Shown: in pieces, positions 1-64,000 of the stretch
Layout: every line of letters begins with the position of its first letter
Position numbering within the stretch: position 1 is the stretch's first letter
Origin: a virus
Lineage: Duplodnaviria > Caudoviricetes
Virus record (IMG/VR): IMGVR_UViG_3300042542_005523
Strand: one strand, 5' to 3'
DNA length: 64,000 nt
The notes under the pieces: generated by a model
What the model was told of the DNA's origin: nothing
What the model saw: only the letters and a program-made list of their open reading frames with translations
The model's database searches: none
Position numbers and translations under genes: made by a program

Positions 1-49
1 GACGGAGAATCATTCATTGATAAAGAGTATAAAGTTTTTACAAAATAAT

Positions 50-595
50 ATGGCACACGAACAACAAAAGAATTTTTTTAAGAGGGTTAAAGATAAATAC
101 CCAAGATATTTCACGGATGTAAAAGTTTTAGATATTGGTTCTTTGGATATAAATGGTTCAATAAGAGATTTATTTAATTACCCATTTTATTACGTTGGAT
201 TAGATCTGGCACCTGGGAAAAATGTTGATGTGATTTGTCCTGGACATTTATATGATTCTGGATTTCAGTTTGATGTTGTTTCATCGGGTGAATGTTTTGA
301 ACATGATATGTATTACGCAAGAACTATACAGAATATGGTTAGACTCCTTAAGTCTGGTGGTTTAATGGTTTTTACTTGTGCGTCAACAGGGAGACATGAG
401 CATGGTACATTAAGAACTACTCCTGATAACGCACCTTTCTTGGGTGATATTAGTGAAAAGTGGGCAAATTACTATAAGAATTTAACTGAAGATGATATTA
501 GGTCAGTTATTGATGTTAATGATATTTTCAATGACTTTGGATTTGAATATGAACCAGTAACTTGTGATTTATATTTTTGGGGGATTAAAAAATGA
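50..595 (+). CDS. Class I SAM-dependent methyltransferase
   Basis: KVLDIGSLDING (SAM motif I), YVGLDLAPGKNVDV, FDVVSSGECFEHD; ATG at 50 after an A-rich leader preferred over the track's TTG at 17. Confidence 0.8.
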   Translation: MAHEQQKNFFKRVKDKYPRYFTDVKVLDIGSLDINGSIRDLFNYPFYYVGLDLAPGKNVDVICPGHLYDSGFQFDVVSSGECFEHDMYYARTIQNMVRLLKSGGLMVFTCASTGRHEHGTLRTTPDNAPFLGDISEKWANYYKNLTEDDIRSVIDVNDIFNDFGFEYEPVTCDLYFWGIKK

Positions 596-1287
596 TTGAT
601 ATAGATGTTATTTGTCTTACAAATACTATTTCCGATGACTTATATTGGATGACTCGTCGAACATTAATGACCATACATGATTCTGAAAAAGATTATAAAT
701 TTCATATTCATTTAATAGAAACAAATTCTGAAAGTGGTTACGATTATTTAGATATTGTTGAAAATTATGTAAAACCAAATGAAAAATTTAATTACAATAG
801 ATTTTTAAATCATTCCTATCCGTATGTTAAACACGATTGGGTTATTATAACTAATAATGATGTGAGATATGAACGAGGTTGGTTTTCAAAAATAATTGAT
901 GTATATACTAAAAGACCTGATGTTGAATCTTTTTCACCTAAATGTCCGATACTTTATTCAAAATATTTTTTTGATGATTTTTTAGGAGGTGATTTAGATT
1001 TTCATGAGAGTGTTGGAACTAGCGTACATCTAATGGGTTGGTCGTTAATTATGAAAAAAAGAGTATTTGATATTGTTTATCCTTGGGATGAAAACTTTGA
1101 CATGTACTACCAAGATAATGATTATGCTGAAATTTTATTAAAAAATAACATTAAACACGGTTTGGTTAGGGACTCAATAGCGACTCATTTAGAATCACAA
1201 ACTATAAAATATAAATTTAATTCAAATACAATTGATAATCTTAGAGTAAAAAATTATTTTTACAATAAATGGGGAAAAGAAATTTAA
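592..1287 (+). CDS. Glycosyltransferase family 2-like protein
   Basis: N-terminal IDVICLT strand, VIITNNDVRY (DxD-like), FDMYYQDNDY typical of GT-A/GT2; ATGA overlap with upstream gene. Confidence 0.7.
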   Translation: MIDIDVICLTNTISDDLYWMTRRTLMTIHDSEKDYKFHIHLIETNSESGYDYLDIVENYVKPNEKFNYNRFLNHSYPYVKHDWVIITNNDVRYERGWFSKIIDVYTKRPDVESFSPKCPILYSKYFFDDFLGGDLDFHESVGTSVHLMGWSLIMKKRVFDIVYPWDENFDMYYQDNDYAEILLKNNIKHGLVRDSIATHLESQTIKYKFNSNTIDNLRVKNYFYNKWGKEI

Positions 1288-1288
1288 T

Positions 1289-3424
1289 ATGAAAATTACA
1301 CAAGTAACACCAGGAATTATTACGATACCTCCAAACGGTTGGGGGGCAGTTGAAAAAGTTATATGGGAATATTATAACAACATTAAAGAATTAGGACACG
1401 AATGCGATATAAGATATCTTAATGATACTAAGGGTAGTAATAGTGATATTGTTCACATTCATATGGCTAATTTGGCAATTGAAGCTGCTAATCAAGGGAT
1501 ACCCTATATTTTTTCATTACATGACCACCACGTTGTTTATTATGGTAAGAAGTCATCTAACTACCAACAAAATTTAGAAGCGATTAAAAGATCAGTAATA
1601 TCTTTTACACATGCTGAGATTTTGGTAGACTATTTTGATGAAACAGATAAGTTGTTCTATCTATCCCATGGTGTTAATACCGGGTTCTTTAAAAATAATA
1701 ATCCAAAAAGAACTGAACATAAACTATTGTGCTTGGCAAATAATGGTATCGGAGGTGATTCAACGTATGATAGAAAAGGATTTAGGTATGCTATCGAAGC
1801 GGCAATAAAATTGGATTTACCAATTACGGTTGCTGGTCCGGAAAACAATAGAATATTCTTTGAACACCACAATGACTTATTAAATTATGATAAGCTAACT
1901 TTAATGTTTTCAAATCCAAACGAAGAACAGATATTAGAACTTTATAAAAGTCATTCTATATTCTTACACCCGTCTATATTGGAGGCAGGACATCCAAACC
2001 TTACATTACTTGAAGCGGTATCTTGTAATATGCCAGTTGTTGGTACTTACTCGGGTTCACAAAAAATTGAAGGAATGGTTGTGGTTGAAAGGGATGTAAA
2101 TCAAATTGTTAATGGAGTTAAACAAGTAATTGATAATTATGATTTATATCTAAATAACACTGAATTAGATAGACAAAAATACGATTGGAGTGTTATTACA
2201 AAGAGAATGGTTAGAATTTATGGAGACCTTATGGATAGTAAGAAAAATTTAAATAGTCTTGAAACCAAACAAAAATTTGATAGAGTGTTTGAAAATACAG
2301 AAATTAAACCAGTGGAAATGGTTGAAAAAATTGAGATAATTAACCACTATATAAACGGAGCGTTAGTTGAAATTAAAGGAAATACCGATAAAAAATATTT
2401 GGTTGAGTTTTGGAACCAAAATGGTGAATGTGAATATCGTGAGGAGATTGGTTGTAATATGTGGGTTAAACTAAACAAGAAATATTTTGATGAGTATACT
2501 TTAAAAGTTTATTCTGACGGTCACTTGATTAGTGAAAAGAAATATAATGCTGAGAATAAAAGAGTTTATATTGCCTTAGATTCGAAATCTTTGGGAGACA
2601 CTTTTGCTTGGGTCCCATACGCTGAGGAATTTAGAAAGAAACATAACTGTAAGGTTGTTTGTTCAACATTCTTTAATGATTTATTTGTTAAACAATATCC
2701 TGAAATACATTTTGTTCACCCTGGTAGTATTGTTGATAACCTATATGCGATGTATGAGATAGGTTGGTTTTATGACGGTGATAATGTTAAAATGGATAGA
2801 CATCCAAGTGATTTTAAATTAGGTCCGTTACAAAAAACTGCCACAGATATTTTAGGGTTGGAATATAAAGAAGTTAAACCTTTAATTAAAAATCCTAACA
2901 AGTTAAAGAAAAAAAGAGTTGGATTAGGCATTCATTCAACTGCTCAGTCTAAGTATTGGAATAATCCAAAAGGCTGGCAAGATGTTACTGATTATTTGAT
3001 TTCACTTGGATATGAGGTGATTATCTACTCAAAAGAAGAAGATGGGTATATGGGTAATTTTTATCCAAAAGGTGCTAAACAAAACCCTCCTGACTCAATC
3101 TATAAACTTATTGAAGAACTGTCAACATGTGAATTCTTTATAGGTATATCAAGTGGTATTTCATGGGTGACCTGGGCGTTAGACATACCGACAGTATTGA
3201 TTTCTGGATTTACTGAAGAGTTTAATGAACCTTATGAGAATGTGTATAAGGTTAGTGCTCCTGAAAATACTTGTAGAGGATGTGCAAATAAGTTTAGATT
3301 AGACCCAGGTGATTGGAACTGGTGTCCTGTAAATAAGGGAAATGAAAAGATGTTTGAATGTTCTAAAAAGATAACATCTGAAATGGTGATAAATGTAATT
3401 AAAAGAGAGGGATTAGCAAAATGA
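1289..3424 (+). CDS. GT4 glycosyltransferase fused to an autotransporter-type (TibC/Aah-like) O-heptosyltransferase domain
   Basis: N-half: PPNGWGAVEKVIW, FLHPSILEAGHPNLTLLEAVSC (GT4 E-x7-E). C-half: RVYIALDSKSLGDTFAWVPYAEEFRKKH, FFIGISSGISW, Cys cluster CRGC..WCP..FEC like the TibC iron site. Confidence 0.75.
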   Translation: MKITQVTPGIITIPPNGWGAVEKVIWEYYNNIKELGHECDIRYLNDTKGSNSDIVHIHMANLAIEAANQGIPYIFSLHDHHVVYYGKKSSNYQQNLEAIKRSVISFTHAEILVDYFDETDKLFYLSHGVNTGFFKNNNPKRTEHKLLCLANNGIGGDSTYDRKGFRYAIEAAIKLDLPITVAGPENNRIFFEHHNDLLNYDKLTLMFSNPNEEQILELYKSHSIFLHPSILEAGHPNLTLLEAVSCNMPVVGTYSGSQKIEGMVVVERDVNQIVNGVKQVIDNYDLYLNNTELDRQKYDWSVITKRMVRIYGDLMDSKKNLNSLETKQKFDRVFENTEIKPVEMVEKIEIINHYINGALVEIKGNTDKKYLVEFWNQNGECEYREEIGCNMWVKLNKKYFDEYTLKVYSDGHLISEKKYNAENKRVYIALDSKSLGDTFAWVPYAEEFRKKHNCKVVCSTFFNDLFVKQYPEIHFVHPGSIVDNLYAMYEIGWFYDGDNVKMDRHPSDFKLGPLQKTATDILGLEYKEVKPLIKNPNKLKKKRVGLGIHSTAQSKYWNNPKGWQDVTDYLISLGYEVIIYSKEEDGYMGNFYPKGAKQNPPDSIYKLIEELSTCEFFIGISSGISWVTWALDIPTVLISGFTEEFNEPYENVYKVSAPENTCRGCANKFRLDPGDWNWCPVNKGNEKMFECSKKITSEMVINVIKREGLAK

Positions 3425-3690
3425 AAAGCGTAAATTTACCAGAGGAAATCCTGTTAGAAATTCAGGATTTATTAGCTAGAATTAACTATTCTAAAATGGA
3501 TTTAGGTGAAGCCCACCTAGCAGTTTCTAATTTTGAAAAAGAATTGGAAAATTTAAAATCGGAGAGAGAAAAAAAGATAGCTGTCTGTGTAGATCTAGAA
3601 GAGGAGAAGACCAGGCTAGTGATGAGAATAGTCGAGACCTACGGGGAAGGAGATCTTGATCTTAACAGTGGCAAGTATTTCGTAAAGTAA
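3421..3690 (+). CDS. Small coiled-coil hypothetical protein
   Basis: 89-aa ORF, ATGA overlap, ends YGEGDLDLNSGKYF. Confidence 0.7.
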   Translation: MKSVNLPEEILLEIQDLLARINYSKMDLGEAHLAVSNFEKELENLKSEREKKIAVCVDLEEEKTRLVMRIVETYGEGDLDLNSGKYFVK

Positions 3691-3709
3691 ATTGGCAACT
3701 CCGGAGGGT

Positions 3710-3718
3710 GATATATAG
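3710..3718 (+). promoter_or_regulatory. Late-type promoter GATATATAG
   Basis: Recurrent motif, about 30 nt upstream of neck gene; variant of T4 late TATAAATA. Confidence 0.65.
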
Positions 3719-3748
3719 AGAAATCACTATCAAATAAGACCAGAGCCA

Positions 3749-6256
3749 ATGAGTTTCAATCCGGAGGATAGGCTACCCAAGCCAATTAATAAAGTTCTGA
3801 ATACTAACGGTGAGCAATACGATCTCACTAACCCTAGATTCACAACTGCTGATGGGCTGGAGAATACTACGAAAATCCCTTTCTCTTCAACTGATGACTA
3901 TTTTTCAACACAGGAAGCTGCTGAAGCTAGAGCACAGCAGATAGGATGCGGGGGATATCACACTGTCATCGTAGAGGGTAAGCTTTATTATAGACCCTGT
4001 GAAACCGCTAATTACTATTCTATTAGAAAGCAGCAGTTAGATTCTGCTCTTAATTTTCAGTACATTGGTAACTATAGAGTTTTAACGTGGGACACTCCTT
4101 TTTTTGGCGTTAGAAAATACAAGGGGTGGATAATAGATGCTTCGTATAGCAATAATACAGGACCTAGTATAAACCCTAATGACGTTCTTGTTGAGTTTAG
4201 GTATTCCATAGATGGTGAATCTTGGTCTCTTTGGTCAACTGTAGGTACAGCAATGAACAATTTCTCCAATACGGAGGCTGCTATTTTCGAAATAAGCCTG
4301 GATCCTGCAGATAAATTCTATCCGGAGTTTAGGTTTACCTCGGTTCTAATTAATCCCGACGGAACACTGGGGTATGAGTCTAATGAGCCAGTGGATCCTA
4401 ACGTAACCATAGTGGATTTTCAATTGGATATTGAATATGATCTAGACTATTTGTCAAATGCATCATTGGATAATAAAGTTATAGCTCCTGCTCTGAGATG
4501 CTCTAATGAGTATACAAATAGACCAGTAGTATTTGACGATTGCAGATTCACTTTTAATCCTTATGCTGTTAATAGAGCGCTTAACCTTTATCAGGATCTA
4601 AGTAAAATAGTAAATAAGGTATTTGGGCTTGATGTTAACTATTATTCTGTGCAACCTCAGGCTAGGGGTAAGGATGTGATACTAAAGGAATATACGCTGT
4701 TCAACGTTGTCGATGAGAAGTGTATAAAAGTTCTAGTTAACCAGAACCAATTTCCGGACAATAAAATTAACTACGATCCATTTGGTTTACAGTTCGATGA
4801 GCCCTTTGAGATACAGATAGACAGAAGGTATTTCGAGGGAATATTTGGAAATGGATCACAGCCTAGAAAAAGAGATATTATTTATTTCCCAATAACTAAT
4901 AGAATCTATGAGATAAATTCGACATATCTTTTCAGGGATTTCATGAATGCTCCCGTTTATTATAAGATCGAGCTAAAGAAATACCAGCCAAAGAGCAACA
5001 CATATTTCCAAGATCCAGCATACAAAGAGGAATTGGATGGCATTGCACTTACAACCCAGGAATTGTTTGGTGCTGAAGTAACTAGTGAGGAAGAAAAAGT
5101 AACAAAGAGGCAGCAATACAACGAGACAACATATGTTAGATCACAGGATCCCATTAGATCATACATCTATTACAATTTAGCTATCATTGGATATGATCTT
5201 AATAATAACTGGACGATAGTTCTTAATAACTATTATGACCTTGAATCTTCATTCGTTGACAATTCAGAATTTACATCCGATCCATTTAAATACAGGAATG
5301 CCATAAGATATAAGGACCTGCCTAAGCTTGGGCCTAAGGAAGAATTATCCCTAACAGCCTGGTGGAATTTGAGAAATGCTTACGATGATACAAAGCTTAG
5401 AAAGATAGGCTTCCCTGTTATAAATGTGAATGTTTCTTCCTATACTGAATCGTATGTTGTTTATTCTACCTATCCAATAAAGCACAATCTTACGGCATGG
5501 AACAGTTACGCCGATAACCCTAATGGATATGTTGCAATACAGGGTGATTCTGCACACAGTGGGGGATATCTAGTAAGAAGTGTAATAGACGAATACACAT
5601 TCACCACAATAAATCAAAGCGTTGAATTTGACCCTGGAGTTACGGTATGGAAAATGCAAAAGGCTCAATCCCGTAACTTTCTTAGCGGACTTTATATGGA
5701 AGGCTTAGAATACAGGGGATTCAGGTTTGACCTAATCCACTCTGGATCGATTGAGCAAGATGTCACTAACTATATCCAGCAGGGTAGCTTCTATCTTAGA
5801 CTTAATAATGGCATAGAGATAAACTCCCCACTTCAATTCACAGCAAAACATGGTGAATGGTATTCTGTTGTGGTGAACGTTTCTAATAAGTATAAACAGA
5901 TTTCAATAAATGCTTGGCAAATGTCATATGACCCGGTGAACCCTCAATCACAATCCAGTGAATTGATCAAGGTACATGAATACGTGCAAAGTTTGGATGC
6001 ACCCGTTATATTCGATGCGCCTTCTAACATAGTAACAGATGTCAGCAGTCCTTTCTATGGAACAGATCAGAATTCCTATAAGGTGTTTACTTCCCCACTA
6101 TATTTGTCAAATATAAGATTGTTCAAGAATATGATAGATATAGATAATCAATCAACCGTCTTAAATCAGAATATTGTAAGAGACACACAGCTTGCACACA
6201 TTATAGATAACGCTAAACCGCTTCTGAACGTTCCTAGATTTGTTCGTAGCCGTTAA
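3749..6256 (+). CDS. T4 gp14-like neck protein with N- and C-terminal accessory domains
   Basis: Central YYSVQPQ..KDVILKEY, YDPFGLQFDEPFEIQID, PRKRDIIYFP..RIYEI resemble gp14; N-terminal FSTQEAAEARAQQIGCGGYH..YRPC motif; beta-rich (LamG-like) C-terminus. Confidence 0.6.
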   Translation: MSFNPEDRLPKPINKVLNTNGEQYDLTNPRFTTADGLENTTKIPFSSTDDYFSTQEAAEARAQQIGCGGYHTVIVEGKLYYRPCETANYYSIRKQQLDSALNFQYIGNYRVLTWDTPFFGVRKYKGWIIDASYSNNTGPSINPNDVLVEFRYSIDGESWSLWSTVGTAMNNFSNTEAAIFEISLDPADKFYPEFRFTSVLINPDGTLGYESNEPVDPNVTIVDFQLDIEYDLDYLSNASLDNKVIAPALRCSNEYTNRPVVFDDCRFTFNPYAVNRALNLYQDLSKIVNKVFGLDVNYYSVQPQARGKDVILKEYTLFNVVDEKCIKVLVNQNQFPDNKINYDPFGLQFDEPFEIQIDRRYFEGIFGNGSQPRKRDIIYFPITNRIYEINSTYLFRDFMNAPVYYKIELKKYQPKSNTYFQDPAYKEELDGIALTTQELFGAEVTSEEEKVTKRQQYNETTYVRSQDPIRSYIYYNLAIIGYDLNNNWTIVLNNYYDLESSFVDNSEFTSDPFKYRNAIRYKDLPKLGPKEELSLTAWWNLRNAYDDTKLRKIGFPVINVNVSSYTESYVVYSTYPIKHNLTAWNSYADNPNGYVAIQGDSAHSGGYLVRSVIDEYTFTTINQSVEFDPGVTVWKMQKAQSRNFLSGLYMEGLEYRGFRFDLIHSGSIEQDVTNYIQQGSFYLRLNNGIEINSPLQFTAKHGEWYSVVVNVSNKYKQISINAWQMSYDPVNPQSQSSELIKVHEYVQSLDAPVIFDAPSNIVTDVSSPFYGTDQNSYKVFTSPLYLSNIRLFKNMIDIDNQSTVLNQNIVRDTQLAHIIDNAKPLLNVPRFVRSR

Positions 6257-6268
6257 TTTTTTTAATTT

Positions 6269-7048
6269 ATGCCACGTAGAAAACCAAAGATGAGCAAGGT
6301 CGTCGAGGAAAAAATCAAAGAAACCCTCGATTCAATAATACTTGATGAGAATTTAGATTCAGTAGAAACTGGAACTGGAGAATTACCGAGATTAAAAACA
6401 ACGGTGCAGATGGATTTTGAGGAGGAAAAAATATCCGCTGCAAGGGATGCCAAGTCTTTGCTGGATTCCTTAGCCATGTTCTACCTTGATGATTCTGGTG
6501 AAGATAATAACCCTTATCTTGAATACCGTAAGAAAATAGATTCTATGAACATCTCTTCTATGACATTTCAGCTTAAGAGTGCACAGCATGCTATAACTAA
6601 GTTATTGGAAGAAATAGACATGGGTAATATGACACCTAGACTTTTCGAGGTTTTAGCTCAGCTACAGGGACAGGTTATCCAGATATCTAAAGATCACCAG
6701 GCTTATCTTGATAAAATGGAAAAAAGCTACAAGGTAATGAAGGGGGACATTGATCAGAAGAATTACAACGGAGCTGTTAGAATAGGGCCAGACGGGAATT
6801 ACACAGAACCAGCGAAAGGATTAGGTGACGGATCAGGAATTAAGGTACGAGGAACAAGAGGATTGATGGAGAATCTGAGAGATCTAATAGGTGCTGAAAT
6901 AGTAGACGTTAAACCAGAGGAGATCAAGCCAGGAGCTGTTGTTAATGCTAGAGATAAGATAAGGATGGACGCCGAAGAGAAGGGATACGAGGGTGAAATA
7001 CCAGAGGGCGGGGACGATCTTCAGATAGAGGATGATCTTTTTAATTAA
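6269..7048 (+). CDS. Hypothetical protein, candidate terminase small subunit
   Basis: Directly upstream of terL, helical/coiled-coil centre, acidic tail; function by position only. Confidence 0.4.
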   Translation: MPRRKPKMSKVVEEKIKETLDSIILDENLDSVETGTGELPRLKTTVQMDFEEEKISAARDAKSLLDSLAMFYLDDSGEDNNPYLEYRKKIDSMNISSMTFQLKSAQHAITKLLEEIDMGNMTPRLFEVLAQLQGQVIQISKDHQAYLDKMEKSYKVMKGDIDQKNYNGAVRIGPDGNYTEPAKGLGDGSGIKVRGTRGLMENLRDLIGAEIVDVKPEEIKPGAVVNARDKIRMDAEEKGYEGEIPEGGDDLQIEDDLFN

Positions 7049-7053
7049 TTTTT

Positions 7054-8898
7054 ATGGCGGAAGAAACAAACAAGAATCAGCCGGAGCTAAATGATGGTAA
7101 TTATTGGAGCACGGCTAAAGTTAACGAGTTACTCAGAAAAGCAGACGAGGAAGGGCTAGATTTCAAGAGTGTAGATAATCCTTTCCATGACAATAATCCT
7201 GAGCTAAGAAGATCTAATGTACTATTCGAGTACACACAGGAGGAGATAATAGAAATTGACAAGTGCGCAAGGGACGTTATCTACTTTTCAAAATATTGTC
7301 AGGTTGTGACCGATACGGGTCTTGCTTATATTACTCTGAGGGAATACCAAGAATCGGTATTAAGAGAATATCAGGCCAATAGATTTAATATATTTCTAGC
7401 ACCCCGGCAGGTTGGTAAATCCATAATGTCCGCTGTTTTTCTGGTGTGGTTTTTACTTTTCAACCACGATAAAAATGCGATGATCCTGGCAAACGTTGGT
7501 GACACAGCAGAGGAATTGATGGATAAGATAAAGGCCATAATAAAAGGATTGCCTTTCTTTCTGAAGCCCGGAATGATGGTCAATAATGTAATGTCTGTGC
7601 GTTTTGATAACGGCTGTAGGGTTATTGCTAAAACGACCACTAAGACATCCGGTATCGGTTTTACTATTCATTTTTTATACATGGACGAGTTTGCTCACAT
7701 TAACTCATCCTTTATGGAAGCTTTCTTCAGGTCTACGTACCCCACGGTATCTTCCTCGAAGGTGTCCCGAATCATTATAACATCTACACCAAATGGAATG
7801 AATAAGTTCTATGAGATGTATATGAGCGCTGTTAAGAAAGAGAACACGTTCAATCCAATTAGGGTTGATTGGTGGCAGGTACCTGGTAGGGACGATGTGT
7901 GGAAACAGAATGAAATATCTAACCTTGGATCCGAGGAGCTATTTAATCAGGAGTACGGTAATCAGTTCTTAAGCTCCTCTACTTTGCTACTTGGATCACA
8001 GGAGTTACAGAAGATAAAAAGAAACGAGGTAGAGTATTTATGGAGGGAGATTGATGAATTTCATTACTCTGACGTAAATTATGAGAATTTTCTATGGCAT
8101 CCTAAATTTGATATAGATAGTGCTGCAGAAGGGAATAAAAAATATGTTGTATCCGTAGATCTCTCAGGTGGAAACAAGGGTGATTTTACAGTCATTAATG
8201 TTTTTAAGGTCTCTCCTCTTCCAAAGAAAGTGATAGAAAGAATAGGAGAATTTGAGGACGAGGGTGATTTCTTTGGCCTTATTCAGGTTGGTATATTAAG
8301 GGACAACGAGATAAAACTGGAGGATGTAGTTAAGATACTTAGAATACTGGTAAAGAATGTACTAGGTGTCGAATCTGTGAAAATAGCTCTTGAGATAAAT
8401 TACAAGGGAGAGCTTCTGGTTGATAAGTTTCTTGCTGACGAGGATCTTTTTGAGGAAATTTTTGTTTACACTAAGCATTCTGAATCTGCTAGATCTTCTA
8501 AAGCTGGTATAAAATACAATGAAAAGAACAAGATGAAAAACTGTGAGCAGCTCAGAACACTTGTTAGAGCAGACAGAATATTGGTGAATGATAAGAAATG
8601 GACAGTACCTGAGCTATTCACATTCGGGCTGAATTCAAGAGGAACATATTCCAGCCAAACAGGTCATGATGACGTTGCTATGTCCCTGGTTAATCTCTCC
8701 TCTGCTTTTGAAAGTGGCGATTTCTACCAACTGGTCGGAGAACTTTTTGATGCGATGGAAACCCCATATAAAGGATTAATATTAAATAAAATGGGGGAAA
8801 CCGGGCAATCCCAATCTTCTGATGAATTTGGATTCGGAAACCAAGGTCCTTCTACCAAGGACGGAAAAAGCTTTAGGGACTTTAGTTCCATGATGTAG
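7054..8898 (+). CDS. gp17: Terminase large subunit (T4 gp17-like)
   Basis: Walker A APRQVGKS, Walker B FLYMDEFAH, TSTPNGMN coupling motif, nuclease VSVDLSGG and HDDVAMS. Confidence 0.95.
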   Translation: MAEETNKNQPELNDGNYWSTAKVNELLRKADEEGLDFKSVDNPFHDNNPELRRSNVLFEYTQEEIIEIDKCARDVIYFSKYCQVVTDTGLAYITLREYQESVLREYQANRFNIFLAPRQVGKSIMSAVFLVWFLLFNHDKNAMILANVGDTAEELMDKIKAIIKGLPFFLKPGMMVNNVMSVRFDNGCRVIAKTTTKTSGIGFTIHFLYMDEFAHINSSFMEAFFRSTYPTVSSSKVSRIIITSTPNGMNKFYEMYMSAVKKENTFNPIRVDWWQVPGRDDVWKQNEISNLGSEELFNQEYGNQFLSSSTLLLGSQELQKIKRNEVEYLWREIDEFHYSDVNYENFLWHPKFDIDSAAEGNKKYVVSVDLSGGNKGDFTVINVFKVSPLPKKVIERIGEFEDEGDFFGLIQVGILRDNEIKLEDVVKILRILVKNVLGVESVKIALEINYKGELLVDKFLADEDLFEEIFVYTKHSESARSSKAGIKYNEKNKMKNCEQLRTLVRADRILVNDKKWTVPELFTFGLNSRGTYSSQTGHDDVAMSLVNLSSAFESGDFYQLVGELFDAMETPYKGLILNKMGETGQSQSSDEFGFGNQGPSTKDGKSFRDFSSMM

Positions 8899-8922
8899 AC
8901 CCTTCTTTTTCTAATTTGGTTT

Positions 8923-8931
8923 GATATATAG
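8923..8931 (+). promoter_or_regulatory. Late-type promoter GATATATAG
   Basis: About 30 nt upstream of sheath ATG. Confidence 0.7.
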
Positions 8932-8960
8932 ACAAAGAAGAAAAAAATCATAAAGAAATA

Positions 8961-11900
8961 ATGGCACAAAAAATTAAAATCGACTATTCACAATTTAGAG
9001 CATCGGGCGTTTACACCCTGGAATTTGACAGTTCCGCTAGTGTTATATTAACGTCTACCACTATAAGATTGGTAGTTGGATTCTCTAACAAGGGCCCATT
9101 CAACACACCGGTTTACATACCGGATGCATCTACAATGATCTCGATTTTTGGTGATATTGATAGATCACTAGAAAATAGAGGATCTTTCTTCCAAAGATCT
9201 ATACTAACCTGCTTGAATGCGGGACCAGTTTTTGCTTTAAATTTATTGAAGCTTAATGATGATTTAGACAGTGCTACTCCTGATGTTGTTGATTACAGAT
9301 CTTATTCTGTTGACACTGAACAATTTAATGGTATTTTAACAAGTAAACTATACTCGTCTTTTTATAACAAAGAGAGATTTTGGTTTGCTTCAACTGAATA
9401 CTTCTTGGCCACATTGAGCTTACTAGATCAAGGAAGATTACTTAACCTTGTTAATCTTGGTCAACAGCCAATGAGTGTTATCATAAGAAAGTCCACTGAC
9501 TCGACAACGCCAATAAAGGGATATAATATCTTCGCTATAGATTGGTATGGTGCTGATAATGTGCCTAGTTTTATGCACCCTTATGATTACATTCAGGATT
9601 ATTTCATTGATGTTATTGCAGTTTCTGGTAGTTGGACTAATTACCCGCAGCTTTCTGTGGATCCTCAATGGAGCCAATATTTTACAGCCAATGGATTTAT
9701 TAAGAGCCAGATGGATAATTTCCTTAATAATCCTAATGTTCAGCTTCTTGTTTATCAAACAGGATGTATTATACCTGATTTTACCGATTTGAATGGAGTT
9801 AATCAGTACATCCAAACGTTGGTTAATAGTGATACTGCTTCAACCGGTTTATTCTGTGCCGTAGACGAAAAGGCATTTGATGATATTTGTAATAATGTTT
9901 ATAGGATAGATCTTGTAGGTAATAACCTTATCGACGAATTAACATCAGATAGAGACCTACTAAGCCCAAGACTTGATTTCTTAAGTTACGATCAAGCTTT
10001 ATTGGCTGATTATTTATACACTGAAGCAAATTACGGAGTTACTGGTGCATCCGGTGCAACTGGTGGTAATATGTACGTTGGCACTTTATTCGATCCGATC
10101 ACATTTGGAGCTACCGGTGGTACAACAGACAAGGGTCTTTACGCAAATACATTCCAGGCTTACGATCCGAATTCATTTGATGGTGGATATCACTATATCA
10201 TTACAGGTACAGGGGGAGCACCTCCTTTAACGACATCTCAGAAATCTTCTCTTAAAACATTCTGTGATATTTCTTCTTCGGCTGATCAGAAATTTATTAT
10301 AGGTAAAGCTACTATACCTGCTGGTGTAACGGGATCTGTTCCTTCAAGTTTCGGAGGTCCAAACACAACCCAACTAGTTAAGCTTAAGATAGCTTTAACT
10401 AAGACTTCTAATTCGGAAGTTAAAATTCTATGGCAACATCCGTTAGATACTGCTTTCTATAGATCTCAAGGTATTACAGTTGAGCCTTGGTCTTACCTGC
10501 AACAAGTTCCTATTGATCCTGATATTGCATTTCTAAATTCCGGTGTTGGTGTATATCAATTTGGATGGGCTGATAGAGTAGGTGAGGAGGCTATACTAAA
10601 CCCAGACGGAGCAGGAGTAACAGGATCAGGATTCCCGAATGGATATTCTAACTCTTTGATAGCGTATTCTATGTCTAACCCTTATATCGATTTCCAATAT
10701 AATGAGACCGCAGATGGCGATATTATTTGGAAAAATTCAGACGGAACTGACATTCAATATCTGGATTACCAAAGCTTGGTTGATGTAGATGGATTTCCTT
10801 ATGTAGCGGTTAGATCTTTTAGTAATACTTCTAGAGACATTACTAGCCTAGAAGATATTGCTGCCTTTGGTGCTTCTTATGCCTCAGATAATGTAGGCCT
10901 CCCAGTTTCTGCAGATAAGCTAGACATCATATCACAAAATGGAAACATAAACGAATACCTTAATGTTATAACTAGGGTAGATGCCACAACGTTTACTATA
11001 GGTTTAGACGCTCTTGGCAACGTTCCTTTAGCAGTGGGTGATTGGATAGTTTCTACTGACCTTAACATATGTTTAGATGATGCGGGGACAAGGCAGTCTA
11101 GATTAGGAAAGATCACTACAGTTTCTGCTACAACAACTAGCGGTGTCTATAGAGTAACTTGTGCTAGACCAGTACTTTATTACTCAGGAACACCCCTAAG
11201 AGTTCAGAAGTTCACATCGATTGAGGATTTCACTACATCTTTTGATTTCACATACTTCCAAGGTTTCACTATGACCGAAAGGCATAGACCAAATGGAACT
11301 GATGCTAGACTAACTGAGATACTAGATGTACTTTACAATACAGATCTTGCTATAGCGCTTGCTAATAAGGACGCTATAACTTACAGATACATTATTGATA
11401 CATTCGGTGGACAAATACTTCCTAATTCTAAGTATCAATTGAGTAAGTTGGCGATGATGAGACAGCAATCTCTTGCTATCATCAATGCGCCTTCTACTGC
11501 TCAATTCCAGGCTTCTACAGATCCTAGATTTACTGATGCACCTACAGCTACTAATCCTAAGCCTCTGTTAAACACTGCTTATATAGCTTCCGGAGGTAAT
11601 CTATCCTTGAATCCTACATATACATTCAGTCTTCCTTCCGAAGCTGATGGAGCTAAATTCTGTGCATTCTACTCACCTTACATCACTATAAGGGAGTCAA
11701 ACAGAAACGTAAACGTTCCACCGGCAGCTTTAGTTTCTAATAATTTCATTAGAAAATTTGCGACAGGTGAGCCTTATGCAATAGTAGCAGGCCAAAAAAG
11801 AGGGGTTCTTTCAGGACAAACTATAGTAGGTGTTGAATATGATTATAGTGATGCAGACAGAGGAAATTTAGAGCCATTCGGGATAAATCCTATCATCAGA

Positions 11901-12302
11901 AGAAAAGGGATTGGTGTAGTTATATTCGGTAACGGAACTGCTTATCAACAAGTTAACTCTGCATTCAGCCTTGTTCACGTTAGAGATTTGCTCATCAGCA
12001 TTGAAACTGACACCAATCAAATTCTTTCTAACTATCTGTTTGACTTCAACGAGGATTCAATCAGACTTGAAATTAAGACTTTGGTTGATAATTACTTAGA
12101 CGGAGTAAGAGCAGGAGGTGGTATTTATGCTTATAAGACCATCATGGATGCTACTAACAATACACCAGCGATCATTGATATGAACATGGGGGTTATTGAC
12201 ATCATCATCGAGCCTGCAAGAGGTATACAGAAATTCATAAACAGAATCACTGTAACTAGAACAGGCGGTATAGCTGCTGGCGGATTCATACAGTTTGTAT
12301 AA
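8961..12302 (+). CDS. gp18: Tail sheath protein (gp18-like), enlarged
   Basis: N-terminal SGVYTLEFD, VVGFSNKGPFNTPV; C-terminal VPPAALV, GINPI, VRDLLISIE, LFDFNE, IIIEPARGIQKF. Confidence 0.93.
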   Translation: MAQKIKIDYSQFRASGVYTLEFDSSASVILTSTTIRLVVGFSNKGPFNTPVYIPDASTMISIFGDIDRSLENRGSFFQRSILTCLNAGPVFALNLLKLNDDLDSATPDVVDYRSYSVDTEQFNGILTSKLYSSFYNKERFWFASTEYFLATLSLLDQGRLLNLVNLGQQPMSVIIRKSTDSTTPIKGYNIFAIDWYGADNVPSFMHPYDYIQDYFIDVIAVSGSWTNYPQLSVDPQWSQYFTANGFIKSQMDNFLNNPNVQLLVYQTGCIIPDFTDLNGVNQYIQTLVNSDTASTGLFCAVDEKAFDDICNNVYRIDLVGNNLIDELTSDRDLLSPRLDFLSYDQALLADYLYTEANYGVTGASGATGGNMYVGTLFDPITFGATGGTTDKGLYANTFQAYDPNSFDGGYHYIITGTGGAPPLTTSQKSSLKTFCDISSSADQKFIIGKATIPAGVTGSVPSSFGGPNTTQLVKLKIALTKTSNSEVKILWQHPLDTAFYRSQGITVEPWSYLQQVPIDPDIAFLNSGVGVYQFGWADRVGEEAILNPDGAGVTGSGFPNGYSNSLIAYSMSNPYIDFQYNETADGDIIWKNSDGTDIQYLDYQSLVDVDGFPYVAVRSFSNTSRDITSLEDIAAFGASYASDNVGLPVSADKLDIISQNGNINEYLNVITRVDATTFTIGLDALGNVPLAVGDWIVSTDLNICLDDAGTRQSRLGKITTVSATTTSGVYRVTCARPVLYYSGTPLRVQKFTSIEDFTTSFDFTYFQGFTMTERHRPNGTDARLTEILDVLYNTDLAIALANKDAITYRYIIDTFGGQILPNSKYQLSKLAMMRQQSLAIINAPSTAQFQASTDPRFTDAPTATNPKPLLNTAYIASGGNLSLNPTYTFSLPSEADGAKFCAFYSPYITIRESNRNVNVPPAALVSNNFIRKFATGEPYAIVAGQKRGVLSGQTIVGVEYDYSDADRGNLEPFGINPIIRRKGIGVVIFGNGTAYQQVNSAFSLVHVRDLLISIETDTNQILSNYLFDFNEDSIRLEIKTLVDNYLDGVRAGGGIYAYKTIMDATNNTPAIIDMNMGVIDIIIEPARGIQKFINRITVTRTGGIAAGGFIQFV

Positions 12303-12326
12303 AATTTGATCACTCAGAAGCAAATA

Positions 12327-12335
12327 GATAAATAG
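12327..12335 (+). promoter_or_regulatory. Late-type promoter GATAAATAG
   Basis: One mismatch from T4 TATAAATA; upstream of tube gene. Confidence 0.55.
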
Positions 12336-12342
12336 TTAGTAT

Positions 12343-12897
12343 ATGGCAGGCTTACCACATTTTTCAAACTCGATCTCATCGATGAATAACTTTGAACCGG
12401 TTTACTTAAACCAGTTTGAGGTAGTAATAAATCCACCAGCTGCTGTAGCTGGTGGACCTATTCTTTTACAGCACGTAACCAAGGTTTCTGGTATGGATGT
12501 AGATAAAAATCCAGCGCCTGTAGCTCAGAAGTACAAGTTTGCAAAAAGAAACTACGCGGGAGCTAAACCAGATACTACTGGAATGACTCTTTCCATGAGT
12601 TTCACTGTTAACTTGAACGATGCTAATTCTATGTATGTTTTTAAAACACTAAGACAATGGACGGATCTTATTTATAATCCTCTAACTGGAGCAATGGGTG
12701 TTAAGAACGACTACGTAGGATCAATAGTTATCTCAATCTTTAATAAAAACGGTGACGTTTTTAAAAGAGTAGTTTGTAAAGACTGTTTCCCTGTGAGTTT
12801 TATTTCCCCAATGAATCTAAGCTATGCAGCAGAAGAGGTTTGGAAGATAGATAATTTGGAATGGGCAGTGGATTATTGGGAAGATCTATTCCTATAA
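12343..12897 (+). CDS. gp19: Tail tube protein (gp19-like), copy 1
   Basis: EPVYLNQFEV, LRQWTDLIYNPLTG, KDCFPV; follows sheath. Confidence 0.85.
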   Translation: MAGLPHFSNSISSMNNFEPVYLNQFEVVINPPAAVAGGPILLQHVTKVSGMDVDKNPAPVAQKYKFAKRNYAGAKPDTTGMTLSMSFTVNLNDANSMYVFKTLRQWTDLIYNPLTGAMGVKNDYVGSIVISIFNKNGDVFKRVVCKDCFPVSFISPMNLSYAAEEVWKIDNLEWAVDYWEDLFL

Positions 12898-12912
12898 AAA
12901 AATTAAGAAGAA

Positions 12913-13488
12913 ATGTCAGGATTACCACACTATACTAATTCTCAAGCTGCTATACAGCTTTACGAGCCAGTTTATCTTAACCAGTTCGAGGTTATTATTA
13001 ATACCCCTGCGGGTGTTCAGCAGTTACCCGGTTTAAATGGTGAATTGATACTTACCCAACAGGTTAAATCTGTATCAGGTATGGCCGTTGATATACAGCC
13101 ATCTGGACCAGTTGAACAGTTCTATAAGTTCGCTACTAGAAGATATGCAGGGGGTGAGCCTTCTCAGACTGACATGGATTTAACCCTGGAATTTGAGGTT
13201 AACCTTAACGAATCCAATTCGATGACTGTGTATAGGACTCTTAGACAATGGTCGGATCTTATCTATAACCCATTGACTGGTGCTATGGGACTTAAGCGTG
13301 ATTATGTTGGATCTATGGTTATATCCATATTCAATAAGCAGGGTGATGTTTTTAGAAGAATAAGAATACCGGTTTGCTTTATAAGTGCCCCAATAACACC
13401 TTTGGAGCTAGATTATGATCAGGGAGCTAGTATCTATAGTATCAGTATTCAATGGAAATGTGATTACTGGGAAGATCTTTTCTTATAA
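12913..13488 (+). CDS. gp19: Tail tube protein (gp19-like), copy 2
   Basis: Clear paralog of copy 1 (EPVYLNQFEV, LRQWSDLIYNPLTGAMG, DYWEDLFL). Confidence 0.85.
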   Translation: MSGLPHYTNSQAAIQLYEPVYLNQFEVIINTPAGVQQLPGLNGELILTQQVKSVSGMAVDIQPSGPVEQFYKFATRRYAGGEPSQTDMDLTLEFEVNLNESNSMTVYRTLRQWSDLIYNPLTGAMGLKRDYVGSMVISIFNKQGDVFRRIRIPVCFISAPITPLELDYDQGASIYSISIQWKCDYWEDLFL

Positions 13489-13507
13489 AATAAAGGAACT
13501 TAAAGGG

Positions 13508-13537
13508 AAAGGACACTATAAATTGTGTCCTTTTTTT
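13508..13537 (+). terminator. Intrinsic terminator after tube genes
   Basis: AAAGGACAC-tataaatt-GTGTCCTTT followed by T run. Confidence 0.75.
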
Positions 13538-13577
13538 GTGGACCGTTATATAATTTATAACATAAGACCTTAATATT

Positions 13578-14696
13578 ATGAAGAATTTATCGCCCGAGGA
13601 AATCCTCAGAAATAAAGAAGCAGCTAGTGGATTCGTCTATGACGATCCTAAAGATGAAGTAACTGTAACAAATACCGAGAATCCGGTTACACTAAACGAG
13701 AATGCTTACGCCTCGCAGGAACCAGCTCTCCCTAAATCACCTATTGAGGAGCAGCCTGCCCAGAACCCTCCTAATTCGTTAGGCAGGATCGAAAGAAAAC
13801 CCGCTTATCCCCAGCAGGAAGCTCAATCTACTCAGCCCCATAATAGTGCTCAAAAACAGCCTGGTGAGTTAGGCTGGAAGAATATACCAATGGGCATACT
13901 TCCATCAAAGGGTATGTACTACCCAGATGGCACTAGAATAGCTATTAGAGCTGCGGAGGTAAAGGAAATCAGACATTTCTCAACGATAGACGACGAGGAT
14001 AGAATAGACATAGAGGAAAAATTAGGCTATATCCTAGATAAGTGTATGAGAATGGATTTTCCGACACAGGGTATAGTTTCTTATCAAGACCTAAAATCCG
14101 AGGATAGATTTTTCATAACATTAGCAATAAGAGATCTAACTTTTACTAGAGGTGAGAATAGTGTAATATTGATCCCTAATAATCCCTGTGAATTTAAGGA
14201 ATGCCCGGTAAGGGACGGATTTGAGCTTAGAACCGGTGTTTTGTCAATGTATGAAATTGAAGATAAAATACTGGAATATTATGACAGCGAAAGAAGATGT
14301 TTTTCTTTTGATATAAAGAAGCTGGATAAAAATATTAAGATGTTTGTTCCTAGTATAGGAGTTACTAAAAGAATATCAGATTTTATAATATCCCTTGCCA
14401 AGAGGGGAGTTGAAATAGATGATGCTTTTGTACAGATATCCCCTTTCATATTTGAGGATTGGAGAACTCTAACTGAAGGGTCATTCCAGGCAAGATTGAA
14501 AGACAGTGATTCCTGGTCAAAAGAGGAATTCAGCTTACTGTTTGAATTATCTGAAAAAATAAAAATAGGTACAAAGTCCAAGGCATTGGTAAATTGCCCT
14601 AAGTGCGGTGGAAGGGAGGTCACCGCCGACATTACCTTTCCCAAAGGGCTTAGATCACTTTTCGTTATTTCAGATATCATTGGAGAACTTCTTTGA
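13578..14696 (+). CDS. Baseplate hub/tail assembly protein (gp26-like)
   Basis: LPSKGMYYP..IAIRA, DRFFITLAIRDLT, C-terminal CPKCG; position after tube genes. Confidence 0.65.
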   Translation: MKNLSPEEILRNKEAASGFVYDDPKDEVTVTNTENPVTLNENAYASQEPALPKSPIEEQPAQNPPNSLGRIERKPAYPQQEAQSTQPHNSAQKQPGELGWKNIPMGILPSKGMYYPDGTRIAIRAAEVKEIRHFSTIDDEDRIDIEEKLGYILDKCMRMDFPTQGIVSYQDLKSEDRFFITLAIRDLTFTRGENSVILIPNNPCEFKECPVRDGFELRTGVLSMYEIEDKILEYYDSERRCFSFDIKKLDKNIKMFVPSIGVTKRISDFIISLAKRGVEIDDAFVQISPFIFEDWRTLTEGSFQARLKDSDSWSKEEFSLLFELSEKIKIGTKSKALVNCPKCGGREVTADITFPKGLRSLFVISDIIGELL

Positions 14697-14868
14697 TCTG
14701 AAGTTTAGACTATGGAAGGAGCACGGCCTCGATCCTGAATGGGTAGAGGGAATACCCTATTACGAATACCAGATGTGGATAGATAAGCTCAATCTCGCTA
14801 TCGAGGTCGATAATCAAGAAGTACTTGCAGATTCAGGAAAGAAAACAGTTTTCTCTTTTAGGAAGTAA
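14680..14868 (+). CDS. Small gp51-like/tail chaperone partner protein
   Basis: TTG at 14680 gives MENFFDLKFRLWKEHGLDPEWVEGIPYYEYQMWIDKL; overlaps end of gp26-like gene; start uncertain. Confidence 0.5.
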   Translation: MENFFDLKFRLWKEHGLDPEWVEGIPYYEYQMWIDKLNLAIEVDNQEVLADSGKKTVFSFRK

Positions 14869-14880
14869 AATTGCAACTAA

Positions 14881-14889
14881 AATATATAG
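14881..14889 (+). promoter_or_regulatory. Late-type promoter AATATATAG
   Basis: Motif variant about 22 nt upstream of ATG 14911. Confidence 0.55.
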
Positions 14890-14910
14890 AAATAAAGAAT
14901 TATTTCATAA

Positions 14911-16368
14911 ATGTCATCTACCGAAAGTGAAAAACAGTTCATTGACCTATCGAGAAGTTTAGAGGGTCTCGTTGGTGAATTGAAAAAAATGAACATATCG
15001 TCTATCAAGGACGATATTAAGAAACAGGGTGATGTTATAGAGAGATCACTGGGTAACGTAAAGGGTAGCTTTAGAAGAGGCGGTAAAACTAAGGATGATG
15101 GAAACTATTTAGTTGGTGAGAATGGACCAGAAGTGGTTTCGCTTCCTACCGGATCCTCAATAATACCTTTAGATGTTTCAGATTTAATAGAGGGATTAAA
15201 AAACGTTTCGCAACTCAAAGGTGATCTTGATGATAAGATTTTAAACTATGACAAATCTAATAATGTTGTAGTTACGCCAACGGGTGATTACGATATTGGT
15301 TTTATAAAAAAACAACTCGAAAAGCAAATAGCTGAGGATGCTGCTATGGATGTTTCTGATGGTGGTAAAAGTGCAGAAGCTGTAGTTGCTCTTGAAAAAT
15401 TACAGGATAAGATAAAAAATGCTAAACCTGAAAGCAAAGAGGGAAGCATGGATGAAAAAATTGCTAAATCAGCGGGCCCGAGTGCAGAGGAAATAAAAGC
15501 GGAGAGAGAAAGATTATTAGCAGAAGACTATGAATTCTATACCGAATACCCTAAAAGCCTACAGGATGATCTAGATTCTTATATAAGTAGCTACAATTCT
15601 GGACCTGGCTCTTCCCTTAATAAAACTGCGGAACCAGCATTATCGGAGAAGGAAAAGCCTAATTCTAAAGAGGAAAGAGAGGGAAAGGAAAAGGATAATT
15701 CAAAAGAGGAAAGCACAGAGAAGACCTCAAAAAAGAAAAATAAAAAAGAAAAAAAAGAAAAAGAGGGGACTGGAGAAGGTCTATTTTCTAAAGGAAAGTC
15801 AACCGAGCGTAAGGAAAACGCAAAGAGTAGTGCTATAGGTATGGGTCTTTCTATTCTGGAAAAAAAATCAGGACTAACAGATAAAGCTGTTAACTTGGGA
15901 TCCAAATTTGGTATATCAGGGGATAAAACTGAAAAGTTAATCGGCACTGCTAAACAGAAAGCTGTAAGTAAAGTTCAGGATTTGGGTAAAAAATCACCCA
16001 AGGAAAATGAAGATAAGGAAGATACCAAAAGCAAAGCAGTAAACGAGAAGCCTGAATTAAATCCACCGCCTAAGCCAGCGCCACCACCCGAGCCCAAGCC
16101 GGCTCCAACCGCAGCCCCTGCCCCGGAGAAGAGCAAATCAGCAAACCCGGAGGCTAGCTCAAAATCAGAAACTACTGAGACAGCTAGCAAATCAGGGACA
16201 GCTGAGCCCGCGTCTAGTGGAGCTTCTAGTTCTTCCTCTGGTGCATCTCTGTCTAATGAGGATGCTAAAGACATTAAAAGCCTTCTTAGTAAGATAGCAA
16301 ATACACTAGCTGGACCACTAAATATTAGTTCACCTGATCCTTTTAGACCAGATTCTAGAAGAATTTAA
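14911..16368 (+). CDS. Tape-measure-like/tail protein, Lys- and Pro-rich
   Basis: GGKTKDDGNYLVGENGPEVV..PTGSSIIP motif seen in tape-measure proteins; position after chaperone genes; low complexity. Confidence 0.45.
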   Translation: MSSTESEKQFIDLSRSLEGLVGELKKMNISSIKDDIKKQGDVIERSLGNVKGSFRRGGKTKDDGNYLVGENGPEVVSLPTGSSIIPLDVSDLIEGLKNVSQLKGDLDDKILNYDKSNNVVVTPTGDYDIGFIKKQLEKQIAEDAAMDVSDGGKSAEAVVALEKLQDKIKNAKPESKEGSMDEKIAKSAGPSAEEIKAERERLLAEDYEFYTEYPKSLQDDLDSYISSYNSGPGSSLNKTAEPALSEKEKPNSKEEREGKEKDNSKEESTEKTSKKKNKKEKKEKEGTGEGLFSKGKSTERKENAKSSAIGMGLSILEKKSGLTDKAVNLGSKFGISGDKTEKLIGTAKQKAVSKVQDLGKKSPKENEDKEDTKSKAVNEKPELNPPPKPAPPPEPKPAPTAAPAPEKSKSANPEASSKSETTETASKSGTAEPASSGASSSSSGASLSNEDAKDIKSLLSKIANTLAGPLNISSPDPFRPDSRRI

Positions 16369-16403
16369 TTTAAAACCCTCGGGTTTCCTGCGGATTTTTG
16401 TAT

Positions 16404-16411
16404 TACATTTG
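16404..16411 (+). promoter_or_regulatory. Bacteroidota-type -7 promoter element TACATTTG
   Basis: Matches TAnnTTTG, 18 nt upstream of dCMP deaminase ATG. Confidence 0.5.
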
Positions 16412-16428
16412 AGGTATATTAAACTGGA

Positions 16429-16977
16429 ATGCCTATGTCAGAAAAGATACTCTTTAAAGATCTATCTTTCATAAATGAAGAATTTATAGAAAAAAACATC
16501 TCCTGGAGAGTTATACCACAGTCAGATTCAACGTATTTACTTTTAACTGGCGATAACTTATATTTAAACGAAAAAGAGGAGAGAATGGATTCCGTGTATC
16601 TCGAGATGGCTGAATCCTGGGGAAAGAATTCCCATTGTAAAAGAGCACAGGTTGGATGTTTAATGGTTAAAAATAAGTCTATTATATCGGATGGGTATAA
16701 CGGATCACCAACGGGATTTCCTAATGTATGTGAGGATGAGAAAGGTGATACGCTATCCTGGGTTTTGCATGCGGAGGCAAACGCTATAACAAAGTTAGCT
16801 AAGAGCACTCAGAGCTCCGATGGCTCTACGATTTACGTAACTCTTTCCCCTTGCTTCGAATGCTCAAAACTAATCATTCAATCCGCTATAAAGAGAGTAG
16901 TTTTTACCGAGCTATATAGGAAGCATGATTCGTTGTCCTTTCTTTTAAGAGGCGGGATTGAATTAATGAAATTATAA
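16429..16977 (+). CDS. cd: dCMP deaminase
   Basis: HAEANAI and SPCFECSK zinc motifs, CKRAQVGC, GYNGSP. Confidence 0.92.
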   Translation: MPMSEKILFKDLSFINEEFIEKNISWRVIPQSDSTYLLLTGDNLYLNEKEERMDSVYLEMAESWGKNSHCKRAQVGCLMVKNKSIISDGYNGSPTGFPNVCEDEKGDTLSWVLHAEANAITKLAKSTQSSDGSTIYVTLSPCFECSKLIIQSAIKRVVFTELYRKHDSLSFLLRGGIELMKL

Positions 16978-16997
16978 TTTGTAAATATATTTATATA

Positions 16998-17612
16998 ATG
17001 ATAGAACAGAAAGAGAAGGTTGAGAAAAACATCCAAAAACTTGCAGGGAATTTCCTATTCGAGAAGAACGAGAAATCATTCAAAGAACTTTTTGAGAGAT
17101 TGAGACCCGGTGTATTGAATCACTGCTACGTTATTCTAAAAGACAGGGAATTAGCGGAGGATGCTTTCATTAACACAATGACCAAGATCTGGACTAAAAT
17201 AGATCAATATGACGATGAGAGAGGTAATTTCTCTACGTGGTGTTATAATATTGCACGTAATGAGAGCTTATTGCTAATTAAATCTAGGAACAAATACGTT
17301 TCACAGAATGAAAAGGAATTGGATTTTCATTCAATTAAGCATGATTCAATCATGGGCGAGCATTATGTTCTAGAAAATTCAATTGATTATGCTTTTTTCA
17401 ATGAAGAGAACACTGTTGATGCCGTATATGAGGCGGTCATAGACGAAATAAGAACATTACCTGAACTCTACCGAGACATTATGGTAGACCGAGAGATAAA
17501 TGGTATGAAATACAAGGACATAGCGATCAAATATGGTATCAAGAAAAGATCCATAGCTACGAGAATAAGAAGAGCAAGAGCTAAGATCAAGAAAAAAATG
17601 GGGAAACCTTAA
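16998..17612 (+). CDS. RNA polymerase sigma factor, ECF/sigma-70 family
   Basis: Region 2 LAEDAF..KIWTKIDQYD..GNFSTWCYNIARN; region 4 LPELYRDIM..GMKYKDIA..SIATRIRRAR. Confidence 0.88.
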   Translation: MIEQKEKVEKNIQKLAGNFLFEKNEKSFKELFERLRPGVLNHCYVILKDRELAEDAFINTMTKIWTKIDQYDDERGNFSTWCYNIARNESLLLIKSRNKYVSQNEKELDFHSIKHDSIMGEHYVLENSIDYAFFNEENTVDAVYEAVIDEIRTLPELYRDIMVDREINGMKYKDIAIKYGIKKRSIATRIRRARAKIKKKMGKP

Positions 17613-17631
17613 TGGAATAATACGATATAAA
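17603..17631 (+). promoter_or_regulatory. Middle-type promoter GAAACC-N17-TATAAA
   Basis: Member of recurrent G(A/G)AAC-N16/17-TATAAT class. Confidence 0.5.
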
Positions 17632-17646
17632 TTAAAAGTTAACATC

Positions 17647-18060
17647 ATGTTTGGAGCACTAAAGGAATTTTACATCTACCTTAAATATCGTAAGATGGTC
17701 AAGAGCGAGGCTGCAAGCGATATAATTTGGACCAGAAGGGGACTTAGATACGATTGGCTTTGCAGAATTTACACGGTGGTTAATCTTCCACCGCAGGTGA
17801 CACTATCAAAGGATTTGCCTCTGGAGTCTAGACCATCTTTTGTTTTTGAAACGATTAAGCCTATTAATGAATATTTAGGAAAGGTTGGGCTGGAAGAGAT
17901 GATATCTGTTTCACTTGATCCTATCCAGACAACTAACAATGAATCATACCTTGTCGTGTATTATTTTGTTTTCCGTAAGCTGACTTGGTTTTGGTTTATT
18001 TTTTATTCCATACTTTTGCCTGTTTCATCAATTTGGGCCATAATTCACTTTCTCTTTTAA
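17647..18060 (+). CDS. Hypothetical protein with C-terminal transmembrane helix
   Basis: 137-aa ORF, hydrophobic WFWFIFYSILLPVSSIWAIIHFLF. Confidence 0.7.
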   Translation: MFGALKEFYIYLKYRKMVKSEAASDIIWTRRGLRYDWLCRIYTVVNLPPQVTLSKDLPLESRPSFVFETIKPINEYLGKVGLEEMISVSLDPIQTTNNESYLVVYYFVFRKLTWFWFIFYSILLPVSSIWAIIHFLF

Positions 18061-18071
18061 ATTATAATACC

Positions 18072-18878
18072 ATGAAAGAAATACTGCTAAAAGAGAAAGA
18101 TGAAATAGAGAAGAGACTTAAAGTGTTTAATGATGCTAATTTTATTTTTGACGAACCTTCACATACCTACACATACTCTGGTAAAAAATTCGATTCAGTT
18201 ACAACTTTCCTGAAGAATTTTAAAGAACCGTTCCAGAGGGATTATTGGGTAAGAGAAAAAGCAAGACAGAGAGGAGTTGACCCATCTGTCATAGAGAACG
18301 AGTGGAAGGAAAAAGCTGACAAATCTACTATTCTCGGTACAAACGTACATAAATGGATAGAGGATTTTTGGACTGGCCTTAATCCAGAAATGCCTGCACC
18401 AGGGGAGGAGATGGAGAGAGTTTTGAAGTTTAAGGAATTGTACGAGCAAAAATTAAAAGATCTAGTTCCACTGCCTTCTGAGCTAAAAATATTTTCTAAG
18501 AAATGGAGATTAGCTGGAACTATAGATCAGCCATTTCTAATGTGGGACGAGAAGAGAAATAAGATTTTAATTTTAATAGGCGACTGGAAAACAAACAAGG
18601 AATTTAAGCACGACGATCATCCAAAGGGAAGATATAAAAAATTGCTTAGACCTTTTCATACTCTTTACGAGAATCAGCATAATGAATATTCTATACAGCT
18701 TTCCATGTATAGACTGATACTAGAGGAAGCTATTGGTTTGGAGACCGAAAGCGGATTCCTAGTTCATATAGGACCAGATGGACCCGCTAGAATATTTCCA
18801 GCGAGAGATCTTCGAGCTCCTCTTAGAGCCTACCTAGATCAAAATAGAGCAGAGTCTGATATCTTCGATATTGAATAA
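18072..18878 (+). CDS. PD-(D/E)XK nuclease (Cas4/RecB-like)
   Basis: FDEPSHTY, GTNVHKWIE, ELKIFS..LAGTIDQ, IGDWKTN, QLSMY; ATG 18072 preferred over 17985. Confidence 0.8.
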   Translation: MKEILLKEKDEIEKRLKVFNDANFIFDEPSHTYTYSGKKFDSVTTFLKNFKEPFQRDYWVREKARQRGVDPSVIENEWKEKADKSTILGTNVHKWIEDFWTGLNPEMPAPGEEMERVLKFKELYEQKLKDLVPLPSELKIFSKKWRLAGTIDQPFLMWDEKRNKILILIGDWKTNKEFKHDDHPKGRYKKLLRPFHTLYENQHNEYSIQLSMYRLILEEAIGLETESGFLVHIGPDGPARIFPARDLRAPLRAYLDQNRAESDIFDIE

Positions 18879-18884
18879 AATAGT

Positions 18885-18912
18885 GAAACTTATTACTAAA
18901 AAGAAGTATAAA
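18885..18912 (+). promoter_or_regulatory. Middle-type promoter GAAACT-N16-TATAAA
   Basis: Intergenic; member of recurrent class. Confidence 0.55.
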
Positions 18913-18928
18913 TTAAAAAAATAACAAA

Positions 18929-19465
18929 ATGGCTAGACAAAAGGAAAAAAACGAAGAATTGAATTTAGCATCCCCAGCTAATTTAGATAGATTACCGGGT
19001 GAGATTGAAACTATGGAATTTGGGGGTATGCATATTTCGGTTGATGAAGAAAAAGTTCAAAGAATTGAAAAAGAACTAGAGGAAAAAATAGAGGAGTCCA
19101 GAAAAAAAGTATATGCTGTTTCTATGGATACCGAAGCATTCCAAGCTTTTAAAAAATACATAACCGAGAGTGCTGAATGGAGCTCCACCGAGTCTATTGG
19201 TATTGTAGAGATTAGCAAATCTATCTCTAAGATTGAAAAAGAAGGAATTAAAGACAACATGGTTTATATGAGCTCTTTGACTCTTGAGGCTAGTCACTAT
19301 TTCATTTCTAAGTCAAGAGGTAAAGGACTAGATGAAGCAAAGAACTTCATTAAGCTATACAAGCCTATTGATATTGCATTAAATGATGTAAAAGAGGACA
19401 ATAGAAATATCGAGGAGATTAGAAAAAGATTAAACGCAGCTCAACAAGGTATAGAGCTAGTGTAA
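18929..19465 (+). CDS. Hypothetical helical protein
   Basis: 178-aa ORF with A-rich leader. Confidence 0.7.
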   Translation: MARQKEKNEELNLASPANLDRLPGEIETMEFGGMHISVDEEKVQRIEKELEEKIEESRKKVYAVSMDTEAFQAFKKYITESAEWSSTESIGIVEISKSISKIEKEGIKDNMVYMSSLTLEASHYFISKSRGKGLDEAKNFIKLYKPIDIALNDVKEDNRNIEEIRKRLNAAQQGIELV

Positions 19466-19486
19466 TTAATTTTTAAATAGCATCTA

Positions 19487-19516
19487 AAAAAGCCGGGTTT
19501 CCGGCTTTTTCTTTTT
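19487..19516 (+). terminator. Intrinsic terminator
   Basis: AAAAAGCCGG-gttt-CCGGCTTTTT followed by T run. Confidence 0.85.
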
Positions 19517-19530
19517 CCAAAATAATATTA

Positions 19531-19539
19531 GATAAATAC
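19531..19539 (+). promoter_or_regulatory. Late-type promoter GATAAATAC
   Basis: Between terminator and membrane-protein pair. Confidence 0.55.
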
Positions 19540-19570
19540 TTAGTACTTTAAAACAATAAAACAATAAAAC

Positions 19571-19864
19571 ATGAAAACATTAGAAAAAATTAAGGAATAT
19601 TCCTGGGCAATTACCCTTTTCTTACTTTTAGTTGTATTTTTAAAACAATGTGGAGTAAACAGAGAGGTTGATAGAATAGATAAAGAGATTAAGAAAATAA
19701 CACAATCCACCGATTCTATACAAGAGTCACTTATAACTAAGGATCAGATGGATAATGCTCTTAAGCAGAATATGTTCAATTTTCTTATTTACGAAGACGA
19801 TTTCGATAAAGGAAAAACCTCTTTGTCTGATATAAAATCCAAGATAGAAAATTCTAATAAGTAA
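19571..19864 (+). CDS. Small membrane-anchored coiled-coil protein
   Basis: N-terminal hydrophobic WAITLFLLLVVFL followed by KQC and a coiled-coil. Confidence 0.7.
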   Translation: MKTLEKIKEYSWAITLFLLLVVFLKQCGVNREVDRIDKEIKKITQSTDSIQESLITKDQMDNALKQNMFNFLIYEDDFDKGKTSLSDIKSKIENSNK

Positions 19865-19868
19865 TCGT

Positions 19869-20627
19869 ATGGAGAAAGGATGGCTAAAATACTTTATAAT
19901 AGGAACTTTTGTTTCCCTTTACCTTGTAGTGTCCGTAATCTCTACGATACACGTTATTCAATTCTTTGATCTTACAAATCCAAAGTGGCTTTCAGTGTCA
20001 CTTGCTATAGCTTTTGAACTCGGTGCAGCTGCTTCCCTTGCTTCCCTTATAGCTCTAGATAAGATGAATAAATTCCTAGTTTGGATACTTTTTATAACGC
20101 TTACTGCTATGCAAGCCATGGGAAATACCTACTATGCATATACAAACATACAGGATTTCCAGGGATGGAGCGAGCTATTTGGCTTAATAGAAGAGGATAT
20201 TATATTTCAAAAACGTATATTGTCGATAATCAGCGGTGCAATACTGCCTCTTGTAGCTCTGGGCTTTATAAAATCTCTAGTTGATTACATAAAGCCAGAG
20301 GATCCGGAGCAGATATTGAAACCCGACCCGATCGTGGAAGAAGATGATGCTTTACCTAGTGAGGAACTAGAGATCGTGGCATCTGGCGATAAACCTGAGG
20401 TTCCTTTGGAAAATAATGTAGATGTTATAAGTATATCTGAGATGAAAGAGGAGGATCCTGCTATCAAAATTGAGGAAGCTAGTGATCTACCAGATTTGCA
20501 GTATGTAAACGTTGGACAGGAACATGCTGAAGCTAACAATCAGAATTTACCACAGACTTTCAACGAAATAAAGAACGCTAACTCCAACAGGAAATCACTG
20601 AAGCAAGGCGTTCCACCTTTCATATAA
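19869..20627 (+). CDS. Multi-pass membrane protein with acidic C-terminus
   Basis: About four hydrophobic segments in the first 140 aa. Confidence 0.7.
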   Translation: MEKGWLKYFIIGTFVSLYLVVSVISTIHVIQFFDLTNPKWLSVSLAIAFELGAAASLASLIALDKMNKFLVWILFITLTAMQAMGNTYYAYTNIQDFQGWSELFGLIEEDIIFQKRILSIISGAILPLVALGFIKSLVDYIKPEDPEQILKPDPIVEEDDALPSEELEIVASGDKPEVPLENNVDVISISEMKEEDPAIKIEEASDLPDLQYVNVGQEHAEANNQNLPQTFNEIKNANSNRKSLKQGVPPFI

Positions 20628-20628
20628 G

Positions 20629-20637
20629 GATAAATAA
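20629..20637 (+). promoter_or_regulatory. Late-type promoter GATAAATAA
   Basis: Upstream of ATG 20649. Confidence 0.5.
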
Positions 20638-20648
20638 AAGAATAAGAA

Positions 20649-21338
20649 ATGGCAGATTACCCACAGATCCAACAGGAGTCAAATAACTTAAATTACGACG
20701 GAGGAGGTAGTACAGGCGGTACATATACCCAAACTGTACAGGGTGGATCTACTAGTGCGCCAGTTTTCACACCTGGTGCTTGTACTTTTACTGCTAGATA
20801 CACTAACGTTGCTCGAACAAGGGAAGCATTACCGCTGATAGATTGGACGTTTAAGTATAAGAACCAACCTGCTTTTTTTAAATACTTCAAGTCCTCTTTT
20901 AATGTGTGCCTGCAGTCAAATGTGATGGATACTCTGAGCTTAGCTTCTTTTTTTCATCCTTTTCTTTCTTTCTCTAGTTACCAAAAGCAAACATTTGTAA
21001 TAGCTCCGGATACTTCAATCGATGTAGATACTGGTAATTTTGCCAACACATTAAACGAGGTTAGCTTTATATTGGCAAGAGCTTATTATCTACCGACACA
21101 AAAGGGAGCTGCTAGAGTATTATTTTGGGACTACGACGGAAACACTAGATACCCGATGGGTGAAATAATGGTTTTAACCGGCGCTGTAAAAGAGGATCAG
21201 AATTGGAAGGGGTGGAATATAAGTTCTTTCTCTAATATAGGTCACACAGGTCCTGTATCCAATCCTAGTTTGGGTGGCATCACCTTTACAAACCCAACCG
21301 AATCGCCAGTTAAACTGGTAGTAATAACAGCAAACTAA
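20649..21338 (+). CDS. Putative virion protein, paralog A
   Basis: Late promoter; C-half aligns by eye with next gene (FILARAYY..FWDY..MGEIMVLTG..GWN..GGITFTNP). Confidence 0.55.
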   Translation: MADYPQIQQESNNLNYDGGGSTGGTYTQTVQGGSTSAPVFTPGACTFTARYTNVARTREALPLIDWTFKYKNQPAFFKYFKSSFNVCLQSNVMDTLSLASFFHPFLSFSSYQKQTFVIAPDTSIDVDTGNFANTLNEVSFILARAYYLPTQKGAARVLFWDYDGNTRYPMGEIMVLTGAVKEDQNWKGWNISSFSNIGHTGPVSNPSLGGITFTNPTESPVKLVVITAN

Positions 21339-21339
21339 T

Positions 21340-21825
21340 ATGGCAACAAGACCCGTTATATGTCCCTATATAGAACCAGAGGGATTGAAATTCGAAAGAA
21401 CTAACCTGGTTATAGATTCAAACAGCATGATGAATCCTCAAATAGTGCTTATGTTAGAGGATTTGTTATTTGATGTTCCTGCATATTCAAAATCCACAAT
21501 AAATCTTAGAGCTGAATCCTGCGCACTGATAAGCCAGTCGGACATAGCGGATCCTGGAGGGTACGTTAGCTTTATAGCTATTAAAGCAGTATACCCAGCT
21601 GGGACTTTAGAAAAAGACAAGTTCATTACATGGGAGTACAGGGGCAATGAATATTTTATGGGCGAACTTACTGTATTGAGCGGTGTTAATATCACAACTT
21701 TTGATTCTGAGCAATATGGATGGAATCTGGCTAAACCTGGACCAGTATACCAGGACGGAGGCATAACGGTGTGTAATCCCCACTTAGATAAAAGGGTAAT
21801 TTTAGAGATATTGGTTTGCAGATAA
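21340..21825 (+). CDS. Putative virion protein, paralog B
   Basis: FIAIKAVY..TWEY..MGELTVLSG..GWN..GGITVCNP. Confidence 0.55.
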   Translation: MATRPVICPYIEPEGLKFERTNLVIDSNSMMNPQIVLMLEDLLFDVPAYSKSTINLRAESCALISQSDIADPGGYVSFIAIKAVYPAGTLEKDKFITWEYRGNEYFMGELTVLSGVNITTFDSEQYGWNLAKPGPVYQDGGITVCNPHLDKRVILEILVCR

Positions 21826-21826
21826 T

Positions 21827-21865
21827 GATATATAGACCAAAAAGTACTCTGAAAAAGATATATAG
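21827..21865 (+). promoter_or_regulatory. Tandem late-type promoters GATATATAG (21827 and 21857)
   Basis: Two exact copies 30 bp apart upstream of ATG 21888. Confidence 0.7.
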
Positions 21866-21887
21866 AATACAAAAAAATTATTAACTC

Positions 21888-24482
21888 ATGGACTTCATTA
21901 ACAAAGTACAAAAATTAAAAGAAACTACTACCTCACCGGAGGTTAAATCTCTGTGTGAGAACTTCTTAAACGAGGCATCAAATAAAAATACCCTTATAGA
22001 GGGACTTAAAAATTCCAATGATGTTGAGGTTTCTGGTTTCTTAAGAGAAAATACATCAAACATCTGGAATGATTTCAGAAATCAAGAAATGGAAGCTTCC
22101 AAAAGAGCAGCTTCTTCACTTTTGGAATCTTGGAGCCAGAATACATCTAAAGGAGATAATTCCGGAACTTGGATTACGCCTTCTAAAGAAAAATCAGGTG
22201 ATAAAGAGATGAGTTCTTTAAACGAGTCCCTTTCTCACATAAAAGGTGATAAATCTGTTAATTCTTTTTTAACTTCTGAGTCTATTAAAAATCTAGGTGT
22301 TCTTGAGTCTGTTAAGTCTCTTCTTAGTTCACCTGTTGCCGAGCACATGAAGGCTAAGATCATGTTAGAGAATTATAAAAATATCCTTGTTAATAAGAAT
22401 ATCCCAGAGTATGCAGTTATTGAAAATTTTGTTAATGATTTAAGCCAATTGACATGGGATGCTAAATCTAAGGAGGTCTTTGAATCACTTCTAGGTAAAG
22501 CTAATACTTACAACAGAGAGATATACGTTTCTAAAGTGATAGATTCTATTAAGGGATCTGGATCTAGAGAATTTTACTCTGATCTTTATGAGTGTTTAAA
22601 TGAGTGGATGGTATCTAAAGACAAGTCAAACGGTCTCCTAGTTAATCAAATCTCTAAATATTCTTTCAATCCTGTAGTTAAAAACCTTATAAACTATTTG
22701 AATCTTAACGAAAGTCGAAAAGATTCAAGCAGACTTTCTATCCCTGAAACTAATCAAGGTGAATCATACGTAGAGAGAGCTTATTCCGCAATGGCAACTA
22801 ATGAGGATCAAAATTTCGCATTTGGCCTTGGTGGATTTATTTTCGAAGCAACAGAGAATGGCGTACAGAGAATAGACGCTAAGACTGCAGCTTCTTCATA
22901 CGGTAATACATTTGTTAATCTATTGGGAATTACTTCTAGACCCGATGTTAAGATAAATGAAGCGGGTGTTCATTTCTCAATCGGCAAGAAGGTAGTTAGT
23001 ATAACAGAAGGAACGGAGAATAATCCTAATGTATTTGTTGGTAGAAATAAATTAGCTTTCTCTAATGTTAACGAAATGGCTAAGATAATAGGATTGGAAG
23101 TATCCTCTTATATGGGATATAATGATATGTCTCTTGTAAAAGATATAGCTACCGTTTATGAAAATTACAATTCTTTCGTGGAGCTTGATTTTGCTAAGTC
23201 GATCGTATCTAGAATTTACGAGGGACTTTCTGTTAATCTGTTCAAATGGAACGATAAGATCTACCTTCAAAGAATAAATGAAGCTATGAGAGAGAATTCA
23301 ATATTCTCTGTTAATAGCATGCAAGCTGTTAAGTTAGTAAAAGACACATTAAGATATGATATTTCTGAAGGTCTAAGCGAATTCTTGGTTGGTGAATTAA
23401 GAACTAAATCGGTTCTTCTAAATGACAGATCTAGTCTTCTTGAAAACATACAAAATGTTGAGGAACAGTTGGCCAAAGTTCAATCCTTGATAGAAAATCC
23501 TAACTACTCGCATTCGTCTGAGCTTAAAGAAGCAGAGAAAATGCTAAAAAGGGAATTGAAGGTTTTAAGAAATAAATGGGCTAGCATCAACGAGGAGATC
23601 GAGAAAATTGAAAATGTTGATTTAGATCCTAGCATGTACCTTATAGAGGATGCTAAATTTAATATAGGAGACTATGTTAAAATAAAAGAATCAGGAGAAA
23701 CCGGTAAAATCGTTTCAATAGACGGTACTTCGGGAAGATATACAATTTTAACCGATGCGGGTAGAACAGAGGATCATAGAGTAAATGATATTCAAGATTT
23801 AGAGGAAGCTATGTCAGATGCAGCAGAAAAAAATGCTGAAAAGACAAGTGATTTCGATAAAGACTATTTCGACAATGATCCTGCTAGTGATATAGAAAGT
23901 GACGAGTCTGAAGAAGAGGATGGCACCGAGGAAGTAAAGGAATCAAATACTACTTTATCTAAAGCACCTACGAGAACTAAAAATGTTAAAGAAAAGCAAT
24001 CACAGCCAACATATGCTAAAGCTCCTAGATCTAAGGATCAGGAGAAACCAATGGCTCACGACCTAAAGAATCCTAAAGCTGCCCATTATGCGGAAGGAAT
24101 TAAAGGACAAAAGCCAACAGATTTCGATGTTGCTGGATATGCTATTGGTTATAATATCGACGAAGCTAGCGAAGTAGAAGATAGATCTCAAGGATTAGCA
24201 GAAGCTCCTAATTTCGGTAAAATTGAGAGAACGCACGATAAAAATGCTTTAGCTGGTATGGCACAGAAACACGGATATGCGAAAGCTCCAGGAAGCAATG
24301 ACAAAATAGATCTTTCACTGGATTTGCTGCATGGATATAGAAAGGTAGAAGAAGGAGTGGCTACTAAATCGGGCCCAAATACTGCTACCTCTAGAAGCAA
24401 GCACAGAGATGCTATAGACTTTGGAGTAAATGACAAGCTCAGATATAACTTAGAAGAATCTGAATTGCAAAAAAAAAAGTAA
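21888..24482 (+). CDS. Large putative prohead core/internal head protein
   Basis: 864 aa, late promoters, many [LIV]xE-[SA] sites (FLNEAS, LRENT, LLES, LNES, VKES, LEES), KOW-like FNIGDYVKIKESGETGKIV, KAP repeats at C-terminus. Confidence 0.6.
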   Translation: MDFINKVQKLKETTTSPEVKSLCENFLNEASNKNTLIEGLKNSNDVEVSGFLRENTSNIWNDFRNQEMEASKRAASSLLESWSQNTSKGDNSGTWITPSKEKSGDKEMSSLNESLSHIKGDKSVNSFLTSESIKNLGVLESVKSLLSSPVAEHMKAKIMLENYKNILVNKNIPEYAVIENFVNDLSQLTWDAKSKEVFESLLGKANTYNREIYVSKVIDSIKGSGSREFYSDLYECLNEWMVSKDKSNGLLVNQISKYSFNPVVKNLINYLNLNESRKDSSRLSIPETNQGESYVERAYSAMATNEDQNFAFGLGGFIFEATENGVQRIDAKTAASSYGNTFVNLLGITSRPDVKINEAGVHFSIGKKVVSITEGTENNPNVFVGRNKLAFSNVNEMAKIIGLEVSSYMGYNDMSLVKDIATVYENYNSFVELDFAKSIVSRIYEGLSVNLFKWNDKIYLQRINEAMRENSIFSVNSMQAVKLVKDTLRYDISEGLSEFLVGELRTKSVLLNDRSSLLENIQNVEEQLAKVQSLIENPNYSHSSELKEAEKMLKRELKVLRNKWASINEEIEKIENVDLDPSMYLIEDAKFNIGDYVKIKESGETGKIVSIDGTSGRYTILTDAGRTEDHRVNDIQDLEEAMSDAAEKNAEKTSDFDKDYFDNDPASDIESDESEEEDGTEEVKESNTTLSKAPTRTKNVKEKQSQPTYAKAPRSKDQEKPMAHDLKNPKAAHYAEGIKGQKPTDFDVAGYAIGYNIDEASEVEDRSQGLAEAPNFGKIERTHDKNALAGMAQKHGYAKAPGSNDKIDLSLDLLHGYRKVEEGVATKSGPNTATSRSKHRDAIDFGVNDKLRYNLEESELQKKK

Positions 24483-24640
24483 GTCGTAACTATTATTTTG
24501 CTCCTGAGAATCCAGAACAAAATAAATCAGGTAAGCCTTTCGTAGATTCTCTAAAGGGAAAGTTCGCAAAGGCTCCAACTAAGCCGATAAACAAACACGT
24601 AGAGGACAGCGAGGAAGACGAGGCCGAAACAAACAAGTAA
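24479..24640 (+). CDS. -1 frame continuation (53 aa) of the 864-aa head protein
   Basis: Open frame VSRNYYFAPENPEQNKSGKPFVDSLKGKFAKAPTKPINKHVEDSEEDEAETNK* begins at the A10G run; no start codon of its own; shares the KAP motif. Confidence 0.6.
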   Translation, partial: VSRNYYFAPENPEQNKSGKPFVDSLKGKFAKAPTKPINKHVEDSEEDEAETNK

Positions 24641-24688
24641 AAGCTTAATATAAAGATAAATTCTAAAATTTAAGCACAAAGATAAAAT

Positions 24689-24724
24689 ATCCCCTGTTTC
24701 TAATAAGAATGGGGGATTTTTTTT
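24689..24724 (+). terminator. Probable intrinsic terminator
   Basis: ATCCCC...GGGGAT stem followed by T8; lies after the -1 frame stop. Confidence 0.55.
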
Positions 24725-24745
24725 GCACATAAAAAACCCCGCAGA

Positions 24746-25105
24746 ATGGCAAAAGTTTATGTTAAAAACAGTGAGCTCCTTAGAGCCGTATCCGAATCTA
24801 AAGAGAAGGGTCAGCTAACAAGAGAGACAATCGATATGTTTACCCTCATGATAGAAGGTATTTCTAAGAAGATGGCTTACAAGGATCCTGACGATAAGGA
24901 CGATTGTATGGCTTTTGCCATGGAGGATCTTTGCAAATATTGGAATAGATTTGACCCTGCTAAATCTAACAATCCATTTGCCTACTTCACTCAGGTTGCA
25001 AAGAATGGATTTGCTAAGGGATGGAAGAAATTACACCCGCCAAAGAATCCTAAAACTATACCCTTCAGTTATATAACAGGGGAGGATAATAGTTACAACG
25101 TTTAA
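24746..25105 (+). CDS. gp55: T4 gp55-like late sigma factor (short)
   Basis: YVKNSELL, DDCMAFAMEDLCKYWNRFDPAKSNNPFAYFTQVAKN. Confidence 0.8.
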   Translation: MAKVYVKNSELLRAVSESKEKGQLTRETIDMFTLMIEGISKKMAYKDPDDKDDCMAFAMEDLCKYWNRFDPAKSNNPFAYFTQVAKNGFAKGWKKLHPPKNPKTIPFSYITGEDNSYNV

Positions 25106-25106
25106 T

Positions 25107-25592
25107 ATGTCCATAAAAAAGGTTAAACCTAACGGAAAACACAAACATGGGCTTTATAGTCCACAGAATCCCGATAAGTACATAGGTGATATACATAATA
25201 TCATTTATAGATCTTCGTGGGAGCAGAGATTCTGTGCATATTGCGATAGAAACGAAAGGATAGTTAAATGGAGCTCTGAACCTCTTTTTATAGATTACTG
25301 GAATCCATTAGATAAGAAAATGCACAAATACTATGTGGATTTTTACATAAAGACTCTAAAAGAAGACGACACCTATCAGGAGTGGATAATAGAGGTTAAG
25401 CCAGAGTCACAAACTCAAAAGCCGATATACGAGGGTAAAAATATGACTCTTAAAAAACTAGAGAGCTATAACTATAATATGAAAATATGGATAACAAATC
25501 AGGCAAAATTTAAAGCTGCTAAAGAATGGGCTATCCAAAGAGGTTTTAGATTTGGCGTAGTTGACGAGAAATTTCTTTTTAATAGTAAATGA
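25107..25592 (+). CDS. gp4: Head completion nuclease (T4 gp4-like, TnsA-like fold)
   Basis: IYRSSWEQRFC.YCD, KWSSE, KYYVDF, IEVKP, NQAKFKAAKEW. Confidence 0.85.
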   Translation: MSIKKVKPNGKHKHGLYSPQNPDKYIGDIHNIIYRSSWEQRFCAYCDRNERIVKWSSEPLFIDYWNPLDKKMHKYYVDFYIKTLKEDDTYQEWIIEVKPESQTQKPIYEGKNMTLKKLESYNYNMKIWITNQAKFKAAKEWAIQRGFRFGVVDEKFLFNSK

Positions 25593-26233
25593 GCTTTTCT
25601 GAAAAAATAAAATCATACAAGGACGGATTCATATCCCAATCTGAGACTGTTTCTAAAACTGACGAGTATTTTATAAGCTCCTATATAAAGTTATCGAACA
25701 GGGATTTTCGACCTGAAAAGTTCGACGGCCAATTTCTTCCCGGTAAGATCTATATTTTTAGATATAATCCTAAGCAGAAACCCGATGACGGTAAAAAAAA
25801 GGAGAAGGAGTTCATAAACAGACTACCGATAGTTTTAGCTTTTGATGTTAAGAAATCAAAAGATCTAAACAACATCCTATATGGATCGGATTTAATAGCT
25901 ACCCCACCTGATGAAAGAGTTAAGATATTGGAGAGGGTCTATGATTTTTCAGAGAGCATAATAGATTCTAATAAAAAATCGGGAAGCCAATCTCCCGTGA
26001 ACCTAAGTGGTGATAATGTAAAGTCTTTATTGAAAGGTACTGGGTATATTGGAAGCACTAAAGGATTCGATATTTCATCAATGTCTGAAGTCTATGTTAT
26101 AGGCTATGATGATTGGAAAAAAATACCATATCTTAGTGTAGCCCTTCTTCAAGGGTCTTCTCCGATTGAGATATATAATTCCTATAGATCGAAATTAAAA
26201 GATAATTCTGGTCTAGAAAATAAAAATAAGTAG
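25589..26233 (+). CDS. DNA end protector-like protein (T4 gp2-like)
   Basis: PGKIYIFRYNPK, RLPIVL; follows gp4 as in T4-like genomes. Confidence 0.55.
   Translation: MSFSEKIKSYKDGFISQSETVSKTDEYFISSYIKLSNRDFRPEKFDGQFLPGKIYIFRYNPKQKPDDGKKKEKEFINRLPIVLAFDVKKSKDLNNILYGSDLIATPPDERVKILERVYDFSESIIDSNKKSGSQSPVNLSGDNVKSLLKGTGYIGSTKGFDISSMSEVYVIGYDDWKKIPYLSVALLQGSSPIEIYNSYRSKLKDNSGLENKNK
26170..26178 (+). promoter_or_regulatory. Candidate late promoter GATATATAA for portal genes (within end of upstream CDS)
   Basis: Motif match about 59 nt upstream of ATG 26237. Confidence 0.4.
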
Positions 26234-26236
26234 TGA

Positions 26237-27811
26237 ATGGCTGGTTTTATAGATAACGAAAATGGTAATCCGGTATTTCAGAGGATTAGGGAATCTGTTA
26301 AGTCGATCTCTAAGTTCGGTATGAAATACGAGGACATGGTGATTAAGAACTCCATGGCTGTTGGCGCTACTGAAGCTGCTTTCATTAATCAGAACAAAAC
26401 AAACGTTCCTGATGAGAATATGATGTATAGTCTTGCGAAGCAAGATACTATGGTCAAACAGTATATCTCTTATTTCGACAAGGATTATAAGGGAAAGAGG
26501 GATTATCTTAGGAAATTCTCTCTTAACCCAGAGATAGAAGGAGTTCTTGATATTGTTTGTGACGAATCCATAAACTACGACCCTTCTAATTATTACGCAT
26601 ATCCCGATTTTCTAGATATAACTACTCTAAAAGAAAAAACAAGAGAAAAGGTTTATGACGTTTTTAGAAAAATATATGACATCTGGGGATTTAGCGATGA
26701 TATAACAGCATGGCAATTCTTTAGACAATTCATGGTGGACGGATTCCTTGCATTTGAAATAATCTGGGACAATAGGGGGAAAGAGATAATTGGATTTAAA
26801 GAATTGGACGCTACTTCTTTAATACCTAGCGTAGAAAAACAACCAGACGGAAGACATGTCAACGTTTGGATACAATTTCCGAATGACCCTAAAAAGACAA
26901 GAATGCTATATGACTCCCAGATCATATACATGTCTTATGCTAAGGGAAATTCAGTTTCCAGATTAAGTTATGTTGAGAGATTAATTAGACCTTATAATAC
27001 CCTAAGAATTATAGAATACACTAGGGTAATTTGGTCAGTGATGAATGCTTCATTCAAGCTTAAAATGACCGTTCCTGTTGGATCAAGATCACCTCAGAAA
27101 GCTATGCAGACCTTGGGTGAACTTATGAGTATCTATAAGGAGGATATTAGCTTGAGCGATGATACTGGTGAATTGCTAGTTGACGGAGCACCTAAGATAC
27201 AATTCTATAAGAATTATCTGATACCACAGGGCCAAAACGGTCAACCTACAATTGAGCCCTTGACAATGGAGGGACCGAACTTAAATGATCCTGCCCCTCT
27301 TGCATATTTCTACGATAGATTCATAGAGGAATCTAAAATACCTGCTACAAGATTTAAGGGGTTAGATGGATCTTCTAGTGCAACATATTCCAACACTGCG
27401 GATGGCCTGGACAAGGAAGAGGTAAGATTTAGTAAGTTCATAAGTAGATTGAGAACCAATTTTCAGGATATCATTATAAAGCCACTTTGGTTACAAATAT
27501 GTAAAGACAATCCGGAATTAGAAAAAGATCTAGTTTTTAAGAGCCAGCTTGGACTTAAGTACATCAGTGAGAACCCTTTTAGGGTAAACCAGGAGATGGA
27601 ATTGATCACCAAGAGAAAAGAAAGCGTAGATTCGCTAGCTCTTATAATGGAAGACGACGATAAACCTTATTTTTCGCAGACTTACTTAATTGAGAATTTT
27701 CTCGGACTTACACCTGCAGACATTAAAGCTAACAAGATAGCAAAAGAAAAGAATGCCAAGAAGAAAGAGAAGGAAGGCGGGGAGGAAGAAGCACCAGAAG
27801 TTACTTTATAA
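26237..27811 (+). CDS. gp20: Portal protein (gp20-like), copy 1
   Basis: PEIEGVLDIVCDESI, FRQFMVDG, LSYVERLIRPYNTLR, FYKNYLIP, EEVRFSKFISRLR. Confidence 0.88.
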   Translation: MAGFIDNENGNPVFQRIRESVKSISKFGMKYEDMVIKNSMAVGATEAAFINQNKTNVPDENMMYSLAKQDTMVKQYISYFDKDYKGKRDYLRKFSLNPEIEGVLDIVCDESINYDPSNYYAYPDFLDITTLKEKTREKVYDVFRKIYDIWGFSDDITAWQFFRQFMVDGFLAFEIIWDNRGKEIIGFKELDATSLIPSVEKQPDGRHVNVWIQFPNDPKKTRMLYDSQIIYMSYAKGNSVSRLSYVERLIRPYNTLRIIEYTRVIWSVMNASFKLKMTVPVGSRSPQKAMQTLGELMSIYKEDISLSDDTGELLVDGAPKIQFYKNYLIPQGQNGQPTIEPLTMEGPNLNDPAPLAYFYDRFIEESKIPATRFKGLDGSSSATYSNTADGLDKEEVRFSKFISRLRTNFQDIIIKPLWLQICKDNPELEKDLVFKSQLGLKYISENPFRVNQEMELITKRKESVDSLALIMEDDDKPYFSQTYLIENFLGLTPADIKANKIAKEKNAKKKEKEGGEEEAPEVTL

Positions 27812-27825
27812 ATAAAAAAATAGAA

Positions 27826-29475
27826 ATGGCAGGATTTATAGATCCCATACAACCAAATAGTGCATTCGGAACGATACTGAGAAGTCTTTCTCAGATATCT
27901 AGGTTTGGTATGAAGTACGAGGATATGGTTGTTAGGAATTCACAGGCCATAGGTAAAACCGAATCTGAATTCTTCAATGAGCAGGGAACAGGATTTACAG
28001 AAAGTGATGCTTTTTATTGGACGGTTTCTCATTCTGATACGAAGGTAAGAAAGTACATAGCTTATTTTGATAAGGATTACATAGACAAAAGAAACTTTCT
28101 TAGGAAGTTTTCGCTAAACGGTGAGATTGAGTTTATACTCGATACGGTAACTGATGAAGCTGTGGTTTACGACGAGAAGAATTATTTTGCATATCCTGAG
28201 ATCAAGAATTTGGACGTAAGCGATAAGGTAAAAGATAAACTGATGGAGAATTTTTACCGGATCTATCATCTTTTCAATTTTCAGGAAAGTATATTAGCTT
28301 GGCAGGTATTTAGGCAGCTCCTAATTGATGGGTTTCTAGCTTATGAGATAATCTACGATAGCAGAGGCAAGCAAGTCATTGGATTTAAAGAACTCGATGC
28401 AACATCACTTCAGCCTATGGTTGAAAAAGTTGGCGAAAATGATTTTCAGCAGGTTTGGGTTCAGTATCCAAAGAATCCCCAGATGACAAGAAAGCTTAAG
28501 AATGAGCAGGTTATCTACATATCATATGCTAAAGGTAATTCAATTTCCAGGGTAAGTTATGTTGAGAGATTAGTTAGATCCTATAACATCCTGAAAATAA
28601 TGGAGAACAGTAGGATTATATGGAATGTCATGAACGCTTCATATAGATTGAAGTTTGTTATACCTATAGGTACACAGTCACCACAAAAGGCCATGCAAAC
28701 GCTAGGACAAATAATGTCTTATCATAAAGAGGAGATATCTATAAACGACAATTCAGGGGAATTGACTGTTAACGGAAGACCAAAAATTCAGTTCTATAAA
28801 AACTATCTTTTCCCTGAGAAGGATGGTGTTTCCCCTACCATAGAAACACTAAATGCAGCTGGACCTGATTTTAATATCATGGACAACGTGCTTTACTTCT
28901 TCAATAAACTAAAGCAAGATTCTAAAATACCGTATGCGAGATTTGCTTATAGAGGTGGAACACCTGCAAACAACCAAATTAGCATTGATTCTTTAGAAAG
29001 AGATGAGATAAGGTTCGAGAAGTTTCTTTCCAGATTGAGATCGATTTATCAGGAAATCATAGTTAAGCCTCTTTATATACAAATGTGTCTTGATTATCCT
29101 GAGCTTGTAAAAGATAGAAGCTTTAAAACTAATCTTGGAATTAATTTCGTAAGGGAAAGCGAATTCAACGATCTGGTTGAACTTGCTAATCTAGTTAAAA
29201 GAGGGGATTTTATAAAATCTCTTGCTGACATGAAAGTTAAAGTTGGTGAAGAAGAGCAGCCTTATTTTGATAAAGATTTCCTTGTTCAGAGATTTTTAGG
29301 TCTAACACCGGAGCAGATAGAGGGCAATGCTTCATACAAAGAGCTCGAAGCTAAATCTGCTAAAAAGGAAAGCTCTACTAGCGGAGCTGAGGGCGAGGCA
29401 GCTCCAGCGGAAGAAGAAGCGGCAGCTCCAGCGGAAGAAGAAGCGGCAGCACCCGCTGAGGAAAAGACTGCATAG
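27826..29475 (+). CDS. gp20: Portal protein (gp20-like), copy 2
   Basis: GEIEFILDTVTDEAV, FRQLLIDG, VSYVERLVRSYNILK, FYKNYLFP, DEIRFEKFLSRLR. Confidence 0.88.
   Translation: MAGFIDPIQPNSAFGTILRSLSQISRFGMKYEDMVVRNSQAIGKTESEFFNEQGTGFTESDAFYWTVSHSDTKVRKYIAYFDKDYIDKRNFLRKFSLNGEIEFILDTVTDEAVVYDEKNYFAYPEIKNLDVSDKVKDKLMENFYRIYHLFNFQESILAWQVFRQLLIDGFLAYEIIYDSRGKQVIGFKELDATSLQPMVEKVGENDFQQVWVQYPKNPQMTRKLKNEQVIYISYAKGNSISRVSYVERLVRSYNILKIMENSRIIWNVMNASYRLKFVIPIGTQSPQKAMQTLGQIMSYHKEEISINDNSGELTVNGRPKIQFYKNYLFPEKDGVSPTIETLNAAGPDFNIMDNVLYFFNKLKQDSKIPYARFAYRGGTPANNQISIDSLERDEIRFEKFLSRLRSIYQEIIVKPLYIQMCLDYPELVKDRSFKTNLGINFVRESEFNDLVELANLVKRGDFIKSLADMKVKVGEEEQPYFDKDFLVQRFLGLTPEQIEGNASYKELEAKSAKKESSTSGAEGEAAPAEEEAAAPAEEEAAAPAEEKTA
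29398..29460 (+). repeat. 24-bp tandem repeat in portal-2 tail (AAPAEEEA x2 plus degenerate copy)
   Basis: GCAGCTCCAGCGGAAGAAGAAGCG at 29398 and 29422 exact, third copy degenerate. Confidence 0.9.
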
Positions 29476-29520
29476 TCCAGCCTAACACTCTAATACGTAA
29501 TTACATTTATCATTCTCCAT

Positions 29521-29548
29521 AAACCGTCGGAATACCTACGGTTTTTTT
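29521..29548 (+). terminator. Intrinsic terminator after portals
   Basis: AAACCGTcGG-aata-CCtACGGTTT plus T run. Confidence 0.75.
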
Positions 29549-29551
29549 ATT

Positions 29552-29559
29552 TATATTTG
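29552..29559 (+). promoter_or_regulatory. Bacteroidota-type -7 promoter element TATATTTG
   Basis: TAnnTTTG 24 nt upstream of ligase ATG, just after a terminator. Confidence 0.55.
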
Positions 29560-29582
29560 TATTATAACTAAATAGAAGTAAA

Positions 29583-30905
29583 ATGATTAAAGAACTAAGA
29601 ATCTTAAAGGAATTAGAGGAACTTACTGGAGAGGGATCACAGAAGAAAAAGCAGGAGATAATCAAACAAAATTGGACCTCTGAATTAGCTTACGTTTTTG
29701 ACGTGTGCTTCAATCCATTTGTTACTACCAAGCTACATAAGCTTAATTTTTCAGAGGATCCGAGCGATTCTTTTGGACTGGATAACTTCAAAGAGCTCGT
29801 TGAAAAATTAAAATCAGCTCCTGCAGCTAATAATTCTATAAGGTTAGAAGCTAATCAGATGGTAAACACCAGAATTACCGATGATAGTGACGACGCTGAC
29901 CTTAGAAAGATTCTAATGAAGGTGCTAACCAAGAGAATGAACGTTGGCGTTGGTGCGAAGCTGATCAACAAGGCTATTGGTAGAGAGGTGATACCTGATC
30001 CATCCGTTATGTTAGCAACCGACGACCAAGATTCGCTTCTAAGCTGGGATAAGATCTATTGTGAGGAAAAGTATGATGGCGTAAGAGTAATAGCTATTTA
30101 TAAGGAAGGTGGATTTAGTTACTTTACCAGAGCTTTTAATGAACTTGATGCAGATAAGCTGCACAAGATTACATTTTCTCTTAAACAGATAATGAACTTT
30201 TCAGGATTGAAAGGCTCTTGGTTCTTTGATGGTGAATTAACAGATCACAATAGGAAATCAGTAAGTGGTAAGGTTACGCAGATACTAAAGGGGACTGCCC
30301 CTGACAATATTGGGGACAGTATTATATTTAATGTATTTGATCTTGAAGAATATGATACGCTAAGAGCCGGTGTAGGTATCATACCTTACTCAGTAAGAAG
30401 ACAGACGCTAGAATCTGTTATGAAAAACGTCGAAGAGAGTGAGCCAGTGAAATTAGCTACAATGCGGGAACTTGAAGATCCCTCTCAGATTGCTTCGGTA
30501 TACCAAAAAATAGTGGATGCAGGGGGAGAGGGAGTTATATGCAAGAATGATCATCTGTACGAATGTAAAAGATCAAAAAGCTGGGTGAAATTCAAGGAGG
30601 TTAACGAATGTGATCTTGTCATCCGTGGATGGTACGCAGGAGAGGGTAAAAGGGAGGGCTTCATAGGTGGACTTGTATGCACGGACCTATCTGAAACCTT
30701 GCATGTTAAAATAGGATCAGGTTTTACCGACGAGGACCTTAAATCATTGAGTGCTAACCCAGATGCCCTTCGAGGGAAGATATGTGCTGTGCAATACAAC
30801 GTTACAATTACTGACAAGTTTGATAATAGATCACTATTTTTGCCTAGATTCGTAGAGATAAGAAACGATAAGTCAGAGGCTGATGATTTATCATCCAAAT
30901 TTTGA
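29583..30905 (+). CDS. gp30: ATP-dependent DNA ligase
   Basis: Motif I EEKYDGVR, III FDGEL, IIIa FNVFD, IV GEGVICK, V WVKFK, OB-fold VKIGSGFTD, LFLPRF. Confidence 0.95.
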   Translation: MIKELRILKELEELTGEGSQKKKQEIIKQNWTSELAYVFDVCFNPFVTTKLHKLNFSEDPSDSFGLDNFKELVEKLKSAPAANNSIRLEANQMVNTRITDDSDDADLRKILMKVLTKRMNVGVGAKLINKAIGREVIPDPSVMLATDDQDSLLSWDKIYCEEKYDGVRVIAIYKEGGFSYFTRAFNELDADKLHKITFSLKQIMNFSGLKGSWFFDGELTDHNRKSVSGKVTQILKGTAPDNIGDSIIFNVFDLEEYDTLRAGVGIIPYSVRRQTLESVMKNVEESEPVKLATMRELEDPSQIASVYQKIVDAGGEGVICKNDHLYECKRSKSWVKFKEVNECDLVIRGWYAGEGKREGFIGGLVCTDLSETLHVKIGSGFTDEDLKSLSANPDALRGKICAVQYNVTITDKFDNRSLFLPRFVEIRNDKSEADDLSSKF

Positions 30906-30934
30906 GAAACAGTTTCGTTAATTTCTAATATAAT
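30906..30934 (+). promoter_or_regulatory. Middle-type promoter GAAACA-N17-TATAAT
   Basis: Upstream of clamp loader operon. Confidence 0.6.
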
Positions 30935-30939
30935 ACAAT

Positions 30940-31890
30940 ATGATGCAGGAATTATTAACAGAGAAATTAAGGCCCAAGGAAATTAGGCATATGATATTGC
31001 CTCAGAGAATAAGAAAGATCTTTGAGACTAACGGGCTCAATCATAATGTTCTTTTATCGGGTAGCCCTGGTAGCGGTAAGACCACGCTTGCTAAAATATT
31101 AGCAGCACCCTACCCGCACCTTTTTATAAATGTTTCGGATGAGAGTTCTGTTGAGACGATACGTACTAAAATTAATGATTTTTGTTCAACAATGTCGATT
31201 ATGGACGGTGCTTCTTCAAAGAAAGTGGTTGTATTGGATGAGTTCGACGGTGCATCAGATCAGTTCTATAAGGCTTTAAGAGGAACTGTAGAGAAGTTTG
31301 CATCTAATACAAGATTCATTGCTACTTGTAACTGGATCAACAAGGTTCCTGATGCAATTCAGAGCAGATTTGAGGTGATTGACTTTGATCCTGTTTCTTC
31401 AGAGGAGGAGAACGAAGTAAAATCAGAATGGAGAAAGAGAATAAACCTTATCCTGAATAAGGTTTCTATTGAAATAGACGAAGAATCTCTTCTGGAATTT
31501 GAAAGAAACTTCTATCCTGATTTGAGATCCTCCCTTAACAAGATCCAAACCTGGATGCTAGAGGGAACTAATAAGGTTGATCTAGCAAAAGTTAGAGAAA
31601 TAGGATGGAGTTACGAGTCACTCTACAATTTACTTTTTTCTCCACCGGACCCAATTGGTAACTATCAGAACTTAGTTGGAGAATATAACGGAAAGACCGA
31701 CGACATAATGAGTGCCTTAGGAGATGAATTCGTACAGTGGGTTATTAAAAACAAAAAATCACATTCTAAGATTATCCCTGGTGTGATAGTTCTAGTGGCT
31801 GAACATCAGGCACAAAGACTTCAGGTTATCGACCCGATGGTTTCTCTTCTTTCCCTATTTTTCCAGATACAAAAACTTATACAGCCATGA
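30940..31890 (+). CDS. gp44: Clamp loader large subunit (T4 gp44/RFC AAA+)
   Basis: EKLRPK, GSPGSGKTT, INVSDE, VLDEFDG, RFIATCNW, AIQSRF, YPDLRS. Confidence 0.93.
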   Translation: MMQELLTEKLRPKEIRHMILPQRIRKIFETNGLNHNVLLSGSPGSGKTTLAKILAAPYPHLFINVSDESSVETIRTKINDFCSTMSIMDGASSKKVVVLDEFDGASDQFYKALRGTVEKFASNTRFIATCNWINKVPDAIQSRFEVIDFDPVSSEEENEVKSEWRKRINLILNKVSIEIDEESLLEFERNFYPDLRSSLNKIQTWMLEGTNKVDLAKVREIGWSYESLYNLLFSPPDPIGNYQNLVGEYNGKTDDIMSALGDEFVQWVIKNKKSHSKIIPGVIVLVAEHQAQRLQVIDPMVSLLSLFFQIQKLIQP

Positions 31891-32198
31891 AAGAATTAGC
31901 AGAAGTTATTAATAGAAACGGATACATCTATAAACAATTAAAGAGGACGGATAAAGCTGCCATGTATTCTCAATCTGATGCGGAAGATCTGGAAGCAGAT
32001 TTCAAGGCGTTTGAGGTTTTTAAGATAAAAATAGGAAAAGCTAAGGTTGTTTTTGGAGTCGAATTACCAGAAAAGGAAAAGTTCCCGAGCGACGAGGATT
32101 TTGGTAAATGGGCTTGGACGTATACCGACTACGAGAAAGCTATTGATAGATTCAATAAAATAGAGAACGGAATAGAAGACGATGAAGACAATGAGTAA
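31887..32198 (+). CDS. Hypothetical protein
   Basis: 103-aa coupled ORF with EKFPSDEDFGKWAW motif. Confidence 0.7.
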   Translation: MKELAEVINRNGYIYKQLKRTDKAAMYSQSDAEDLEADFKAFEVFKIKIGKAKVVFGVELPEKEKFPSDEDFGKWAWTYTDYEKAIDRFNKIENGIEDDEDNE

Positions 32199-32724
32199 AA
32201 AAAGAGTTATAATAGCAGGAAAGGGAGCTTCTGGCAAGGACCACTTGAGAAAGATGATGGTTGAGGAGGGCTTCAATTATTGTGTTTCACATACAACTAG
32301 ACCTATAAGATCTGACGAGGAAGAGGGCATAGATTACTATTTCATAAAGGAGTCCGATGCTTATGGGATGATACTGGAAGATCTTTTTTTGGAGCACACC
32401 ATATTTAATGGATGGGTTTACGGAACGAGTAAATCGGAGTTTCACAAATCTAATTTATTTATAATGACACCTTCTGGAATTTCTCAGTTATCACCTGAAG
32501 ACAGAAGCGAGTCCATTATTCTCTATGTTGACATCGACGAGAATATAAGAAGAGATAGAATGTCTATGAGAAGAGATGCAGACGACGTTGACCGTAGAAT
32601 AAAGGCAGACGAGAAAGACTTCTTGAATTTTATAGATTACGATTCCTCTATAACTGATCCTGCATTTAACAGGATACCGAAGGAACTATATAGTGTATTG
32701 AAAAAAATAGAACAGAATGATTAA
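32182..32724 (+). CDS. gmk: Guanylate kinase-like protein
   Basis: GKGASGKD P-loop, SHTTRPIR..EEEGIDYYF, WVYGTS; start may be 32191. Confidence 0.85.
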   Translation: MKTMSKKRVIIAGKGASGKDHLRKMMVEEGFNYCVSHTTRPIRSDEEEGIDYYFIKESDAYGMILEDLFLEHTIFNGWVYGTSKSEFHKSNLFIMTPSGISQLSPEDRSESIILYVDIDENIRRDRMSMRRDADDVDRRIKADEKDFLNFIDYDSSITDPAFNRIPKELYSVLKKIEQND

Positions 32725-33853
32725 TATTTGTGTTGACGGAAATTACATATTCCACAAAACCTTTGGGGTTTTTGCTGGTTATGGCAATGTGGATCCTGGT
32801 AAGGTTTTTTCTAAAAAATCAGACCAGACTATGTTTATTAGAAAAGTAGCGACTGACTTGTGCTCCTCATTAAACAATTTGCCTTCAGGTGGAAGACTTA
32901 TTTTTACAGCCGATAGCAAAAGCTGGAGAAGAGAAATTGAGATTGAAAATGGCGGATATAAGTCAAATAGAACAAAGGATGAGAATGTCGATTGGACTAT
33001 TTTCTTCGATCTTATGGATTCTTTTGGTCGCCAACTGGAGAAAATGGGATTCATTTATTCTAAAGTATCCGGAGCGGAGGGTGACGACCTTCTCTATATG
33101 TGGTCGAAGTACTTTAATAATAACGGAGAAGATTGTATAGTGGTATCTGGTGATAAAGATTTACATCAGCTAGCTAGATTTGAAGGATCGAATTGGACTA
33201 TAACGTGGAATAGCAACAATAAAAAGAATATAGTAACTACTCCTATCGGATGGAAGTCCAATTGGTTGGAAAAAGAGGAGGAAGCTAGCATTTTTAATAT
33301 GGGTTCTGTTATATCACCGGATAAGGGTAAATTAAAGACGCTGCTTTCCAAGTGCGAATTAAACGAGGTTGATCGTGAATTTTTCGTTCTGAATAAGATG
33401 TTTGTGGGTGATAAAGGTGATGCGGTACCATCTGTTTGGGAAATCCCGCAGAATGGCAAGAAAATGGGGTTCACGCCTAGAAAAAGCGAGTCTTTAATAG
33501 AAGCGATGAACACATCAGAGCAATGGAAGAATATACAGCCAAAAGAGCTACTAAATAGCAATGAATTTCTCAATTGGGCTTCTGGATTTATATTGAGAAC
33601 CATGAAGGATGTGGACTCCTCAGAGAATAGAAATAAGGTCTCTGATAACATCAGAAGAAATTACAAGCTCATGTGGCTGGATGATACAGTATTTCCTGAT
33701 AAAGTTGTTTCTGATTCAGAAGCGGAGATAGAAAGAGGAATTTCACTAGAAAGAAAATCAATAACATTAGACAGAATAAAAATACTAGAAGGTACAAATT
33801 GGATATCGCCTAATTACAGCCCATCCTCATTTGATCCTTTTGCAAATCTATAA
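32717..33853 (+). CDS. rnh: 5'-3' exonuclease/T4 RNase H
   Basis: CVDGNY, YKSNR, EGDDL, SGDKDLHQL, GDKGDAVP. Confidence 0.88.
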   Translation: MINICVDGNYIFHKTFGVFAGYGNVDPGKVFSKKSDQTMFIRKVATDLCSSLNNLPSGGRLIFTADSKSWRREIEIENGGYKSNRTKDENVDWTIFFDLMDSFGRQLEKMGFIYSKVSGAEGDDLLYMWSKYFNNNGEDCIVVSGDKDLHQLARFEGSNWTITWNSNNKKNIVTTPIGWKSNWLEKEEEASIFNMGSVISPDKGKLKTLLSKCELNEVDREFFVLNKMFVGDKGDAVPSVWEIPQNGKKMGFTPRKSESLIEAMNTSEQWKNIQPKELLNSNEFLNWASGFILRTMKDVDSSENRNKVSDNIRRNYKLMWLDDTVFPDKVVSDSEAEIERGISLERKSITLDRIKILEGTNWISPNYSPSSFDPFANL

Positions 33854-33855
33854 AG

Positions 33856-34284
33856 ATGGAACTTTTTGACGTAGTAAAGAAAATATTCGAAAAAAAAGAG
33901 TCAAAGTGGGCTGATGTAGCTAAGGTAGACAAGAACAGGAATTTTTTCATGCTCAATAGAATAATGTCCATTCAATTTCCGGTTCAAGCTAATCAGTTTA
34001 ATAAATTAAAGATAACACCACATACTGTTATAGATTGGTGGCATGATACATTGAGTCCTAGATTTACCTCCCCTCCTAAATGGATCTACACAAAGACCAA
34101 AAAATCTTCTGAGAAAAAAGATAGCTCTAAAAAGGATCACAATTTTGAGGATGCTGAGAAGTTCATAAGAGAAAAATTCGAGGTTTCTAAAAGGGATCTT
34201 GATCAGATTAAGAAGTTCTATCCAGATAGATATAATGCTTGGCTATCCTCCGTATCGGATCAATTGGGTGTCAAGAGTAAGTAA
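33856..34284 (+). CDS. Clamp loader small subunit-like (gp62-like)
   Basis: FFMLNRIMS..FP..ANQFN resembles gp62 core; inside replication operon. Confidence 0.45.
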   Translation: MELFDVVKKIFEKKESKWADVAKVDKNRNFFMLNRIMSIQFPVQANQFNKLKITPHTVIDWWHDTLSPRFTSPPKWIYTKTKKSSEKKDSSKKDHNFEDAEKFIREKFEVSKRDLDQIKKFYPDRYNAWLSSVSDQLGVKSK

Positions 34285-34292
34285 ATATATAG
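34284..34292 (+). promoter_or_regulatory. Late-type promoter AATATATAG
   Basis: Upstream of ATG 34309. Confidence 0.5.
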
Positions 34293-34308
34293 AGGATACA
34301 CTATAATT

Positions 34309-34860
34309 ATGAGGAAAGAGCATTCAAAACTTATCGATAAAGTTATATCCAGTTTAGATTGGGATTCTATTTTTGAGGTCTATAAGGCATTCAAAATGGG
34401 AATAGGCGAGGGTAGCAACGTTATACCTGGCATTAAAAGAAAACCTTTTAGCGATTCTCTTACCAAGAATGACATAAAGGGAGAGCTTAAGACTATACTA
34501 AAACAGGTAATAGACGGAGATATATCCGACATAACATACGGTCCTTGGATCATAAACTGGGACAATGGCGACTGGGAGCCTGTTGAGGATGAGATGGACG
34601 AGGATATCGATGACCAGGAGGAGGAAAATATTGAAGATCCTAATATAGTAAATTCAAGGCTTGAGGTTATCTATGCACCTCAACGAATAGCCCTTATAAT
34701 TAACTCATTAAAGGATGAACAACCCGAGGGAGAACTCAATGACTCTTATTTAATAGAGAGCTTGATGCAGAAAGCTATTAAGAATGAGGATTATGAACTA
34801 GCTTCTAAATTCAGGGACATTTTGAAGCATCAGGATAAAGAACAAAGTTCTGATATATAG
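34309..34860 (+). CDS. Hypothetical protein with C-terminal UvrB/C (UVR) motif
   Basis: KAIKNEDYELASKFRDIL; acidic central linker. Confidence 0.6.
   Translation: MRKEHSKLIDKVISSLDWDSIFEVYKAFKMGIGEGSNVIPGIKRKPFSDSLTKNDIKGELKTILKQVIDGDISDITYGPWIINWDNGDWEPVEDEMDEDIDDQEEENIEDPNIVNSRLEVIYAPQRIALIINSLKDEQPEGELNDSYLIESLMQKAIKNEDYELASKFRDILKHQDKEQSSDI
34852..34860 (+). promoter_or_regulatory. Late-type promoter GATATATAG overlapping TAG stop
   Basis: Exact motif ending 3 nt before GTG 34864. Confidence 0.5.
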
Positions 34861-34863
34861 TAG

Positions 34864-35355
34864 GTGAAATATATTAAATCAATAAACGAATTTGACACAG
34901 GTACCCCGTTTGGTGATACCTATGGATACGGCGGGGCAAATGGTGTTTTTAAAATAAACTATAAGCCATTTTCTGATCTTTCTATAGAAGTTGGCCCGGA
35001 TCCCAATGTGCCTAGATCTATAAAGGGATCTGAATTTCAGGTTGGTGATTTCGTTGTAGCTGAGCCTATTAACTCTAAGAGCAAAAAGAATAAAAAGATT
35101 GGTATAATAGTTAGAGCTCAAAAAACACCAGACTCAAAGGGATTTAGATATTTCATACAGGTTTTCAATATAGGGAAGCTTACTGAGAAAGTAATAGAGG
35201 TCAAGCCTAATGCTATACAATTTATAGACCAAGGTGATAAAGGACACCAGGATTTACTTTCCAAATACAAGATCGCTCAGCTTCCTGGTAAAGCATTCAA
35301 TTCTCCTACCGTTTACAACGATGCCGATCTTGGTCTTTCTACCGTAGGTGGATAA
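34864..35355 (+). CDS. Putative head-packaged protein with KOW-like domain
   Basis: N-terminus MKYIKSINEF; FQVGDFVVAEP..IGIIV. Confidence 0.55.
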   Translation: MKYIKSINEFDTGTPFGDTYGYGGANGVFKINYKPFSDLSIEVGPDPNVPRSIKGSEFQVGDFVVAEPINSKSKKNKKIGIIVRAQKTPDSKGFRYFIQVFNIGKLTEKVIEVKPNAIQFIDQGDKGHQDLLSKYKIAQLPGKAFNSPTVYNDADLGLSTVGG

Positions 35356-35356
35356 C

Positions 35357-35385
35357 GGAACTTAAGTCATTTCCTTTAGTATAAT
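35357..35385 (+). promoter_or_regulatory. Middle-type promoter GGAACT-N17-TATAAT
   Basis: Intergenic, upstream of UvsE-like gene. Confidence 0.6.
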
Positions 35386-35396
35386 AATAAAAAGGA

Positions 35397-36293
35397 ATGA
35401 TTTCTTTAGACAAGTCTAATTTAGGGTACATCGGTCTCCCGAAGAAAATAAAAGGAAACGGACAGGTTAAAATAAAATCTGTTTATGATTTTCTTAAGCT
35501 AGTTAGAGATTCGATTGTTTATAATTCAAATCTAGGACTTAACATATTATGTCTGGATATAAGCGAATTTGATAATCCGGAACTGTTCGTTGATTTTAGT
35601 TTTGACGAGGAGGATCCTAAAATTTCAGGAATATTATCTAGTATACACGAGATTTCTAATATTAATAAATTTAGGACCTGCTTTATAATACCGAAGGAAT
35701 ATTTTTTGGCTAGTCAACTAGACGGGGTTCCTGATAAAACAATAACACTTCTGGAGAGCCTAGGGTCCATATTAGATGTGCTGGGCCAGAAGGGGAGATC
35801 GATAATAGTTAGAATAGGAAGTGCATATGGAAACAGGAAGGAGACTATAGAGAGATTTTCAGTTAAGTTTGATTTAATATCTAAGCAAACCCAGAAGAGA
35901 ATATCGGTAGTTAACGACGATAAACCCAGCCTTTTTTCAGTAACGGAACTCATATCAGGTTGCTATTATAAATCGGATGTACCGGTATCTTTTAGATTTC
36001 TTAATCATTTATTCAATGACGGAGGTCTTAGTACAAGGGAGGCTTTGTTTCTTAGCTGCTCCACATGGAAGTTCGGCAGTAATCCAATTATGATCCATGC
36101 AGAGTCTGAGAGCGAGGATGAAAACGGATTTCCTGTTAATTCCAAGCCTTCCGGAAGATTGTCTAAAAGAATACCAACATTTGGTCTTTCTGTCGATGTT
36201 ATAATAGATTCACCAGAGAAGGAATTTTGCTGCATTAATTATCTAAAGGACTTTAAGTCACTACCACCATTTGTATTTAATAAGAGAAAATAA
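35397..36293 (+). CDS. UV-damage endonuclease UvsE homolog with substituted metal ligands
   Basis: LGYIG, IGSAYGNRKETIERF, NDDK..FSV, FNDGGLS.REAL..STW, PTFG..DVII..KE follow the UvsE layout. Confidence 0.7.
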   Translation: MISLDKSNLGYIGLPKKIKGNGQVKIKSVYDFLKLVRDSIVYNSNLGLNILCLDISEFDNPELFVDFSFDEEDPKISGILSSIHEISNINKFRTCFIIPKEYFLASQLDGVPDKTITLLESLGSILDVLGQKGRSIIVRIGSAYGNRKETIERFSVKFDLISKQTQKRISVVNDDKPSLFSVTELISGCYYKSDVPVSFRFLNHLFNDGGLSTREALFLSCSTWKFGSNPIMIHAESESEDENGFPVNSKPSGRLSKRIPTFGLSVDVIIDSPEKEFCCINYLKDFKSLPPFVFNKRK

Positions 36294-36994
36294 TGATCAA
36301 TAAAGAAGTAAAAGAAAAAGCTCTGTATTTTGATGTAGAAACTGCGTCTTGTTTCGAAAGTCTAGAAGCATTAAACGAGAGAAATCCGAGATTGGGTGAA
36401 CTATGGGGTAAGAGAGCTAATTTCTATAGAAATTCTTACAAAGAATTGTCAGATATGAATGACGGTGAGATATTCGCTGAAAAATCTGCTCTGGAGGCTG
36501 AATTTTCAAGAATTGTGTGTGTTTCCTTCGGTAGCTTTAATGATGATGGTACGATAAGGACAACATCTTTCTTCGGTGATGATGAGATTGACATTCTCAA
36601 CAAAACAAACAAAATTCTTAACAATGCCCACTCAAAAGGGTGGAAGTTATGCGGACATAACATTAAGGGATTTGATATAGCTTGTCTAGGAAAGAGAATG
36701 CTTTATAACGGTATTACACCTTCTCAGAATATACAGGTTTGGGATAAAAAACCATGGGAGATGCCTTTTCTTGACACCGCAGAGATATTCTCCTTCGGTA
36801 ATTGGATTGGCCAAAAATATCTAGGTCTAGACCTATTAGCATGCTCCCTTGATGTAAGATCCCCAAAAGAGGATATCAAGGGATCGGATGTCTCTAGAGT
36901 CTTCTGGGTCGATAAGAATTTTGATAAAATTAAGGAATATTGCGAGAGGGACGTCGAGACAGTAATGCTGATCATGAATAAGATTTCGGTATAG
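36293..36994 (+). CDS. 3'-5' exonuclease, PolB-exonuclease-like (DnaQ superfamily)
   Basis: FDVET (ExoI), GHNIKGFD (ExoII), YCERDV (ExoII­I), KPWE..DT. Confidence 0.85.
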   Translation: MINKEVKEKALYFDVETASCFESLEALNERNPRLGELWGKRANFYRNSYKELSDMNDGEIFAEKSALEAEFSRIVCVSFGSFNDDGTIRTTSFFGDDEIDILNKTNKILNNAHSKGWKLCGHNIKGFDIACLGKRMLYNGITPSQNIQVWDKKPWEMPFLDTAEIFSFGNWIGQKYLGLDLLACSLDVRSPKEDIKGSDVSRVFWVDKNFDKIKEYCERDVETVMLIMNKISV

Positions 36995-37007
36995 TTACAC
37001 CTTATTG

Positions 37008-37036
37008 TTTTTTTCTTGATATATAAAAGAAAAAAA
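37008..37036 (+). promoter_or_regulatory. Late promoter GATATATAA (37018-37026) forming the loop of a 10-bp hairpin
   Basis: TTTTTTTCTT-gatatataa-AAGAAAAAAA. Confidence 0.6.
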
Positions 37037-37040
37037 TTCT

Positions 37041-37820
37041 GTGGTTTTTAATTTCAAAAGTTATCTAAAAGAATCTAAAAGTCCCTTCTATAACGAAGAA
37101 CTTTGCCCTCTTTTTTGGGAAAAAGAAGGAGATGGCAAGGAGTTAGAGTGGAAGCTAGATCCTCTTGTAGGAAAGAAACTTCTGGATATAGCGAATGATT
37201 TTATAGAGGAAGGTTCGGATGTGCTAAAGAAAAAGGATGTTTTGGACATTCAGCTTGTTGGGTCCTTAACTGGTTATAACTGGAACCAGTATTCTGATCT
37301 GGATCTACATATTATTGTAAATTTCAAAGACATGGGCGATGATCCTAAAATGATAGACTATGCTATGTATGGTCTAAAATTCTCATGGAACACGAAACAT
37401 GACATAACAATGAGAGGACATGACGTGGAGATAGCAGTACAGGACGAAGGATCGGAAAGCTACATTTCTACGGTATATTCACTTAGCAAGAAGAAATGGA
37501 TTAAGAAACCTAAGTACTCACCACCTAAAATAGATGAGTTTATGGTGAATAAGAAGTTTAATTCTTTGGCTTACGATATAAGTAAGCTTGAAAATAAGCT
37601 AGTACTGGGCAACGTTTTTCCTTCTAACCCCAAGCCTCTGTATAATATGGCTGCTAAGCTAAAATCTAAAATAATGAAAATGAGAAAAGAGTCCTTATCA
37701 AAAGGAGGGGAATTCTCTGTTGGCAACCTGGTCTTTAAGAAACTCAGATCTGAAGGATATATAGGTAAATTGATCGATACGATCACGAAGTCATACGATA
37801 AAATATACACAATAAAATAA
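37041..37820 (+). CDS. Pol-beta-type nucleotidyltransferase, putatively virion-packaged
   Basis: VGSLTGYNWNQYSDLDLHI (hG[GS]..DxD) plus DVEIAVQD third acidic; N-terminus FNFKSYLKES. Confidence 0.75.
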   Translation: MVFNFKSYLKESKSPFYNEELCPLFWEKEGDGKELEWKLDPLVGKKLLDIANDFIEEGSDVLKKKDVLDIQLVGSLTGYNWNQYSDLDLHIIVNFKDMGDDPKMIDYAMYGLKFSWNTKHDITMRGHDVEIAVQDEGSESYISTVYSLSKKKWIKKPKYSPPKIDEFMVNKKFNSLAYDISKLENKLVLGNVFPSNPKPLYNMAAKLKSKIMKMRKESLSKGGEFSVGNLVFKKLRSEGYIGKLIDTITKSYDKIYTIK

Positions 37821-37832
37821 AGTAAATAAATT

Positions 37833-40430
37833 ATGTACGTAATAATTCCTAATGGTACTCTTAGTAAAGGCGATCCATTCCCGATGGTAGACATTCCAAC
37901 TGACGTAAATGGACCAGACTATACGGATTTTGAATTGGAGGATTTCCAGTGGTGGGCATATAGCAAGCCATTTAACGATTGGTTCAAATCATCAGGGAGA
38001 TCGTGGCAAGCTTCGGAGTCTGAGATAAGAAGTGATGGTGATGCTTTAGTAGAAAGATGGAAGACAGAGAAAGCAAAAGAGGGTAAACCCATAATGAGCT
38101 TTTTGGATTTCGTAAATGAAAGTTTAAGATCTGAGTATATTGAACTTTTTGAAGAAGGACCGGAAGGTGAAACATCAGGAGTTTCTGAAGGAACTGGTAT
38201 AACCCAACAGGATCAAATTAAATTCTTATATGCTTACACTAAGCTAGTTAAACAAGGTGCTATACAGACTACATTCGATATTAGCACAGATTTTAACGAA
38301 GGGGACGAGAAGGCTTTCTTTTTAACTGTTGTTCAAGAGGACGAAGAAGCGCAAGCTTTGAATATGAAGGCTATGAAACTCAAGGCAAAGACTGGAGCCT
38401 CCTCCGGAGCAGGTAGGCTTGCACAAGGTACCGTGATGTATCCAGGTGCTCCATACAAGATACCACCGGAAGCAACGTCTAACTATATAGTAACAAAGAT
38501 TCAACAGGATCTTTCCTCCCTAGGGGTATGGGCATCTGGAATGCTAGCGGGGTGGGGAATTTACACTGTGGCTGGTGTTGCTGGCGGATCTTTTTTACTT
38601 TATAGAGTATTGAATGGGTGGAAATTTTCTTCCGCAGTGGCAGCAATAGGTAATGCAGGTGGACAGACTGCTGCAAAAACAATAGCGGATCTTTTAAAAG
38701 GAGGAAGTGCAGCCAAAAAGGGTACAGGAATTTTTGGAAGACTTGGAAAGATTGGTACATTCGTTTTCAAAGAAGGATTGGGTACTGCAAAGGGGTTTAA
38801 GTCAGCAAGGCAAGCATGGAAATTTGGATCTAAATTAAAGCCAGCCATGAGGGTTTTAAATACAAGTAAAGCTTTCTTAAGAGGTACATCAGCAGCTGCT
38901 ACGAGGGCAATACCCGTTGTTGGATGGGTTCTTCTAGCTGTTGACGCAGTGGGCTCTATGATAAACTGGTACAGCGACAATCAAGCTCCAACACCAGATG
39001 AAGCAGTTGAGCTTTTTGATGGTAAGAAAACTTTTTCGCCTTCATCGATCAATGTTGGCGAATCTATAGTTCTTTGTTGGTCACAGCCTGATGCCTCAGC
39101 ATGGGGTGCAGTTCTTTCTTTCGTTTTCAGCAACGCGGGTGAGACTAGGACAATAATGGAAATGACAAAGATTATAGGTGACGCTTCTGGATATTCCCTA
39201 TTTATATTACAATCAGCTAATTCTTCTGGCCTAAATGAACAAATAAAGGATAGCATGCTAACCCTTGTAGCGGTTCCTAATTCTGCTAAGCTGGAAAACG
39301 GTATTGTTGATAACGATGATTTTTCAGGCAGAATTTGTTCTGTTTCCAAGGAGGACGTTAACGCAGAGGGTGATGCTATACCAGTTCCTTTTGATTTTCA
39401 AGGAGTTTGTAACTGGGATACTTTAGTTAGCGCAGTTGAATCATCGGAAGGTGTAATGTTTAAGTCCGATCCTAACGCTCCAGCTACATACGAATTTAAT
39501 TTCGAGGACATGGACGGGGATAGAATAAACGTTGTTGGAACTTTAGTTACAGACGAGGATCTTGCTAATCTAACCACCGATGATATAGAGAGAATATTCT
39601 ACGGTGGAATTGATACCGGGAACTCTAGGAGAGGCGGGGAAGCTGAGAGTGAAGAGGAGGAAGAAGACATTGAGGATCTAGAAACAGAGGAGACAAACGA
39701 ATCATCTAGAGTGGTTAATTTCGAGAGTTTTAAAAGCGGTAGGCTATACGAGAGTGGAGATGAAGAGGACACTTCTGATGTACTCGATTCTTTTCAAGGT
39801 CCAGCATTTATAGCAATATACGTTTGTGATGAACCAAATAGTAAGGCTTACGCTAGTAGGGAAATTGGGAGAAAGAAGAGACTTCCGCAATTTACTAATT
39901 TCGCAGTAAATCCTGATGACTACAATGCAGGACCAGGAACAACAATAGACGTAGATGTAAACAGCGACGAGGACATAGAGGATCCAAAAGCAGGTTATGC
40001 AGAGTACAGGGAAGGAAGTGAGGTTGACAGAGAGGTGGTGGTTGAAGAGCCTGTGAAAGATGATAAAGAAGAAGGAACGGAGGAAGTTCAGGCAGGTGAC
40101 GGTAAAATAAAAGCTCCTGATATTACAAAGAAGGAAAGAAAGCACAGCACTGTTATTAAAGACGGTGACAAAGACGGTGGGATTAATCTAATGGATGAAT
40201 TCTTGACCACTGAAGACAAGGAAATTTTAGGTATATCTGATTGGGATAAGGTAACTATGGTAAAAGCTAGGTATGATGATAACGGTGAGATATCTAAAAT
40301 TATCGTCAGAAATAAGGATGCTGAATTCATGAAAAAATCAAAAGAATATGTTCCTTCTGATGGAGAATCATTCGAGATTGCAAAAAAATTGCTGCAAAGC
40401 GCGCAAAGTAGGCTCGAAGTTAAAAAATAA
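37833..40430 (+). CDS. Large acidic putative internal/ejection protein with Gly/Ala-rich hydrophobic segments
   Basis: SFLDFVNES and NFESF..LYES motifs; GVWASGMLAGWGIYTVAGVAGG and AIPVVGWVLLAVDAVG segments. Confidence 0.55.
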   Translation: MYVIIPNGTLSKGDPFPMVDIPTDVNGPDYTDFELEDFQWWAYSKPFNDWFKSSGRSWQASESEIRSDGDALVERWKTEKAKEGKPIMSFLDFVNESLRSEYIELFEEGPEGETSGVSEGTGITQQDQIKFLYAYTKLVKQGAIQTTFDISTDFNEGDEKAFFLTVVQEDEEAQALNMKAMKLKAKTGASSGAGRLAQGTVMYPGAPYKIPPEATSNYIVTKIQQDLSSLGVWASGMLAGWGIYTVAGVAGGSFLLYRVLNGWKFSSAVAAIGNAGGQTAAKTIADLLKGGSAAKKGTGIFGRLGKIGTFVFKEGLGTAKGFKSARQAWKFGSKLKPAMRVLNTSKAFLRGTSAAATRAIPVVGWVLLAVDAVGSMINWYSDNQAPTPDEAVELFDGKKTFSPSSINVGESIVLCWSQPDASAWGAVLSFVFSNAGETRTIMEMTKIIGDASGYSLFILQSANSSGLNEQIKDSMLTLVAVPNSAKLENGIVDNDDFSGRICSVSKEDVNAEGDAIPVPFDFQGVCNWDTLVSAVESSEGVMFKSDPNAPATYEFNFEDMDGDRINVVGTLVTDEDLANLTTDDIERIFYGGIDTGNSRRGGEAESEEEEEDIEDLETEETNESSRVVNFESFKSGRLYESGDEEDTSDVLDSFQGPAFIAIYVCDEPNSKAYASREIGRKKRLPQFTNFAVNPDDYNAGPGTTIDVDVNSDEDIEDPKAGYAEYREGSEVDREVVVEEPVKDDKEEGTEEVQAGDGKIKAPDITKKERKHSTVIKDGDKDGGINLMDEFLTTEDKEILGISDWDKVTMVKARYDDNGEISKIIVRNKDAEFMKKSKEYVPSDGESFEIAKKLLQSAQSRLEVKK

Positions 40431-40452
40431 GAAGATTTTCTAAAATAGAATT

Positions 40453-40461
40453 GATATATAG
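40453..40461 (+). promoter_or_regulatory. Late-type promoter GATATATAG
   Basis: Upstream of protease/capsid operon. Confidence 0.75.
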
Positions 40462-40486
40462 AAAATAAGAAAAGAAATATTTATAA

Positions 40487-42517
40487 ATGAAATATTCTGA
40501 TACAATAAACGAAAATTATGTCTTCATCCTGGAGAAGCAAGATTTTATTCTTGAATCCAAGAAGACTAATAGTGATGACTATGTTCTAGAAGGCATTGCT
40601 GCTGTATTCCAAAAGGAGAACAACAACAATAGAATCTATACTGAGGGGGATTATCTTCCGCATCTTAGCTATTTGAAGGATAAGATTGCACAAAAAAGAC
40701 TAGTTGGTGAATTAGATCATCCGGAAAAATTTGACGTCTCTCTAAAGAATATTTCTCACATTATAACGGATCTTAATTACGATAAGGATAATAAGACAAT
40801 CAGGATAAAAGTTAAATTACTTGACACCCCAGCAGGACAAATTGCTAAGAAATTAGTAGATGCTGGAGTTCCTATCTCTATTTCATCAAGAGCAGCTGGT
40901 AATGTTGGTCCGGATAAGAAGGTAGAGATCAAGAAGATATTCACATATGATCTTGTTGCCGATCCTGGATTTCAAGACGCTCAATTAGAGAGAGTTTATG
41001 AAAGCGCAGGATTCACCCAATCTGATATTAAGAACTTTACTGATAAATATTCAGTCACATCTGGTCTAGAGTGTATCAATGAAAGTTTCGGTATTAAAAA
41101 TAATTCCAGTGTGAAGATATATAAAGTTGAAAATAACGAGGAATTCGATAAATTGATCAACAATAAAGAAAAAAACAAAAAAGCCCTTATGGAGAAGAAT
41201 AATGAATTTGTAACAGCAGAAGAGCTCAATCAGTATTCCGTTTTCTTGAAAAACGAGATGGATTCGATGAAAATTGCTATGGATACAATTAAGGAACAAA
41301 AGTCGAATATTGACGAGTCTCAAGGAGGAAACACTTCTGAATATTGCAGAATCCTTGAGGGAAGAATTGAGAAACTTGAAAAGTATTCCGATTATATAGC
41401 AGAGAATTTAGAAAATTCTGTTAAATATGGTGAATATCTAGCTGAGAATCTTGACAATTCTATTTCATATTCTAAGTATTTAGCTGAAAACCTTGATAAG
41501 TCTATTGCTTATTCTAAGTATTTAGCTGAGAATGTTGATAAAGGAATTTCTTATACAGAATATATTGCTGAAAATGTTGATAGTTCTATTGAGTATTCTA
41601 AATATATTGCTGAAAAGCTTGATCAGAACATTCAATATTCAGAATATCTAGCTGAAAGCGTAGAAAAGAATATTGACTATTCTGAATACCTTGCAGAAAA
41701 CATAGACGATAATATTCAATATGCTGAATATGTAGCTGAGAATTTAGATAAAGGAATTTCTTATTCTGAATACGTAGCAGAAAATGTTTCTAATAACATT
41801 AGCTATTCTGAATATATAGGAGAGAATTTAAACAAGTCTATCACATATAGCGAGTATCTAGCAGAAAGCTTGAATAAGACTATCGACGTAACGGAAAAAA
41901 TTAATGAAAAGGTTAAAACCAACATTAGTTATTCTGAGTATATCGCAGAATCTTTAAATGATGAGTTTGGTAACAAGAACCAAGCACAAGCTCTTAAAGA
42001 GTCTATAAGCTTCACAACAAGAACATCAGCTGAAACTACAGGTTTTGCTGGAAGCTACGATGACTTAAGTTCTAAAATTGACAATTTAATTGAGAAGGTT
42101 AAAACCCAAAAAACCGAAATCAACGAAGCAGCTAAAACTGCATATACACCTGCCGAAACACAAAAGGCGACATCACTACTTACCGAATCTTTGAATGACG
42201 AGAAAGTGTTTAACACCGGAATTAAATTCATTGACGAAATGCCAACTGAGTATGCTCAGGTATGGGAATCACTTAACGAAGGATACAAGCAATCTATTGT
42301 TGCTCAGTCTAACTTCTATAAGCTAGATACACCTTACCAAATCAGAAATTTCTGGTCTACCCGTCAATTAGGCGTTTCTCCTATTGGACTTCAAAAATTA
42401 GACGAGAGTGAAAACACATCCGATGAAAGAAATCAAGCTCAAAATCCAGGTTACAGCAATGCTTACATGGATATGATCGCTAGATCTCTAGAATCAAGAT
42501 TTCAAACAAACAAATAA
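40487..42517 (+). CDS. gp21: Prohead protease (gp21-like) fused to scaffold/core region
   Basis: LEGIAAVF..NNNNRIY, VGELDHP, LLDTPAG, ISISSRAAG, TYDLVADPGF; long coiled-coil C-half. Confidence 0.9.
   Translation: MKYSDTINENYVFILEKQDFILESKKTNSDDYVLEGIAAVFQKENNNNRIYTEGDYLPHLSYLKDKIAQKRLVGELDHPEKFDVSLKNISHIITDLNYDKDNKTIRIKVKLLDTPAGQIAKKLVDAGVPISISSRAAGNVGPDKKVEIKKIFTYDLVADPGFQDAQLERVYESAGFTQSDIKNFTDKYSVTSGLECINESFGIKNNSSVKIYKVENNEEFDKLINNKEKNKKALMEKNNEFVTAEELNQYSVFLKNEMDSMKIAMDTIKEQKSNIDESQGGNTSEYCRILEGRIEKLEKYSDYIAENLENSVKYGEYLAENLDNSISYSKYLAENLDKSIAYSKYLAENVDKGISYTEYIAENVDSSIEYSKYIAEKLDQNIQYSEYLAESVEKNIDYSEYLAENIDDNIQYAEYVAENLDKGISYSEYVAENVSNNISYSEYIGENLNKSITYSEYLAESLNKTIDVTEKINEKVKTNISYSEYIAESLNDEFGNKNQAQALKESISFTTRTSAETTGFAGSYDDLSSKIDNLIEKVKTQKTEINEAAKTAYTPAETQKATSLLTESLNDEKVFNTGIKFIDEMPTEYAQVWESLNEGYKQSIVAQSNFYKLDTPYQIRNFWSTRQLGVSPIGLQKLDESENTSDERNQAQNPGYSNAYMDMIARSLESRFQTNK
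41384..41965 (+). repeat. 42-bp/14-aa coding tandem repeat (YSEYLAENLDKSIS consensus), about 14 units
   Basis: 12 consecutive clear units, one degenerate, one final unit. Confidence 0.9.
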
Positions 42518-42533
42518 AAAATAATTTCTAATC

Positions 42534-44279
42534 ATGAAACTAATTAATGAACAAGAAATCTATGATACCTGGTCGCCTCTAATTGAGAGCAAAGCTGGTA
42601 TCACTGATTCAAACAAAAAATCGTGGTTGACTAAGTATTGTCACTACCACTCATTGAACGAATCTGCCGGTGCTTATAACACTCTAGGTGTAGTAAACGG
42701 TATGGGTAACGTAGCGCCTCCTGCATACCCAGGAATGTCTTCATTCGCTGGTTCTAACGCAGGTGGAAACAACTTCGGTGCTAACCAAGGATTCTACAAT
42801 GCTTCTAACAACGGATCTGGTGACAAATTCCCATCTCTTCTTCCATTGGCTATCCAAGTGGCTGCTAAGACTGTTGGATTTGATATCGTTCCTGTTATTC
42901 CAATGTCTGGACCAACTGGTATTTTGTCTTACCTAGACTACGTATACGCTGGTGGTAAACTTGCTGGTGCTACAGCTTCTGGATCTAATGCTGCTGCTGA
43001 AGACCTAGCTGATGCTCCAACAATGATCAAGTTCCCAGTTTATCAGTCAACTGCTGGTACTGGTACTACTGGTGCTACTGCTGGTACATTTGACGTTGGT
43101 ACTGAATATACTGTAACTAATGGTGGCGGTGCTTTGACTTTGATCTTCGTTGGTCTATCAAGAATCGATGGTTTCCCAATCTTTAGAATTTCTGCTATCA
43201 CTGGTGGTTATAACGTTGCTTCTATTATCAACGGTACTCCTGTTAACGTGGTAACTAGCGGTTTCTATACCGGTACATCTGCAAATGGTGGTAACTTCAC
43301 TGCACAATTGGTTAAAGCTCTTGAAGATCACATCCAAGGTTTCTCTGGTGCTGGTTTCAACAACAACCAGGACTGGCAAGGTCCTTACGTTGATGGTACT
43401 AAGACTTACAACCCAATGTTGAGAGGAGTAGCTGAATCTACTTACTACAACTCAATGGGTCTAAGCACCTTCACTAAGTTCGTAGAAGCTGAAACTTTCC
43501 AAGTAGCTGCTTCTGTAACTACGGAGCAAATCCAAGATTTGAACAAGCAATTTGGTATTGACGTTATCTCTATGATCGAGAATGCACTTGTTAACGAGGT
43601 TTCTCAAGCTATTAACAAGCACATCCTTTCTAGAGCATTTGCACTAGGTTGGTCTAACCACACCCAGTTCAATAACGTTCAAAATCAAAACTTGAACTTG
43701 AACTTGATCCTTGGTGGTGGAACTGGTACAACTAGCGCTTACATCAATAAATCTGATGCTAACGTGACTATGCCAATCCCAGCTGGTCCATCTACTTCAA
43801 GCTACGAGAACTTGTCAACTTTACAAAGAAGACTGTACTCTAGAATTCTAGCTGCTGCTAACGTGGTTGCTAACCAAGGTAGAAGAGGTCCTGCTAACTT
43901 CCTTGTAACTAACGCTGCTATCGCTTCTGCGTTACAAGATATTAGCCAGTTCACTTTCGCTCCGTTCACAAACACTCTAACTCAAAACAACGGTACTCTT
44001 TACCCAGTTGGTTCTCTAGCTGGTATGACCGTTTACGTAGATCAGAACATGAACTACAACGACACTAGAGTTTGTGTTGGTAGAAAAGGTGGTGACGATG
44101 AGCCAGGTTTGAAATTCATGCCTTACATGATGGCTGAGTCTATCCAAACCATCTCTGAAGGTACAATGTCTCCGAAGATCGCAGTTAAGTCTAGATACGC
44201 TCTAGTTGAGGCTGGTATGCTTCCAGAGACCCTGTATTTCACTTTCTTCGTACAGCTTCCAGCTGGTGGAATCGTTTAA
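42534..44279 (+). CDS. gp23: Major capsid protein (gp23-like)
   Basis: LPLAIQVAAKTVGFDIVPV.PMSGPTG, QDLNKQFGID, EVSQAINK, GRRGPANF, FMPY, KSRYAL; strongly biased codon usage. Confidence 0.95.
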   Translation: MKLINEQEIYDTWSPLIESKAGITDSNKKSWLTKYCHYHSLNESAGAYNTLGVVNGMGNVAPPAYPGMSSFAGSNAGGNNFGANQGFYNASNNGSGDKFPSLLPLAIQVAAKTVGFDIVPVIPMSGPTGILSYLDYVYAGGKLAGATASGSNAAAEDLADAPTMIKFPVYQSTAGTGTTGATAGTFDVGTEYTVTNGGGALTLIFVGLSRIDGFPIFRISAITGGYNVASIINGTPVNVVTSGFYTGTSANGGNFTAQLVKALEDHIQGFSGAGFNNNQDWQGPYVDGTKTYNPMLRGVAESTYYNSMGLSTFTKFVEAETFQVAASVTTEQIQDLNKQFGIDVISMIENALVNEVSQAINKHILSRAFALGWSNHTQFNNVQNQNLNLNLILGGGTGTTSAYINKSDANVTMPIPAGPSTSSYENLSTLQRRLYSRILAAANVVANQGRRGPANFLVTNAAIASALQDISQFTFAPFTNTLTQNNGTLYPVGSLAGMTVYVDQNMNYNDTRVCVGRKGGDDEPGLKFMPYMMAESIQTISEGTMSPKIAVKSRYALVEAGMLPETLYFTFFVQLPAGGIV

Positions 44280-44308
44280 TCCTAGTCTAATCTAGAAATA
44301 AACATAGC

Positions 44309-44340
44309 AAAAACCCTAAGGAAACTTAGGGTTTTTCTTT
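44309..44340 (+). terminator. Intrinsic terminator after major capsid gene
   Basis: AAAAACCCTAAG-gaaa-CTTAGGGTTTTT. Confidence 0.9.
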
Positions 44341-44377
44341 TGCCCTAATTTTTTTGCTTCTTTATTTTAAGATTAGT

Positions 44378-44386
44378 GATATATAG
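44378..44386 (+). promoter_or_regulatory. Late-type promoter GATATATAG
   Basis: Exact motif flanked by AGT/ACT. Confidence 0.75.
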
Positions 44387-44406
44387 ACTGAAATTAAAAT
44401 ATCAAT

Positions 44407-45546
44407 ATGAGTAGATTTGCAAAATTTTCAGAATTTAAAAACATCAAGCCTCTATTAGAAAAAGCTAACAGTGAGGATATGATAGAAGTTAATTACATCA
44501 TTTCCGAGCTAGATAACGATTCTATCATAGAAGAGGGGTTTTTAGATGATCTTAAAACTGGGGCATCTAAAATTCTATTCGGATCATTCTCCAAAGCGGG
44601 TATGATCGATGACCTTAGAAAAAAATTGTTGGATCTTGAGATAAAATTCTACGATACAAAATTTGAATTATCAGATGAAATCGATAATCTAGAAGACGAG
44701 CTTGCTAAAGCATCTAAAGAAAAGAATGATTCAATGTCTTCTGCATTAAAGAAGCAGCTCGATGCTAAGAATCAGGAAAAAACAGCTTTAGTGGGATCTC
44801 ATAAAGCCAATGTTAAAAGAGTTTATGATCTATTGGATAAATTGATTACAAAAAGTTCAAGATTGAGAGAATACTGGGAAACAACAAGAGCAGAGGACGA
44901 GTATAAATTAGAACAGGCTAAATACCAAGTTCTTAAGAATAGATCTGCTGACGCTGAAAGACTATCTAAGCAGAAATTAGAGATAGAGAAGGCAAAGAAA
45001 GATGCGGAAGAAGCTGCTGAAAAGTTCAAAGCGGAGCTAGCTAAGGGTTCTAAAAAGGATGATAAACCAAAGTCTTCCGGAATAGATTCAGAGAGGGAAG
45101 GTAAGATAATAAAATCTGGGAAGACAAAGAGCATAATACAGAGAAAAAAAGACATCGGGATAGAGATCGCGAATCTTAAGGCTGATTTAGAGGAAATCCT
45201 CGAGAAGGCTAGGAAAAAAATAATAAAAGGTCAAGCATCTGAAAACATTATTAAAAAGTTTCAGCGGGATGCTATTGAGATTGCTGTAATTCTAGACTCT
45301 AAAATTAGCCTACTTAATCTATATAAGGAGATGGGTAAGAACGAGGAAGAGATCAGAAGAAATGCATCGAAATCCTCAAAGATTAAAGACTTAACAGATA
45401 AAATAAACAAAGCTACATCATCACAAGGTGGAACGACAGGAGCAGCTCAGAAAACTGTACAAGATGCTTTTACAGGAACTCCAAGTTCTTCTAAAATAGA
45501 CAAGGCCACCAGCGATCTAGATTCGTTTTCTATCGTAGTATATTGA
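44407..45546 (+). CDS. Coiled-coil putative internal head protein, paralog A
   Basis: MSRFAKFSEFKNIKPLLEK, IIEEG; RLREYWE motif. Confidence 0.55.
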   Translation: MSRFAKFSEFKNIKPLLEKANSEDMIEVNYIISELDNDSIIEEGFLDDLKTGASKILFGSFSKAGMIDDLRKKLLDLEIKFYDTKFELSDEIDNLEDELAKASKEKNDSMSSALKKQLDAKNQEKTALVGSHKANVKRVYDLLDKLITKSSRLREYWETTRAEDEYKLEQAKYQVLKNRSADAERLSKQKLEIEKAKKDAEEAAEKFKAELAKGSKKDDKPKSSGIDSEREGKIIKSGKTKSIIQRKKDIGIEIANLKADLEEILEKARKKIIKGQASENIIKKFQRDAIEIAVILDSKISLLNLYKEMGKNEEEIRRNASKSSKIKDLTDKINKATSSQGGTTGAAQKTVQDAFTGTPSSSKIDKATSDLDSFSIVVY

Positions 45547-45558
45547 CAACTAAAGAGT

Positions 45559-46428
45559 ATGATTTTAAAATTTGAACAATGGAACCAATTGAACGAAGCA
45601 AGTGTATTGACTTCGATCAAAAATTGGCTAAGCGGTAACTTCGGCGGTGCCGTTGAAAAACTAGATAGCCTTATCCTGGCAATTAAAAAAGCGGAAACCG
45701 GGTACATAGGGGAGTGGGAAGACGTAGTCTCTGAGATCGACCAACTTGAAATCAAACTCCAAGGAGATGTTGATGCTGCTCAGGAAAAGTCCACTTTAAG
45801 AATGATAGAGAGAAAGAAGCAAATTCTAAGTGCAATAAAGAAAAAGAAGGAGAAGGAATTAGAAAACATATTCAGAAAAGTAGAAGTCATCAAGAAGGGA
45901 AACAAGAGGCTTTCAGATTACTGGGAAAAAGAGAAAGCACAGGCAGATGCAGACATAGCTAAAAGAATGTATGATATAGCTAAATCATTGGGTGACGATG
46001 AGATGGCTTCTGATCTCTATGACAAATATAAGAAATTTCTAGATAAATCAACAAGATTGGAAAGTGTTCTTTCTAAAAAATACAAAGGTAAACTTGGTAA
46101 GCTTTCTGATAAGGAAGAGGAGTTAGAAAAGAGCGAGAGCTCACTTTCTAAGCTTTCTAAAAAACCACTAGGTGAATTTTCAGATAGCGTTAAGGACTTA
46201 GATCCAAAGGAAGCTAGAGAGCTAATGAAAATATGCACGGAAGAAAGAAACAGACTTTATGTTGATATGGATCTTGAGGTCTCTAGAATAGAAGAGGAAA
46301 TAAAAAAGAAAAAGGATAGAGACTTTGAGATTGAAGCGGAAAGAAATATAAAAAAGATCAAAGAAAAATATCTTGAAAAAATCAGGGAGTTTAGATCTAA
46401 AATAACTTTAGCTAAAAGGTACTCTTAA
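45559..46428 (+). CDS. Coiled-coil putative internal head protein, paralog B
   Basis: MILKFEQWNQLNEA; RLSDYWE motif. Confidence 0.55.
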   Translation: MILKFEQWNQLNEASVLTSIKNWLSGNFGGAVEKLDSLILAIKKAETGYIGEWEDVVSEIDQLEIKLQGDVDAAQEKSTLRMIERKKQILSAIKKKKEKELENIFRKVEVIKKGNKRLSDYWEKEKAQADADIAKRMYDIAKSLGDDEMASDLYDKYKKFLDKSTRLESVLSKKYKGKLGKLSDKEEELEKSESSLSKLSKKPLGEFSDSVKDLDPKEARELMKICTEERNRLYVDMDLEVSRIEEEIKKKKDRDFEIEAERNIKKIKEKYLEKIREFRSKITLAKRYS

Positions 46429-46441
46429 AAAATTAATCCAG

Positions 46442-48877
46442 ATGAAAGAATATTACAAATATAATCCTATAGCCAGACAGATCTTTGAAGCTGAAGCGAA
46501 TAAGGCGGGTGACGGAAAAAAGACTGTCTTGGATTTCGTAACAAGGGTTGTTGCTAATACTATGGATGTATTTAAGTCCATTGTCTTTGATATTGCTTCT
46601 TCAAATGATAGAAATCCTGATGTTCTAAGAAATAAGCTTTATGATATTTCTAAATCAGGATCACTCTCTGAGCTCGTTTCAAAACTAAAGGATTACTCGG
46701 AGGACGCGAATCTTTCCAGCAGGTTGCTATCAGACACGAAGGCAATGTATAGGGAATCGCTCGATAAATTTTGCGATGTGTTACACAGAATAGATGAGAT
46801 ATCCGCAGATAAAGGTAGGGATGCCCTACAGGAATTTAAGAGCTATTGCTCTTCTATACAAAGATCCGTTGATGTCTTGGCTAATGTTAAATTAAAGAAG
46901 ATAGAGGAAACTAAGAAACTTCTTAATGAGAGCATTTTTATGGGTTATGGTGAAAGAATAGAGAATCTTAAAAAGATACTTTACAACCTTATTTCTAGTT
47001 GCGACGGCAAAAATCAAAAAATGGGATATGGTAAAGATTGGAGAAGAGTATTCATAGATCTGGATCAAAAGTTGGACGTCCTTGAAGCTACCAGAAACGG
47101 TATAAGCGAAAGAGACAGAAAACACCTGGAGGATTTGGAGAAGCAGATTGAGAAGTATATGAACGAGTATTATTCTGCTGTTATACAATCCACTAATAGA
47201 AGTATGTCTGAAATAGATCAGGAGCCAGAATTAGCTAAATATTATTCTGATGCAACGGAGATATGTTCGGATGCTCTAGATATTCTAACCCGTGCTAAAA
47301 CTCAGTATTTGGAGACCATGAAATCTTTAAGAGAAGAGATAGCTGAAAACGAAGCAGAGGTGGTTAAGTTTGTTTTTCCTATCAAGCTCGGCGATTCTGA
47401 TGAAAACAAAAGATTTGCTGGTACAGGACTTATAGCTCATATACAGGATGCTTTAGCAGATGGCATACCTAGTTCTTCTTCTGCTCTTAAAAGCAGTGGA
47501 GAAAAGGGTACATTTGGACAGAAGACAGAGTCTGTTATTAAAGCCATCCAGAAAAATATGGGCAATAAGAACATAGACGGTAAAATGGATAAAGCTTTAC
47601 TAGATTCAATACTTGTATCAGATTTTATATCTAAAAAACACAAGGATCAAATAATAAATGATCTCAGAGCTCTAAAGAAACCTCTAAAGGAATCTATTCT
47701 TTCTTTTGTTTACGGTGATCCAATTTTCGAAGAAAAAATAGTGATAGACAAGGAAAGCTTTTCCAAGGATCTAGAATCTTATCTAACTGACGACAAGGGA
47801 AAAAATAATTCCCAAAAAATGTCACAGAAAGAAAAGGATGCTTTTGACACTGATGATCTTGCTAAGAAATTGAGAAAGCACTATGACCTTAAGGTTGAAT
47901 CTGACGATTTTAAAAGAGAGGACGGTAATTTTAGATCCTCTTATTCTGGACCTTTTATAGAAGCTTGGAATCAAGCTGTAACTGAGGTTGGTGAAAATAC
48001 AGATTATCAATATTTCTTCTGGGAGGGTGGAGCATATGCTATAGATTCTGACAAAACGAGTCTTAAGACACCGTCAAATTGGAAATCGTGGGCTGAAGCT
48101 AGACAACTTAGAATGATGTCAGATGATGACTGTATGGATTTTGTTTCAAGTTATCTGGAAAACTGGGGCACGTTTGGAATGACGAGACCTAACTTTAGAT
48201 CTGCGTCAATCAAGAGCTTGTATAAGAAAAATGCAGATCTTGATCTTGATTTTCCTGGCGTTTATGAGATGGTTTCTCAGATCCTTAAAAACTCTGAAAT
48301 ACCGTACATACCATTCGATCTTTTAACTAAGAAGATTGGCAAAGCAGTAAAAGAAATGTCCCAAATTGGCGAAAGCAATCCCGATCTCGGAGCCTCTGAT
48401 ATTGTTGTCCTTAATAATCTTCTCTGCATGATTGCTAACACGGTTACATTCGATGGTGATAGATTCATAAGCTCTATTAAGTGGATTTATGAAAACGTTT
48501 TGACCCCAAATGTATCTAAAAGAATAGCAGGTGATAGCATATTATCTAACAAATCTGAATCAGAAAAGAACGGATTTATGTTAGAATATGAAGGATCCAC
48601 TATGAAAGTTAAGTCAACATCAGAGATAATCAACAAGGACGAGACAATAGATCAGTACAAGGATATAGATGATGGATTAGAGGGATGGGGAAGCCTTTCT
48701 AAAATGTCTAAGAGTAGTTCATCTCCTATCAAGTGTGCTTTTGGTAATAGTGTATATTTTATAGCATCCAGAGTTTATCCAAGCATAAAGATACACGTGA
48801 AAAGAATGAATTCAACAGACTTTGCTCAAATGCCTCAGGAGGATAAGAGCAGATGTTATAATGTAAAGAATTCTTAA
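46442..48877 (+). CDS. Large putative internal protein with peptidoglycan-binding-like motif
   Basis: IFEAE, LLNES, LKES sites; IQDAL..GTFGQKTESVIKAIQKNMG..IDG resembles PG_binding_1. Confidence 0.5.
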   Translation: MKEYYKYNPIARQIFEAEANKAGDGKKTVLDFVTRVVANTMDVFKSIVFDIASSNDRNPDVLRNKLYDISKSGSLSELVSKLKDYSEDANLSSRLLSDTKAMYRESLDKFCDVLHRIDEISADKGRDALQEFKSYCSSIQRSVDVLANVKLKKIEETKKLLNESIFMGYGERIENLKKILYNLISSCDGKNQKMGYGKDWRRVFIDLDQKLDVLEATRNGISERDRKHLEDLEKQIEKYMNEYYSAVIQSTNRSMSEIDQEPELAKYYSDATEICSDALDILTRAKTQYLETMKSLREEIAENEAEVVKFVFPIKLGDSDENKRFAGTGLIAHIQDALADGIPSSSSALKSSGEKGTFGQKTESVIKAIQKNMGNKNIDGKMDKALLDSILVSDFISKKHKDQIINDLRALKKPLKESILSFVYGDPIFEEKIVIDKESFSKDLESYLTDDKGKNNSQKMSQKEKDAFDTDDLAKKLRKHYDLKVESDDFKREDGNFRSSYSGPFIEAWNQAVTEVGENTDYQYFFWEGGAYAIDSDKTSLKTPSNWKSWAEARQLRMMSDDDCMDFVSSYLENWGTFGMTRPNFRSASIKSLYKKNADLDLDFPGVYEMVSQILKNSEIPYIPFDLLTKKIGKAVKEMSQIGESNPDLGASDIVVLNNLLCMIANTVTFDGDRFISSIKWIYENVLTPNVSKRIAGDSILSNKSESEKNGFMLEYEGSTMKVKSTSEIINKDETIDQYKDIDDGLEGWGSLSKMSKSSSSPIKCAFGNSVYFIASRVYPSIKIHVKRMNSTDFAQMPQEDKSRCYNVKNS

Positions 48878-48892
48878 TTTCAATTATTTTAC

Positions 48893-48921
48893 GAAAACAA
48901 AACTCATTTTGATGATATAAT
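48893..48921 (+). promoter_or_regulatory. Middle-type promoter GAAAAC-N17-TATAAT
   Basis: Immediately upstream of kinase ATG. Confidence 0.5.
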
Positions 48922-48925
48922 CTTC

Positions 48926-49501
48926 ATGATTATCATATTTGAGGGTTGCAGAAATTCCGGTAAAACATTTCTCAGTAAACAGATATCTGAGGATTTGTAC
49001 ATACCTAGATTCCAATTTGATTTTGTTGAATACTTTAACGGGCTTAATCTAGAAAGCAAAGAAAGCGAATCCGCTCACTCTTTTTCTATGGGCAAGGATT
49101 TAATGTTAATGCAATTAAATCGGGATGGCTTCATACAGGATGATGTTATCATAGATCGTGGATTTCTCACAGTTCTTTCTTGGGGATTGCTAGAGAAAAG
49201 AATAGATCTACCTACTTCAAGGAAGCATCTTGGTCTTTTAAACTCTAATGGCTTAACGAAGGATATTCACATCATTTACATAGAGGGTGATAACCCCGAC
49301 CAATCGGATAGAAATAAGGATATGTGGGATGACGTAGAGAAAACAAACAGTGAGAAGTTTGCTTATGAATTTATACTCCATCAGATATCTTCTGAACACA
49401 CTGACATAAAAGTAACAAGATTCAGAAACGAATTTAATGAACAATCAATACACGATTTAGCAAAAATTATAAAGAATGTGCGGAATAATACTAGCAACTG
49501 A
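48926..49501 (+). CDS. P-loop nucleoside monophosphate kinase (dTMP kinase-like)
   Basis: IIFEGCRNSGKT and IIDRG motifs. Confidence 0.75.
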   Translation: MIIIFEGCRNSGKTFLSKQISEDLYIPRFQFDFVEYFNGLNLESKESESAHSFSMGKDLMLMQLNRDGFIQDDVIIDRGFLTVLSWGLLEKRIDLPTSRKHLGLLNSNGLTKDIHIIYIEGDNPDQSDRNKDMWDDVEKTNSEKFAYEFILHQISSEHTDIKVTRFRNEFNEQSIHDLAKIIKNVRNNTSN

Positions 49502-50885
49502 ATTTAACTCGACTGAGGAAATATTAAATTCAATCTCTCATAGAGGAATTGAAAGAACCGATAAAAAATTAGAAGGTGTTACACTATGTCATCATAGATT
49601 GCCTATCCAAACAGTGGAAGGTGATAATTGGTACCAACCAAAACAAATATCAGATGGTATCTATATGCTTTTTAATGGTGAGATTTTCAACTACGATACT
49701 AATGCATATTCCTCCGATATAGAGTATCTTTGTAATCTTTTTAGCTCTTATAATTTCGGAGGTGTTGAAATGTTTTCAGCTCTCTTTCTTCCACATATGC
49801 AAACCTGGGATGGTTTTTGGGCTATTGTCATATATGATTCAAAAACAGGAGATGTTATTTGCTTTACTGACCCGTTGGGTAAAAAATGTCTATATGTTAA
49901 TAAAGAAGGTGAGATATCCTCGGAGATAAAAGGTGTGCATCGTCAGGGATATTCCATAGACGATACTTATATTTCTAGCGTTAGAAAGTGGGGTTATAAC
50001 ACTGACAATAGAACTCCTTATAAGGAAATAAAAAGAATACTTCCTAATAACATCTACTCTTTTAACATAGTATCTCCTATGTTCCAACAGGTTTATCAAA
50101 AATACTGGGAGGGATTTGACTCCCCTATTTATGAGCTTCGAGGTAAACCATACGAGGAACACATGGAATGGCTATGGGATAAGATGGTAGAAAGTGTTAA
50201 GAATAGATTACTTAGCAAGAATTACCCAATATCCGCATTAATATCAGGTGGACTCGATTCATCTATTATTGCAGCATTAATGAAATCGGAGTCTATTGAT
50301 AGAATAAACTGGTTCACTATAGAGAATGGCGAAACTGAATATGTCGACCTTCTAGCTAAACACCTTGATATCAAGGTCAATAAGCTAACATACGATATGG
50401 ACGAATCCTTAAACAAGGAGATCTATAAAATATGGAACGAAGGACCAGTCGATCTTGGTTCTGTTATACCACAGTATCATTTATTTAAAGCTGTCAAAGA
50501 ACAGACTGGATATAGAATAGTTATAAGCGGTGATGGCTCTGATGAATTATTTGGTGGATATTCAAGGATACATGAATTTGATTCACAAAAGTCAGATGTT
50601 TTCGAAGAACTTTCTTACTATCACCTGCCACGATTGGACAAGATGAGCATGGCCCATACACTGGAGCTAAGAACCCCATTTTTAAATCTTGACATAGTGC
50701 GATTTGCACTACATTTACCTCTTGAGTGGAGAAAAGATAAGAAGATACTAAAAGATACTTTTTCTCCTATCCTGCCACCCGAGATAGTGGGAAGAAAGAA
50801 AATACCCCTGAAGAACCCACAGATCAAGGAAGATAAAATAGCATATAGACAGAAGGCAATAGATCTTTTTCTTTCTGAAATGTAA
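49476..50885 (+). CDS. asnB: Asparagine synthetase B-like amidotransferase
   Basis: N-terminal MCGI, HRG, FNGEIFNY; SGGLDSS, SGDGSDELFGGY, RLDKMSMAHTLELRTPFL. Confidence 0.88.
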   Translation: MCGIILATEFNSTEEILNSISHRGIERTDKKLEGVTLCHHRLPIQTVEGDNWYQPKQISDGIYMLFNGEIFNYDTNAYSSDIEYLCNLFSSYNFGGVEMFSALFLPHMQTWDGFWAIVIYDSKTGDVICFTDPLGKKCLYVNKEGEISSEIKGVHRQGYSIDDTYISSVRKWGYNTDNRTPYKEIKRILPNNIYSFNIVSPMFQQVYQKYWEGFDSPIYELRGKPYEEHMEWLWDKMVESVKNRLLSKNYPISALISGGLDSSIIAALMKSESIDRINWFTIENGETEYVDLLAKHLDIKVNKLTYDMDESLNKEIYKIWNEGPVDLGSVIPQYHLFKAVKEQTGYRIVISGDGSDELFGGYSRIHEFDSQKSDVFEELSYYHLPRLDKMSMAHTLELRTPFLNLDIVRFALHLPLEWRKDKKILKDTFSPILPPEIVGRKKIPLKNPQIKEDKIAYRQKAIDLFLSEM

Positions 50886-50894
50886 AGGAGCAGT

Positions 50895-50903
50895 GATATA
50901 TAG
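50895..50903 (+). promoter_or_regulatory. Late-type promoter GATATATAG
   Basis: Exact motif flanked by AGT/ACT. Confidence 0.75.
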
Positions 50904-50922
50904 ACTAAAATAACGTATTTTT

Positions 50923-51627
50923 ATGTCTAATCACATTAAATCTTTCGAATCTTTCTCTAGTGGTAAATCACAGAAAGACAGCTTATTGGAATTTGACGCT
51001 GGTAGTTTGCTAACCGGTGCAGTTAATTTCTTTGGTCCTGGATTAGGATCCGCAGTTGAGCAAAAACTTGTAGAGTTTCTCCTAAATAAACTTGGTATAA
51101 AGCCAGATACTGCTGCTTCTATGTTAATACAGGAAGTAGTCGAGGCAATACCAATGGAGGATTATCCTGCTCTATTAACTGGTGAAAAGTTGAATATGAC
51201 TTATCTTAATCCTTATCTTGCCGAAGCGATAGTTGATTCAGTAAAAAGAACGGGTTTGGATACGATCTTTAATCCCTTAGCTGAAAAATTTGGCCTTGAA
51301 CCCGGAGGACTTTTAACTAGAACGATTGTTGAATCTTTCGAGGCACTCGGTGAGGATGAGCTTAGAAAAAAGATAATAGGTATTCTTAATTTCATAGCTG
51401 GTATAGAATTTAGTGCAGGTGAATATGCATCAACTCTTGATGCTGAAACTCAAGAGAAGCTATCTAAAGGAATCGGTAAAGCTTTATCCATGCAGAGTCC
51501 TTTGGCAATTAAGAGAGCTAAAGATCTTCAAGCAAAGGCTAAAGCCGAAACTGGTGGTGAATCAAATTGGTTTTCTACATTAGTTGGTTCTTTATCAAGA
51601 CCAGGCAAAATGACCGACACGTTCTAA
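50923..51627 (+). CDS. Putative internal head protein
   Basis: MSNHIKSFESF..LLEF N-terminus; helical, amphipathic. Confidence 0.55.
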   Translation: MSNHIKSFESFSSGKSQKDSLLEFDAGSLLTGAVNFFGPGLGSAVEQKLVEFLLNKLGIKPDTAASMLIQEVVEAIPMEDYPALLTGEKLNMTYLNPYLAEAIVDSVKRTGLDTIFNPLAEKFGLEPGGLLTRTIVESFEALGEDELRKKIIGILNFIAGIEFSAGEYASTLDAETQEKLSKGIGKALSMQSPLAIKRAKDLQAKAKAETGGESNWFSTLVGSLSRPGKMTDTF

Positions 51628-51642
51628 AATATAAGAAAGAAA

Positions 51643-52206
51643 ATGAATTTAAACGATGTATCAAAAAGGGACATTCTCGATTTCGACAAGTTCCTTAAAA
51701 AAGTTCACGATAATAACTATAAACCTCTAGCTCCTGAGAATCAGGAGGGAGATCCAGGTCTTTCCGGACTAAGCCCTATTAAAAGAGAACCTGCTTATGA
51801 TTATGCTGGGTATGCAGATTCAGTTTTCGGTAAGGAGTCTAAGATAGGATATCCTGGTATTTCTTTCAGAGACCCTCAAAGCGGTAAGACTGCACCTTTC
51901 ATACAAGCAGGATCTATGGAAATGCTAGGTCAAGGTGGTGGAGCTCAGAGTGAAGTTTCTGAATCTACTGGGTCTTTTACTCTTGCTAGATTAAAAGATT
52001 TGTCCGGTATAAACGAGGGGCTTTCAACACCAGAGGGAGACCTAAAGGGAATAATTAACGATCTCTTAGATAGAGAATTTAGAGGCATTGACCCAGTAAA
52101 AGCTGCCGAGGTTTTCGAATTTTTCGCCAAAGCTATGAGAGGTAATGAATATAGAATGAAAAATAATATAGGTCCGGTTAGAGCAGATTTTACTAAAAGA
52201 AAATAA
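51643..52206 (+). CDS. Hypothetical late protein
   Basis: ILDFDKFLKK N-terminal motif, INEG site. Confidence 0.55.
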   Translation: MNLNDVSKRDILDFDKFLKKVHDNNYKPLAPENQEGDPGLSGLSPIKREPAYDYAGYADSVFGKESKIGYPGISFRDPQSGKTAPFIQAGSMEMLGQGGGAQSEVSESTGSFTLARLKDLSGINEGLSTPEGDLKGIINDLLDREFRGIDPVKAAEVFEFFAKAMRGNEYRMKNNIGPVRADFTKRK

Positions 52207-52221
52207 AAGATATAAAACTTT

Positions 52222-52252
52222 AAAAGGCCTCGAGTTTCTCGGGGCTTTTTTT
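52222..52252. terminator. Bidirectional terminator between convergent genes
   Basis: AAAAGGCCTCGAG-ttt-CTCGGGGCTTTTTTT, A run on the left and T run on the right. Confidence 0.8.
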
Positions 52253-52985
52253 ATTGCTTTCTTCTTTTAGATAGTGTCTCTATGAATTTATCTTTTGCCA
52301 ATTTCAGAATGTCTGATTTTTCTGAAAAGTTTTCATAGATCTCAACAACATAGAATGCTGGAGTGAAATTTTTATCAGCTCCCATTTCGGATAAGATCTC
52401 GTGATAGATGTGCTCGTACGATAGAGAGAATTTCTTATTGTTCAGAGATATTTTTTTCATTACTATGACATCTTTTTTACTTCCCTCCGTATTCATTATC
52501 GTTTCCTTCCAATAATACGGGATCAGTCTTTCTGTTATCATATTTCTTATTAGTAGAACACCTGATTCCGAAAGCCCTGAAATTCTATCGTATTTAGACT
52601 CTAGCTTGAATATCTTGATCTTTTCCTCTTCCTCTTTAATGATCTCTAAGCATATCTCTGAGAATTCATATAATATACCTAAAGACGATGAAATAACCTC
52701 GTCTATCTCTTTGAAAGTGTCGCTTTGTTTAGGCAGATCCACTATCTTATTGTATTCAGATAGGGATTCTTTAGATATACCGGCTAGTAAAAACCCTGGT
52801 ATTTTCCTACTTTCCTTGAATGAGCTCATTGCTTTAACGAGAGTAGATATCTCCTTTAAACTGCTCAGTACTGAGGGACCGTCTAGATTTTGACTTTTAT
52901 TTTTTAAAAAATCTAAAAGCACATAGCTTTTGTGCTCTACGTCAAGAGGACTTTCCAAAAACCATATTGGGTTCAACTTCTCCAT
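52251..52985 (-). CDS. Hypothetical protein (only minus-strand gene; track strand label wrong)
   Basis: CAT at 52983-52985 reverse-complements to ATG GAG AAG TTG (MEKL); TTA at 52251 is the stop after KRRKQ. Confidence 0.85.
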   Translation of the reverse strand: MEKLNPIWFLESPLDVEHKSYVLLDFLKNKSQNLDGPSVLSSLKEISTLVKAMSSFKESRKIPGFLLAGISKESLSEYNKIVDLPKQSDTFKEIDEVISSSLGILYEFSEICLEIIKEEEEKIKIFKLESKYDRISGLSESGVLLIRNMITERLIPYYWKETIMNTEGSKKDVIVMKKISLNNKKFSLSYEHIYHEILSEMGADKNFTPAFYVVEIYENFSEKSDILKLAKDKFIETLSKRRKQ

Positions 52986-52994
52986 GTCTTTTTT

Positions 52995-53023
52995 ATTATA
53001 CCTGTTATCTTATATATGGTTAC
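52995..53023 (-). promoter_or_regulatory. Candidate middle-type promoter GTAACC-N17-TATAAT on minus strand
   Basis: Forward ATTATA at 52995 and GGTTAC at 53018. Confidence 0.4.
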
Positions 53024-53039
53024 AAAAAAATCTCAAGAA

Positions 53040-53048
53040 GATATATAG
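53040..53048 (+). promoter_or_regulatory. Late-type promoter GATATATAG
   Basis: Upstream of ATG 53062. Confidence 0.7.
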
Positions 53049-53061
53049 AATTGATTAAATT

Positions 53062-53499
53062 ATGGGAAGAATACAAGACTATCAACATTTTGCAGCTGCC
53101 AAGACTGATAAACATGCTAGAGGTGAATACTCTTTTATACATACTCTTGGTGAAACTGACATATCGTTAGAAAATGTTCCAGTTGAACTAAAGGAACTAT
53201 CTGACGTGAAAGCCTCGGTGGAATATTCTATAGAGACTATAGCCACTAAGTCCGGAATAGAAGGAATATCTTTCAGAGTGGATATGATAGAATTAGTCTT
53301 TTCTGTTGACAAATACCCAAATGATGTCGAGGAGATTGATCTTGATATTGCTCCTGGACAAAATATAGAGCACGGAAGAATAAGACCCATTGAATTGGAT
53401 AGCATAATTCCAACTAACCCTTCTAGAATAGAAATCAATATGGGTAATAGTTTAAACGTTAGCAATTTCATAATCACGGTATTTTTTGGAAATGAATAA
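53062..53499 (+). CDS. Hypothetical late protein
   Basis: 145-aa ORF, MGRIQDYQHF N-terminus. Confidence 0.6.
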   Translation: MGRIQDYQHFAAAKTDKHARGEYSFIHTLGETDISLENVPVELKELSDVKASVEYSIETIATKSGIEGISFRVDMIELVFSVDKYPNDVEEIDLDIAPGQNIEHGRIRPIELDSIIPTNPSRIEINMGNSLNVSNFIITVFFGNE

Positions 53500-54481
53500 C
53501 AGATTGCTGGATTTTAATTTATTCATAAACGAGTCTTCTCCCAGTTTCAAAGGAGGCTCTTCTGCTTATAACATAAGTGAAAGATGGGACGGAGGCTATG
53601 ATATAAGAATGTGCGATTCCCTTCTAAACGGTGATCGAATGGACGAATCTTATATAAACATTGCTAAGAAAACTGAAAAGGCTGTTGCATTAGCTTATGT
53701 TAAGCCAGACGGTAAGCACTCCGAGTATTTATGGATTCCATCTTCAGCATGCTTCAAAAAGAAATACGTTTCTAGTTCTGGTGCTTATTATCCTGTTGAA
53801 ATACCATCTTATACTTACTGGTTCAAGGACGAAGCTAACAGAAGAAAATTAGAAAATTTCCTGAATGACTTTGTGGACTCGCAAGAATTAAAGAAGAGAA
53901 AGGGAATAGATGATATTTTGGAACAGGCCAAGGATGACCTAGATTTAATACTAGATCAGGTTGGTCTTAATGATGCTATTGCTTCCCTGGAAAGGGGAAG
54001 TTCAGATTACCAATTTGAGGGTATAACAGAGAATGGGATGAATGTTATAATAAACAAAAGATCCAAGGAGGATCTTGTTGGTGACTTTGAAATATATTCT
54101 TCCAAGAAAGAAACAAGACCTGCTATAAGATTCAGCTACACTAAGGGATCTAATCAGCCTTCCTTCATATTCAATATAGACGGTAAAAATTATCAAGCAA
54201 GTGCTAGGATAACAGAGGTTGAAAATAATCCATACCTAAGGTATCTGATACTAAGATCCCTTAATAAAGAGAAGCAAGCAGAGAAAGACGGTCTGCTTAA
54301 TTATTACATAGAGCTTCTAAAGTCACATGATTGGGACTATCAATATTCGGACGACTCCAGAACATACAAGGCTGGCCAGAAAGATATTAATCACATCAAT
54401 GAAGTTGGTGATCTTCTTAAGGAATTTATGCCCGAAAAAGAGGTGTCTGACATTTATTTGAACTTTTCAAATAAAAAATAA
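53486..54481 (+). CDS. Putative internal head protein with C-terminal HDWxY..SDD module
   Basis: LLDFNLFINES motif (start may be 53492); ELLKSHDWDYQYSDD..YKAG. Confidence 0.55.
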   Translation: MEMNNRLLDFNLFINESSPSFKGGSSAYNISERWDGGYDIRMCDSLLNGDRMDESYINIAKKTEKAVALAYVKPDGKHSEYLWIPSSACFKKKYVSSSGAYYPVEIPSYTYWFKDEANRRKLENFLNDFVDSQELKKRKGIDDILEQAKDDLDLILDQVGLNDAIASLERGSSDYQFEGITENGMNVIINKRSKEDLVGDFEIYSSKKETRPAIRFSYTKGSNQPSFIFNIDGKNYQASARITEVENNPYLRYLILRSLNKEKQAEKDGLLNYYIELLKSHDWDYQYSDDSRTYKAGQKDINHINEVGDLLKEFMPEKEVSDIYLNFSNKK

Positions 54482-54483
54482 AG

Positions 54484-54511
54484 GAAACTTATTCATTTTT
54501 ATCTCTAGAAT
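54484..54511 (+). promoter_or_regulatory. Middle-type promoter GAAACT-N16-TAGAAT
   Basis: Intergenic, before small ORF. Confidence 0.5.
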
Positions 54512-54517
54512 CTAATC

Positions 54518-54652
54518 ATGGAAAGAATAGATTCGATTGACCACGGCCAGATTTTAAAAATATCTAAGCCGAATGGCAACCATATCTACGGATTTGAAAG
54601 GTCTGATGATCAAATTATGACTAGAATTTACTTCTATAACATGGGAAACTAA
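54518..54652 (+). CDS. Small 44-aa protein missed by ORF track
   Basis: MERIDSIDHGQILKISKPNGNHIYGFERSDDQIMTRIYFYNMGN*; fills the gap and has its own promoter motif. Confidence 0.55.
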   Translation: MERIDSIDHGQILKISKPNGNHIYGFERSDDQIMTRIYFYNMGN

Positions 54653-54672
54653 GTGAATTTTTCGAATAAAAT
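54645..54672 (+). promoter_or_regulatory. Middle-type promoter GAAACT-N16-TAAAAT
   Basis: Upstream of ATG 54685. Confidence 0.5.
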
Positions 54673-54684
54673 AAAAAGAACTGG

Positions 54685-55338
54685 ATGTTCGAGAGAATTG
54701 CAAATATTTTTAAAATAAAAAAAAGAAATATGTCTGATAACGGAGAAGAAATCAGTGTTGAGATTTTAACCAATAGATACACTAATCACGATTTTCAATG
54801 GATCAAGGGGGAAAATTTAATGAATGTTGTCTCATTCGATGTTGTTACACAGCAGGATGATCAATTTTATATACACTTTAAAGGTGGTTCTAGAATCAAC
54901 TACAATATTCTCGAGGAATATATGACGTGGTATCCGGCTCAAAGAGTTGAGCCCCGTCCCGCACCTACACCAGCCCCGCAGTCACATGCATCTGTTTCAT
55001 CTATAAAATTTGGCGATACCGGAACTGCTGTAAATGAAGCTTCACAATCTCCGATATATAATTTGTTAGCTAGACAAAAAAAGAAACCGGTTGAAATAGA
55101 GTTTAAGATTAAAGTGCCTCTGCCATCCAAAGATCTTTTTAATGTTCTAACCAGTTCCTTTGATGATGCTGAGAATGAAATTGTACAATTTATCATAGAT
55201 AGCATAGACATCGATGATATTAGAAACACTCTTTCGAAATCAATAAGAGAAAATTATTACGGCTCAGCAAATAGCAAACCAGCCGTACAAAAGGAAACTG
55301 TAAAAAATAAAAAGATAAGAGAAGAAAATGAAGAATGA
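54685..55338 (+). CDS. Hypothetical protein
   Basis: 217-aa ORF; start may be 54730. Confidence 0.7.
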   Translation: MFERIANIFKIKKRNMSDNGEEISVEILTNRYTNHDFQWIKGENLMNVVSFDVVTQQDDQFYIHFKGGSRINYNILEEYMTWYPAQRVEPRPAPTPAPQSHASVSSIKFGDTGTAVNEASQSPIYNLLARQKKKPVEIEFKIKVPLPSKDLFNVLTSSFDDAENEIVQFIIDSIDIDDIRNTLSKSIRENYYGSANSKPAVQKETVKNKKIREENEE

Positions 55339-55912
55339 TGACAAAGTATTGTTTTCATCAGAATATTTAAATCTGATAGAAAGAGACGGTAAAGTAGGAA
55401 TAGTTCCTAACTTCTCCAATGTTGTTATTCTCCCCTATATCGCTGATAAAGAGGGACTTCCCCTACTTATTGGTGTTTTGAAGGAGTATAATGTTTTTAG
55501 GGAAGGTGGATATTCAATCTCTCCTATCACCGGATCCAGCGATGACGAGGATCCTAACTTTTTAGAAACAGCTAAAAGAGAGCTGCACGAGGAATCCGGG
55601 TATATGGTGAGCGATAATGATAGATGGTATTTTCTAGGAAATGCAATATCGTCTAAGTTTGTTGATCACGAACAGCCTTGTTTTGCTGTTGATGTTAGCG
55701 ATTTGCAAAGAGAGGAACCCACTACAGACGGAAGTGAGCAAGAAGCTCTTTCTAAATTTGTCTTCATACCAGCTAATGACGTTGTTAAATGCAAGGACGT
55801 TTTCATTCCAGCTTTATTTTTAAAGCTTTTTAAATTTGTATTAGGAAAAGATCTACACAATCCTGATTCGGAGGACCTTTTTAAACCAAAGGGATTTAAT
55901 ATCACTTTATAA
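55328..55912 (+). CDS. Nudix hydrolase
   Basis: Nudix box GSSDDEDPNFLETAKRELHEESG. Confidence 0.8.
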   Translation: MKNDDKVLFSSEYLNLIERDGKVGIVPNFSNVVILPYIADKEGLPLLIGVLKEYNVFREGGYSISPITGSSDDEDPNFLETAKRELHEESGYMVSDNDRWYFLGNAISSKFVDHEQPCFAVDVSDLQREEPTTDGSEQEALSKFVFIPANDVVKCKDVFIPALFLKLFKFVLGKDLHNPDSEDLFKPKGFNITL

Positions 55913-55919
55913 TTTTTTT

Positions 55920-56195
55920 ATGAGTCAAAATAGAAGAGAAAGAAGGAGATTACAGAGGGAACTTAAAAAAGTTGACCCTACAAATTCTTTAAATGAAATC
56001 GTTACATCTGAGATGGGAGCGGAGATACGTAGAAGATATCTGCAAAAATTAAAGAATGAGCAGGTAGAGACTCAAGAAGTAAGTGATTCTGAGTATACAC
56101 CATCCTCATTGAACCTAGCTCCCCCCGAGGCAACATATGGTTCTTTTAAGAATCTTGTTATAAAAAGAGATTGGGATTCTGTCTCTGAGGATTAA
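55920..56195 (+). CDS. Small hypothetical protein
   Basis: 91-aa ORF with basic N-terminus NRRERRR. Confidence 0.65.
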   Translation: MSQNRRERRRLQRELKKVDPTNSLNEIVTSEMGAEIRRRYLQKLKNEQVETQEVSDSEYTPSSLNLAPPEATYGSFKNLVIKRDWDSVSED

Positions 56196-56213
56196 TTTAC
56201 CGTCTATTCTTGG

Positions 56214-56271
56214 AGGAATATATATTAGGGTGATATGCTAAAGATACCACCCCTAAATTAACTATATTCCT
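56214..56271 (+). promoter_or_regulatory. Long leader hairpin containing late-like promoter AATATATAT and abutting ATG 56273
   Basis: AGGAATATA/TATATTCCT outer stem; TTAGGG/CCCTAA inner stem. Confidence 0.6.
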
Positions 56272-56272
56272 A

Positions 56273-58123
56273 ATGGGTTATTATTACATAGTAAATGGAG
56301 TTGACGTTGGTCAATCTAATGTTCTCGATTCGAATACTCCCTCCGTTCTTTACGATGAGAGAATTCTTCAGCTTAATGCTCAAAATACGATACAGAGAGC
56401 TAGTAATCTAGGCTCCGATAATCCTTATAAAGGTCCTGCTCCAAGAACTCTTTTCTATGATGCTGGCTTTAGAAGACCCGGTAAGTATGGGCAGTTTCTT
56501 ATGTATGCATTCGGGAATGGTGAGAATGATTTCATGGAGTCTTATTACAGCTCAGAGAATGCAACATACAATTCAAAGATATCCTCTATACAATCTAAGA
56601 ACCCCTCTGCTGCTTTTCTAGTTAGCAGCAGCGCATCTTTAGAAGCATCCTCACTGAGTAATACTTTGAATAGTTACCTTTCTAATAATCTTGGAGGCTC
56701 TATAGTAGGAGGGCTTGCTGCCCCGTATAATTGGAAGGATTTCCTCTATTGTAAATATTACGGAACTATACCCAATAACTACATGGTCACTCTAAGAAGA
56801 TTCCCAACCCCAATGAGGGATAATTTAAGTATACCGTCGTCTGTAGCAGATTCCGATTCAACTAGAAGGGAGGGAGCAGGAAGACCAGTAGCTCAAGCAG
56901 TTACATGGTTAGGAGACGATACTGGTAACAAGCTGAGCACCCTAATAGGATTTACAACAGGATTGGAGTGGCTTTCGAAGCCACAAAGTGGGTCGATAAC
57001 ACAGGAAGCTTTTGATAAGGGCCTTTTCAATTCGCTGCCTTATTCAATACCAGATATTGCCAAACTCCTTGGAGATGCTGCACCAACGGATGCAGATAGC
57101 TTACAGAAGCTATTTAACTTGGTTGCATCAGTAGCCGATCCTAACCAAATAGCACAAAGGGGAGGTTTAGCTTCTGTTTTGAGGGATAAAGCTGTAAATG
57201 AGCAAGATGGCGCTCTATCAGATTTTATATGGACCAGTGTAGATACCGTAAGTAATACGTATATAAGAGACAGGGGATTGAGTTTCACAAACACTGGTAT
57301 GTCCCTTGCCTTCCATTATGACCTGACTTCTATAGGAGAGGTTAACACAAAAGCAGCTATGCTTGATCTTATGGGGAGCTTACTTGGACTGGGCACTAAT
57401 TATGGTAACTTTTTAACACCCACTATAAGATACAACAGCGAATTTTATCCAGTAGGATTCCCAGGTGGAAATGCAGGACTTGCTAGTTTTTATAGGGACC
57501 CTATCAATTTTATAAAAAACCACTCAACTGATATAAATGAACTTTTGACAGGTGATCAAGCAGGAGCAGCTTCTGAAGCAGCCGGCAAAATAAAGGAAAC
57601 GATAGGCGCAAATGGTACAAATGATCTTGCCAATGTAATAACAGGTGGAACATCACCCGCTGTTGAAAGAGCGATTAGCATAGCTTTGCAAGAGAAATTT
57701 ATAGAAAAGGTTCAATTACCTCTTTCTTTTTTAACGGGTGCACCAATCGGGGAATGGCATCTTGTAGTTGGCAACCCGTGTAACCCGATAGCGATGATAG
57801 GGAATCTTATTTGTGAATCTGTTCAGATTGAGTTTTCTGAAAGATTAGGTCCCGACGATTTCCCAGCTGAATTGAAAGCTACGTATACATTAAAACACGG
57901 AAGAGATAGGGAAAGAGGTGAGATTGAATCTATGTTTAATAGAGGTGATGGTAGATTATATCAGTCGTCACTACAGACTTATGCAAATGGACAATCCGAT
58001 GGAGCATTTTCAGATACTCAGGGTAATAGAATTAATCAGAATTATGCACAGAAAATTACATCTGGAGTTCTTCCTTACACTCAAAGCGACGCAGACTCGC
58101 AAGGTCCCATAACGAATCCTTAA
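56273..58123 (+). CDS. Baseplate/tail-tube-associated protein (gp48/54-like)
   Basis: Start of baseplate block; WHLVVGNPCNPIAMIGNLIC..GPDDFPAELKATYTLKHG. Confidence 0.45.
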   Translation: MGYYYIVNGVDVGQSNVLDSNTPSVLYDERILQLNAQNTIQRASNLGSDNPYKGPAPRTLFYDAGFRRPGKYGQFLMYAFGNGENDFMESYYSSENATYNSKISSIQSKNPSAAFLVSSSASLEASSLSNTLNSYLSNNLGGSIVGGLAAPYNWKDFLYCKYYGTIPNNYMVTLRRFPTPMRDNLSIPSSVADSDSTRREGAGRPVAQAVTWLGDDTGNKLSTLIGFTTGLEWLSKPQSGSITQEAFDKGLFNSLPYSIPDIAKLLGDAAPTDADSLQKLFNLVASVADPNQIAQRGGLASVLRDKAVNEQDGALSDFIWTSVDTVSNTYIRDRGLSFTNTGMSLAFHYDLTSIGEVNTKAAMLDLMGSLLGLGTNYGNFLTPTIRYNSEFYPVGFPGGNAGLASFYRDPINFIKNHSTDINELLTGDQAGAASEAAGKIKETIGANGTNDLANVITGGTSPAVERAISIALQEKFIEKVQLPLSFLTGAPIGEWHLVVGNPCNPIAMIGNLICESVQIEFSERLGPDDFPAELKATYTLKHGRDRERGEIESMFNRGDGRLYQSSLQTYANGQSDGAFSDTQGNRINQNYAQKITSGVLPYTQSDADSQGPITNP

Positions 58124-58140
58124 AATATTTTCACTTTAGC

Positions 58141-58737
58141 ATGGCACTATCAATAGATACTCTTTATAGAAATAAGAACGTTTTTAATCCCAATAAGGAC
58201 CAGATGAATGCAAATCTTGGTATATGGGATCTTACTAAATCATCACTTAACTATTTGAATGTAAACGTTCAGATAAATTCTATTTATATGCTTAGTGATG
58301 ATGACACGATGAGGCCTGATATAATAGCAGCAGCAAAATACGGGGACCAGTCTTTAATGGGGTCTCTTTGTAAATTTAATAGCATAGCGAATCCATTTGC
58401 GATAGGATCTGGCCAATTCTTATATTTACCTAAGGTATCAACATTTGAGAATGCATTTGATGTAAAAAAGAATCTAGAAAAAGGGGGGAATACAAACTCT
58501 AGTCCTTCGGATGCATTTAGAAAAAGTCAGGAACAAAAGATAGTAAAGGCAAGTGAGGGTAGGAAAAAATTTGTGGAATCCAAGATAAAAAAACAGCCAG
58601 CACAGATACTACCGCCAAACGTGTCGCAAGCCGGTGAAAGGCCAACGGTAAGAAAGAATGGAATTATAGTATTTGGCCCAGATGCGGGTGGTGGTGGAGT
58701 TAACGGTGTTAATAATTCTAACGGTAATCAGCAATAA
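58141..58737 (+). CDS. Baseplate wedge protein (gp53/LysM-like)
   Basis: MRPDIIAAAKYGD..LCKFNSIANPF..GQFLYLP. Confidence 0.6.
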   Translation: MALSIDTLYRNKNVFNPNKDQMNANLGIWDLTKSSLNYLNVNVQINSIYMLSDDDTMRPDIIAAAKYGDQSLMGSLCKFNSIANPFAIGSGQFLYLPKVSTFENAFDVKKNLEKGGNTNSSPSDAFRKSQEQKIVKASEGRKKFVESKIKKQPAQILPPNVSQAGERPTVRKNGIIVFGPDAGGGGVNGVNNSNGNQQ

Positions 58738-58745
58738 ATTTTTAA

Positions 58746-60299
58746 ATGGCTACAATATCTAAAGACCAAATTCAAATAGCAACAGTAGCTAGTAACTCCA
58801 TTAAGCTCGATCAAATAGGGGATCTAGCTAAAACTGCCGAGGGTCAGGGCGAGTTAGAGAAGGATCTAGCCGCTGATAATAGCGACGCTACGCTGGGAAG
58901 TAAGACCCCACTTGTCGTTATTAATGGATATTACGTTACCAAGTATCTTCGGTATTTTAACTTAGATATGAATGGGTTTATGCCCGTTATTAGGCTCAGC
59001 TTCACTGCTATGGAAACTTCATTCCTTTCAGTCAGCTACCCTAAAGATGGCGACATAGTATCCGTTTATATCAGATCGCTGGAGGACGTCTATAAGCCCA
59101 TCAGGATGGATTTTAATATACTTACGGTAGATGCAGAATTGACCTCCAAATTAGCTGATAAAGGAATCGATTCGGATGGACTAGGTCAGAATCTGAAGTT
59201 TAATATCCTTGCAGAATGCAGGGTTCCTGGCATTTATACAAACAGAAGTAAATCTTTTGGTGCTTCGACGTCTTACGATACCCTTTTTCAGGTTGCTCAG
59301 GATCTAGATCTTGGATTTTCTACTAATGATTCGAATCTAAACGATACAATGAACTGGCTTTGCCCAAATTATTCCTATTTCGATTTCGTAAAAGATGTAA
59401 CTAGAGATTCGTATAAAGATGACAATAGCTTCTATATGTCTTTTATAGACTGCTATTATAATCTTAATTTTGTAAATATGGGCAGCCAATTTTTATATAG
59501 CGGTGACCCTGAAGTTGTCGCAATGGTTACATTGGGTCCTGCTAGTGTTACGCCCGATGCTGTGATACCTAGTGCTGCTAACCCCTCACTTAAACAGACG
59601 CCACTTGTTATTAGCAACTCTTGGAAGGCCGGATCTGTACCTTTTGCTTTATCCGGATTCATATTAGTTTCGGGTGCAGGCCAGAAATCAAATAAGACCG
59701 GGTATTTCACAAGAATAACTTATTATGACGAGAATAACCAAACCAGTAATGCAGAGGATAAGATTGTTGGGTATGATATAGAATCAGGAACACCCGATAG
59801 CATAGGGGCCAATACAGTTTTACAAAAAGGTAGAGCTACTGAAGATTTGTATAAAAATGAGAGAAGAATAGAATGGCTGGGCGTTGTGAATGAATATAGT
59901 GAGGATAATCCTGGTACCCATCCCAACTATTTCCACGCTAGATACCAGAATTTAATGAATATAGAAGATGCCACAAAGCTTTTGTTTAAAGTTGAGATGG
60001 TCACCTATTTTGCGGGTATTTATAGAGGACAGGTACTGCCAGTTCAGATGTACGTCTATGGTGCACAAGATAAAAGAAAGGATAACACCGGTACGGTAGA
60101 GAATTACAAGTCAGGTAACTCAGATCAGCCAGTTCTTGATAACTTTCTCTCTGGTAATTATGTGGTTGTTGGTATGGATGTTACTTATGATAGTGCTAGA
60201 GGGATGAGGCAGGTGCTCACTTTAGCTAAGAGACAATGGGATATTAACACATCGGGTATTCTTCAAAAATACTCTCCGTTTCCTCTTGTGGATGTTTAA
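58746..60299 (+). CDS. Baseplate hub protein (gp27-like)
   Basis: SYDTLFQVAQDLDLGF, W.CPN, FIDCYYNLNF, FLSGNYVV; position in baseplate block. Confidence 0.45.
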   Translation: MATISKDQIQIATVASNSIKLDQIGDLAKTAEGQGELEKDLAADNSDATLGSKTPLVVINGYYVTKYLRYFNLDMNGFMPVIRLSFTAMETSFLSVSYPKDGDIVSVYIRSLEDVYKPIRMDFNILTVDAELTSKLADKGIDSDGLGQNLKFNILAECRVPGIYTNRSKSFGASTSYDTLFQVAQDLDLGFSTNDSNLNDTMNWLCPNYSYFDFVKDVTRDSYKDDNSFYMSFIDCYYNLNFVNMGSQFLYSGDPEVVAMVTLGPASVTPDAVIPSAANPSLKQTPLVISNSWKAGSVPFALSGFILVSGAGQKSNKTGYFTRITYYDENNQTSNAEDKIVGYDIESGTPDSIGANTVLQKGRATEDLYKNERRIEWLGVVNEYSEDNPGTHPNYFHARYQNLMNIEDATKLLFKVEMVTYFAGIYRGQVLPVQMYVYGAQDKRKDNTGTVENYKSGNSDQPVLDNFLSGNYVVVGMDVTYDSARGMRQVLTLAKRQWDINTSGILQKYSPFPLVDV

Positions 60300-60310
60300 T
60301 AGCACTGGTC

Positions 60311-60319
60311 GATAAATAT
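60311..60319 (+). promoter_or_regulatory. Late-type promoter GATAAATAT
   Basis: Upstream of ATG 60336. Confidence 0.55.
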
Positions 60320-60335
60320 AGAAAAAATTAATTAA

Positions 60336-62750
60336 ATGGCTTGGCCGGGAACAACAGATCAACTCAGGAGTTTATTTCTAAAAGGATTTAAGCTATCAGA
60401 ACAGGGCAAATTCGAAGACCCTACATACCTTGGGTTTAAGGTTGTGATAGACTTCGGAAATCTTCCTATCGATGCCGAGTTTGGTCAACCGCCTAGTCCT
60501 CTTTTTAGAAAGGATAATTATTCATTCCAATCCGGTAATAGCGGATTTTTCAGTTCAAACCCATTCGGGCAGCCAGCTTACTCCGTTAAAGGAAGTCAGA
60601 ATGTGTCCTTTTACTCCGCACAGGGTTATCTGAGGCAAAGAGAAAGCCAATTCTTCAACGGGTCTGGTGGTAAAAGAGCTGATATATTGAATCAATTTTC
60701 AGTTTCTCTTAAGGATCTACTGGACAATTATCCCTGGTTCCTGCAATCTATAGATGGATTAGACGCTTTAGTTAAAGTGGCTAGAACTGGATACATCGGT
60801 GGTGCAGAAGCCGGATTTAACCCATCAAGAACCTCCGGTAAACCGCTAGTATTCACTTGTCTCGAGTCTTTAAATCAGAGAATGACAGCTCTGGGAGAAA
60901 TGTATAAACAAGCAACATTCGATGCTGATCACATGAGAGAAACCGTTCCTAGAAACTTGAGAAGATTCAAGATGTACATATTTGTTACGGAGATAAGAAA
61001 TTTCTTTAAAACATCTAGACTTATTGCATCTTCTGCAGCTTTAACTACGATAAGCAACCTATCCAGCCTGGTAGGTAATAACAACAATCCTGGGTCTACA
61101 AATTCGGCTGATACCGCTAATTCTTTTAATCAGTCCTATGGATCTGATCCCTCTCAGACCCCCGGTGCTTTTAGCGGATTGCTTGGCAATGTTATAGATA
61201 ATTCTGGTCTTGATGGCGAACTTAGCTTATTTAGAAATCAGAGTGATCAAACGGGGATAAAACCTATGTTGATAATGGAGTGCAGTAATTGCGAGTTTGA
61301 TTTTGATGATTCCACCTCTGTGCCTACAACAATAGATGCTGGGTCTGAGTCTGCTAGACCTATCGGGTATTCTTTCAAAGTACACGTCGGAAGGGTAAGA
61401 ACCAAGTATCAATTTCCGAATATTAGAAGTGATCAAAACCCTCTTGTACTATCGGACGGATGGGATCAATCAAAGAGTTCTGTTATGCAGGATCCAACAA
61501 CAACAGGTGGGGCTTTAGGTATAGCAGGAGAGCTTTTAACTAACTTTCTGAGCAACACAGTAGATGATTTTATAAACGAAGGTGTTGCAGAGTACCTAAA
61601 TCCAGCTCTTTCCGGACTGGATCAGACTCTATTGGGTAATATTTACTCCCTGAATCCATCACAGATTCTTAGCGATCTGAGTTATAACTCTGCCCAAAAT
61701 TTCTTAGATCAGGTTACTAATTCAGAACTTAGTCTAAGAAATCTGGATCGACCTTTACCGAACCCTCAGACAACTGGATTCGGTGGACCTCCCGATAGAG
61801 TATATGGTCCTCCCTCTAACTCAGGTGAAGGTGACGTTTACAGAAGGGTTCCTGGACAGGATCTTGGCGTCAGCACTAACGAGACAATTAGCAGGGTGTA
61901 TCCGACTGAGGTAGGCGGGCAAAGCGATGTTTATCGTAATGTACCAGGAAGAGATCTTGGTGTACCAGATAGGGTTTATCCAGATGCAACTAGAGGATCT
62001 GATTCATACAACAACGTTCCTGGACCTGATTTAGGAGTACCTGATAGGGTTTATCCCGTAGTGGACAGCGACGTTTATGATAAAGTACCAGGCGAGGATT
62101 TAGGTGGTCCTGATAGGGTATACCCACCTTCGGATGGCGACTTCTATCCTGATGTACCCGGAAAAGATTTAGGTGGTCCTGGTAGAGTCTATCCGCCAGC
62201 TGAGGGTGATGCATATAATAGAGTACCTGGTGAGGATTTGGGTGTTCCTGGACGTCTATATAGTCCATCGTTAAGGGATGATGTTTATTCTGATGTTCCG
62301 GGAGCTGATTTAGGTGTTCCGGATAGGCTATATCCTCCTTTTAGGGAGGAAGTTTATCCACCAAACTTGGGGACAAGAGAATCGGATATCAATGAAAAAG
62401 TATATCCACCTAATGTTCCGAATGCTAATAGTGATTTAGGATCCTATGACGTTTATCCACCAGTTCCACCTGCGACAAATGCACCAAATTCAATTGGAGA
62501 TGTTTATCCTCCGGTACCACCTGCGACAAATTCACCAAATTCAATTGGTGATGTTTATTCTGGTATCGGTAATTTACAGGCACCTAATGATAATGCGATA
62601 GGTAGGGTTTATCCTAAAACTGTAGAGGATTTTGTTTTGGAGAAAATTATATCACAGAAGGATCTAACTCTAGGAAACTTGAAGCCTGTTGATAAGTATA
62701 ATATAAGCTTAGGTGACTTTAATTCACCAGAGTCTGATTTTGAAATGTAA
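60336..62750 (+). CDS. Baseplate/tube-initiator-like protein with Pro-rich repeat tail
   Basis: N-terminal EDPTYLGFKVVIDF, PWFLQSIDG, PRNLRRFKMYIFV; C-terminal VPGxDLG repeats. Confidence 0.5.
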   Translation: MAWPGTTDQLRSLFLKGFKLSEQGKFEDPTYLGFKVVIDFGNLPIDAEFGQPPSPLFRKDNYSFQSGNSGFFSSNPFGQPAYSVKGSQNVSFYSAQGYLRQRESQFFNGSGGKRADILNQFSVSLKDLLDNYPWFLQSIDGLDALVKVARTGYIGGAEAGFNPSRTSGKPLVFTCLESLNQRMTALGEMYKQATFDADHMRETVPRNLRRFKMYIFVTEIRNFFKTSRLIASSAALTTISNLSSLVGNNNNPGSTNSADTANSFNQSYGSDPSQTPGAFSGLLGNVIDNSGLDGELSLFRNQSDQTGIKPMLIMECSNCEFDFDDSTSVPTTIDAGSESARPIGYSFKVHVGRVRTKYQFPNIRSDQNPLVLSDGWDQSKSSVMQDPTTTGGALGIAGELLTNFLSNTVDDFINEGVAEYLNPALSGLDQTLLGNIYSLNPSQILSDLSYNSAQNFLDQVTNSELSLRNLDRPLPNPQTTGFGGPPDRVYGPPSNSGEGDVYRRVPGQDLGVSTNETISRVYPTEVGGQSDVYRNVPGRDLGVPDRVYPDATRGSDSYNNVPGPDLGVPDRVYPVVDSDVYDKVPGEDLGGPDRVYPPSDGDFYPDVPGKDLGGPGRVYPPAEGDAYNRVPGEDLGVPGRLYSPSLRDDVYSDVPGADLGVPDRLYPPFREEVYPPNLGTRESDINEKVYPPNVPNANSDLGSYDVYPPVPPATNAPNSIGDVYPPVPPATNSPNSIGDVYSGIGNLQAPNDNAIGRVYPKTVEDFVLEKIISQKDLTLGNLKPVDKYNISLGDFNSPESDFEM
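61782..62615 (+). repeat. Coding repeats: 7x D(V/A/F/S)Y..VPGxDLG.P.R(V/L)YP, then 51-bp tandem repeat DVYPPVPPATNxPNSIG
   Basis: Protein repeats read directly; nucleotide period 51 at 62448, 62499, 62550. Confidence 0.85.
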
Positions 62751-62752
62751 CT

Positions 62753-63433
62753 ATGCCAAGTGAAAGAACCCTACTGGGGATAATAGTAGACATAGATGAT
62801 CCTCTAAAAGAGGCTAGGGCAAAAATCCGTGCTTTTGGATTTTTCGATGATGTTGCAGTAGAGGATCTCCCTTGGGCAGAACAAATCGCTGGATTATCTT
62901 TTGGCGGAGGTGGCGGAGGGGGTAACCTGACTATACCTAGATTGGGAGCTGTTGTAGCGGTTCACTTCGAGGAGAATAATTACTATAAGATTACCTATCA
63001 CTATATTAAGGAGATATCTAGTGATCTTTTGGATAAGATGCAGGAGGATAACTGTTACACGGGTGCAAACTATTTAATATATGATTCCGAGGCAAAACCC
63101 GGTCCTTTGCATATGTACTATACGTATAAGGATGGTGTTGTTTTTGAATTAGATAATGCAAAAATACAACTGGACACACAGAATGGTGGTCAGCTTAGAG
63201 TGGTTGTAAAAATGGGTGACGATGAGATTAGAATGGAGAATAGCAAAGTTATCATAGAATCTGGAAATATAGAACTAGGTAGCGGTACTAGTACATTGGA
63301 AAAGGTTATACTTGGTGATACATTTTTAAGCTTCTTTAATCAGCACACACATGCTACACCAGCAGGACCATCCTCCCCTCCTGCTTCACCGATGACAACA
63401 GCTCAATTGAGTTTCATCACTAAAACTAGGTAA
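62753..63433 (+). CDS. Baseplate central spike (gp5 OB-fold/P2 gpV-like), short
   Basis: GIIVDIDDPL..RAKIRAFG..DLPWA, IPRLGAVVAVHF; C-terminal HTH metal motif (HTHATPAGPS). Confidence 0.75.
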   Translation: MPSERTLLGIIVDIDDPLKEARAKIRAFGFFDDVAVEDLPWAEQIAGLSFGGGGGGGNLTIPRLGAVVAVHFEENNYYKITYHYIKEISSDLLDKMQEDNCYTGANYLIYDSEAKPGPLHMYYTYKDGVVFELDNAKIQLDTQNGGQLRVVVKMGDDEIRMENSKVIIESGNIELGSGTSTLEKVILGDTFLSFFNQHTHATPAGPSSPPASPMTTAQLSFITKTR

Positions 63434-63435
63434 GG

Positions 63436-64000
63436 ATGGCTAATTGGCAGCAATTTATAACGGATTTTTCTAACTTTTTATCTTCTAACCAATCTAGCGG
63501 TCCCTTTCAGACCGGCAAAAAACTATCTGAATATTATGTTAATACCATAAAAGGTGCTAAGGCTATTCCCGCAGGAAATGCTTTAAATGGTAATTTAGCA
63601 CAGAGCTTCAAGCCTATATTAGATCTTGGATTTGGACTTGGCTTTTTTCTTCTACAGAACTCACAGAAAACTTTCAAACAGTTACAGGGAGACGAGAAAT
63701 ATTTCGATGGGTCCAGCCCCATACCTTCCGAGGAGGAGCAAAAGGCGTTTAAAGAACAGCCTCAGGTTCAGGATCAATCCATAGATGATATATTTAATCT
63801 AGTATCCCAGGACGATCTTGAGGATATTAGAAAAAATGGTACTTGGAATTTTTTCCTACATGAGACGGACGGCAAAGAATCAACCAAGATATTTAACTAC
63901 AAAGCTAAAGTAGATTTTAATAACGTAGGTAATACGAAGGTTTCTATATTTGGTAACACATTACAAAAAGCTAAGAGCGGTATAGCTAGGTACGGATTTC
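63436..64000 (+). CDS. Partial CDS running off the window (not in track)
   Basis: ATG at 63436, MANWQQFITDFSNFL... open to window end. Confidence 0.7.
   Translation, partial: MANWQQFITDFSNFLSSNQSSGPFQTGKKLSEYYVNTIKGAKAIPAGNALNGNLAQSFKPILDLGFGLGFFLLQNSQKTFKQLQGDEKYFDGSSPIPSEEEQKAFKEQPQVQDQSIDDIFNLVSQDDLEDIRKNGTWNFFLHETDGKESTKIFNYKAKVDFNNVGNTKVSIFGNTLQKAKSGIARYGF

Follow-up and report, generated by a model that had tools for sequence, protein, structure and literature searches.

One gene in the 64-kb window (the whole stretch of DNA that was analysed), which derives from an uncultured giant lake phage, most likely gives rise to two proteins, a short form and a form that is 53 residues longer. 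The run of A's at the 3' end of this gene is probably a conserved slip site that gives 864-aa and 917-aa proteins, mainly through slippage of RNA polymerase, and dozens of related phages retain this putative slip signal. As a preliminary description of this DNA reported, the ORF ends with CAA AAA AAA AAG TAA, that is, ten A's and directly after them a G at position 24479, and a frame of 53 codons without a start codon continues in the -1 register. We found no ATG, GTG or TTG in this frame between 24479 and its stop, and the ORF listing of the window contains no plus-strand ORF in the extension. If the -1 frame is joined to the 864-aa ORF, the long isoform is 917 aa in length. The tail peptide reads VSRNYYFAP...GKFAKAP... 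and finishes with an acidic end. The A10 run is the sole run of at least nine A's or T's in the 64-kb window. Coordinates of the gene and of its flanking elements are given in the table.

Table. Features of the gene, the putative slip site and the flanking DNA (positions in the window)
Feature	Position	Strand	Basis or remark
Zero-frame ORF, 864 aa, predicted short isoform (P0001)	21888-24482	+	ORF translation
A10 run, putative slip site	24469-24478	+	holds A_AAA_AAG at 24473-24479
Zero-frame stop TAA, adjoining the run via G 24479	24480-24482	+	
-1 frame extension, 53 codons and stop TAA at 24638-24640	24479-24640	+	frame reading
Two copies of GATATATAG, candidate late-promoter motif upstream of the gene	21827-21835, 21857-21865	+	GATATATAR enrichment
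AU-rich 8-bp inverted repeat, TTATTTTG 24493-24500 / CAAAATAA 24518-24525	24493-24525	+	exact complements
Intrinsic-terminator-like hairpin and T8	24689-24725	+	11-pair stem at 24689-24717

Comparison with 80 related IMG/VR loci (36-94% identity) revealed that 71 of them carry the same tail peptide. The 52 distinct junctions form 17 clusters at 20% nucleotide distance, and in 48 of the 52 the tail is preceded by A9 or A10, a single base and a stop. We call a junction of this kind standard (NNA AAA AAA AAN, then a stop). Of the 52 distinct junctions, 41 have an A9 run and 11 an A10 run, and no run is shorter. In the 48 standard junctions the base after the run is C in 29, G in 15, T in three and A in one, which makes the last codon AAC, AAG, AAT or AAA, respectively, and the stop is TAA in 43 and TAG in five. 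Both Lys codons are AAA in every junction, and the codon before them always ends in A (TTA, GTA, CAA, GAA, CTA). For comparison, AAA is used for 68% of the Lys residues in the window ORF, and A is the last base in 33% of its codons. Run, stop and tail are in exact register across the 48 junctions, and the tail has the consensus LSRNFYFAP..QN.PG..FV.S..GKLSKAP.GK, after which comes an acidic end. Among the homologs listed, 109 of 120 proteins end with KKK, KKN or KKS at the slip position. In L091, a homolog of 40% identity, the run is A9, and T TGA and a diverged tail come after it. Judged from these junctions, the invariant element is a run of at least nine A's and not the A_AAA_AAG heptamer. 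It had been proposed that recoding is programmed here, in which case homologs should likewise end at a poly-A of the KKK type and share a conserved -1 tail. The homologs do so, and the recurrence of run and tail in 52 distinct related junctions confirmed the A run as a conserved site of putative programmed recoding.

The tail frame has a pN/pS of 0.39, and none of the 52 sequences has a stop in it; the two remaining frames have a pN/pS above 1 and contain 123 and 237 stops. Entropy in the tail frame is 0.77, 0.59 and 1.34 at codon positions 1, 2 and 3, respectively. These measures show purifying selection on the tail frame. The comparison also assigns the tail to the 864-aa protein, because some clades encode both in frame: an in-frame fusion, ...KKNPSRNFYFAP..., is encoded in L060/L061, P0093, P0115 and P0118 (L094, L095). 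KAP-type repeats had been described in the tail and in the body upstream of it, and they are present in both (YYFAP and FAKAP in the tail; LSKAP, YAKAP, LAEAP and YAKAP at residues 690, 709, 770 and 797 of the body). The shorter, distant homologs L077 and L080 have acidic ends, ...EKE or ...DKE, which resemble the end of the tail. In L060/L061 the -1 frame reads ...KKKPQS and then a stop. The A9 run is retained in L060/L061 and in L063-L065, where a slip is not needed. This suggests that conservation of the run may be partly due to the conserved KK[KN] residues and to a bias for AAA codons. A stand-alone tail ORF with its own ATG is found in L090 and in L063-L065, the latter of which carry a 62-nt insert. 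Thus, the tail need not act only as a fusion.

We propose that standard decoding yields the 864-aa form, which ends with ...LQKKK, and that a fraction of the product reads on in the -1 frame for 53 residues more, to 917 aa. RNA polymerase would slip on the run and produce transcripts with one extra A (CAA AAA AAA AAA GTA AGT), which would reach the tail frame through normal translation. In the clade of the window, a -1 slip of the ribosome on A_AAA_AAG may contribute, and the same protein would result. The extension would supply two further [FYL][AS]xAP short motifs and an acidic C-terminus. We infer all three parts of this proposal, namely production of both isoforms, their ratio and the machine that slips, and the ratio of tail-bearing to tail-less protein presumably matters in an assembly that forms late in infection.

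We favour RNA polymerase slippage, which we consider probable, over ribosomal -1 frameshifting as the main route, which is possible but clearly less likely, because it is the run of at least nine A's and not the heptamer that is conserved, and because no conserved RNA structure was found at the junctions. On the ribosomal route, tandem tRNAs would slip at A_AAA_AAG in the clade of the window and at A_AAA_AAN or A_AAA_AAA in other clades, aided by the adjoining stop, and the run would keep its genomic length in the mRNA. The window indeed has the classic bacterial heptamer in the correct frame, a formal X_XXY_YYZ heptamer is present next to the stop at every junction (A_AAA_AAN, and A_AAA_AAA one codon earlier), and low-efficiency phage frameshifts without stimulators exist (PMC5009743). 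Moreover, X19, an RNA contig of a relative, spans the run as A10 with no gap, although contigs hide minor variants. The dnaX-type A_AAA_AAG had been named as the signal; however, AAG is the last codon in only 15 of the 48 standard junctions and AAC predominates with 29, and heptamers with AAC or AAA are far less prone to shift in E. coli (PMC5009743). The invariant third-position A before the two Lys codons is also unneeded by the last heptamer. Neither a 3' structure nor a 5' SD-like element is conserved. With RNAalifold, 47 junctions yielded a consensus of -6 kcal/mol and a mean z of -0.43, and the analysis revealed no conserved downstream stimulatory structure and no compensatory pairs within a helix close to the site. 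Upstream of the junctions there was no consensus structure (mean z -0.17), although a 5-bp GAAUC/GAUUU hairpin adjoins the run in a subset of them, and a conserved SD-like stimulator is absent there, a 4-nt core being found in only 15 of the 52 junctions, within 3-22 nt of the site. The 8-bp stem of the preliminary description is present as exact complements, but it is confined to the closest clade, its structure is not conserved, and the 70 nt that follow the run have a different minimum-energy fold. In L093 (protein P0008, in the A10 clade) the run is A9, the protein reads ...QKKSKP and the tail is shifted to the +1 frame, out of reach for a -1 ribosomal shift. Polymerase slippage, which had been mentioned earlier as a possibility, thus fits better than a shift at the heptamer. 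The comparison of RNA and DNA runs was made on Logan contigs, which are blind to run-length heterogeneity, with RNA runs that cover parts of the stretch, and it listed no indel; one RNA contig (X16) terminates at 24478, the final A of the run, which is at most a weak hint.

The stand-alone versions of the tail with an ATG in L090 and L063-L065, together with public gene calls in which the tail appears as small ORFs (48-79 aa), would fit a tail that is unjoined to the 864-aa protein, either as a decaying in-frame remnant or as a separate product of unconventional initiation. We regard this as very improbable. The tail frame of the window lacks ATG, GTG and TTG, run, stop and tail keep their exact register in 48 junctions, and a decaying remnant is ruled out by purifying selection across 17 clusters and by the lack of any stop in 52 sequences. 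Even less credit can be given to the idea that the split is a homopolymer miscall or reflects switching of run length within populations at the DNA level. The A9 allele of L093 indicates that some run-length variation or error exists. However, 14 DNA runs from separate samples contain every sampled word of this stretch of the window, one DNA contig is identical to it, and the 48 standard junctions, which come from many samples, all show the identical out-of-frame arrangement. An in-frame run length was found in no assembly of these clades, and natural in-frame forms arise by an indel upstream of the run and not via run length. Because many independent assemblies contain the run and the 14 DNA runs agree, we excluded the homopolymer assembly error that had been offered as an alternative. 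A further reading, to which we give a rather low probability, is that the tail is an autonomous module for docking and that its dose is tuned in various ways across the phage family, by slippage, by fusion, by a free small protein and possibly by a gene-60-like bypass (the 62-nt insert in L063-L065). By lineage, such a module would be supplied by slippage in most, by an in-frame fusion from which slippage would remove it in some and as a free-standing protein in others.

Slippage by RNA polymerase, the route that we prefer, has known parallels. In Thermus thermophilus dnaX, tau and gamma result from transcriptional slippage on a 9-base homopolymer run (PMC5009743). The phage gene would resemble it in having a coding run of about nine A's, transcripts with an extra A, a shared N-terminus with two C-termini and a set ratio, and RNA structure is not required in T. 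thermophilus, as is likewise proposed here. The two differ in gene family and biology, and slipped transcripts give the shorter product in Thermus, whereas here slippage is predicted to give the longer one. L060/L061, the relatives with the in-frame form, would be like dnaX, since a slip there would lead to the -1 frame that stops after ...KKKPQS. The -1 frameshift of E. coli dnaX involves an upstream SD-like element and a downstream stem-loop. The window shares with it the A_AAA_AAG heptamer, in an equal frame and near a stop, but the SD-like element and the stem-loop are not conserved here, and most relatives have AAC and not AAG. Frameshifts at the 3' end of a gene occur in gene 10 of T7 and T3 (10A/10B), in the Listeria phages A118, A500 and PSA and in Lactobacillus phage A2 (PMC5009743). 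In these cases, too, a frameshift extends the 3' end and a minor longer isoform stands beside the main one, but they concern identified capsid or tail proteins and ribosomal sites that are not poly-A, whereas here there is a homopolymer run in a protein without a family match. Transcriptional frameshifting also gives two length variants from the interrupted tssM gene of Citrobacter rodentium (PMC4256274). The tssM case is alike in making two lengths of one large protein, but it belongs to bacterial type VI secretion and is described as the rescue of a premature interruption, whereas the site described here is kept across a phage family.

Poly-A slippage is already known as a device, and our literature search found no description of this gene family or of its slip site. 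Gene callers stop at the zero-frame stop, and the tail is either dropped or called as a spurious small ORF. Therefore, the product set of a widespread gene of giant lake phages is probably mis-annotated. The AAG, AAC, AAT and AAA junctions, the fusions, the split forms and the A9 allele provide a natural series with which the two mechanisms could be separated. The same series suggests that the C-terminal module, which has two [FYL][AS]xAP motifs and an acidic end, is functional.

The N-terminal region of the 864-aa protein is helical. An alpha/beta domain occupies the centre, a coiled-coil hairpin and an SH3-like barrel come next, and the C-terminal third is disordered and bears four [LY][AS]xAP motifs. 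It had been called a head core protein, a designation that no Pfam, PHROG or PDB family match supports: no PHROGs family was above the cut-off, the Pfam search gave only a sub-threshold match to MSSS SH3, and the PDB profile search gave nothing meaningful. A feature search of the ESM Atlas returned one viral cluster without a name, at 0.78, and no other match, and the matches in BFVD are uncharacterised proteins. The model of the whole protein (pTM 0.35) had no Foldseek match in the PDB at E <=0.001; with VIA-align only the coiled-coil hairpin was matched, to generic helical hairpins, and all hits of the Atlas shape search were below TM 0.25. The central domain folded alone reached a pLDDT of 88 with a best PDB Z of 6.0, and Foldseek found nothing for it at E <=0.001. 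We found no virion proteome data for the protein. Among known phages, neither megablast of 21000-26000 nor tblastn of the tail gave a match, and tblastn of the protein gave distant matches only, in Lak megaphages and LR756500.1. These matches have neither the run nor the tail.

The GATATATAR motif, two copies of which precede the gene, occurs 14 times in the window, always on the plus strand, compared with 3.2 expected. Most of them are located shortly upstream of ORF starts. The motif is presumably a promoter, and from these promoter-like motifs the gene appears to be expressed late. The T4 late promoter TATAAATA showed no enrichment (11 matches, nine expected). As described before, a terminator is found only after the stop of the extension. 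This terminator-like hairpin sits between that stop and the next gene, which starts at 24746, and the five closest relatives have equivalent sequences consisting of GGGGAT and a T-run.

Judged by comparison across relatives, the recoding signal at the 3' end of the gene for the 864-residue window protein (P0001) is real and deeply conserved. The preliminary description of the ORF end, the open -1 frame, the stem and the terminator was accurate at every position (see table). The extension, hereafter the tail, reads VSRNYYFAPENPEQNK...KFAKAPTKP...EEDEAETNK, and no ATG, GTG or TTG occurs among its 53 codons in the window. Apart from the A10 run, nowhere in the 64-kb window does A or T occur nine or more times in a row.

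Features at the recoding site and upstream of the gene
Feature	Position	Strand	Basis or remark
Zero-frame ORF, 864 residues	21888-24482	+	3' end reads CAA AAA AAA AAG TAA
A10 run	24469-24478	+	sequence
Zero-frame stop	24480-24482	+	sequence
-1 frame extension, 53 codons	from 24479, stop at 24638-24640	+	sequence
8-bp complement	24493-24500 / 24518-24525	+	sequence
Strong terminator-like hairpin + T8	24689-24717	+	between extension stop and next gene
GATATATAG, two copies	21827, 21857	+	upstream of 864-aa ORF
GATATATAR sites, examples of 14	3710, 8923, 21827, 21857, 34852, 37018, 40453, 44378, 50895, 53040	+	motif count

The window protein has many relatives in metagenomes. Among the homologs listed, 109 of 120 end in ...KKK, ...KKN or ...KKS, and in 28 aligned members, the most distant at 43% identity, the two lysines before the final residue never vary. 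This agreement indicates that the annotated protein normally ends at the stop after the run, and that this end is no assembly accident. We compared 80 related IMG/VR loci at identities of 36-94%; many of their contigs are 100-434 kb long. The tail peptide is present in 71 of them, giving 52 distinct junction sequences. Clustering these at 20% nucleotide distance leaves 17 groups, and at 10% it leaves 38. A common layout, NNA AAA AAA AAN, a stop codon (TAA 43, TAG 5) and a -1 frame of 48-55 codons, is shared by 48 junctions, except that in locus L029 the -1 frame runs for 77 codons, beyond the usual stop. The tails share the consensus LSRNFYFAP..QN.PG..FV.S..GKLSKAP.GK, after which comes an acidic end. 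Over 37 gap-free codons, entropy at positions 1/2/3 of the tail frame is 0.77/0.59/1.34, so that the third position is the most variable; pN/pS is 0.39 and no sequence contains a stop, whereas the other two frames show ratios above 1 and 123 and 237 stops. Homologs lacking a conserved -1 tail had been named as the finding that would speak against recoding. Instead, the tail is conserved as far out as L091 (40% identity over 774 residues), which has A9, T TGA and a diverged tail, ...SKVWSFAPEN...GKMSVAPDGK...DEKQ, and L092, of another clade, which has A9, GT, TAA and then the tail.

A homopolymer assembly error had been offered as the alternative. Every sampled word of the window stretch was found in 14 DNA runs, and standard junctions from many samples are all out of frame identically, which argues against such an error and against phase variation. 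In Logan contigs, the only basis of our read comparison and one in which minor run-length variants are invisible, one DNA contig matches the window with zero differences. The region also occurs in RNA libraries: contig X19, from a relative, reads through the run ungapped, at A10. X16 stops at 24478, and X15 covers 24518-24684; these contigs are neutral on mechanism. The sole run-length deviation seen within the A10 clade is L093:2400-2480 (P0008), where A9 makes the ORF end in ...QKKSKP and leaves the conserved tail in +1; it may be a rare allele or a sequencing error. A public protein of 861 aa, P0002, is otherwise identical to P0001 and lacks SPV (...SLLSAEHMK versus ...SLLSSPVAEHMK; window 22330-22340, residues about 148-150 of P0001), and its sequence marks it as a population variant with a small in-frame indel.

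At the level of sequence, the tail belongs to the 864-residue protein. It lies in the zero frame, as ...KKNPSRNFYFAP...EKE or ...EKQ, in L060/L061 as well as in P0093, P0115 and P0118 (from L094 and L095, NCBI metagenome assemblies). Comparison with L047, the nearest frameshifted relative, revealed that the frame of these forms is set by an indel a short way 5' of the run and not by run length. The distant L077 and L080, which lack the entire motif-rich C-terminal region, have acidic ends like that of the tail (...EKE or ...DKE). The body contains four [LY][AS]xAP motifs in the window protein and three to six in relatives, and YYFAP and FAKAP in the tail bring a further two. A segment of ~29 residues with the motif copies LAVAP and FATAP, present in the close relatives P0003, P0005 and P0006 (893-897 aa), is absent from the window protein (23900-24482); motif repeat number thus varies between strains.

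In other lineages, tail and body are encoded apart. The body in L063:5281-5380 closes with ...STMNNEE TAA TAA, and 62 inserted nucleotides stand between it and the tail; L064 and L065 match this region letter for letter, and the three form one lineage only. Deleting exactly 62 nt, from the take-off codon GAA to the second GAA, restores one ORF, ...STMNNEENADVKKNLSRNFYFAP..., of the kind seen in the naturally fused in-frame forms. The arrangement could reflect a translational bypass like that of gene 60, or an insertion whose own ATG yields a separate tail protein of ~75 aa. L090:211-450 (P0126), as well as P0125, carries a small stand-alone tail-like ORF with its own ATG (...WSFAPEN...GKMSVAPDGK...EEKE), in L090 directly 3' of the body's stop.

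Slippage by RNA polymerase and -1 frameshifting by the ribosome would yield the identical 917-aa protein. RNA polymerase probably slips at the A run, since the run is invariant, the following base is free, and neither RNA structures nor an SD-like core is conserved. At the junctions, nine or more consecutive A's are the invariant element: the two lysine codons are AAA without exception, and the codon before them (TTA, GTA, CAA, GAA or CTA) always has A as its third base, against a baseline in the window ORF of 68% AAA among lysine codons and 33% A-ending codons. The final codon of standard junctions is AAC in 29, AAG in 15, AAT in 3 and AAA in 1. According to a review (PMC5009743), runs of 9 A's or T's make bacterial RNA polymerase slip very efficiently in vivo, and dnaX of Thermus thermophilus relies on this. 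Ribosomal frameshifting at the run is the less likely route. RNAalifold found no conserved downstream structure in 47 junctions (-6 kcal/mol, no compensatory changes near the site; mean single-sequence z -0.43). The 8-bp stem does exist in the window, but it needs TAT TAT TTT, which most clades replace with AAC TTC TAC TTC. Upstream, no consensus hairpin was found across junctions (mean z -0.17), and only 15 of 52 have an SD-like core. Several points count against a firm choice between the two: every junction has a formal heptamer followed by a stop, the host is no more than hinted at, L060/L061 and L063-L065 keep the A run without needing a slip, and in L090, whose tail is a separate in-frame ORF, the run has decayed to AAA AAG AAG.

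Through its poly-A run, the window site would work like Thermus dnaX or like the poly-A sites in Citrobacter tssM and in type III secretion genes of Shigella. Its outcome resembles that in T7 and T3 gene 10 and in several structural genes of Listeria and Lactobacillus phages, where a frameshift extends the 3' end (PMC5009743, PMC4256274). The principle is therefore already known; for this gene family, our literature search found no description.

The earlier label of head core protein is a guess: a PHROG search gave no family, Pfam gave only a sub-threshold SH3-like match, and the central domain has no clear PDB counterpart (best VIA-align Z 6.0; nothing in Foldseek at E 0.001 or better). In the whole-protein model (pLDDT 65, pTM 0.35), the N-terminal region is helical, the centre forms an alpha/beta domain, a coiled-coil hairpin and a small beta barrel are also present, and the last third is disordered; folded alone, the central domain is confident (pLDDT 88, pTM 0.82). 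BFVD matches are uncharacterised phage proteins, one from Tenacibaculum phage PTm1. In the in-frame-tail clade, the N-terminal region of P0118 and P0093 contains an inserted peptidoglycan-binding domain, PG_binding_1 (PF01471, residues 122-172), which passes the curated cut-off with E 1e-13; here the window protein is modelled as a low-confidence loop. This insert hints at contact of the protein with the cell wall, such as would be expected of a virion protein that is ejected or of one acting at lysis. By eye, the N-terminus of the window protein shows no obvious signal peptide.

The window derives from a large, uncultured lake-water phage, and the 14 DNA runs that contain the full stretch all come from lake-water metagenomes, possibly including the source sample. 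Matches in structure to Tenacibaculum phage proteins and in sequence to Prevotella Lak phages give a hint, and only a hint, of a host among the Bacteroidota. The genes upstream include those for terminase, sheath and tube, along with some of nucleotide metabolism and several unknowns; downstream lie genes for a gp55-like late sigma factor, a gp4-like head completion protein and a gp2-like DNA end protector, and two portal-like genes. The T4 late-promoter motif TATAAATA is not enriched in the window. GATATATAR has 14 matches there, all on the + strand, against 3.2 expected, mostly shortly 5' of ORF starts, which fits a candidate late-promoter motif of this phage.

Follow-up and report, generated by a model that had tools for sequence, protein, structure and literature searches.

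The window analysed here is a 64,000-nucleotide stretch of a tailed-phage genome (Duplodnaviria; Caudoviricetes; IMG/VR record IMGVR_UViG_3300042542_005523). It carries two adjacent genes, designated A and B, which are the last two members of a tightly packed five-gene block and encode portal proteins of the T4 gp20 type (Table 1). Both products matched the Pfam profile Portal_T4 (PF07230) over nearly its whole length, A at profile positions 7-427 of 433 (E 2e-56, 192 bits) and B at positions 6-427 of 433 (E 3.6e-64, 217 bits), with scores far above the curated cut-off of 22.9 bits, and both matched PHROG 213 (portal protein). AlphaFold2 models of the two proteins (pLDDT 72 and 74) displayed the same order of secondary-structure elements and the complete portal fold, consisting of a wing, two stem helices, a clip built from beta-strands and a helix, a tunnel loop, a bent helix and a crown. 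For each model, the top 13 Foldseek matches were chains of T4 gp20, and these best PDB matches had E-values from 1e-18 to 5e-21 and TM-scores by target of at most 0.72. Among 97 sites conserved in single-copy relatives, 90 were retained by A and 91 by B (~93%). Furthermore, neither protein lacks the clip helix or the crown, and the tunnel loop has its normal length in both. An alignment of A with B over 521 residues showed 50% identity and 71% similarity with only 10 gap positions. The initial annotation had described two full-length gp20-type portal ORFs in tandem, which keep gp20 features from end to end and are clearly diverged; the exact coordinates, the near-complete profile matches of both products and the identity of only 50% bear this description out.

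Table 1. Coordinates of the portal gene pair, its neighbours and the associated transcription signals in the window.
Feature	Position	Strand	Evidence or properties
Intrinsic-terminator-like hairpin closing the preceding unit, directly ahead of the five-gene block	24689..24717	+	11-pair stem, then T-run
Gene for a gp55-like late sigma factor; opens the tightly packed block	24746..25105	+	PHROG 234, E 2.7e-15
gp4-type head completion (head closure) gene	25107..25592	+	PHROG 218, E 2.4e-45
gp2-type DNA-end protector gene; promoter-like motif of the portal pair in its 3′ end	25589..26233	+	PHROG 429, E 9e-8
Late-promoter-like motif GATATATAA, 59 nt 5′ of the portal A start codon	26170..26178	+	
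Portal paralog A, gp20-type, 524 aa, complete	26237..27811	+	Pfam, PHROG, AlphaFold2, Foldseek
A/B spacer, 14 nt, A-rich; without promoter motif, without terminator	27812..27825	+	
Portal paralog B, gp20-type, 549 aa, complete; acidic Ala/Pro/Glu-rich C-terminal tail	27826..29475	+	Pfam, PHROG, AlphaFold2, Foldseek
Terminator-like hairpin and U-run after portal B	29521..29548	+	-9.5 kcal/mol, z -2.5 vs shuffles

The gene at the position equivalent to gp2 is annotated in relatives as PF26869 (Phage_T4_gp2). The window contains 14 GATATATAR sites, each of them on the + strand, compared with 3.2 expected occurrences; a count of 14 was reached in none of 100 shuffled sequences. After the motif preceding the portal pair, the next copy of GATATATAA downstream does not appear before position 34852. 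A corresponding arrangement was observed in 56 unique relatives, 52 of which contained ATATATAR within 150 nt upstream of A and none upstream of B, and the spacer between the two genes measured -1 to 23 nt in relatives. A terminator scan detected no + strand terminator between 24746 and 29475. The hairpin following B, which the scan missed due to a loop longer than its limit, probably marks the end of the late transcript. One metatranscriptome yielded contigs on gp2, A and B, for which carry-over of DNA is possible; all were short and none spanned the A|B junction. Co-transcription of A and B is plausible, and with one promoter motif and a short spacer the two proteins would therefore appear together, at the same time and in the same cell.

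The phages harboring the pair belong to a widespread and globally distributed clade of uncultured giant freshwater phages. Two deep subclades contributed 160 related IMG/VR loci; A was followed by B in 160/160, with both ORFs intact throughout, as well as in all five complete genomes of the clade (270-430 kb). Each complete genome contains only one large MCP gene, one prohead protease gene and one full-length terminase gene (TerL), and therefore no second capsid system. The TerL count was obtained by protein search; the Pfam profile PF17289 gave zero matches and hence was uninformative. Among deposited phages, 2111 records gave a gp20-type hit, and none of them contained two full-length portal copies. 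Independent portal duplications were likewise absent from the four metagenomic lineages whose portal could be read in context (P0122, P0134, P0146 and P0156) and from five whole huge-phage records; the contig of a further lineage, P0123, stops at the portal stop codon. Literature searches retrieved no description of a phage with two portal paralogs. Two candidate precedents were discarded, the "Portal vertex proteins" of PMC9723584 being a matter of wording and the poxvirus "heterododecamer" consisting of unrelated proteins.

In a phylogenetic tree, the first-position genes formed one clade (99%) and the second-position genes another (97%). A and B together formed a joint clade (99%), outside of which all single-copy relatives were placed; these comprise eight relatives including Lak megaphages and LR7565xx huge phages. 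The topology indicates one duplication that is older than the two deep subclades, and the diverged copies appear to have stayed adjacent ever since. The stem branches following the duplication were nearly symmetric (0.47 and 0.41). In subclade 1, omega amounted to 0.020 for A and 0.013 for B, and in subclade 2 to 0.018 and 0.030, respectively, indicative of strong and about equal purifying selection on both copies. As neither copy has been lost and both are under purifying selection, A and B each appear to be indispensable.

A pseudogene or decaying copy is excluded by the intact ORFs at all loci and by omega values of 0.013-0.030. A recent duplication or an assembly artefact is excluded by the 50% identity, by the occurrence in 160 loci and by contigs from three runs, each of a different study and without a recorded library type, that bridge the A|B junction. 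This agrees with the initial annotation, in which both a pseudogene and a recent duplication had been dismissed: the pair was present in 160/160 loci and 5/5 genomes, and the duplication predates the subclades. Relaxed selection in one copy, named there as a refuting observation, was seen in neither, and the phylogeny of both copies across relatives, which had been proposed as a check, revealed a single ancient duplication with the one-copy relatives outside.

Sequence differentiation between A and B appears modest. Only five sites are universally fixed for different residues in the two proteins, and most of the exchanges are conservative (D/E, L/V, Q/K). Four of the five are situated along the channel, where the fixed differences map to the inner loop of the clip, to stem helix alpha7 and to the tunnel-loop base. 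The tunnel loop displayed the largest excess of ortholog over paralog identity (0.13), and across the subclades orthologs were only ~4 points more alike than paralogs. A-B identity was 0.503 within a genome versus 0.500 between genomes, which rules out gene conversion between the copies and shows that the A and B of one genome have changed in parallel only minimally. A strong ancient differentiation of alpha7 and the tunnel loop was considered on the basis of 28 fixed differences in one subclade; it was downgraded because only five of them remained with the second subclade included and because this region evolves fast between orthologs, too. The clip helix SPQK-x-MQTLG is kept in both copies and aligns with the terminase-contact residues N291-K296 of T4 gp20 (PMC4493910). 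In the T4 portal, tunnel loops touch neighbouring tunnel loops and affect the stoichiometry of the ring (PMC4493910); residue-level contacts between T4 gp20 subunits are not listed in its structure paper or supplement.

The retention of the pair suggests that the DNA-entry ring of these phages may be composed of two distinct proteins, where a single one is usual. The explanation that we favor, at a probability of roughly 45%, is that A and B form one mixed dodecameric ring at the single portal vertex, perhaps with the subunits ordered as A6B6. According to this model, a single portal gene would have been duplicated to give the ancient paralogs A and B, whose products would be made together from one late transcript and would co-assemble into one ring, converting a homomeric ring into a two-subunit ring. 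Both subunits would have retained the surfaces that meet shared partners, namely the wing, which faces the capsid, and the clip helix, which faces terminase and neck, and the few fixed differences would have been placed at the channel-lining elements named above. Each copy would thereby have become indispensable, and neither would therefore ever have been lost. Co-expressed paralogs of a self-assembling homomer cross-assemble by default. The presence of one promoter motif and one capsid system, the invariant clip helix, equal constraint and the absence of loss lean towards co-assembly in one ring. The completeness of both portals, the position of four of the five universally fixed differences along the channel and the identity excess of the tunnel loop likewise speak for a mixed ring. 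The sequences show the duplication and its age, the universal retention in a fixed order, the equal and strong constraint, the shared promoter motif and the single set of capsid, protease and terminase genes, whereas co-assembly, and likewise any stoichiometry or subunit order, is inferred. To our knowledge, there is no heteromeric portal in any tailed phage, and because of this the prior for a mixed ring is low. The weak differentiation of A and B and their minimal parallel change within genomes speak against it as well, and the RNA evidence is confined to the short contigs of one metatranscriptome. A natural A-B fusion was not found among proteins of 918-2620 aa, a result of little weight. 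The strictest form of the mixed ring, an obligate and ordered A6B6 hetero-dodecamer in which channel loops of two kinds alternate and the symmetry is six-fold rather than twelve-fold, is rather doubtful. The initial annotation had named an alternating 6+6 hetero-dodecamer as one possibility, besides two portals with separate roles or vertices, and had noted that its C6 symmetry would match the neck. This match does not go beyond analogy, because the 12-to-6 step of T4 is situated outside the portal, where the dodecamer of gp13 meets the hexamer of gp14 (PMC12929587).

A and B might instead assemble into separate homododecamers, both essential and with different jobs, for example one serving as prohead nucleator and packaging portal and the other as a second ring stacked in the neck or core or located elsewhere. 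Two complete and equally constrained copies would fit two independent essential rings, co-variation of A and B within genomes is nearly absent, and only homomeric portal rings are known, such as that of T4 (PMC4493910). However, the complete genomes encode a single MCP, a single protease and a single full-length TerL, the partner-facing clip helix is identical in A and B, and five universally fixed differences are little for two distinct roles. Moreover, self-sorting would need to have evolved between two products of one transcript whose interfaces are nearly identical, and no sign of it was observed. Separate rings are an unlikely arrangement, albeit one to be taken seriously. A division of labor in which one copy is the structural portal and the other a portal-shaped accessory outside the virion, acting as an assembly chaperone or template or as a packaging regulator, is improbable. 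Both copies maintain ~93% of the ancestral conserved residues together with clip helix, tunnel loop and crown, and they evolve at symmetric rates; after neofunctionalisation, one of the two copies would usually evolve fast. Such an accessory would nevertheless be compatible with the few fixed A/B differences, and T4-type portals need help for assembly by the gp40 chaperone (mentioned in PMC7824862), a role that a paralog could fill.

If A and B were redundant or alternative isoforms, maintained for dosage, for robustness, for different hosts or conditions or for blunting host defences that recognise portals, loss of one copy would be expected in some lineages, but none of the 160 loci lacks either. 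As twelve portal subunits suffice per virion, dosage is an unlikely driver, and one promoter motif for both genes leaves them without separate regulation. Redundancy would be consistent with the high similarity of A and B in every functional region. Avs-type bacterial defences reportedly detect the portal and terminase proteins of phages, which would speak for a part in evasion; however, a decoy that keeps the fold would remain recognisable to a fold-sensing defence. Only a slim chance is left to this explanation.

Tailed phages and herpesviruses share the portal as their hallmark single-copy gene, and all present models of how capsids nucleate, DNA is packaged and the genome is gated centre on the homododecameric portal ring. 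The clade described here would either break the rule of one protein in a twelve-fold portal or put the portal fold to a second essential use. An A6B6 ring, if true, would be the first portal made from two gene products, and a mixed ring would be a clear example from nature of how a homomeric machine of a virus turned into one with two subunits. Pipelines using the portal as a single-copy marker will count phages of the A/B clade twice.

Comparison with T4 gp20 (PF07230; PDB 3JA7, 6UZC, 9MKB, 9LU6/9LU7) revealed a match to the family profile from end to end, the same layout of wing, stem, clip, tunnel loop and crown, and the best structural matches, at a sequence identity of A and B to T4 gp20 of only about 16-20%. 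The genomic context resembles a T4-type late module, since A and B adjoin gp4 and gp2 homologs. In contrast to T4 and the 2111 deposited gp20-type records, which have one full-length copy and a homododecamer, every member of the A/B clade breaks the usual rule of one portal gene per genome and carries two diverged full-length copies in tandem. The nearest portal sequences (33-48% identity) are those of single-portal huge-phage relatives. The uncultured phages LR756500, LR756501, LR756502 and LR756504 (462-735 kb), the Lak megaphage Lak-B5 and the metagenomic lineages P0122, P0134, P0146 and P0156 encode such near portals but possess a single full-length gene each, and at least P0122 shares the local order of sigma factor, gp4, gp2, portal and clamp loader genes, with a single portal. 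The major capsid protein gp23 and the vertex protein gp24 of T4 are paralogs within the same particle and thus provide a precedent from a T4-type head for a duplicated structural gene with both copies at defined positions. The two differ from the portal pair in that they occupy hexamer and pentamer positions of a lattice, whereas A and B would share one twelve-fold ring, an arrangement undescribed so far. Rings that became heteromeric by gene duplication include the fungal V-ATPase proteolipid ring, eukaryotic CCT and the proteasome. Although these are unrelated to portals, for which we infer co-assembly, they would parallel the proposed portal ring in that the gene of a homomeric assembly was duplicated and both copies were kept and became indispensable with little change in function.

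The presence of two tandem portal genes in the window, A and its downstream copy B, is correct and far beyond chance. Both open reading frames, starting from the first ATG, matched the Pfam Portal_T4 profile over nearly its full length (A, E 2e-56; B, E 3.6e-64) as well as PHROG 213 (portal protein), and the two proteins share 50% identity and 71% similarity across 521 residues with only ten gap positions. AlphaFold2 models calculated from 64-sequence alignments (pLDDT 72 for A and 74 for B) displayed an identical order of helices and strands, and the T4 gp20 chains of 9MKB, 9LU7, 6UZC and 3JA7 were the top PDB matches of both (E 1e-18 to 5e-21). Profile and fold thus make A and B members of the gp20 portal family, from which the pair departs in one tested feature, copy number. 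The initial annotation had placed two full-length tandem portals of 524 and 549 aa at 26237-29475; these coordinates proved exact, and profile, PHROG and fold agree. In relatives, both paralogs (e.g. at loci L010, L020, L056, L074 and L082) carry low-complexity charged C-terminal tails, frequently capped by a short hydrophobic motif (VTL, FTL or ITL); both copies of L020 end in KPPQVTL. The C-termini in the window are EVTL (A) and EKTA (B). An acidic tail followed by a terminal aromatic or hydrophobic residue is also found in T4 gp20 and single-copy relatives, and the tail motif may act inside the head as a docking peptide.

Positions of genes and sequence elements in the window and in related records
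Record	Feature	Position	Strand	Remarks
Window	GATATATAR sites	3710, 8923, 21827, 21857, 26170, 34852, 37018	+	
Window	GATATATAR sites, continued	37756, 40453, 41116, 44378, 50895, 53040, 55053	+	
Window	large terminase	7054-8898		
Window	tail sheath	8961-12302		
Window	terminator-like hairpin	24689-24717		upstream of five-gene block
Window	gp55-like late sigma factor	24746-25105	+	first gene of block
Window	strain variant in run X4	25090-25165		sigma/gp4 junction
Window	gp4-type head completion protein	25107-25592	+	second gene of block
Window	gp2-type DNA-end protector	25589-26233	+	third gene of block
Window	portal A	26237-27811	+	524 aa, ORF
Window	portal B	27826-29475	+	549 aa, ORF
Window	hairpin and U-run	29521-29548		after portal B; -9.5 kcal/mol, z -2.5
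Window	strain divergence in runs X2-X4	29543-29576		intergenic
Window	ATP-dependent DNA ligase	29583-30905		
Window	prohead protease	40487-42517		
Window	major capsid protein	42534-44279		
G002	small gp23-profile match	73823-74635		
G002	short terminase-like ORF	173616-174236	-	263 aa
G003	small gp23-profile match	242467-242988		
G004	small gp23-profile match	129580-130146		
G006	small gp23-profile match	178465-179139		
LR756501.1	portal-like ORF (L093)	15166-15351	-	101 aa
MK250024.1 (Lak-B5)	portal frame (L091)	410632-411927		9 in-frame TAG codons

The portal pair closes a block of five tightly packed genes (late sigma, gp4-type, gp2-type, A and B) and is followed by genes for a DNA ligase and a gp44-type clamp loader. 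The ligase separates B from the clamp loader, a position at which the single-portal relative L095 has no ligase; its portal is directly followed by the clamp loader. No plus-strand terminator-like hairpin was found between the one before the block and the one after B. All 14 GATATATAR sites of the window are on the coding strand; 3.2 would be expected by chance, and none of 100 shuffles reached 14. Most copies are located 20-70 nt 5′ of late structural genes, those preceded including the sheath, the protease, an 864-aa head protein and an Hc2-like gene. The element is probably the late promoter at which the block's gp55-like sigma factor acts. One copy lies 59 nt 5′ of A and the next downstream copy only at 34852. 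Among 56 unique loci, ATATATAR was present within 150 nt 5′ of A in 52 and 5′ of B in none, and the A-B spacer across relatives measures -1 to 23 nt. Since the motif precedes A only and the spacer is this short, transcription of both genes from a single late promoter is a well-supported prediction, and so is the co-transcription claimed earlier. One freshwater-sediment metatranscriptome contained short contigs on gp2, A and B, for which DNA carry-over is possible, and none of them bridged the A|B junction. Contigs from three further runs of three studies (library type unrecorded) span it. A strain variant in the public run X4 has 74 nt at the sigma/gp4 junction swapped for 82 other letters, and strains of runs X2-X4 diverge just past the hairpin behind B.

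To trace the pair in IMG/VR, B was used as a query. Wherever the contig reaches, an A-type gene lies immediately 5′ of the B-type gene (80/80 loci); A orthologs are 61-97% identical to A and B orthologs 67-97% to B, whereas A-type and B-type proteins always share 47-52%. A second search with P0124, a deep-branching A-like protein, added 80 loci from a different subclade, each containing two portal ORFs (both complete in 65), A-like first and B-like second, with spacers of 2-11 nt. Many loci are near-duplicates, so that unique full pairs number 56 in subclade 1, the one traced with B, and 46 in subclade 2. Each of five complete related genomes, G002-G006 (270-430 kb; CheckV 99-100%; two with terminal repeats), harbors exactly two Portal_T4 genes, in tandem, and one large gp23-type capsid gene, one prohead protease and one full-length TerL. 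In the window and in G002-G006, the protease domain is confined to the N-terminal ~240 residues of an ORF of 657-676 aa that immediately precedes the capsid gene, suggesting a fusion of the protease with a scaffold or core protein. A small gp23-fold gene (~305 aa ORF), distant from the main capsid gene, occurs in four of the five genomes and may encode a gp24-like vertex protein; no small second gp23-profile match was found in G005. The 430-kb genome G002 also contains a second, short terminase-like ORF, which shares 28% identity with the ATPase portion at the N-terminus of the large terminase and is missing from the other four.

Whole-record searches revealed one full-length portal each in the deposited huge phages LR756500, LR756501, LR756502, LR756504 and Lak-B5. 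The metagenomic lineages P0122, P0134, P0146 and P0156 have one portal each in context, P0122 with the gene order of the window (sigma, gp4, gp2, portal, clamp loader). Among deposited phages, gp20-type matches fell at 2113 places in 2111 records, the two surplus places being a short fragment in both copies of one 735-kb genome. The 101-aa ORF of the 735-kb genome LR756501.1 is located far away from the full-length portal, covers just the final 58 positions of the portal profile and looks like a stray portal fragment. The Lak-B5 portal frame stays open only when TAG encodes an amino acid, in line with the recoding of stop codons in Lak megaphages.

The initial annotation had proposed a phylogeny of both copies across relatives as a check. 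In maximum-likelihood trees, which were quick searches with SH-aLRT support only and a program warning of long outgroup branches, first-position genes formed one clade (SH-aLRT 99) and second-position genes a separate one (97), joined in an A+B clade (99) with every single-copy relative outside. The A and B subtrees showed identical topology, and their post-duplication stems were near-equal (0.47 and 0.41). The simplest history is one tandem duplication before the subclades separated, after which both genes were inherited strictly together and in unchanged order, in agreement with the earlier view that the duplication is not recent.

Among deposited phages the window has no near DNA match; the nearest deposited portals belong to the uncultured huge phages LR756500-LR756504 (462-735 kb) and to Prevotella Lak megaphages, and relatives in IMG/VR are many. 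A record near-identical to the window comprises 62 kb at an estimated completeness of 20%, so the full genome probably measures about 300 kb. One homolog carries the label of a Chitinophagia MAG, the RNA-containing run originates in freshwater sediment, and leaders are A-rich without Shine-Dalgarno sequences; the putative host is likely a member of the Bacteroidota.

As dS was saturated in most pairs, pairwise NG86 omega was restricted to unsaturated ones, leaving 18 close pairs in subclade 1 (median 0.020 for A and 0.013 for B) and 44 in subclade 2 (0.018 and 0.030; maximum 0.056). Selection is relaxed in neither copy, which bears out the earlier statement that this is no pseudogene. Of the 97 sites whose conservation among single-copy relatives reaches 70% or more, A keeps 90 and B 91. 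A-B identity within the same genome (0.503) is no higher than between different genomes (0.500), which rules out gene conversion between the copies; parallel change amounts to no more than a trace. T4 gp20, with boundaries from PMC4493910, served as the guide for assigning domains; this assignment is approximate at such identity, and alignments are noisy in loops. Between the subclade 1 consensus sequences of A and B, agreement is highest in stem helix alpha5, wing and clip (0.63-0.75) and lowest in tunnel loop (0.27), alpha7 (0.33) and crown (0.41). In this subclade 28 sites carry different fixed residues in A and B, and the stem-clip-tunnel-wing2 core holds 22 of these (odds ratio 6.6, p 1e-5). 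An ancient channel specialisation read from these sites was corrected by subclade 2: five differences remain fixed in all A versus all B, namely Q75/K76, one in the inner clip loop (N334/G334), one in alpha7 (L355/V355) and two at the tunnel-loop base (D392/E391 and E394/D393). Both copies share 110 invariant sites. Across subclades, ortholog identities of 0.57 and 0.56 compare with 0.52 for paralogs, about four points apart, and whichever sequences are compared, alpha7 and the tunnel loop prove fast-evolving at depth. The largest excess of ortholog over paralog identity (0.13) belongs to the tunnel loop and stems from its conserved base, which reads G-L-D-K/Q-E-E in A and E-R-D-E in B; single-copy portals and T4 resemble B here, unlike A. 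The clip helix SPQK-x-MQTLG is kept in A and B and aligns with T4 gp20 residues N291-K296, which contact the terminase (PMC4493910). Differentiation of the copies is thus real but modest and concentrated along the DNA channel, and surfaces facing shared partners are unchanged.

Paralogs of a self-assembling ring that are present together in one cell cross-assemble unless they have evolved to avoid it. With clip and wing, the regions facing partners, conserved between A and B, there is no hint of such avoidance. A and B, apparently made from one late message, would cross-assemble into one portal ring, in a phage that has a single capsid protein, protease and terminase. We favor this mixed ring, with a probability of roughly 0.45, and find a hypothetical ordered A6B6 arrangement attractive. 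Orthologs have diverged to about 55% identity without loss of either copy; mutual dependence in a mixed ring would explain the lack of reversion to one gene without large functional differences. The main rival, in which A and B each form a homomeric ring with an essential role of its own, would accommodate the equal constraint on A and B and their lack of co-variation, but fits poorly with a single capsid system and so few fixed differences, and we consider it rather unlikely. Ranked below it, one copy being a portal-shaped accessory that is not packaged seems improbable, and redundant or alternative isoforms more improbable still.

The initial annotation had related a C6 ring to the symmetry of the neck. 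In T4 the 12-to-6 transition occurs at the step from gp13 dodecamer to gp14 hexamer (PMC12929587), not at the portal, which makes this match only an analogy. T4 portal-neck complexes 9LU6 and 9LU7 were solved in C6 symmetry, which is no direct precedent for an A6B6 portal. Among the papers searched, none describes two portal paralogs in one phage. The two nearest analogies to the A/B pair are the T4 capsid paralogs gp23 and gp24 and cellular rings that turned heteromeric after gene duplication.

Follow-up and report, generated by a model that had tools for sequence, protein, structure and literature searches.

A conserved leader hairpin overlapping a late-type promoter box ahead of a virion gene in a giant phage: a candidate T4-like translational switch

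Results

The stretch of DNA analysed here (64,000 nucleotides, referred to as the window) belongs to a giant phage from lake water whose capsid protein is of the T4 gp23 family. On its + strand, an upstream unit consisting of genes for a 217-aa protein, a Nudix-like protein and the small protein Y is followed by a 77-nt gap and then by a gene for a 616-aa protein, which sits four genes before a gp5-like hub gene (Table 1). The original prediction took the 616-aa gene to open a baseplate operon, an identity that has the gene neighbourhood in its favour and finds no echo in the protein itself: sequence and profile searches of PHROGs, Pfam and PDB were all negative, the AlphaFold model has a pLDDT of 44 and is therefore too poor for a structure search, and the Atlas lead, T4_tail_cap at 0.88, lies below its own threshold. 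The nearest isolated phages, as judged by the 616-aa and capsid proteins, infect Tenacibaculum, Flavobacterium, Chryseobacterium and Prevotella (the Lak phages), while a DNA search among isolated phages returned no match. Only three of 54 genes have a Shine-Dalgarno-like core and the leaders are A-rich, so that the GGAGG found at the foot of the leader hairpin, and partly inside its stem, is not a ribosome-binding site.

Table 1. Coordinates of the features discussed in the text, as positions in the window
Feature	Position	Strand	Remarks
gp55-like late sigma factor gene	24746-25105	+	phrog_234 "late sigma transcription factor", E = 2.7e-15
GAAAC-N17-TAnAAT, second copy	54484-54511	+	motif match
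Candidate non-late promoter, GAAAC-N17-TAAAAT	54645-54672	+	upstream unit (217-aa, Nudix-like and Y genes)
Late-type box variant	55054-55061	+	ATATATAA; embedded in the 217-aa gene
Gene Y (91 aa)	55920-56195	+	last gene of the upstream unit
Conserved block	56204-56211	+	CTATTCTT; near-invariant CTATT-N-TT in all same-layout relatives
GGAGG	56212-16		foot of the outer stem
Outer stem, 5' arm	56214-56222	+	AGGAATATA; overlaps upstream edge of the promoter box
Late-type promoter box	56218-56225	+	ATATATAT; family consensus ATATATAG
Inner hairpin	56225-56256	+	immediately 3' of the promoter box
Conserved A/U block	56254-56261	+	TAAATTAA; invariant columns in relatives
Outer stem, 3' arm	56263-56271	+	TATATTCCT; ends 1 base before the start codon
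616-aa gene	56273-58123	+	heads the conserved block that ends at the hub gene
gp5-like hub gene	62753-63433		end of the conserved block

The gap between Y and the 616-aa gene holds a hairpin built in two tiers. Inside the outer stem, TTAGGG (56225-30) pairs with CCCTAA (56251-56) and TG (56231-32) with CA (56248-49), and a single unpaired A (56272) separates the outer stem from the ATG at 56273-56275. In the predicted fold, positions -10 to -2 relative to this ATG lie in the outer 3' arm and the AUG itself is unpaired. The outer and inner stems had been proposed from the letters alone, and every element of them was recovered on reading the sequence. RNAfold also finds the two-tier structure, with an energy of -15 kcal/mol for 58 nt (z = -2.79), and 4 of 200 shuffled sequences fold as well. 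The two helices, of about 9 and 8 bp, are stacked, and an asymmetric internal loop holds a conserved UAAAUUAA; of the conserved A/U block, the first three bases (56254-56256) close the inner hairpin and the others are unpaired in the predicted fold.

The hairpin is not an intrinsic terminator, as had been argued from its lack of a U-tract: no T-run follows the 3' arm past 56271 and no + strand terminator is predicted here, while genuine terminators elsewhere in the window end in 5-8 T. A terminator-like match on the - strand over the inner hairpin was also set aside, since it lacks a genuine U-tract and the - strand carries no gene close by. Three further identities were considered for the leader. 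A search of Rfam 15 gave nothing at the gathering score, the best match being mir-190, whose 17.5 bits fall short of the threshold of 48; a repeated or mobile element was rejected on finding that a covariance model of the leader hits a single site in the window and likewise a single one in each related locus; and a leader peptide was rejected on finding that the ORF at 56235-56261 is not conserved, since relatives L101 and L098 lack its ATG.

By in-window measures alone the hairpin is unremarkable. It ranks 652nd of 21,314 sliding 60-nt windows in stability, within the most stable 3%, and its z score falls to between -1.0 and +0.5 in wider contexts of 83-141 nt; the window holds 118 inverted repeats with arms of at least 9 nt lying within 70 nt of each other, and 2.3% of random neighbouring 20-mer pairs equal the hairpin's duplex energy. 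What sets it apart is where the pairing falls. Among the 14 promoter-box sites in the window, strong pairing of the segment upstream of the box with the start region is found only here, and a mere 0.2% of the other 13-mers in the same neighbourhood pair equally well with the segment preceding the ATG (own-locus p = 0.002). The same measure gives 0.0008 in L047, 0.005-0.007 in L045 and L046, and 0 of 2960 in L100; it is weaker in L099 (0.014), L102 (0.027) and L096 (0.10), all of these being relatives described below. The hairpin is thus made convincing by its context and by comparison with relatives, and not by the statistics of the window.

The relatives fall into two groups. The closer ones (64-98% identity), which came from metagenome and protein searches, share the layout of the window, with a gap of 67-77 nt in front of the 616-aa gene, and provide eight distinct leaders besides the window's own. 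Further contigs added no new leader variant apart from a minor contig of the L044 type, and a scan of viral contigs with P0026 returned distant relatives only. All eight leaders have the two-tier fold with an outer stem adjoining the ATG, so that the hairpin has been maintained in evolution. The outer stem is GAGGAAT/ATTCCTC in L044, L045, L046 and L099, is extended to 10 bp in L100 and has a variant 5' arm in L102. In L047 it reads TGAAATAT/ATATTTCA, where both members of two pairs have been exchanged (G-C to A-U and A-U to U-A). The 5' arm of this lineage reaches -5.8 kcal/mol with the 3' arm of the same leader, as against -0.3 to -3.4 kcal/mol with the 3' arms of the other lineages. The outer stem of L096 is weak (-3.0 kcal/mol), a CC to TT change having produced two G-U pairs in it. 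G-U pairs occur in both helices, here in L096 and also in the inner helix, and point to an RNA rather than to a DNA palindrome. The inner hairpin is represented by six unrelated sequences at one and the same position, each of them with a p of about 0.01 against dinucleotide shuffles, L045 excepted. Among near-identical strains the leader is unchanged though flanking coding sites vary.

Covariation across homologs had been named as a check of the hairpin, and its outcome is divided. The compensatory pairs of L047 speak for the outer stem, while the alignment-based signal is weak: in a model-fitted alignment 24 of 500 and 16 of 500 shuffles reach the observed values, and RNAalifold assigns the alignment -0.95 kcal/mol. 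The weakness arises because the inner hairpins cannot be aligned and because both aligners misregister the L047 stem; most lineages are moreover close relatives, which leaves few independent events. Simple counts over the alignment show 81-82% of cells paired, compared with 33-53% when the partners are slid.

The late-like promoter that had been noticed in the 5' arm, read there as AATATATAT at 56217-25, proves to carry the phage's own late-type core, ATATATA, which overlaps the arm. All 13 copies of the full octamer ATATATAG in the window are on the + strand, with 5.6 copies expected on both strands together, while other ATATATA octamers are depleted in the window (7 against 20 expected). Ten of the 13 copies are intergenic, lying 21-60 nt upstream of start codons, and copies precede the neck, sheath and prohead protease/gp23 capsid genes. 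In the box of the leader the seven-base core is intact and position 8 is a T, in place of the G of all 13 canonical copies; this T and the G-rich stretch that follows mean that the box may be weak. L047, on the other hand, carries the exact consensus. No leader has lost the ATATATA core, although its pairing partner on the 3' side has degenerated to TAGAT, CAGAT or AGAAT; something besides pairing therefore accounts for its conservation. A T4 late promoter is an 8-bp TATA box and lacks a -35 element (PMC2988020), a type that the ATATATAG signals and the gp55-like factor of the window fit; this factor is the likely reader of the box. The window also encodes a clamp loader and a second sigma factor.

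Upstream of the leader the picture is mixed. The unit ending in Y had been classed as middle genes, and the leader as a middle-to-late boundary. Consistent with this, the + strand has five matches to the motif GAAAC-N17-TAnAAT, where 1.2 would be expected over the two strands together, and those at 54484 and 54645 stand ahead of the unit. In 19 of 29 relatives a motif of this class is found between positions -1917 and -2036 relative to the 616-aa start, which agrees with the start of the 217-aa homologue. The copy at 54645 is a possible source of read-through transcripts. Late-type boxes also lie upstream, however, one at 53041, after a strong terminator at 52222-52250, and another, the variant at 55054, in a context (CCG-ATATATAA) that shows no variation among 23 distinct relatives and L045-L047. 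The latter is another possible source of long transcripts, which may therefore be made late as well, and with both boxes in the upstream unit the leader does not mark a clean passage from middle to late genes. From 52250 to 56273 the + strand has no predicted terminator.

The second group of relatives, 43 viral contigs that encode the 616-aa protein at about 50% identity, has the same gene order plus one extra gene. This gene, X, of about 110 aa, follows Y and ends 12-21 nt before the ATG, and there is no hairpin. In all 29 distinct X-containing relatives a box of the form ATATATA(G/A) lies inside X, 144-153 nt before the 616-aa gene, as part of the codons GGA-ATA-TAT-AGT (G-I-Y-S). No synonymous change is found in these codons, whereas neighbouring invariant residues use 2-5 codons each, and the box is therefore under constraint at the nucleotide level. 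Its presence across both groups marks it as what appears to be the operon's family-wide promoter; the clade lacking X retains GGAATATATA at -55. In the X-containing relatives the segment upstream of the box pairs with the start region at a mean of -4.4 kcal/mol, which equals background, so the start is not masked there and the outer stem is new to the clade that lacks X. Many X-containing relatives do have, by contrast, a hairpin immediately 3' of the box (mean z = -1.05, with 8 of 31, representing seven distinct sequences, below -2.4), a hint that the inner hairpin is part of the promoter-proximal RNA. To the eye, the 77-nt gap had resembled a decayed C-terminus of X; an X protein profile searched against the six-frame window and a DNA profile of the relatives' positions -100 to -1 both gave nothing at 56196-56272, and we claim only GGAATATATA at the box as common to the gap and X.

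Discussion

Taken together, the structure and the box suggest a promoter-in-hairpin translational switch of the kind known from T4 genes e and soc, and we consider the chances of this reading to be about even. In T4 the leaders of e, soc, 49 and I-TevI, like that of mobE in Aeh1, form a hairpin that covers the start region and holds a late promoter in its 5' portion (PMC3014915). Applied to the present locus, read-through RNA from the upstream unit would carry both arms; its A/U-rich start region would be caught in the stem, whose loop the inner hairpin closes, and it would be poorly translated. A gp55-type late polymerase initiating just 3' of the box, presumably near 56231 if the T4 spacing holds, would yield an RNA devoid of the 5' arm, in which the start region would be open. 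The likeness to the T4 leaders lies in the predicted pairing of the start region with an upstream segment, in an 8-bp TATA-type late box without a -35 element that overlaps the 5' strand, and in the company of a gp55-like sigma factor and a gp23-family capsid protein, with no terminator predicted upstream. In substance, then, the e/soc comparison made at the outset is partly supported, by the predicted stem over the start region, the late-type box in the 5' arm and the gp55-like factor; the baseplate identity stays putative.

The differences from the T4 leaders are as instructive. The genes of this phage are without Shine-Dalgarno sites, and the stem therefore masks the A/U-rich region before the AUG (-10 to -2), and not a Shine-Dalgarno site or the AUG. 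The box consensus is ATATATAG here and TATAAATA in T4; there is an extra conserved inner hairpin; the gene that would be controlled is a virion gene and not a lysis or accessory gene; and the device is limited to a subclade that lost an intervening gene.

Several observations weigh against the switch. The stem excludes the AUG and there is no Shine-Dalgarno site for it to hide. A T4-like start 6 nt past the box would fall within the 5' strand of the inner hairpin, and the late-type boxes upstream may blunt a temporal switch, through long and short transcripts made at the same time. The T at position 8 of the box, the weak stem of L096 and the weak covariation of the alignment count on the same side. 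Folding of long versus short leaders, which had been put forward as a check, agrees with the switch in direction and less so in size: by calculation, opening positions -18 to +10 costs 0.3-6.4 kcal/mol more in the long leader than in the short one, in all lineages, but in the window the two values are 7.9 and 6.6 kcal/mol, a difference of 1.3 kcal/mol, so that the predicted effect is modest here, and in L096 the difference is only 0.3 kcal/mol.

Some of the same features would also be expected if the hairpin served RNA processing or stability, either as an RNase III-type site separating the cistrons or, in the case of the inner hairpin, as a 5'-terminal stabiliser of the late transcript. The stacked helices with their asymmetric internal loop and conserved UAAAUUAA, an inner hairpin that keeps its position and not its sequence, and the post-box hairpins of many X-containing relatives all suit such a role, and the leader resembles the intercistronic RNase III sites of T7 in being an irregular hairpin of about 60 nt with two stems, an asymmetric loop and no U-tract. 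The T7 sites, however, are defined by cleavage and are independent of promoter box and start codon, whereas a processing role leaves unexplained why the 3' arm here always adjoins the start codon and the 5' arm overlaps the box; the helix as a whole is also shorter than two full turns. We consider this reading unlikely, though it deserves some weight.

A constitutive attenuator, in which all mRNA for the 616-aa protein comes from upstream, the box is a dead remnant and the stem does no more than reduce the output of the first virion gene, strikes us as distinctly improbable. It would account for the non-consensus base at position 8, for a stem kept beside the ATG and for the predicted absence of an upstream terminator. 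A dead box, on the other hand, sits badly with a core that is conserved independently of pairing in a genome where such heptamers are otherwise depleted, with the exact consensus in L047 and with the strict nucleotide constraint on the box in 29 more distant relatives.

More doubtful still is the view that the stem is a functionless by-product of the loss of X, in which a self-complementary TATA-type box and A/T-rich arms, left behind in the gap, pair easily. X is indeed missing exactly at this gap, the gap shares GGAATATATA with the G-I-Y codons of X, the hairpin does not stand out by the statistics of the window and the stem of L096 is weakened. A neutral stem would nevertheless hardly be expected to show the compensatory changes of L047 or own-locus p values of 0.0008-0.007 in the window, L045, L046, L047 and L100, an argument limited by the values of only 0.014, 0.027 and 0.10 in L099, L102 and L096. 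Inner hairpins have been replaced by new ones and not lost, the leader is constant in near-identical strains whose flanking coding sites vary, and the rest of the gap is without X homology detectable in the profile searches.

It is very unlikely that the inverted repeat is a DNA operator with two half-sites for a regulator of the promoter: the arms are symmetric around the box and the compensatory changes also keep the DNA palindrome, but the half-sites would be at least 40 bp apart, the G-U pairs of L096 and of the inner helix would be G-T in DNA, and an inner hairpin whose sequence varies while its fold stays fits an RNA. We give scarcely any credence to a split ribosome-binding site of the T4 gene 38 and gene 25 type, in which the hairpin, lying as there between a Shine-Dalgarno-like sequence and the start codon, would bring GGAGG beside the ATG, since this motif, although at the foot of the stem, is partly within it and is lost in L047 (CCCTGA) and L096 (AGTGG) with pairing retained, and since the phage, with its A-rich leaders, few Shine-Dalgarno-like cores and closest isolated relatives on Bacteroidota, is independent of such sites; it is the pairing and not the Shine-Dalgarno-like letters that is conserved.

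Returning to the promoter-in-hairpin switch, the kind of device is already known, and this copy stands out by initiation without a Shine-Dalgarno site, by an origin that can be dated and by a promoter that lies in coding sequence in the sister clades. We tentatively propose, with less than even confidence, that the gate arose anew when a small gene with promoter-bearing G-I-Y-S codons was lost, in a phage that initiates without Shine-Dalgarno pairing, and that the leader so shortened then acquired a stem masking, in read-through RNA, the A/U-rich bases ahead of the AUG. The comparative series would then date the switch, the relatives that kept X having the promoter in codons and no gate, and those that lost X a compact gated leader; if this is true, T4-type logic works on initiation that is independent of Shine-Dalgarno pairing, and the series shows how such a switch is born. 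If the leader does act as a switch, the promoter-in-hairpin logic of T4 holds also in remote T4-like giant phages, the closest cultured relatives of which grow on Bacteroidota, where initiation depends on open A-rich leaders and not on Shine-Dalgarno pairing. Independently of the switch, ATATATAG is a well-supported late-promoter motif that can sit in coding sequence under strict nucleotide constraint, and the motif and its coding-embedded form are of help in annotating transcription units in uncultured giant phages.

Late-type boxes within coding sequence

Between gene Y and the gene for the 616-aa protein, which is the first of the virion operon, 43 viral-contig relatives (L001-L043; ~50% identity) carry an additional gene, X, that is missing from the window's clade and whose conserved product has no Pfam family. 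In these relatives gene X contains the late-type box ATATATAG about 148 nt upstream of the 616-aa homologue, spelled by the codons GGA-ATA-TAT-AGT (G-I-Y-S). Among 29 distinct relatives these codons show no synonymous change at all; at the invariant residues beside them, in the same 29, codon choice varies freely. Judged from this pattern in the sequences, the gene X box appears to be a promoter lying inside a coding region.

Another box within a gene, CCG-ATATATAA, has its counterpart at about -1500 in L001-L039 and is unchanged across 23 distinct relatives as well as in L045-L047, which lack X. The Nudix-like gene and gene Y may be transcribed from it as an internal promoter.

Coordinates of the features discussed (window positions unless a relative is named)
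Feature	Position	Detail
Gene X	L001-L043, e.g. L002:2607-2936	~110 aa
ATATATAG box in gene X	example L002, around 2808
CCG-ATATATAA box (P-I-Y)	55054-55061	within 217-aa gene
Block CTATTCTT (CTATT-N-TT)	56204-56211
Perfect 10-bp A/U inverted repeat	37008-37036	arms TTTTTTTCTT / AAGAAAAAAA
ATATATAG box and listed GTG start	34853-34866	box end just 3 nt upstream of the GTG (34864)
phrog_213 gene	26237-27811	E = 1.9e-52
phrog_213 gene	27826-29475	E = 4.7e-62
Second sigma-factor gene	16998-17612	phrog_1740, E = 2.4e-22

The leader and other box sites

On the upstream side of the leader box, at a distance of 14-16 nt, the CTATT-N-TT block is unchanged in every leader of the X-less clade, the divergent L046 and L047 included; it was not found at the other box sites within the window. 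At one of these, the box GATATATAA forms the loop of the A/U inverted repeat, whose duplex energy of -7.9 kcal/mol ranks second by strength among the box sites, and a GTG (37041) sits 4 nt past the repeat. At another, GTG 34864 is either a mis-set start or the start of a nearly leaderless mRNA.

Other genes in the window

The two neighbouring genes that match the portal-protein family phrog_213 may represent a portal duplication. Besides the gene for the gp55-like late sigma factor the window holds a second sigma-factor gene, and its phrog_1740 product could be the reader of the GAAAC-N17-TAnAAT class of candidate non-late promoters.
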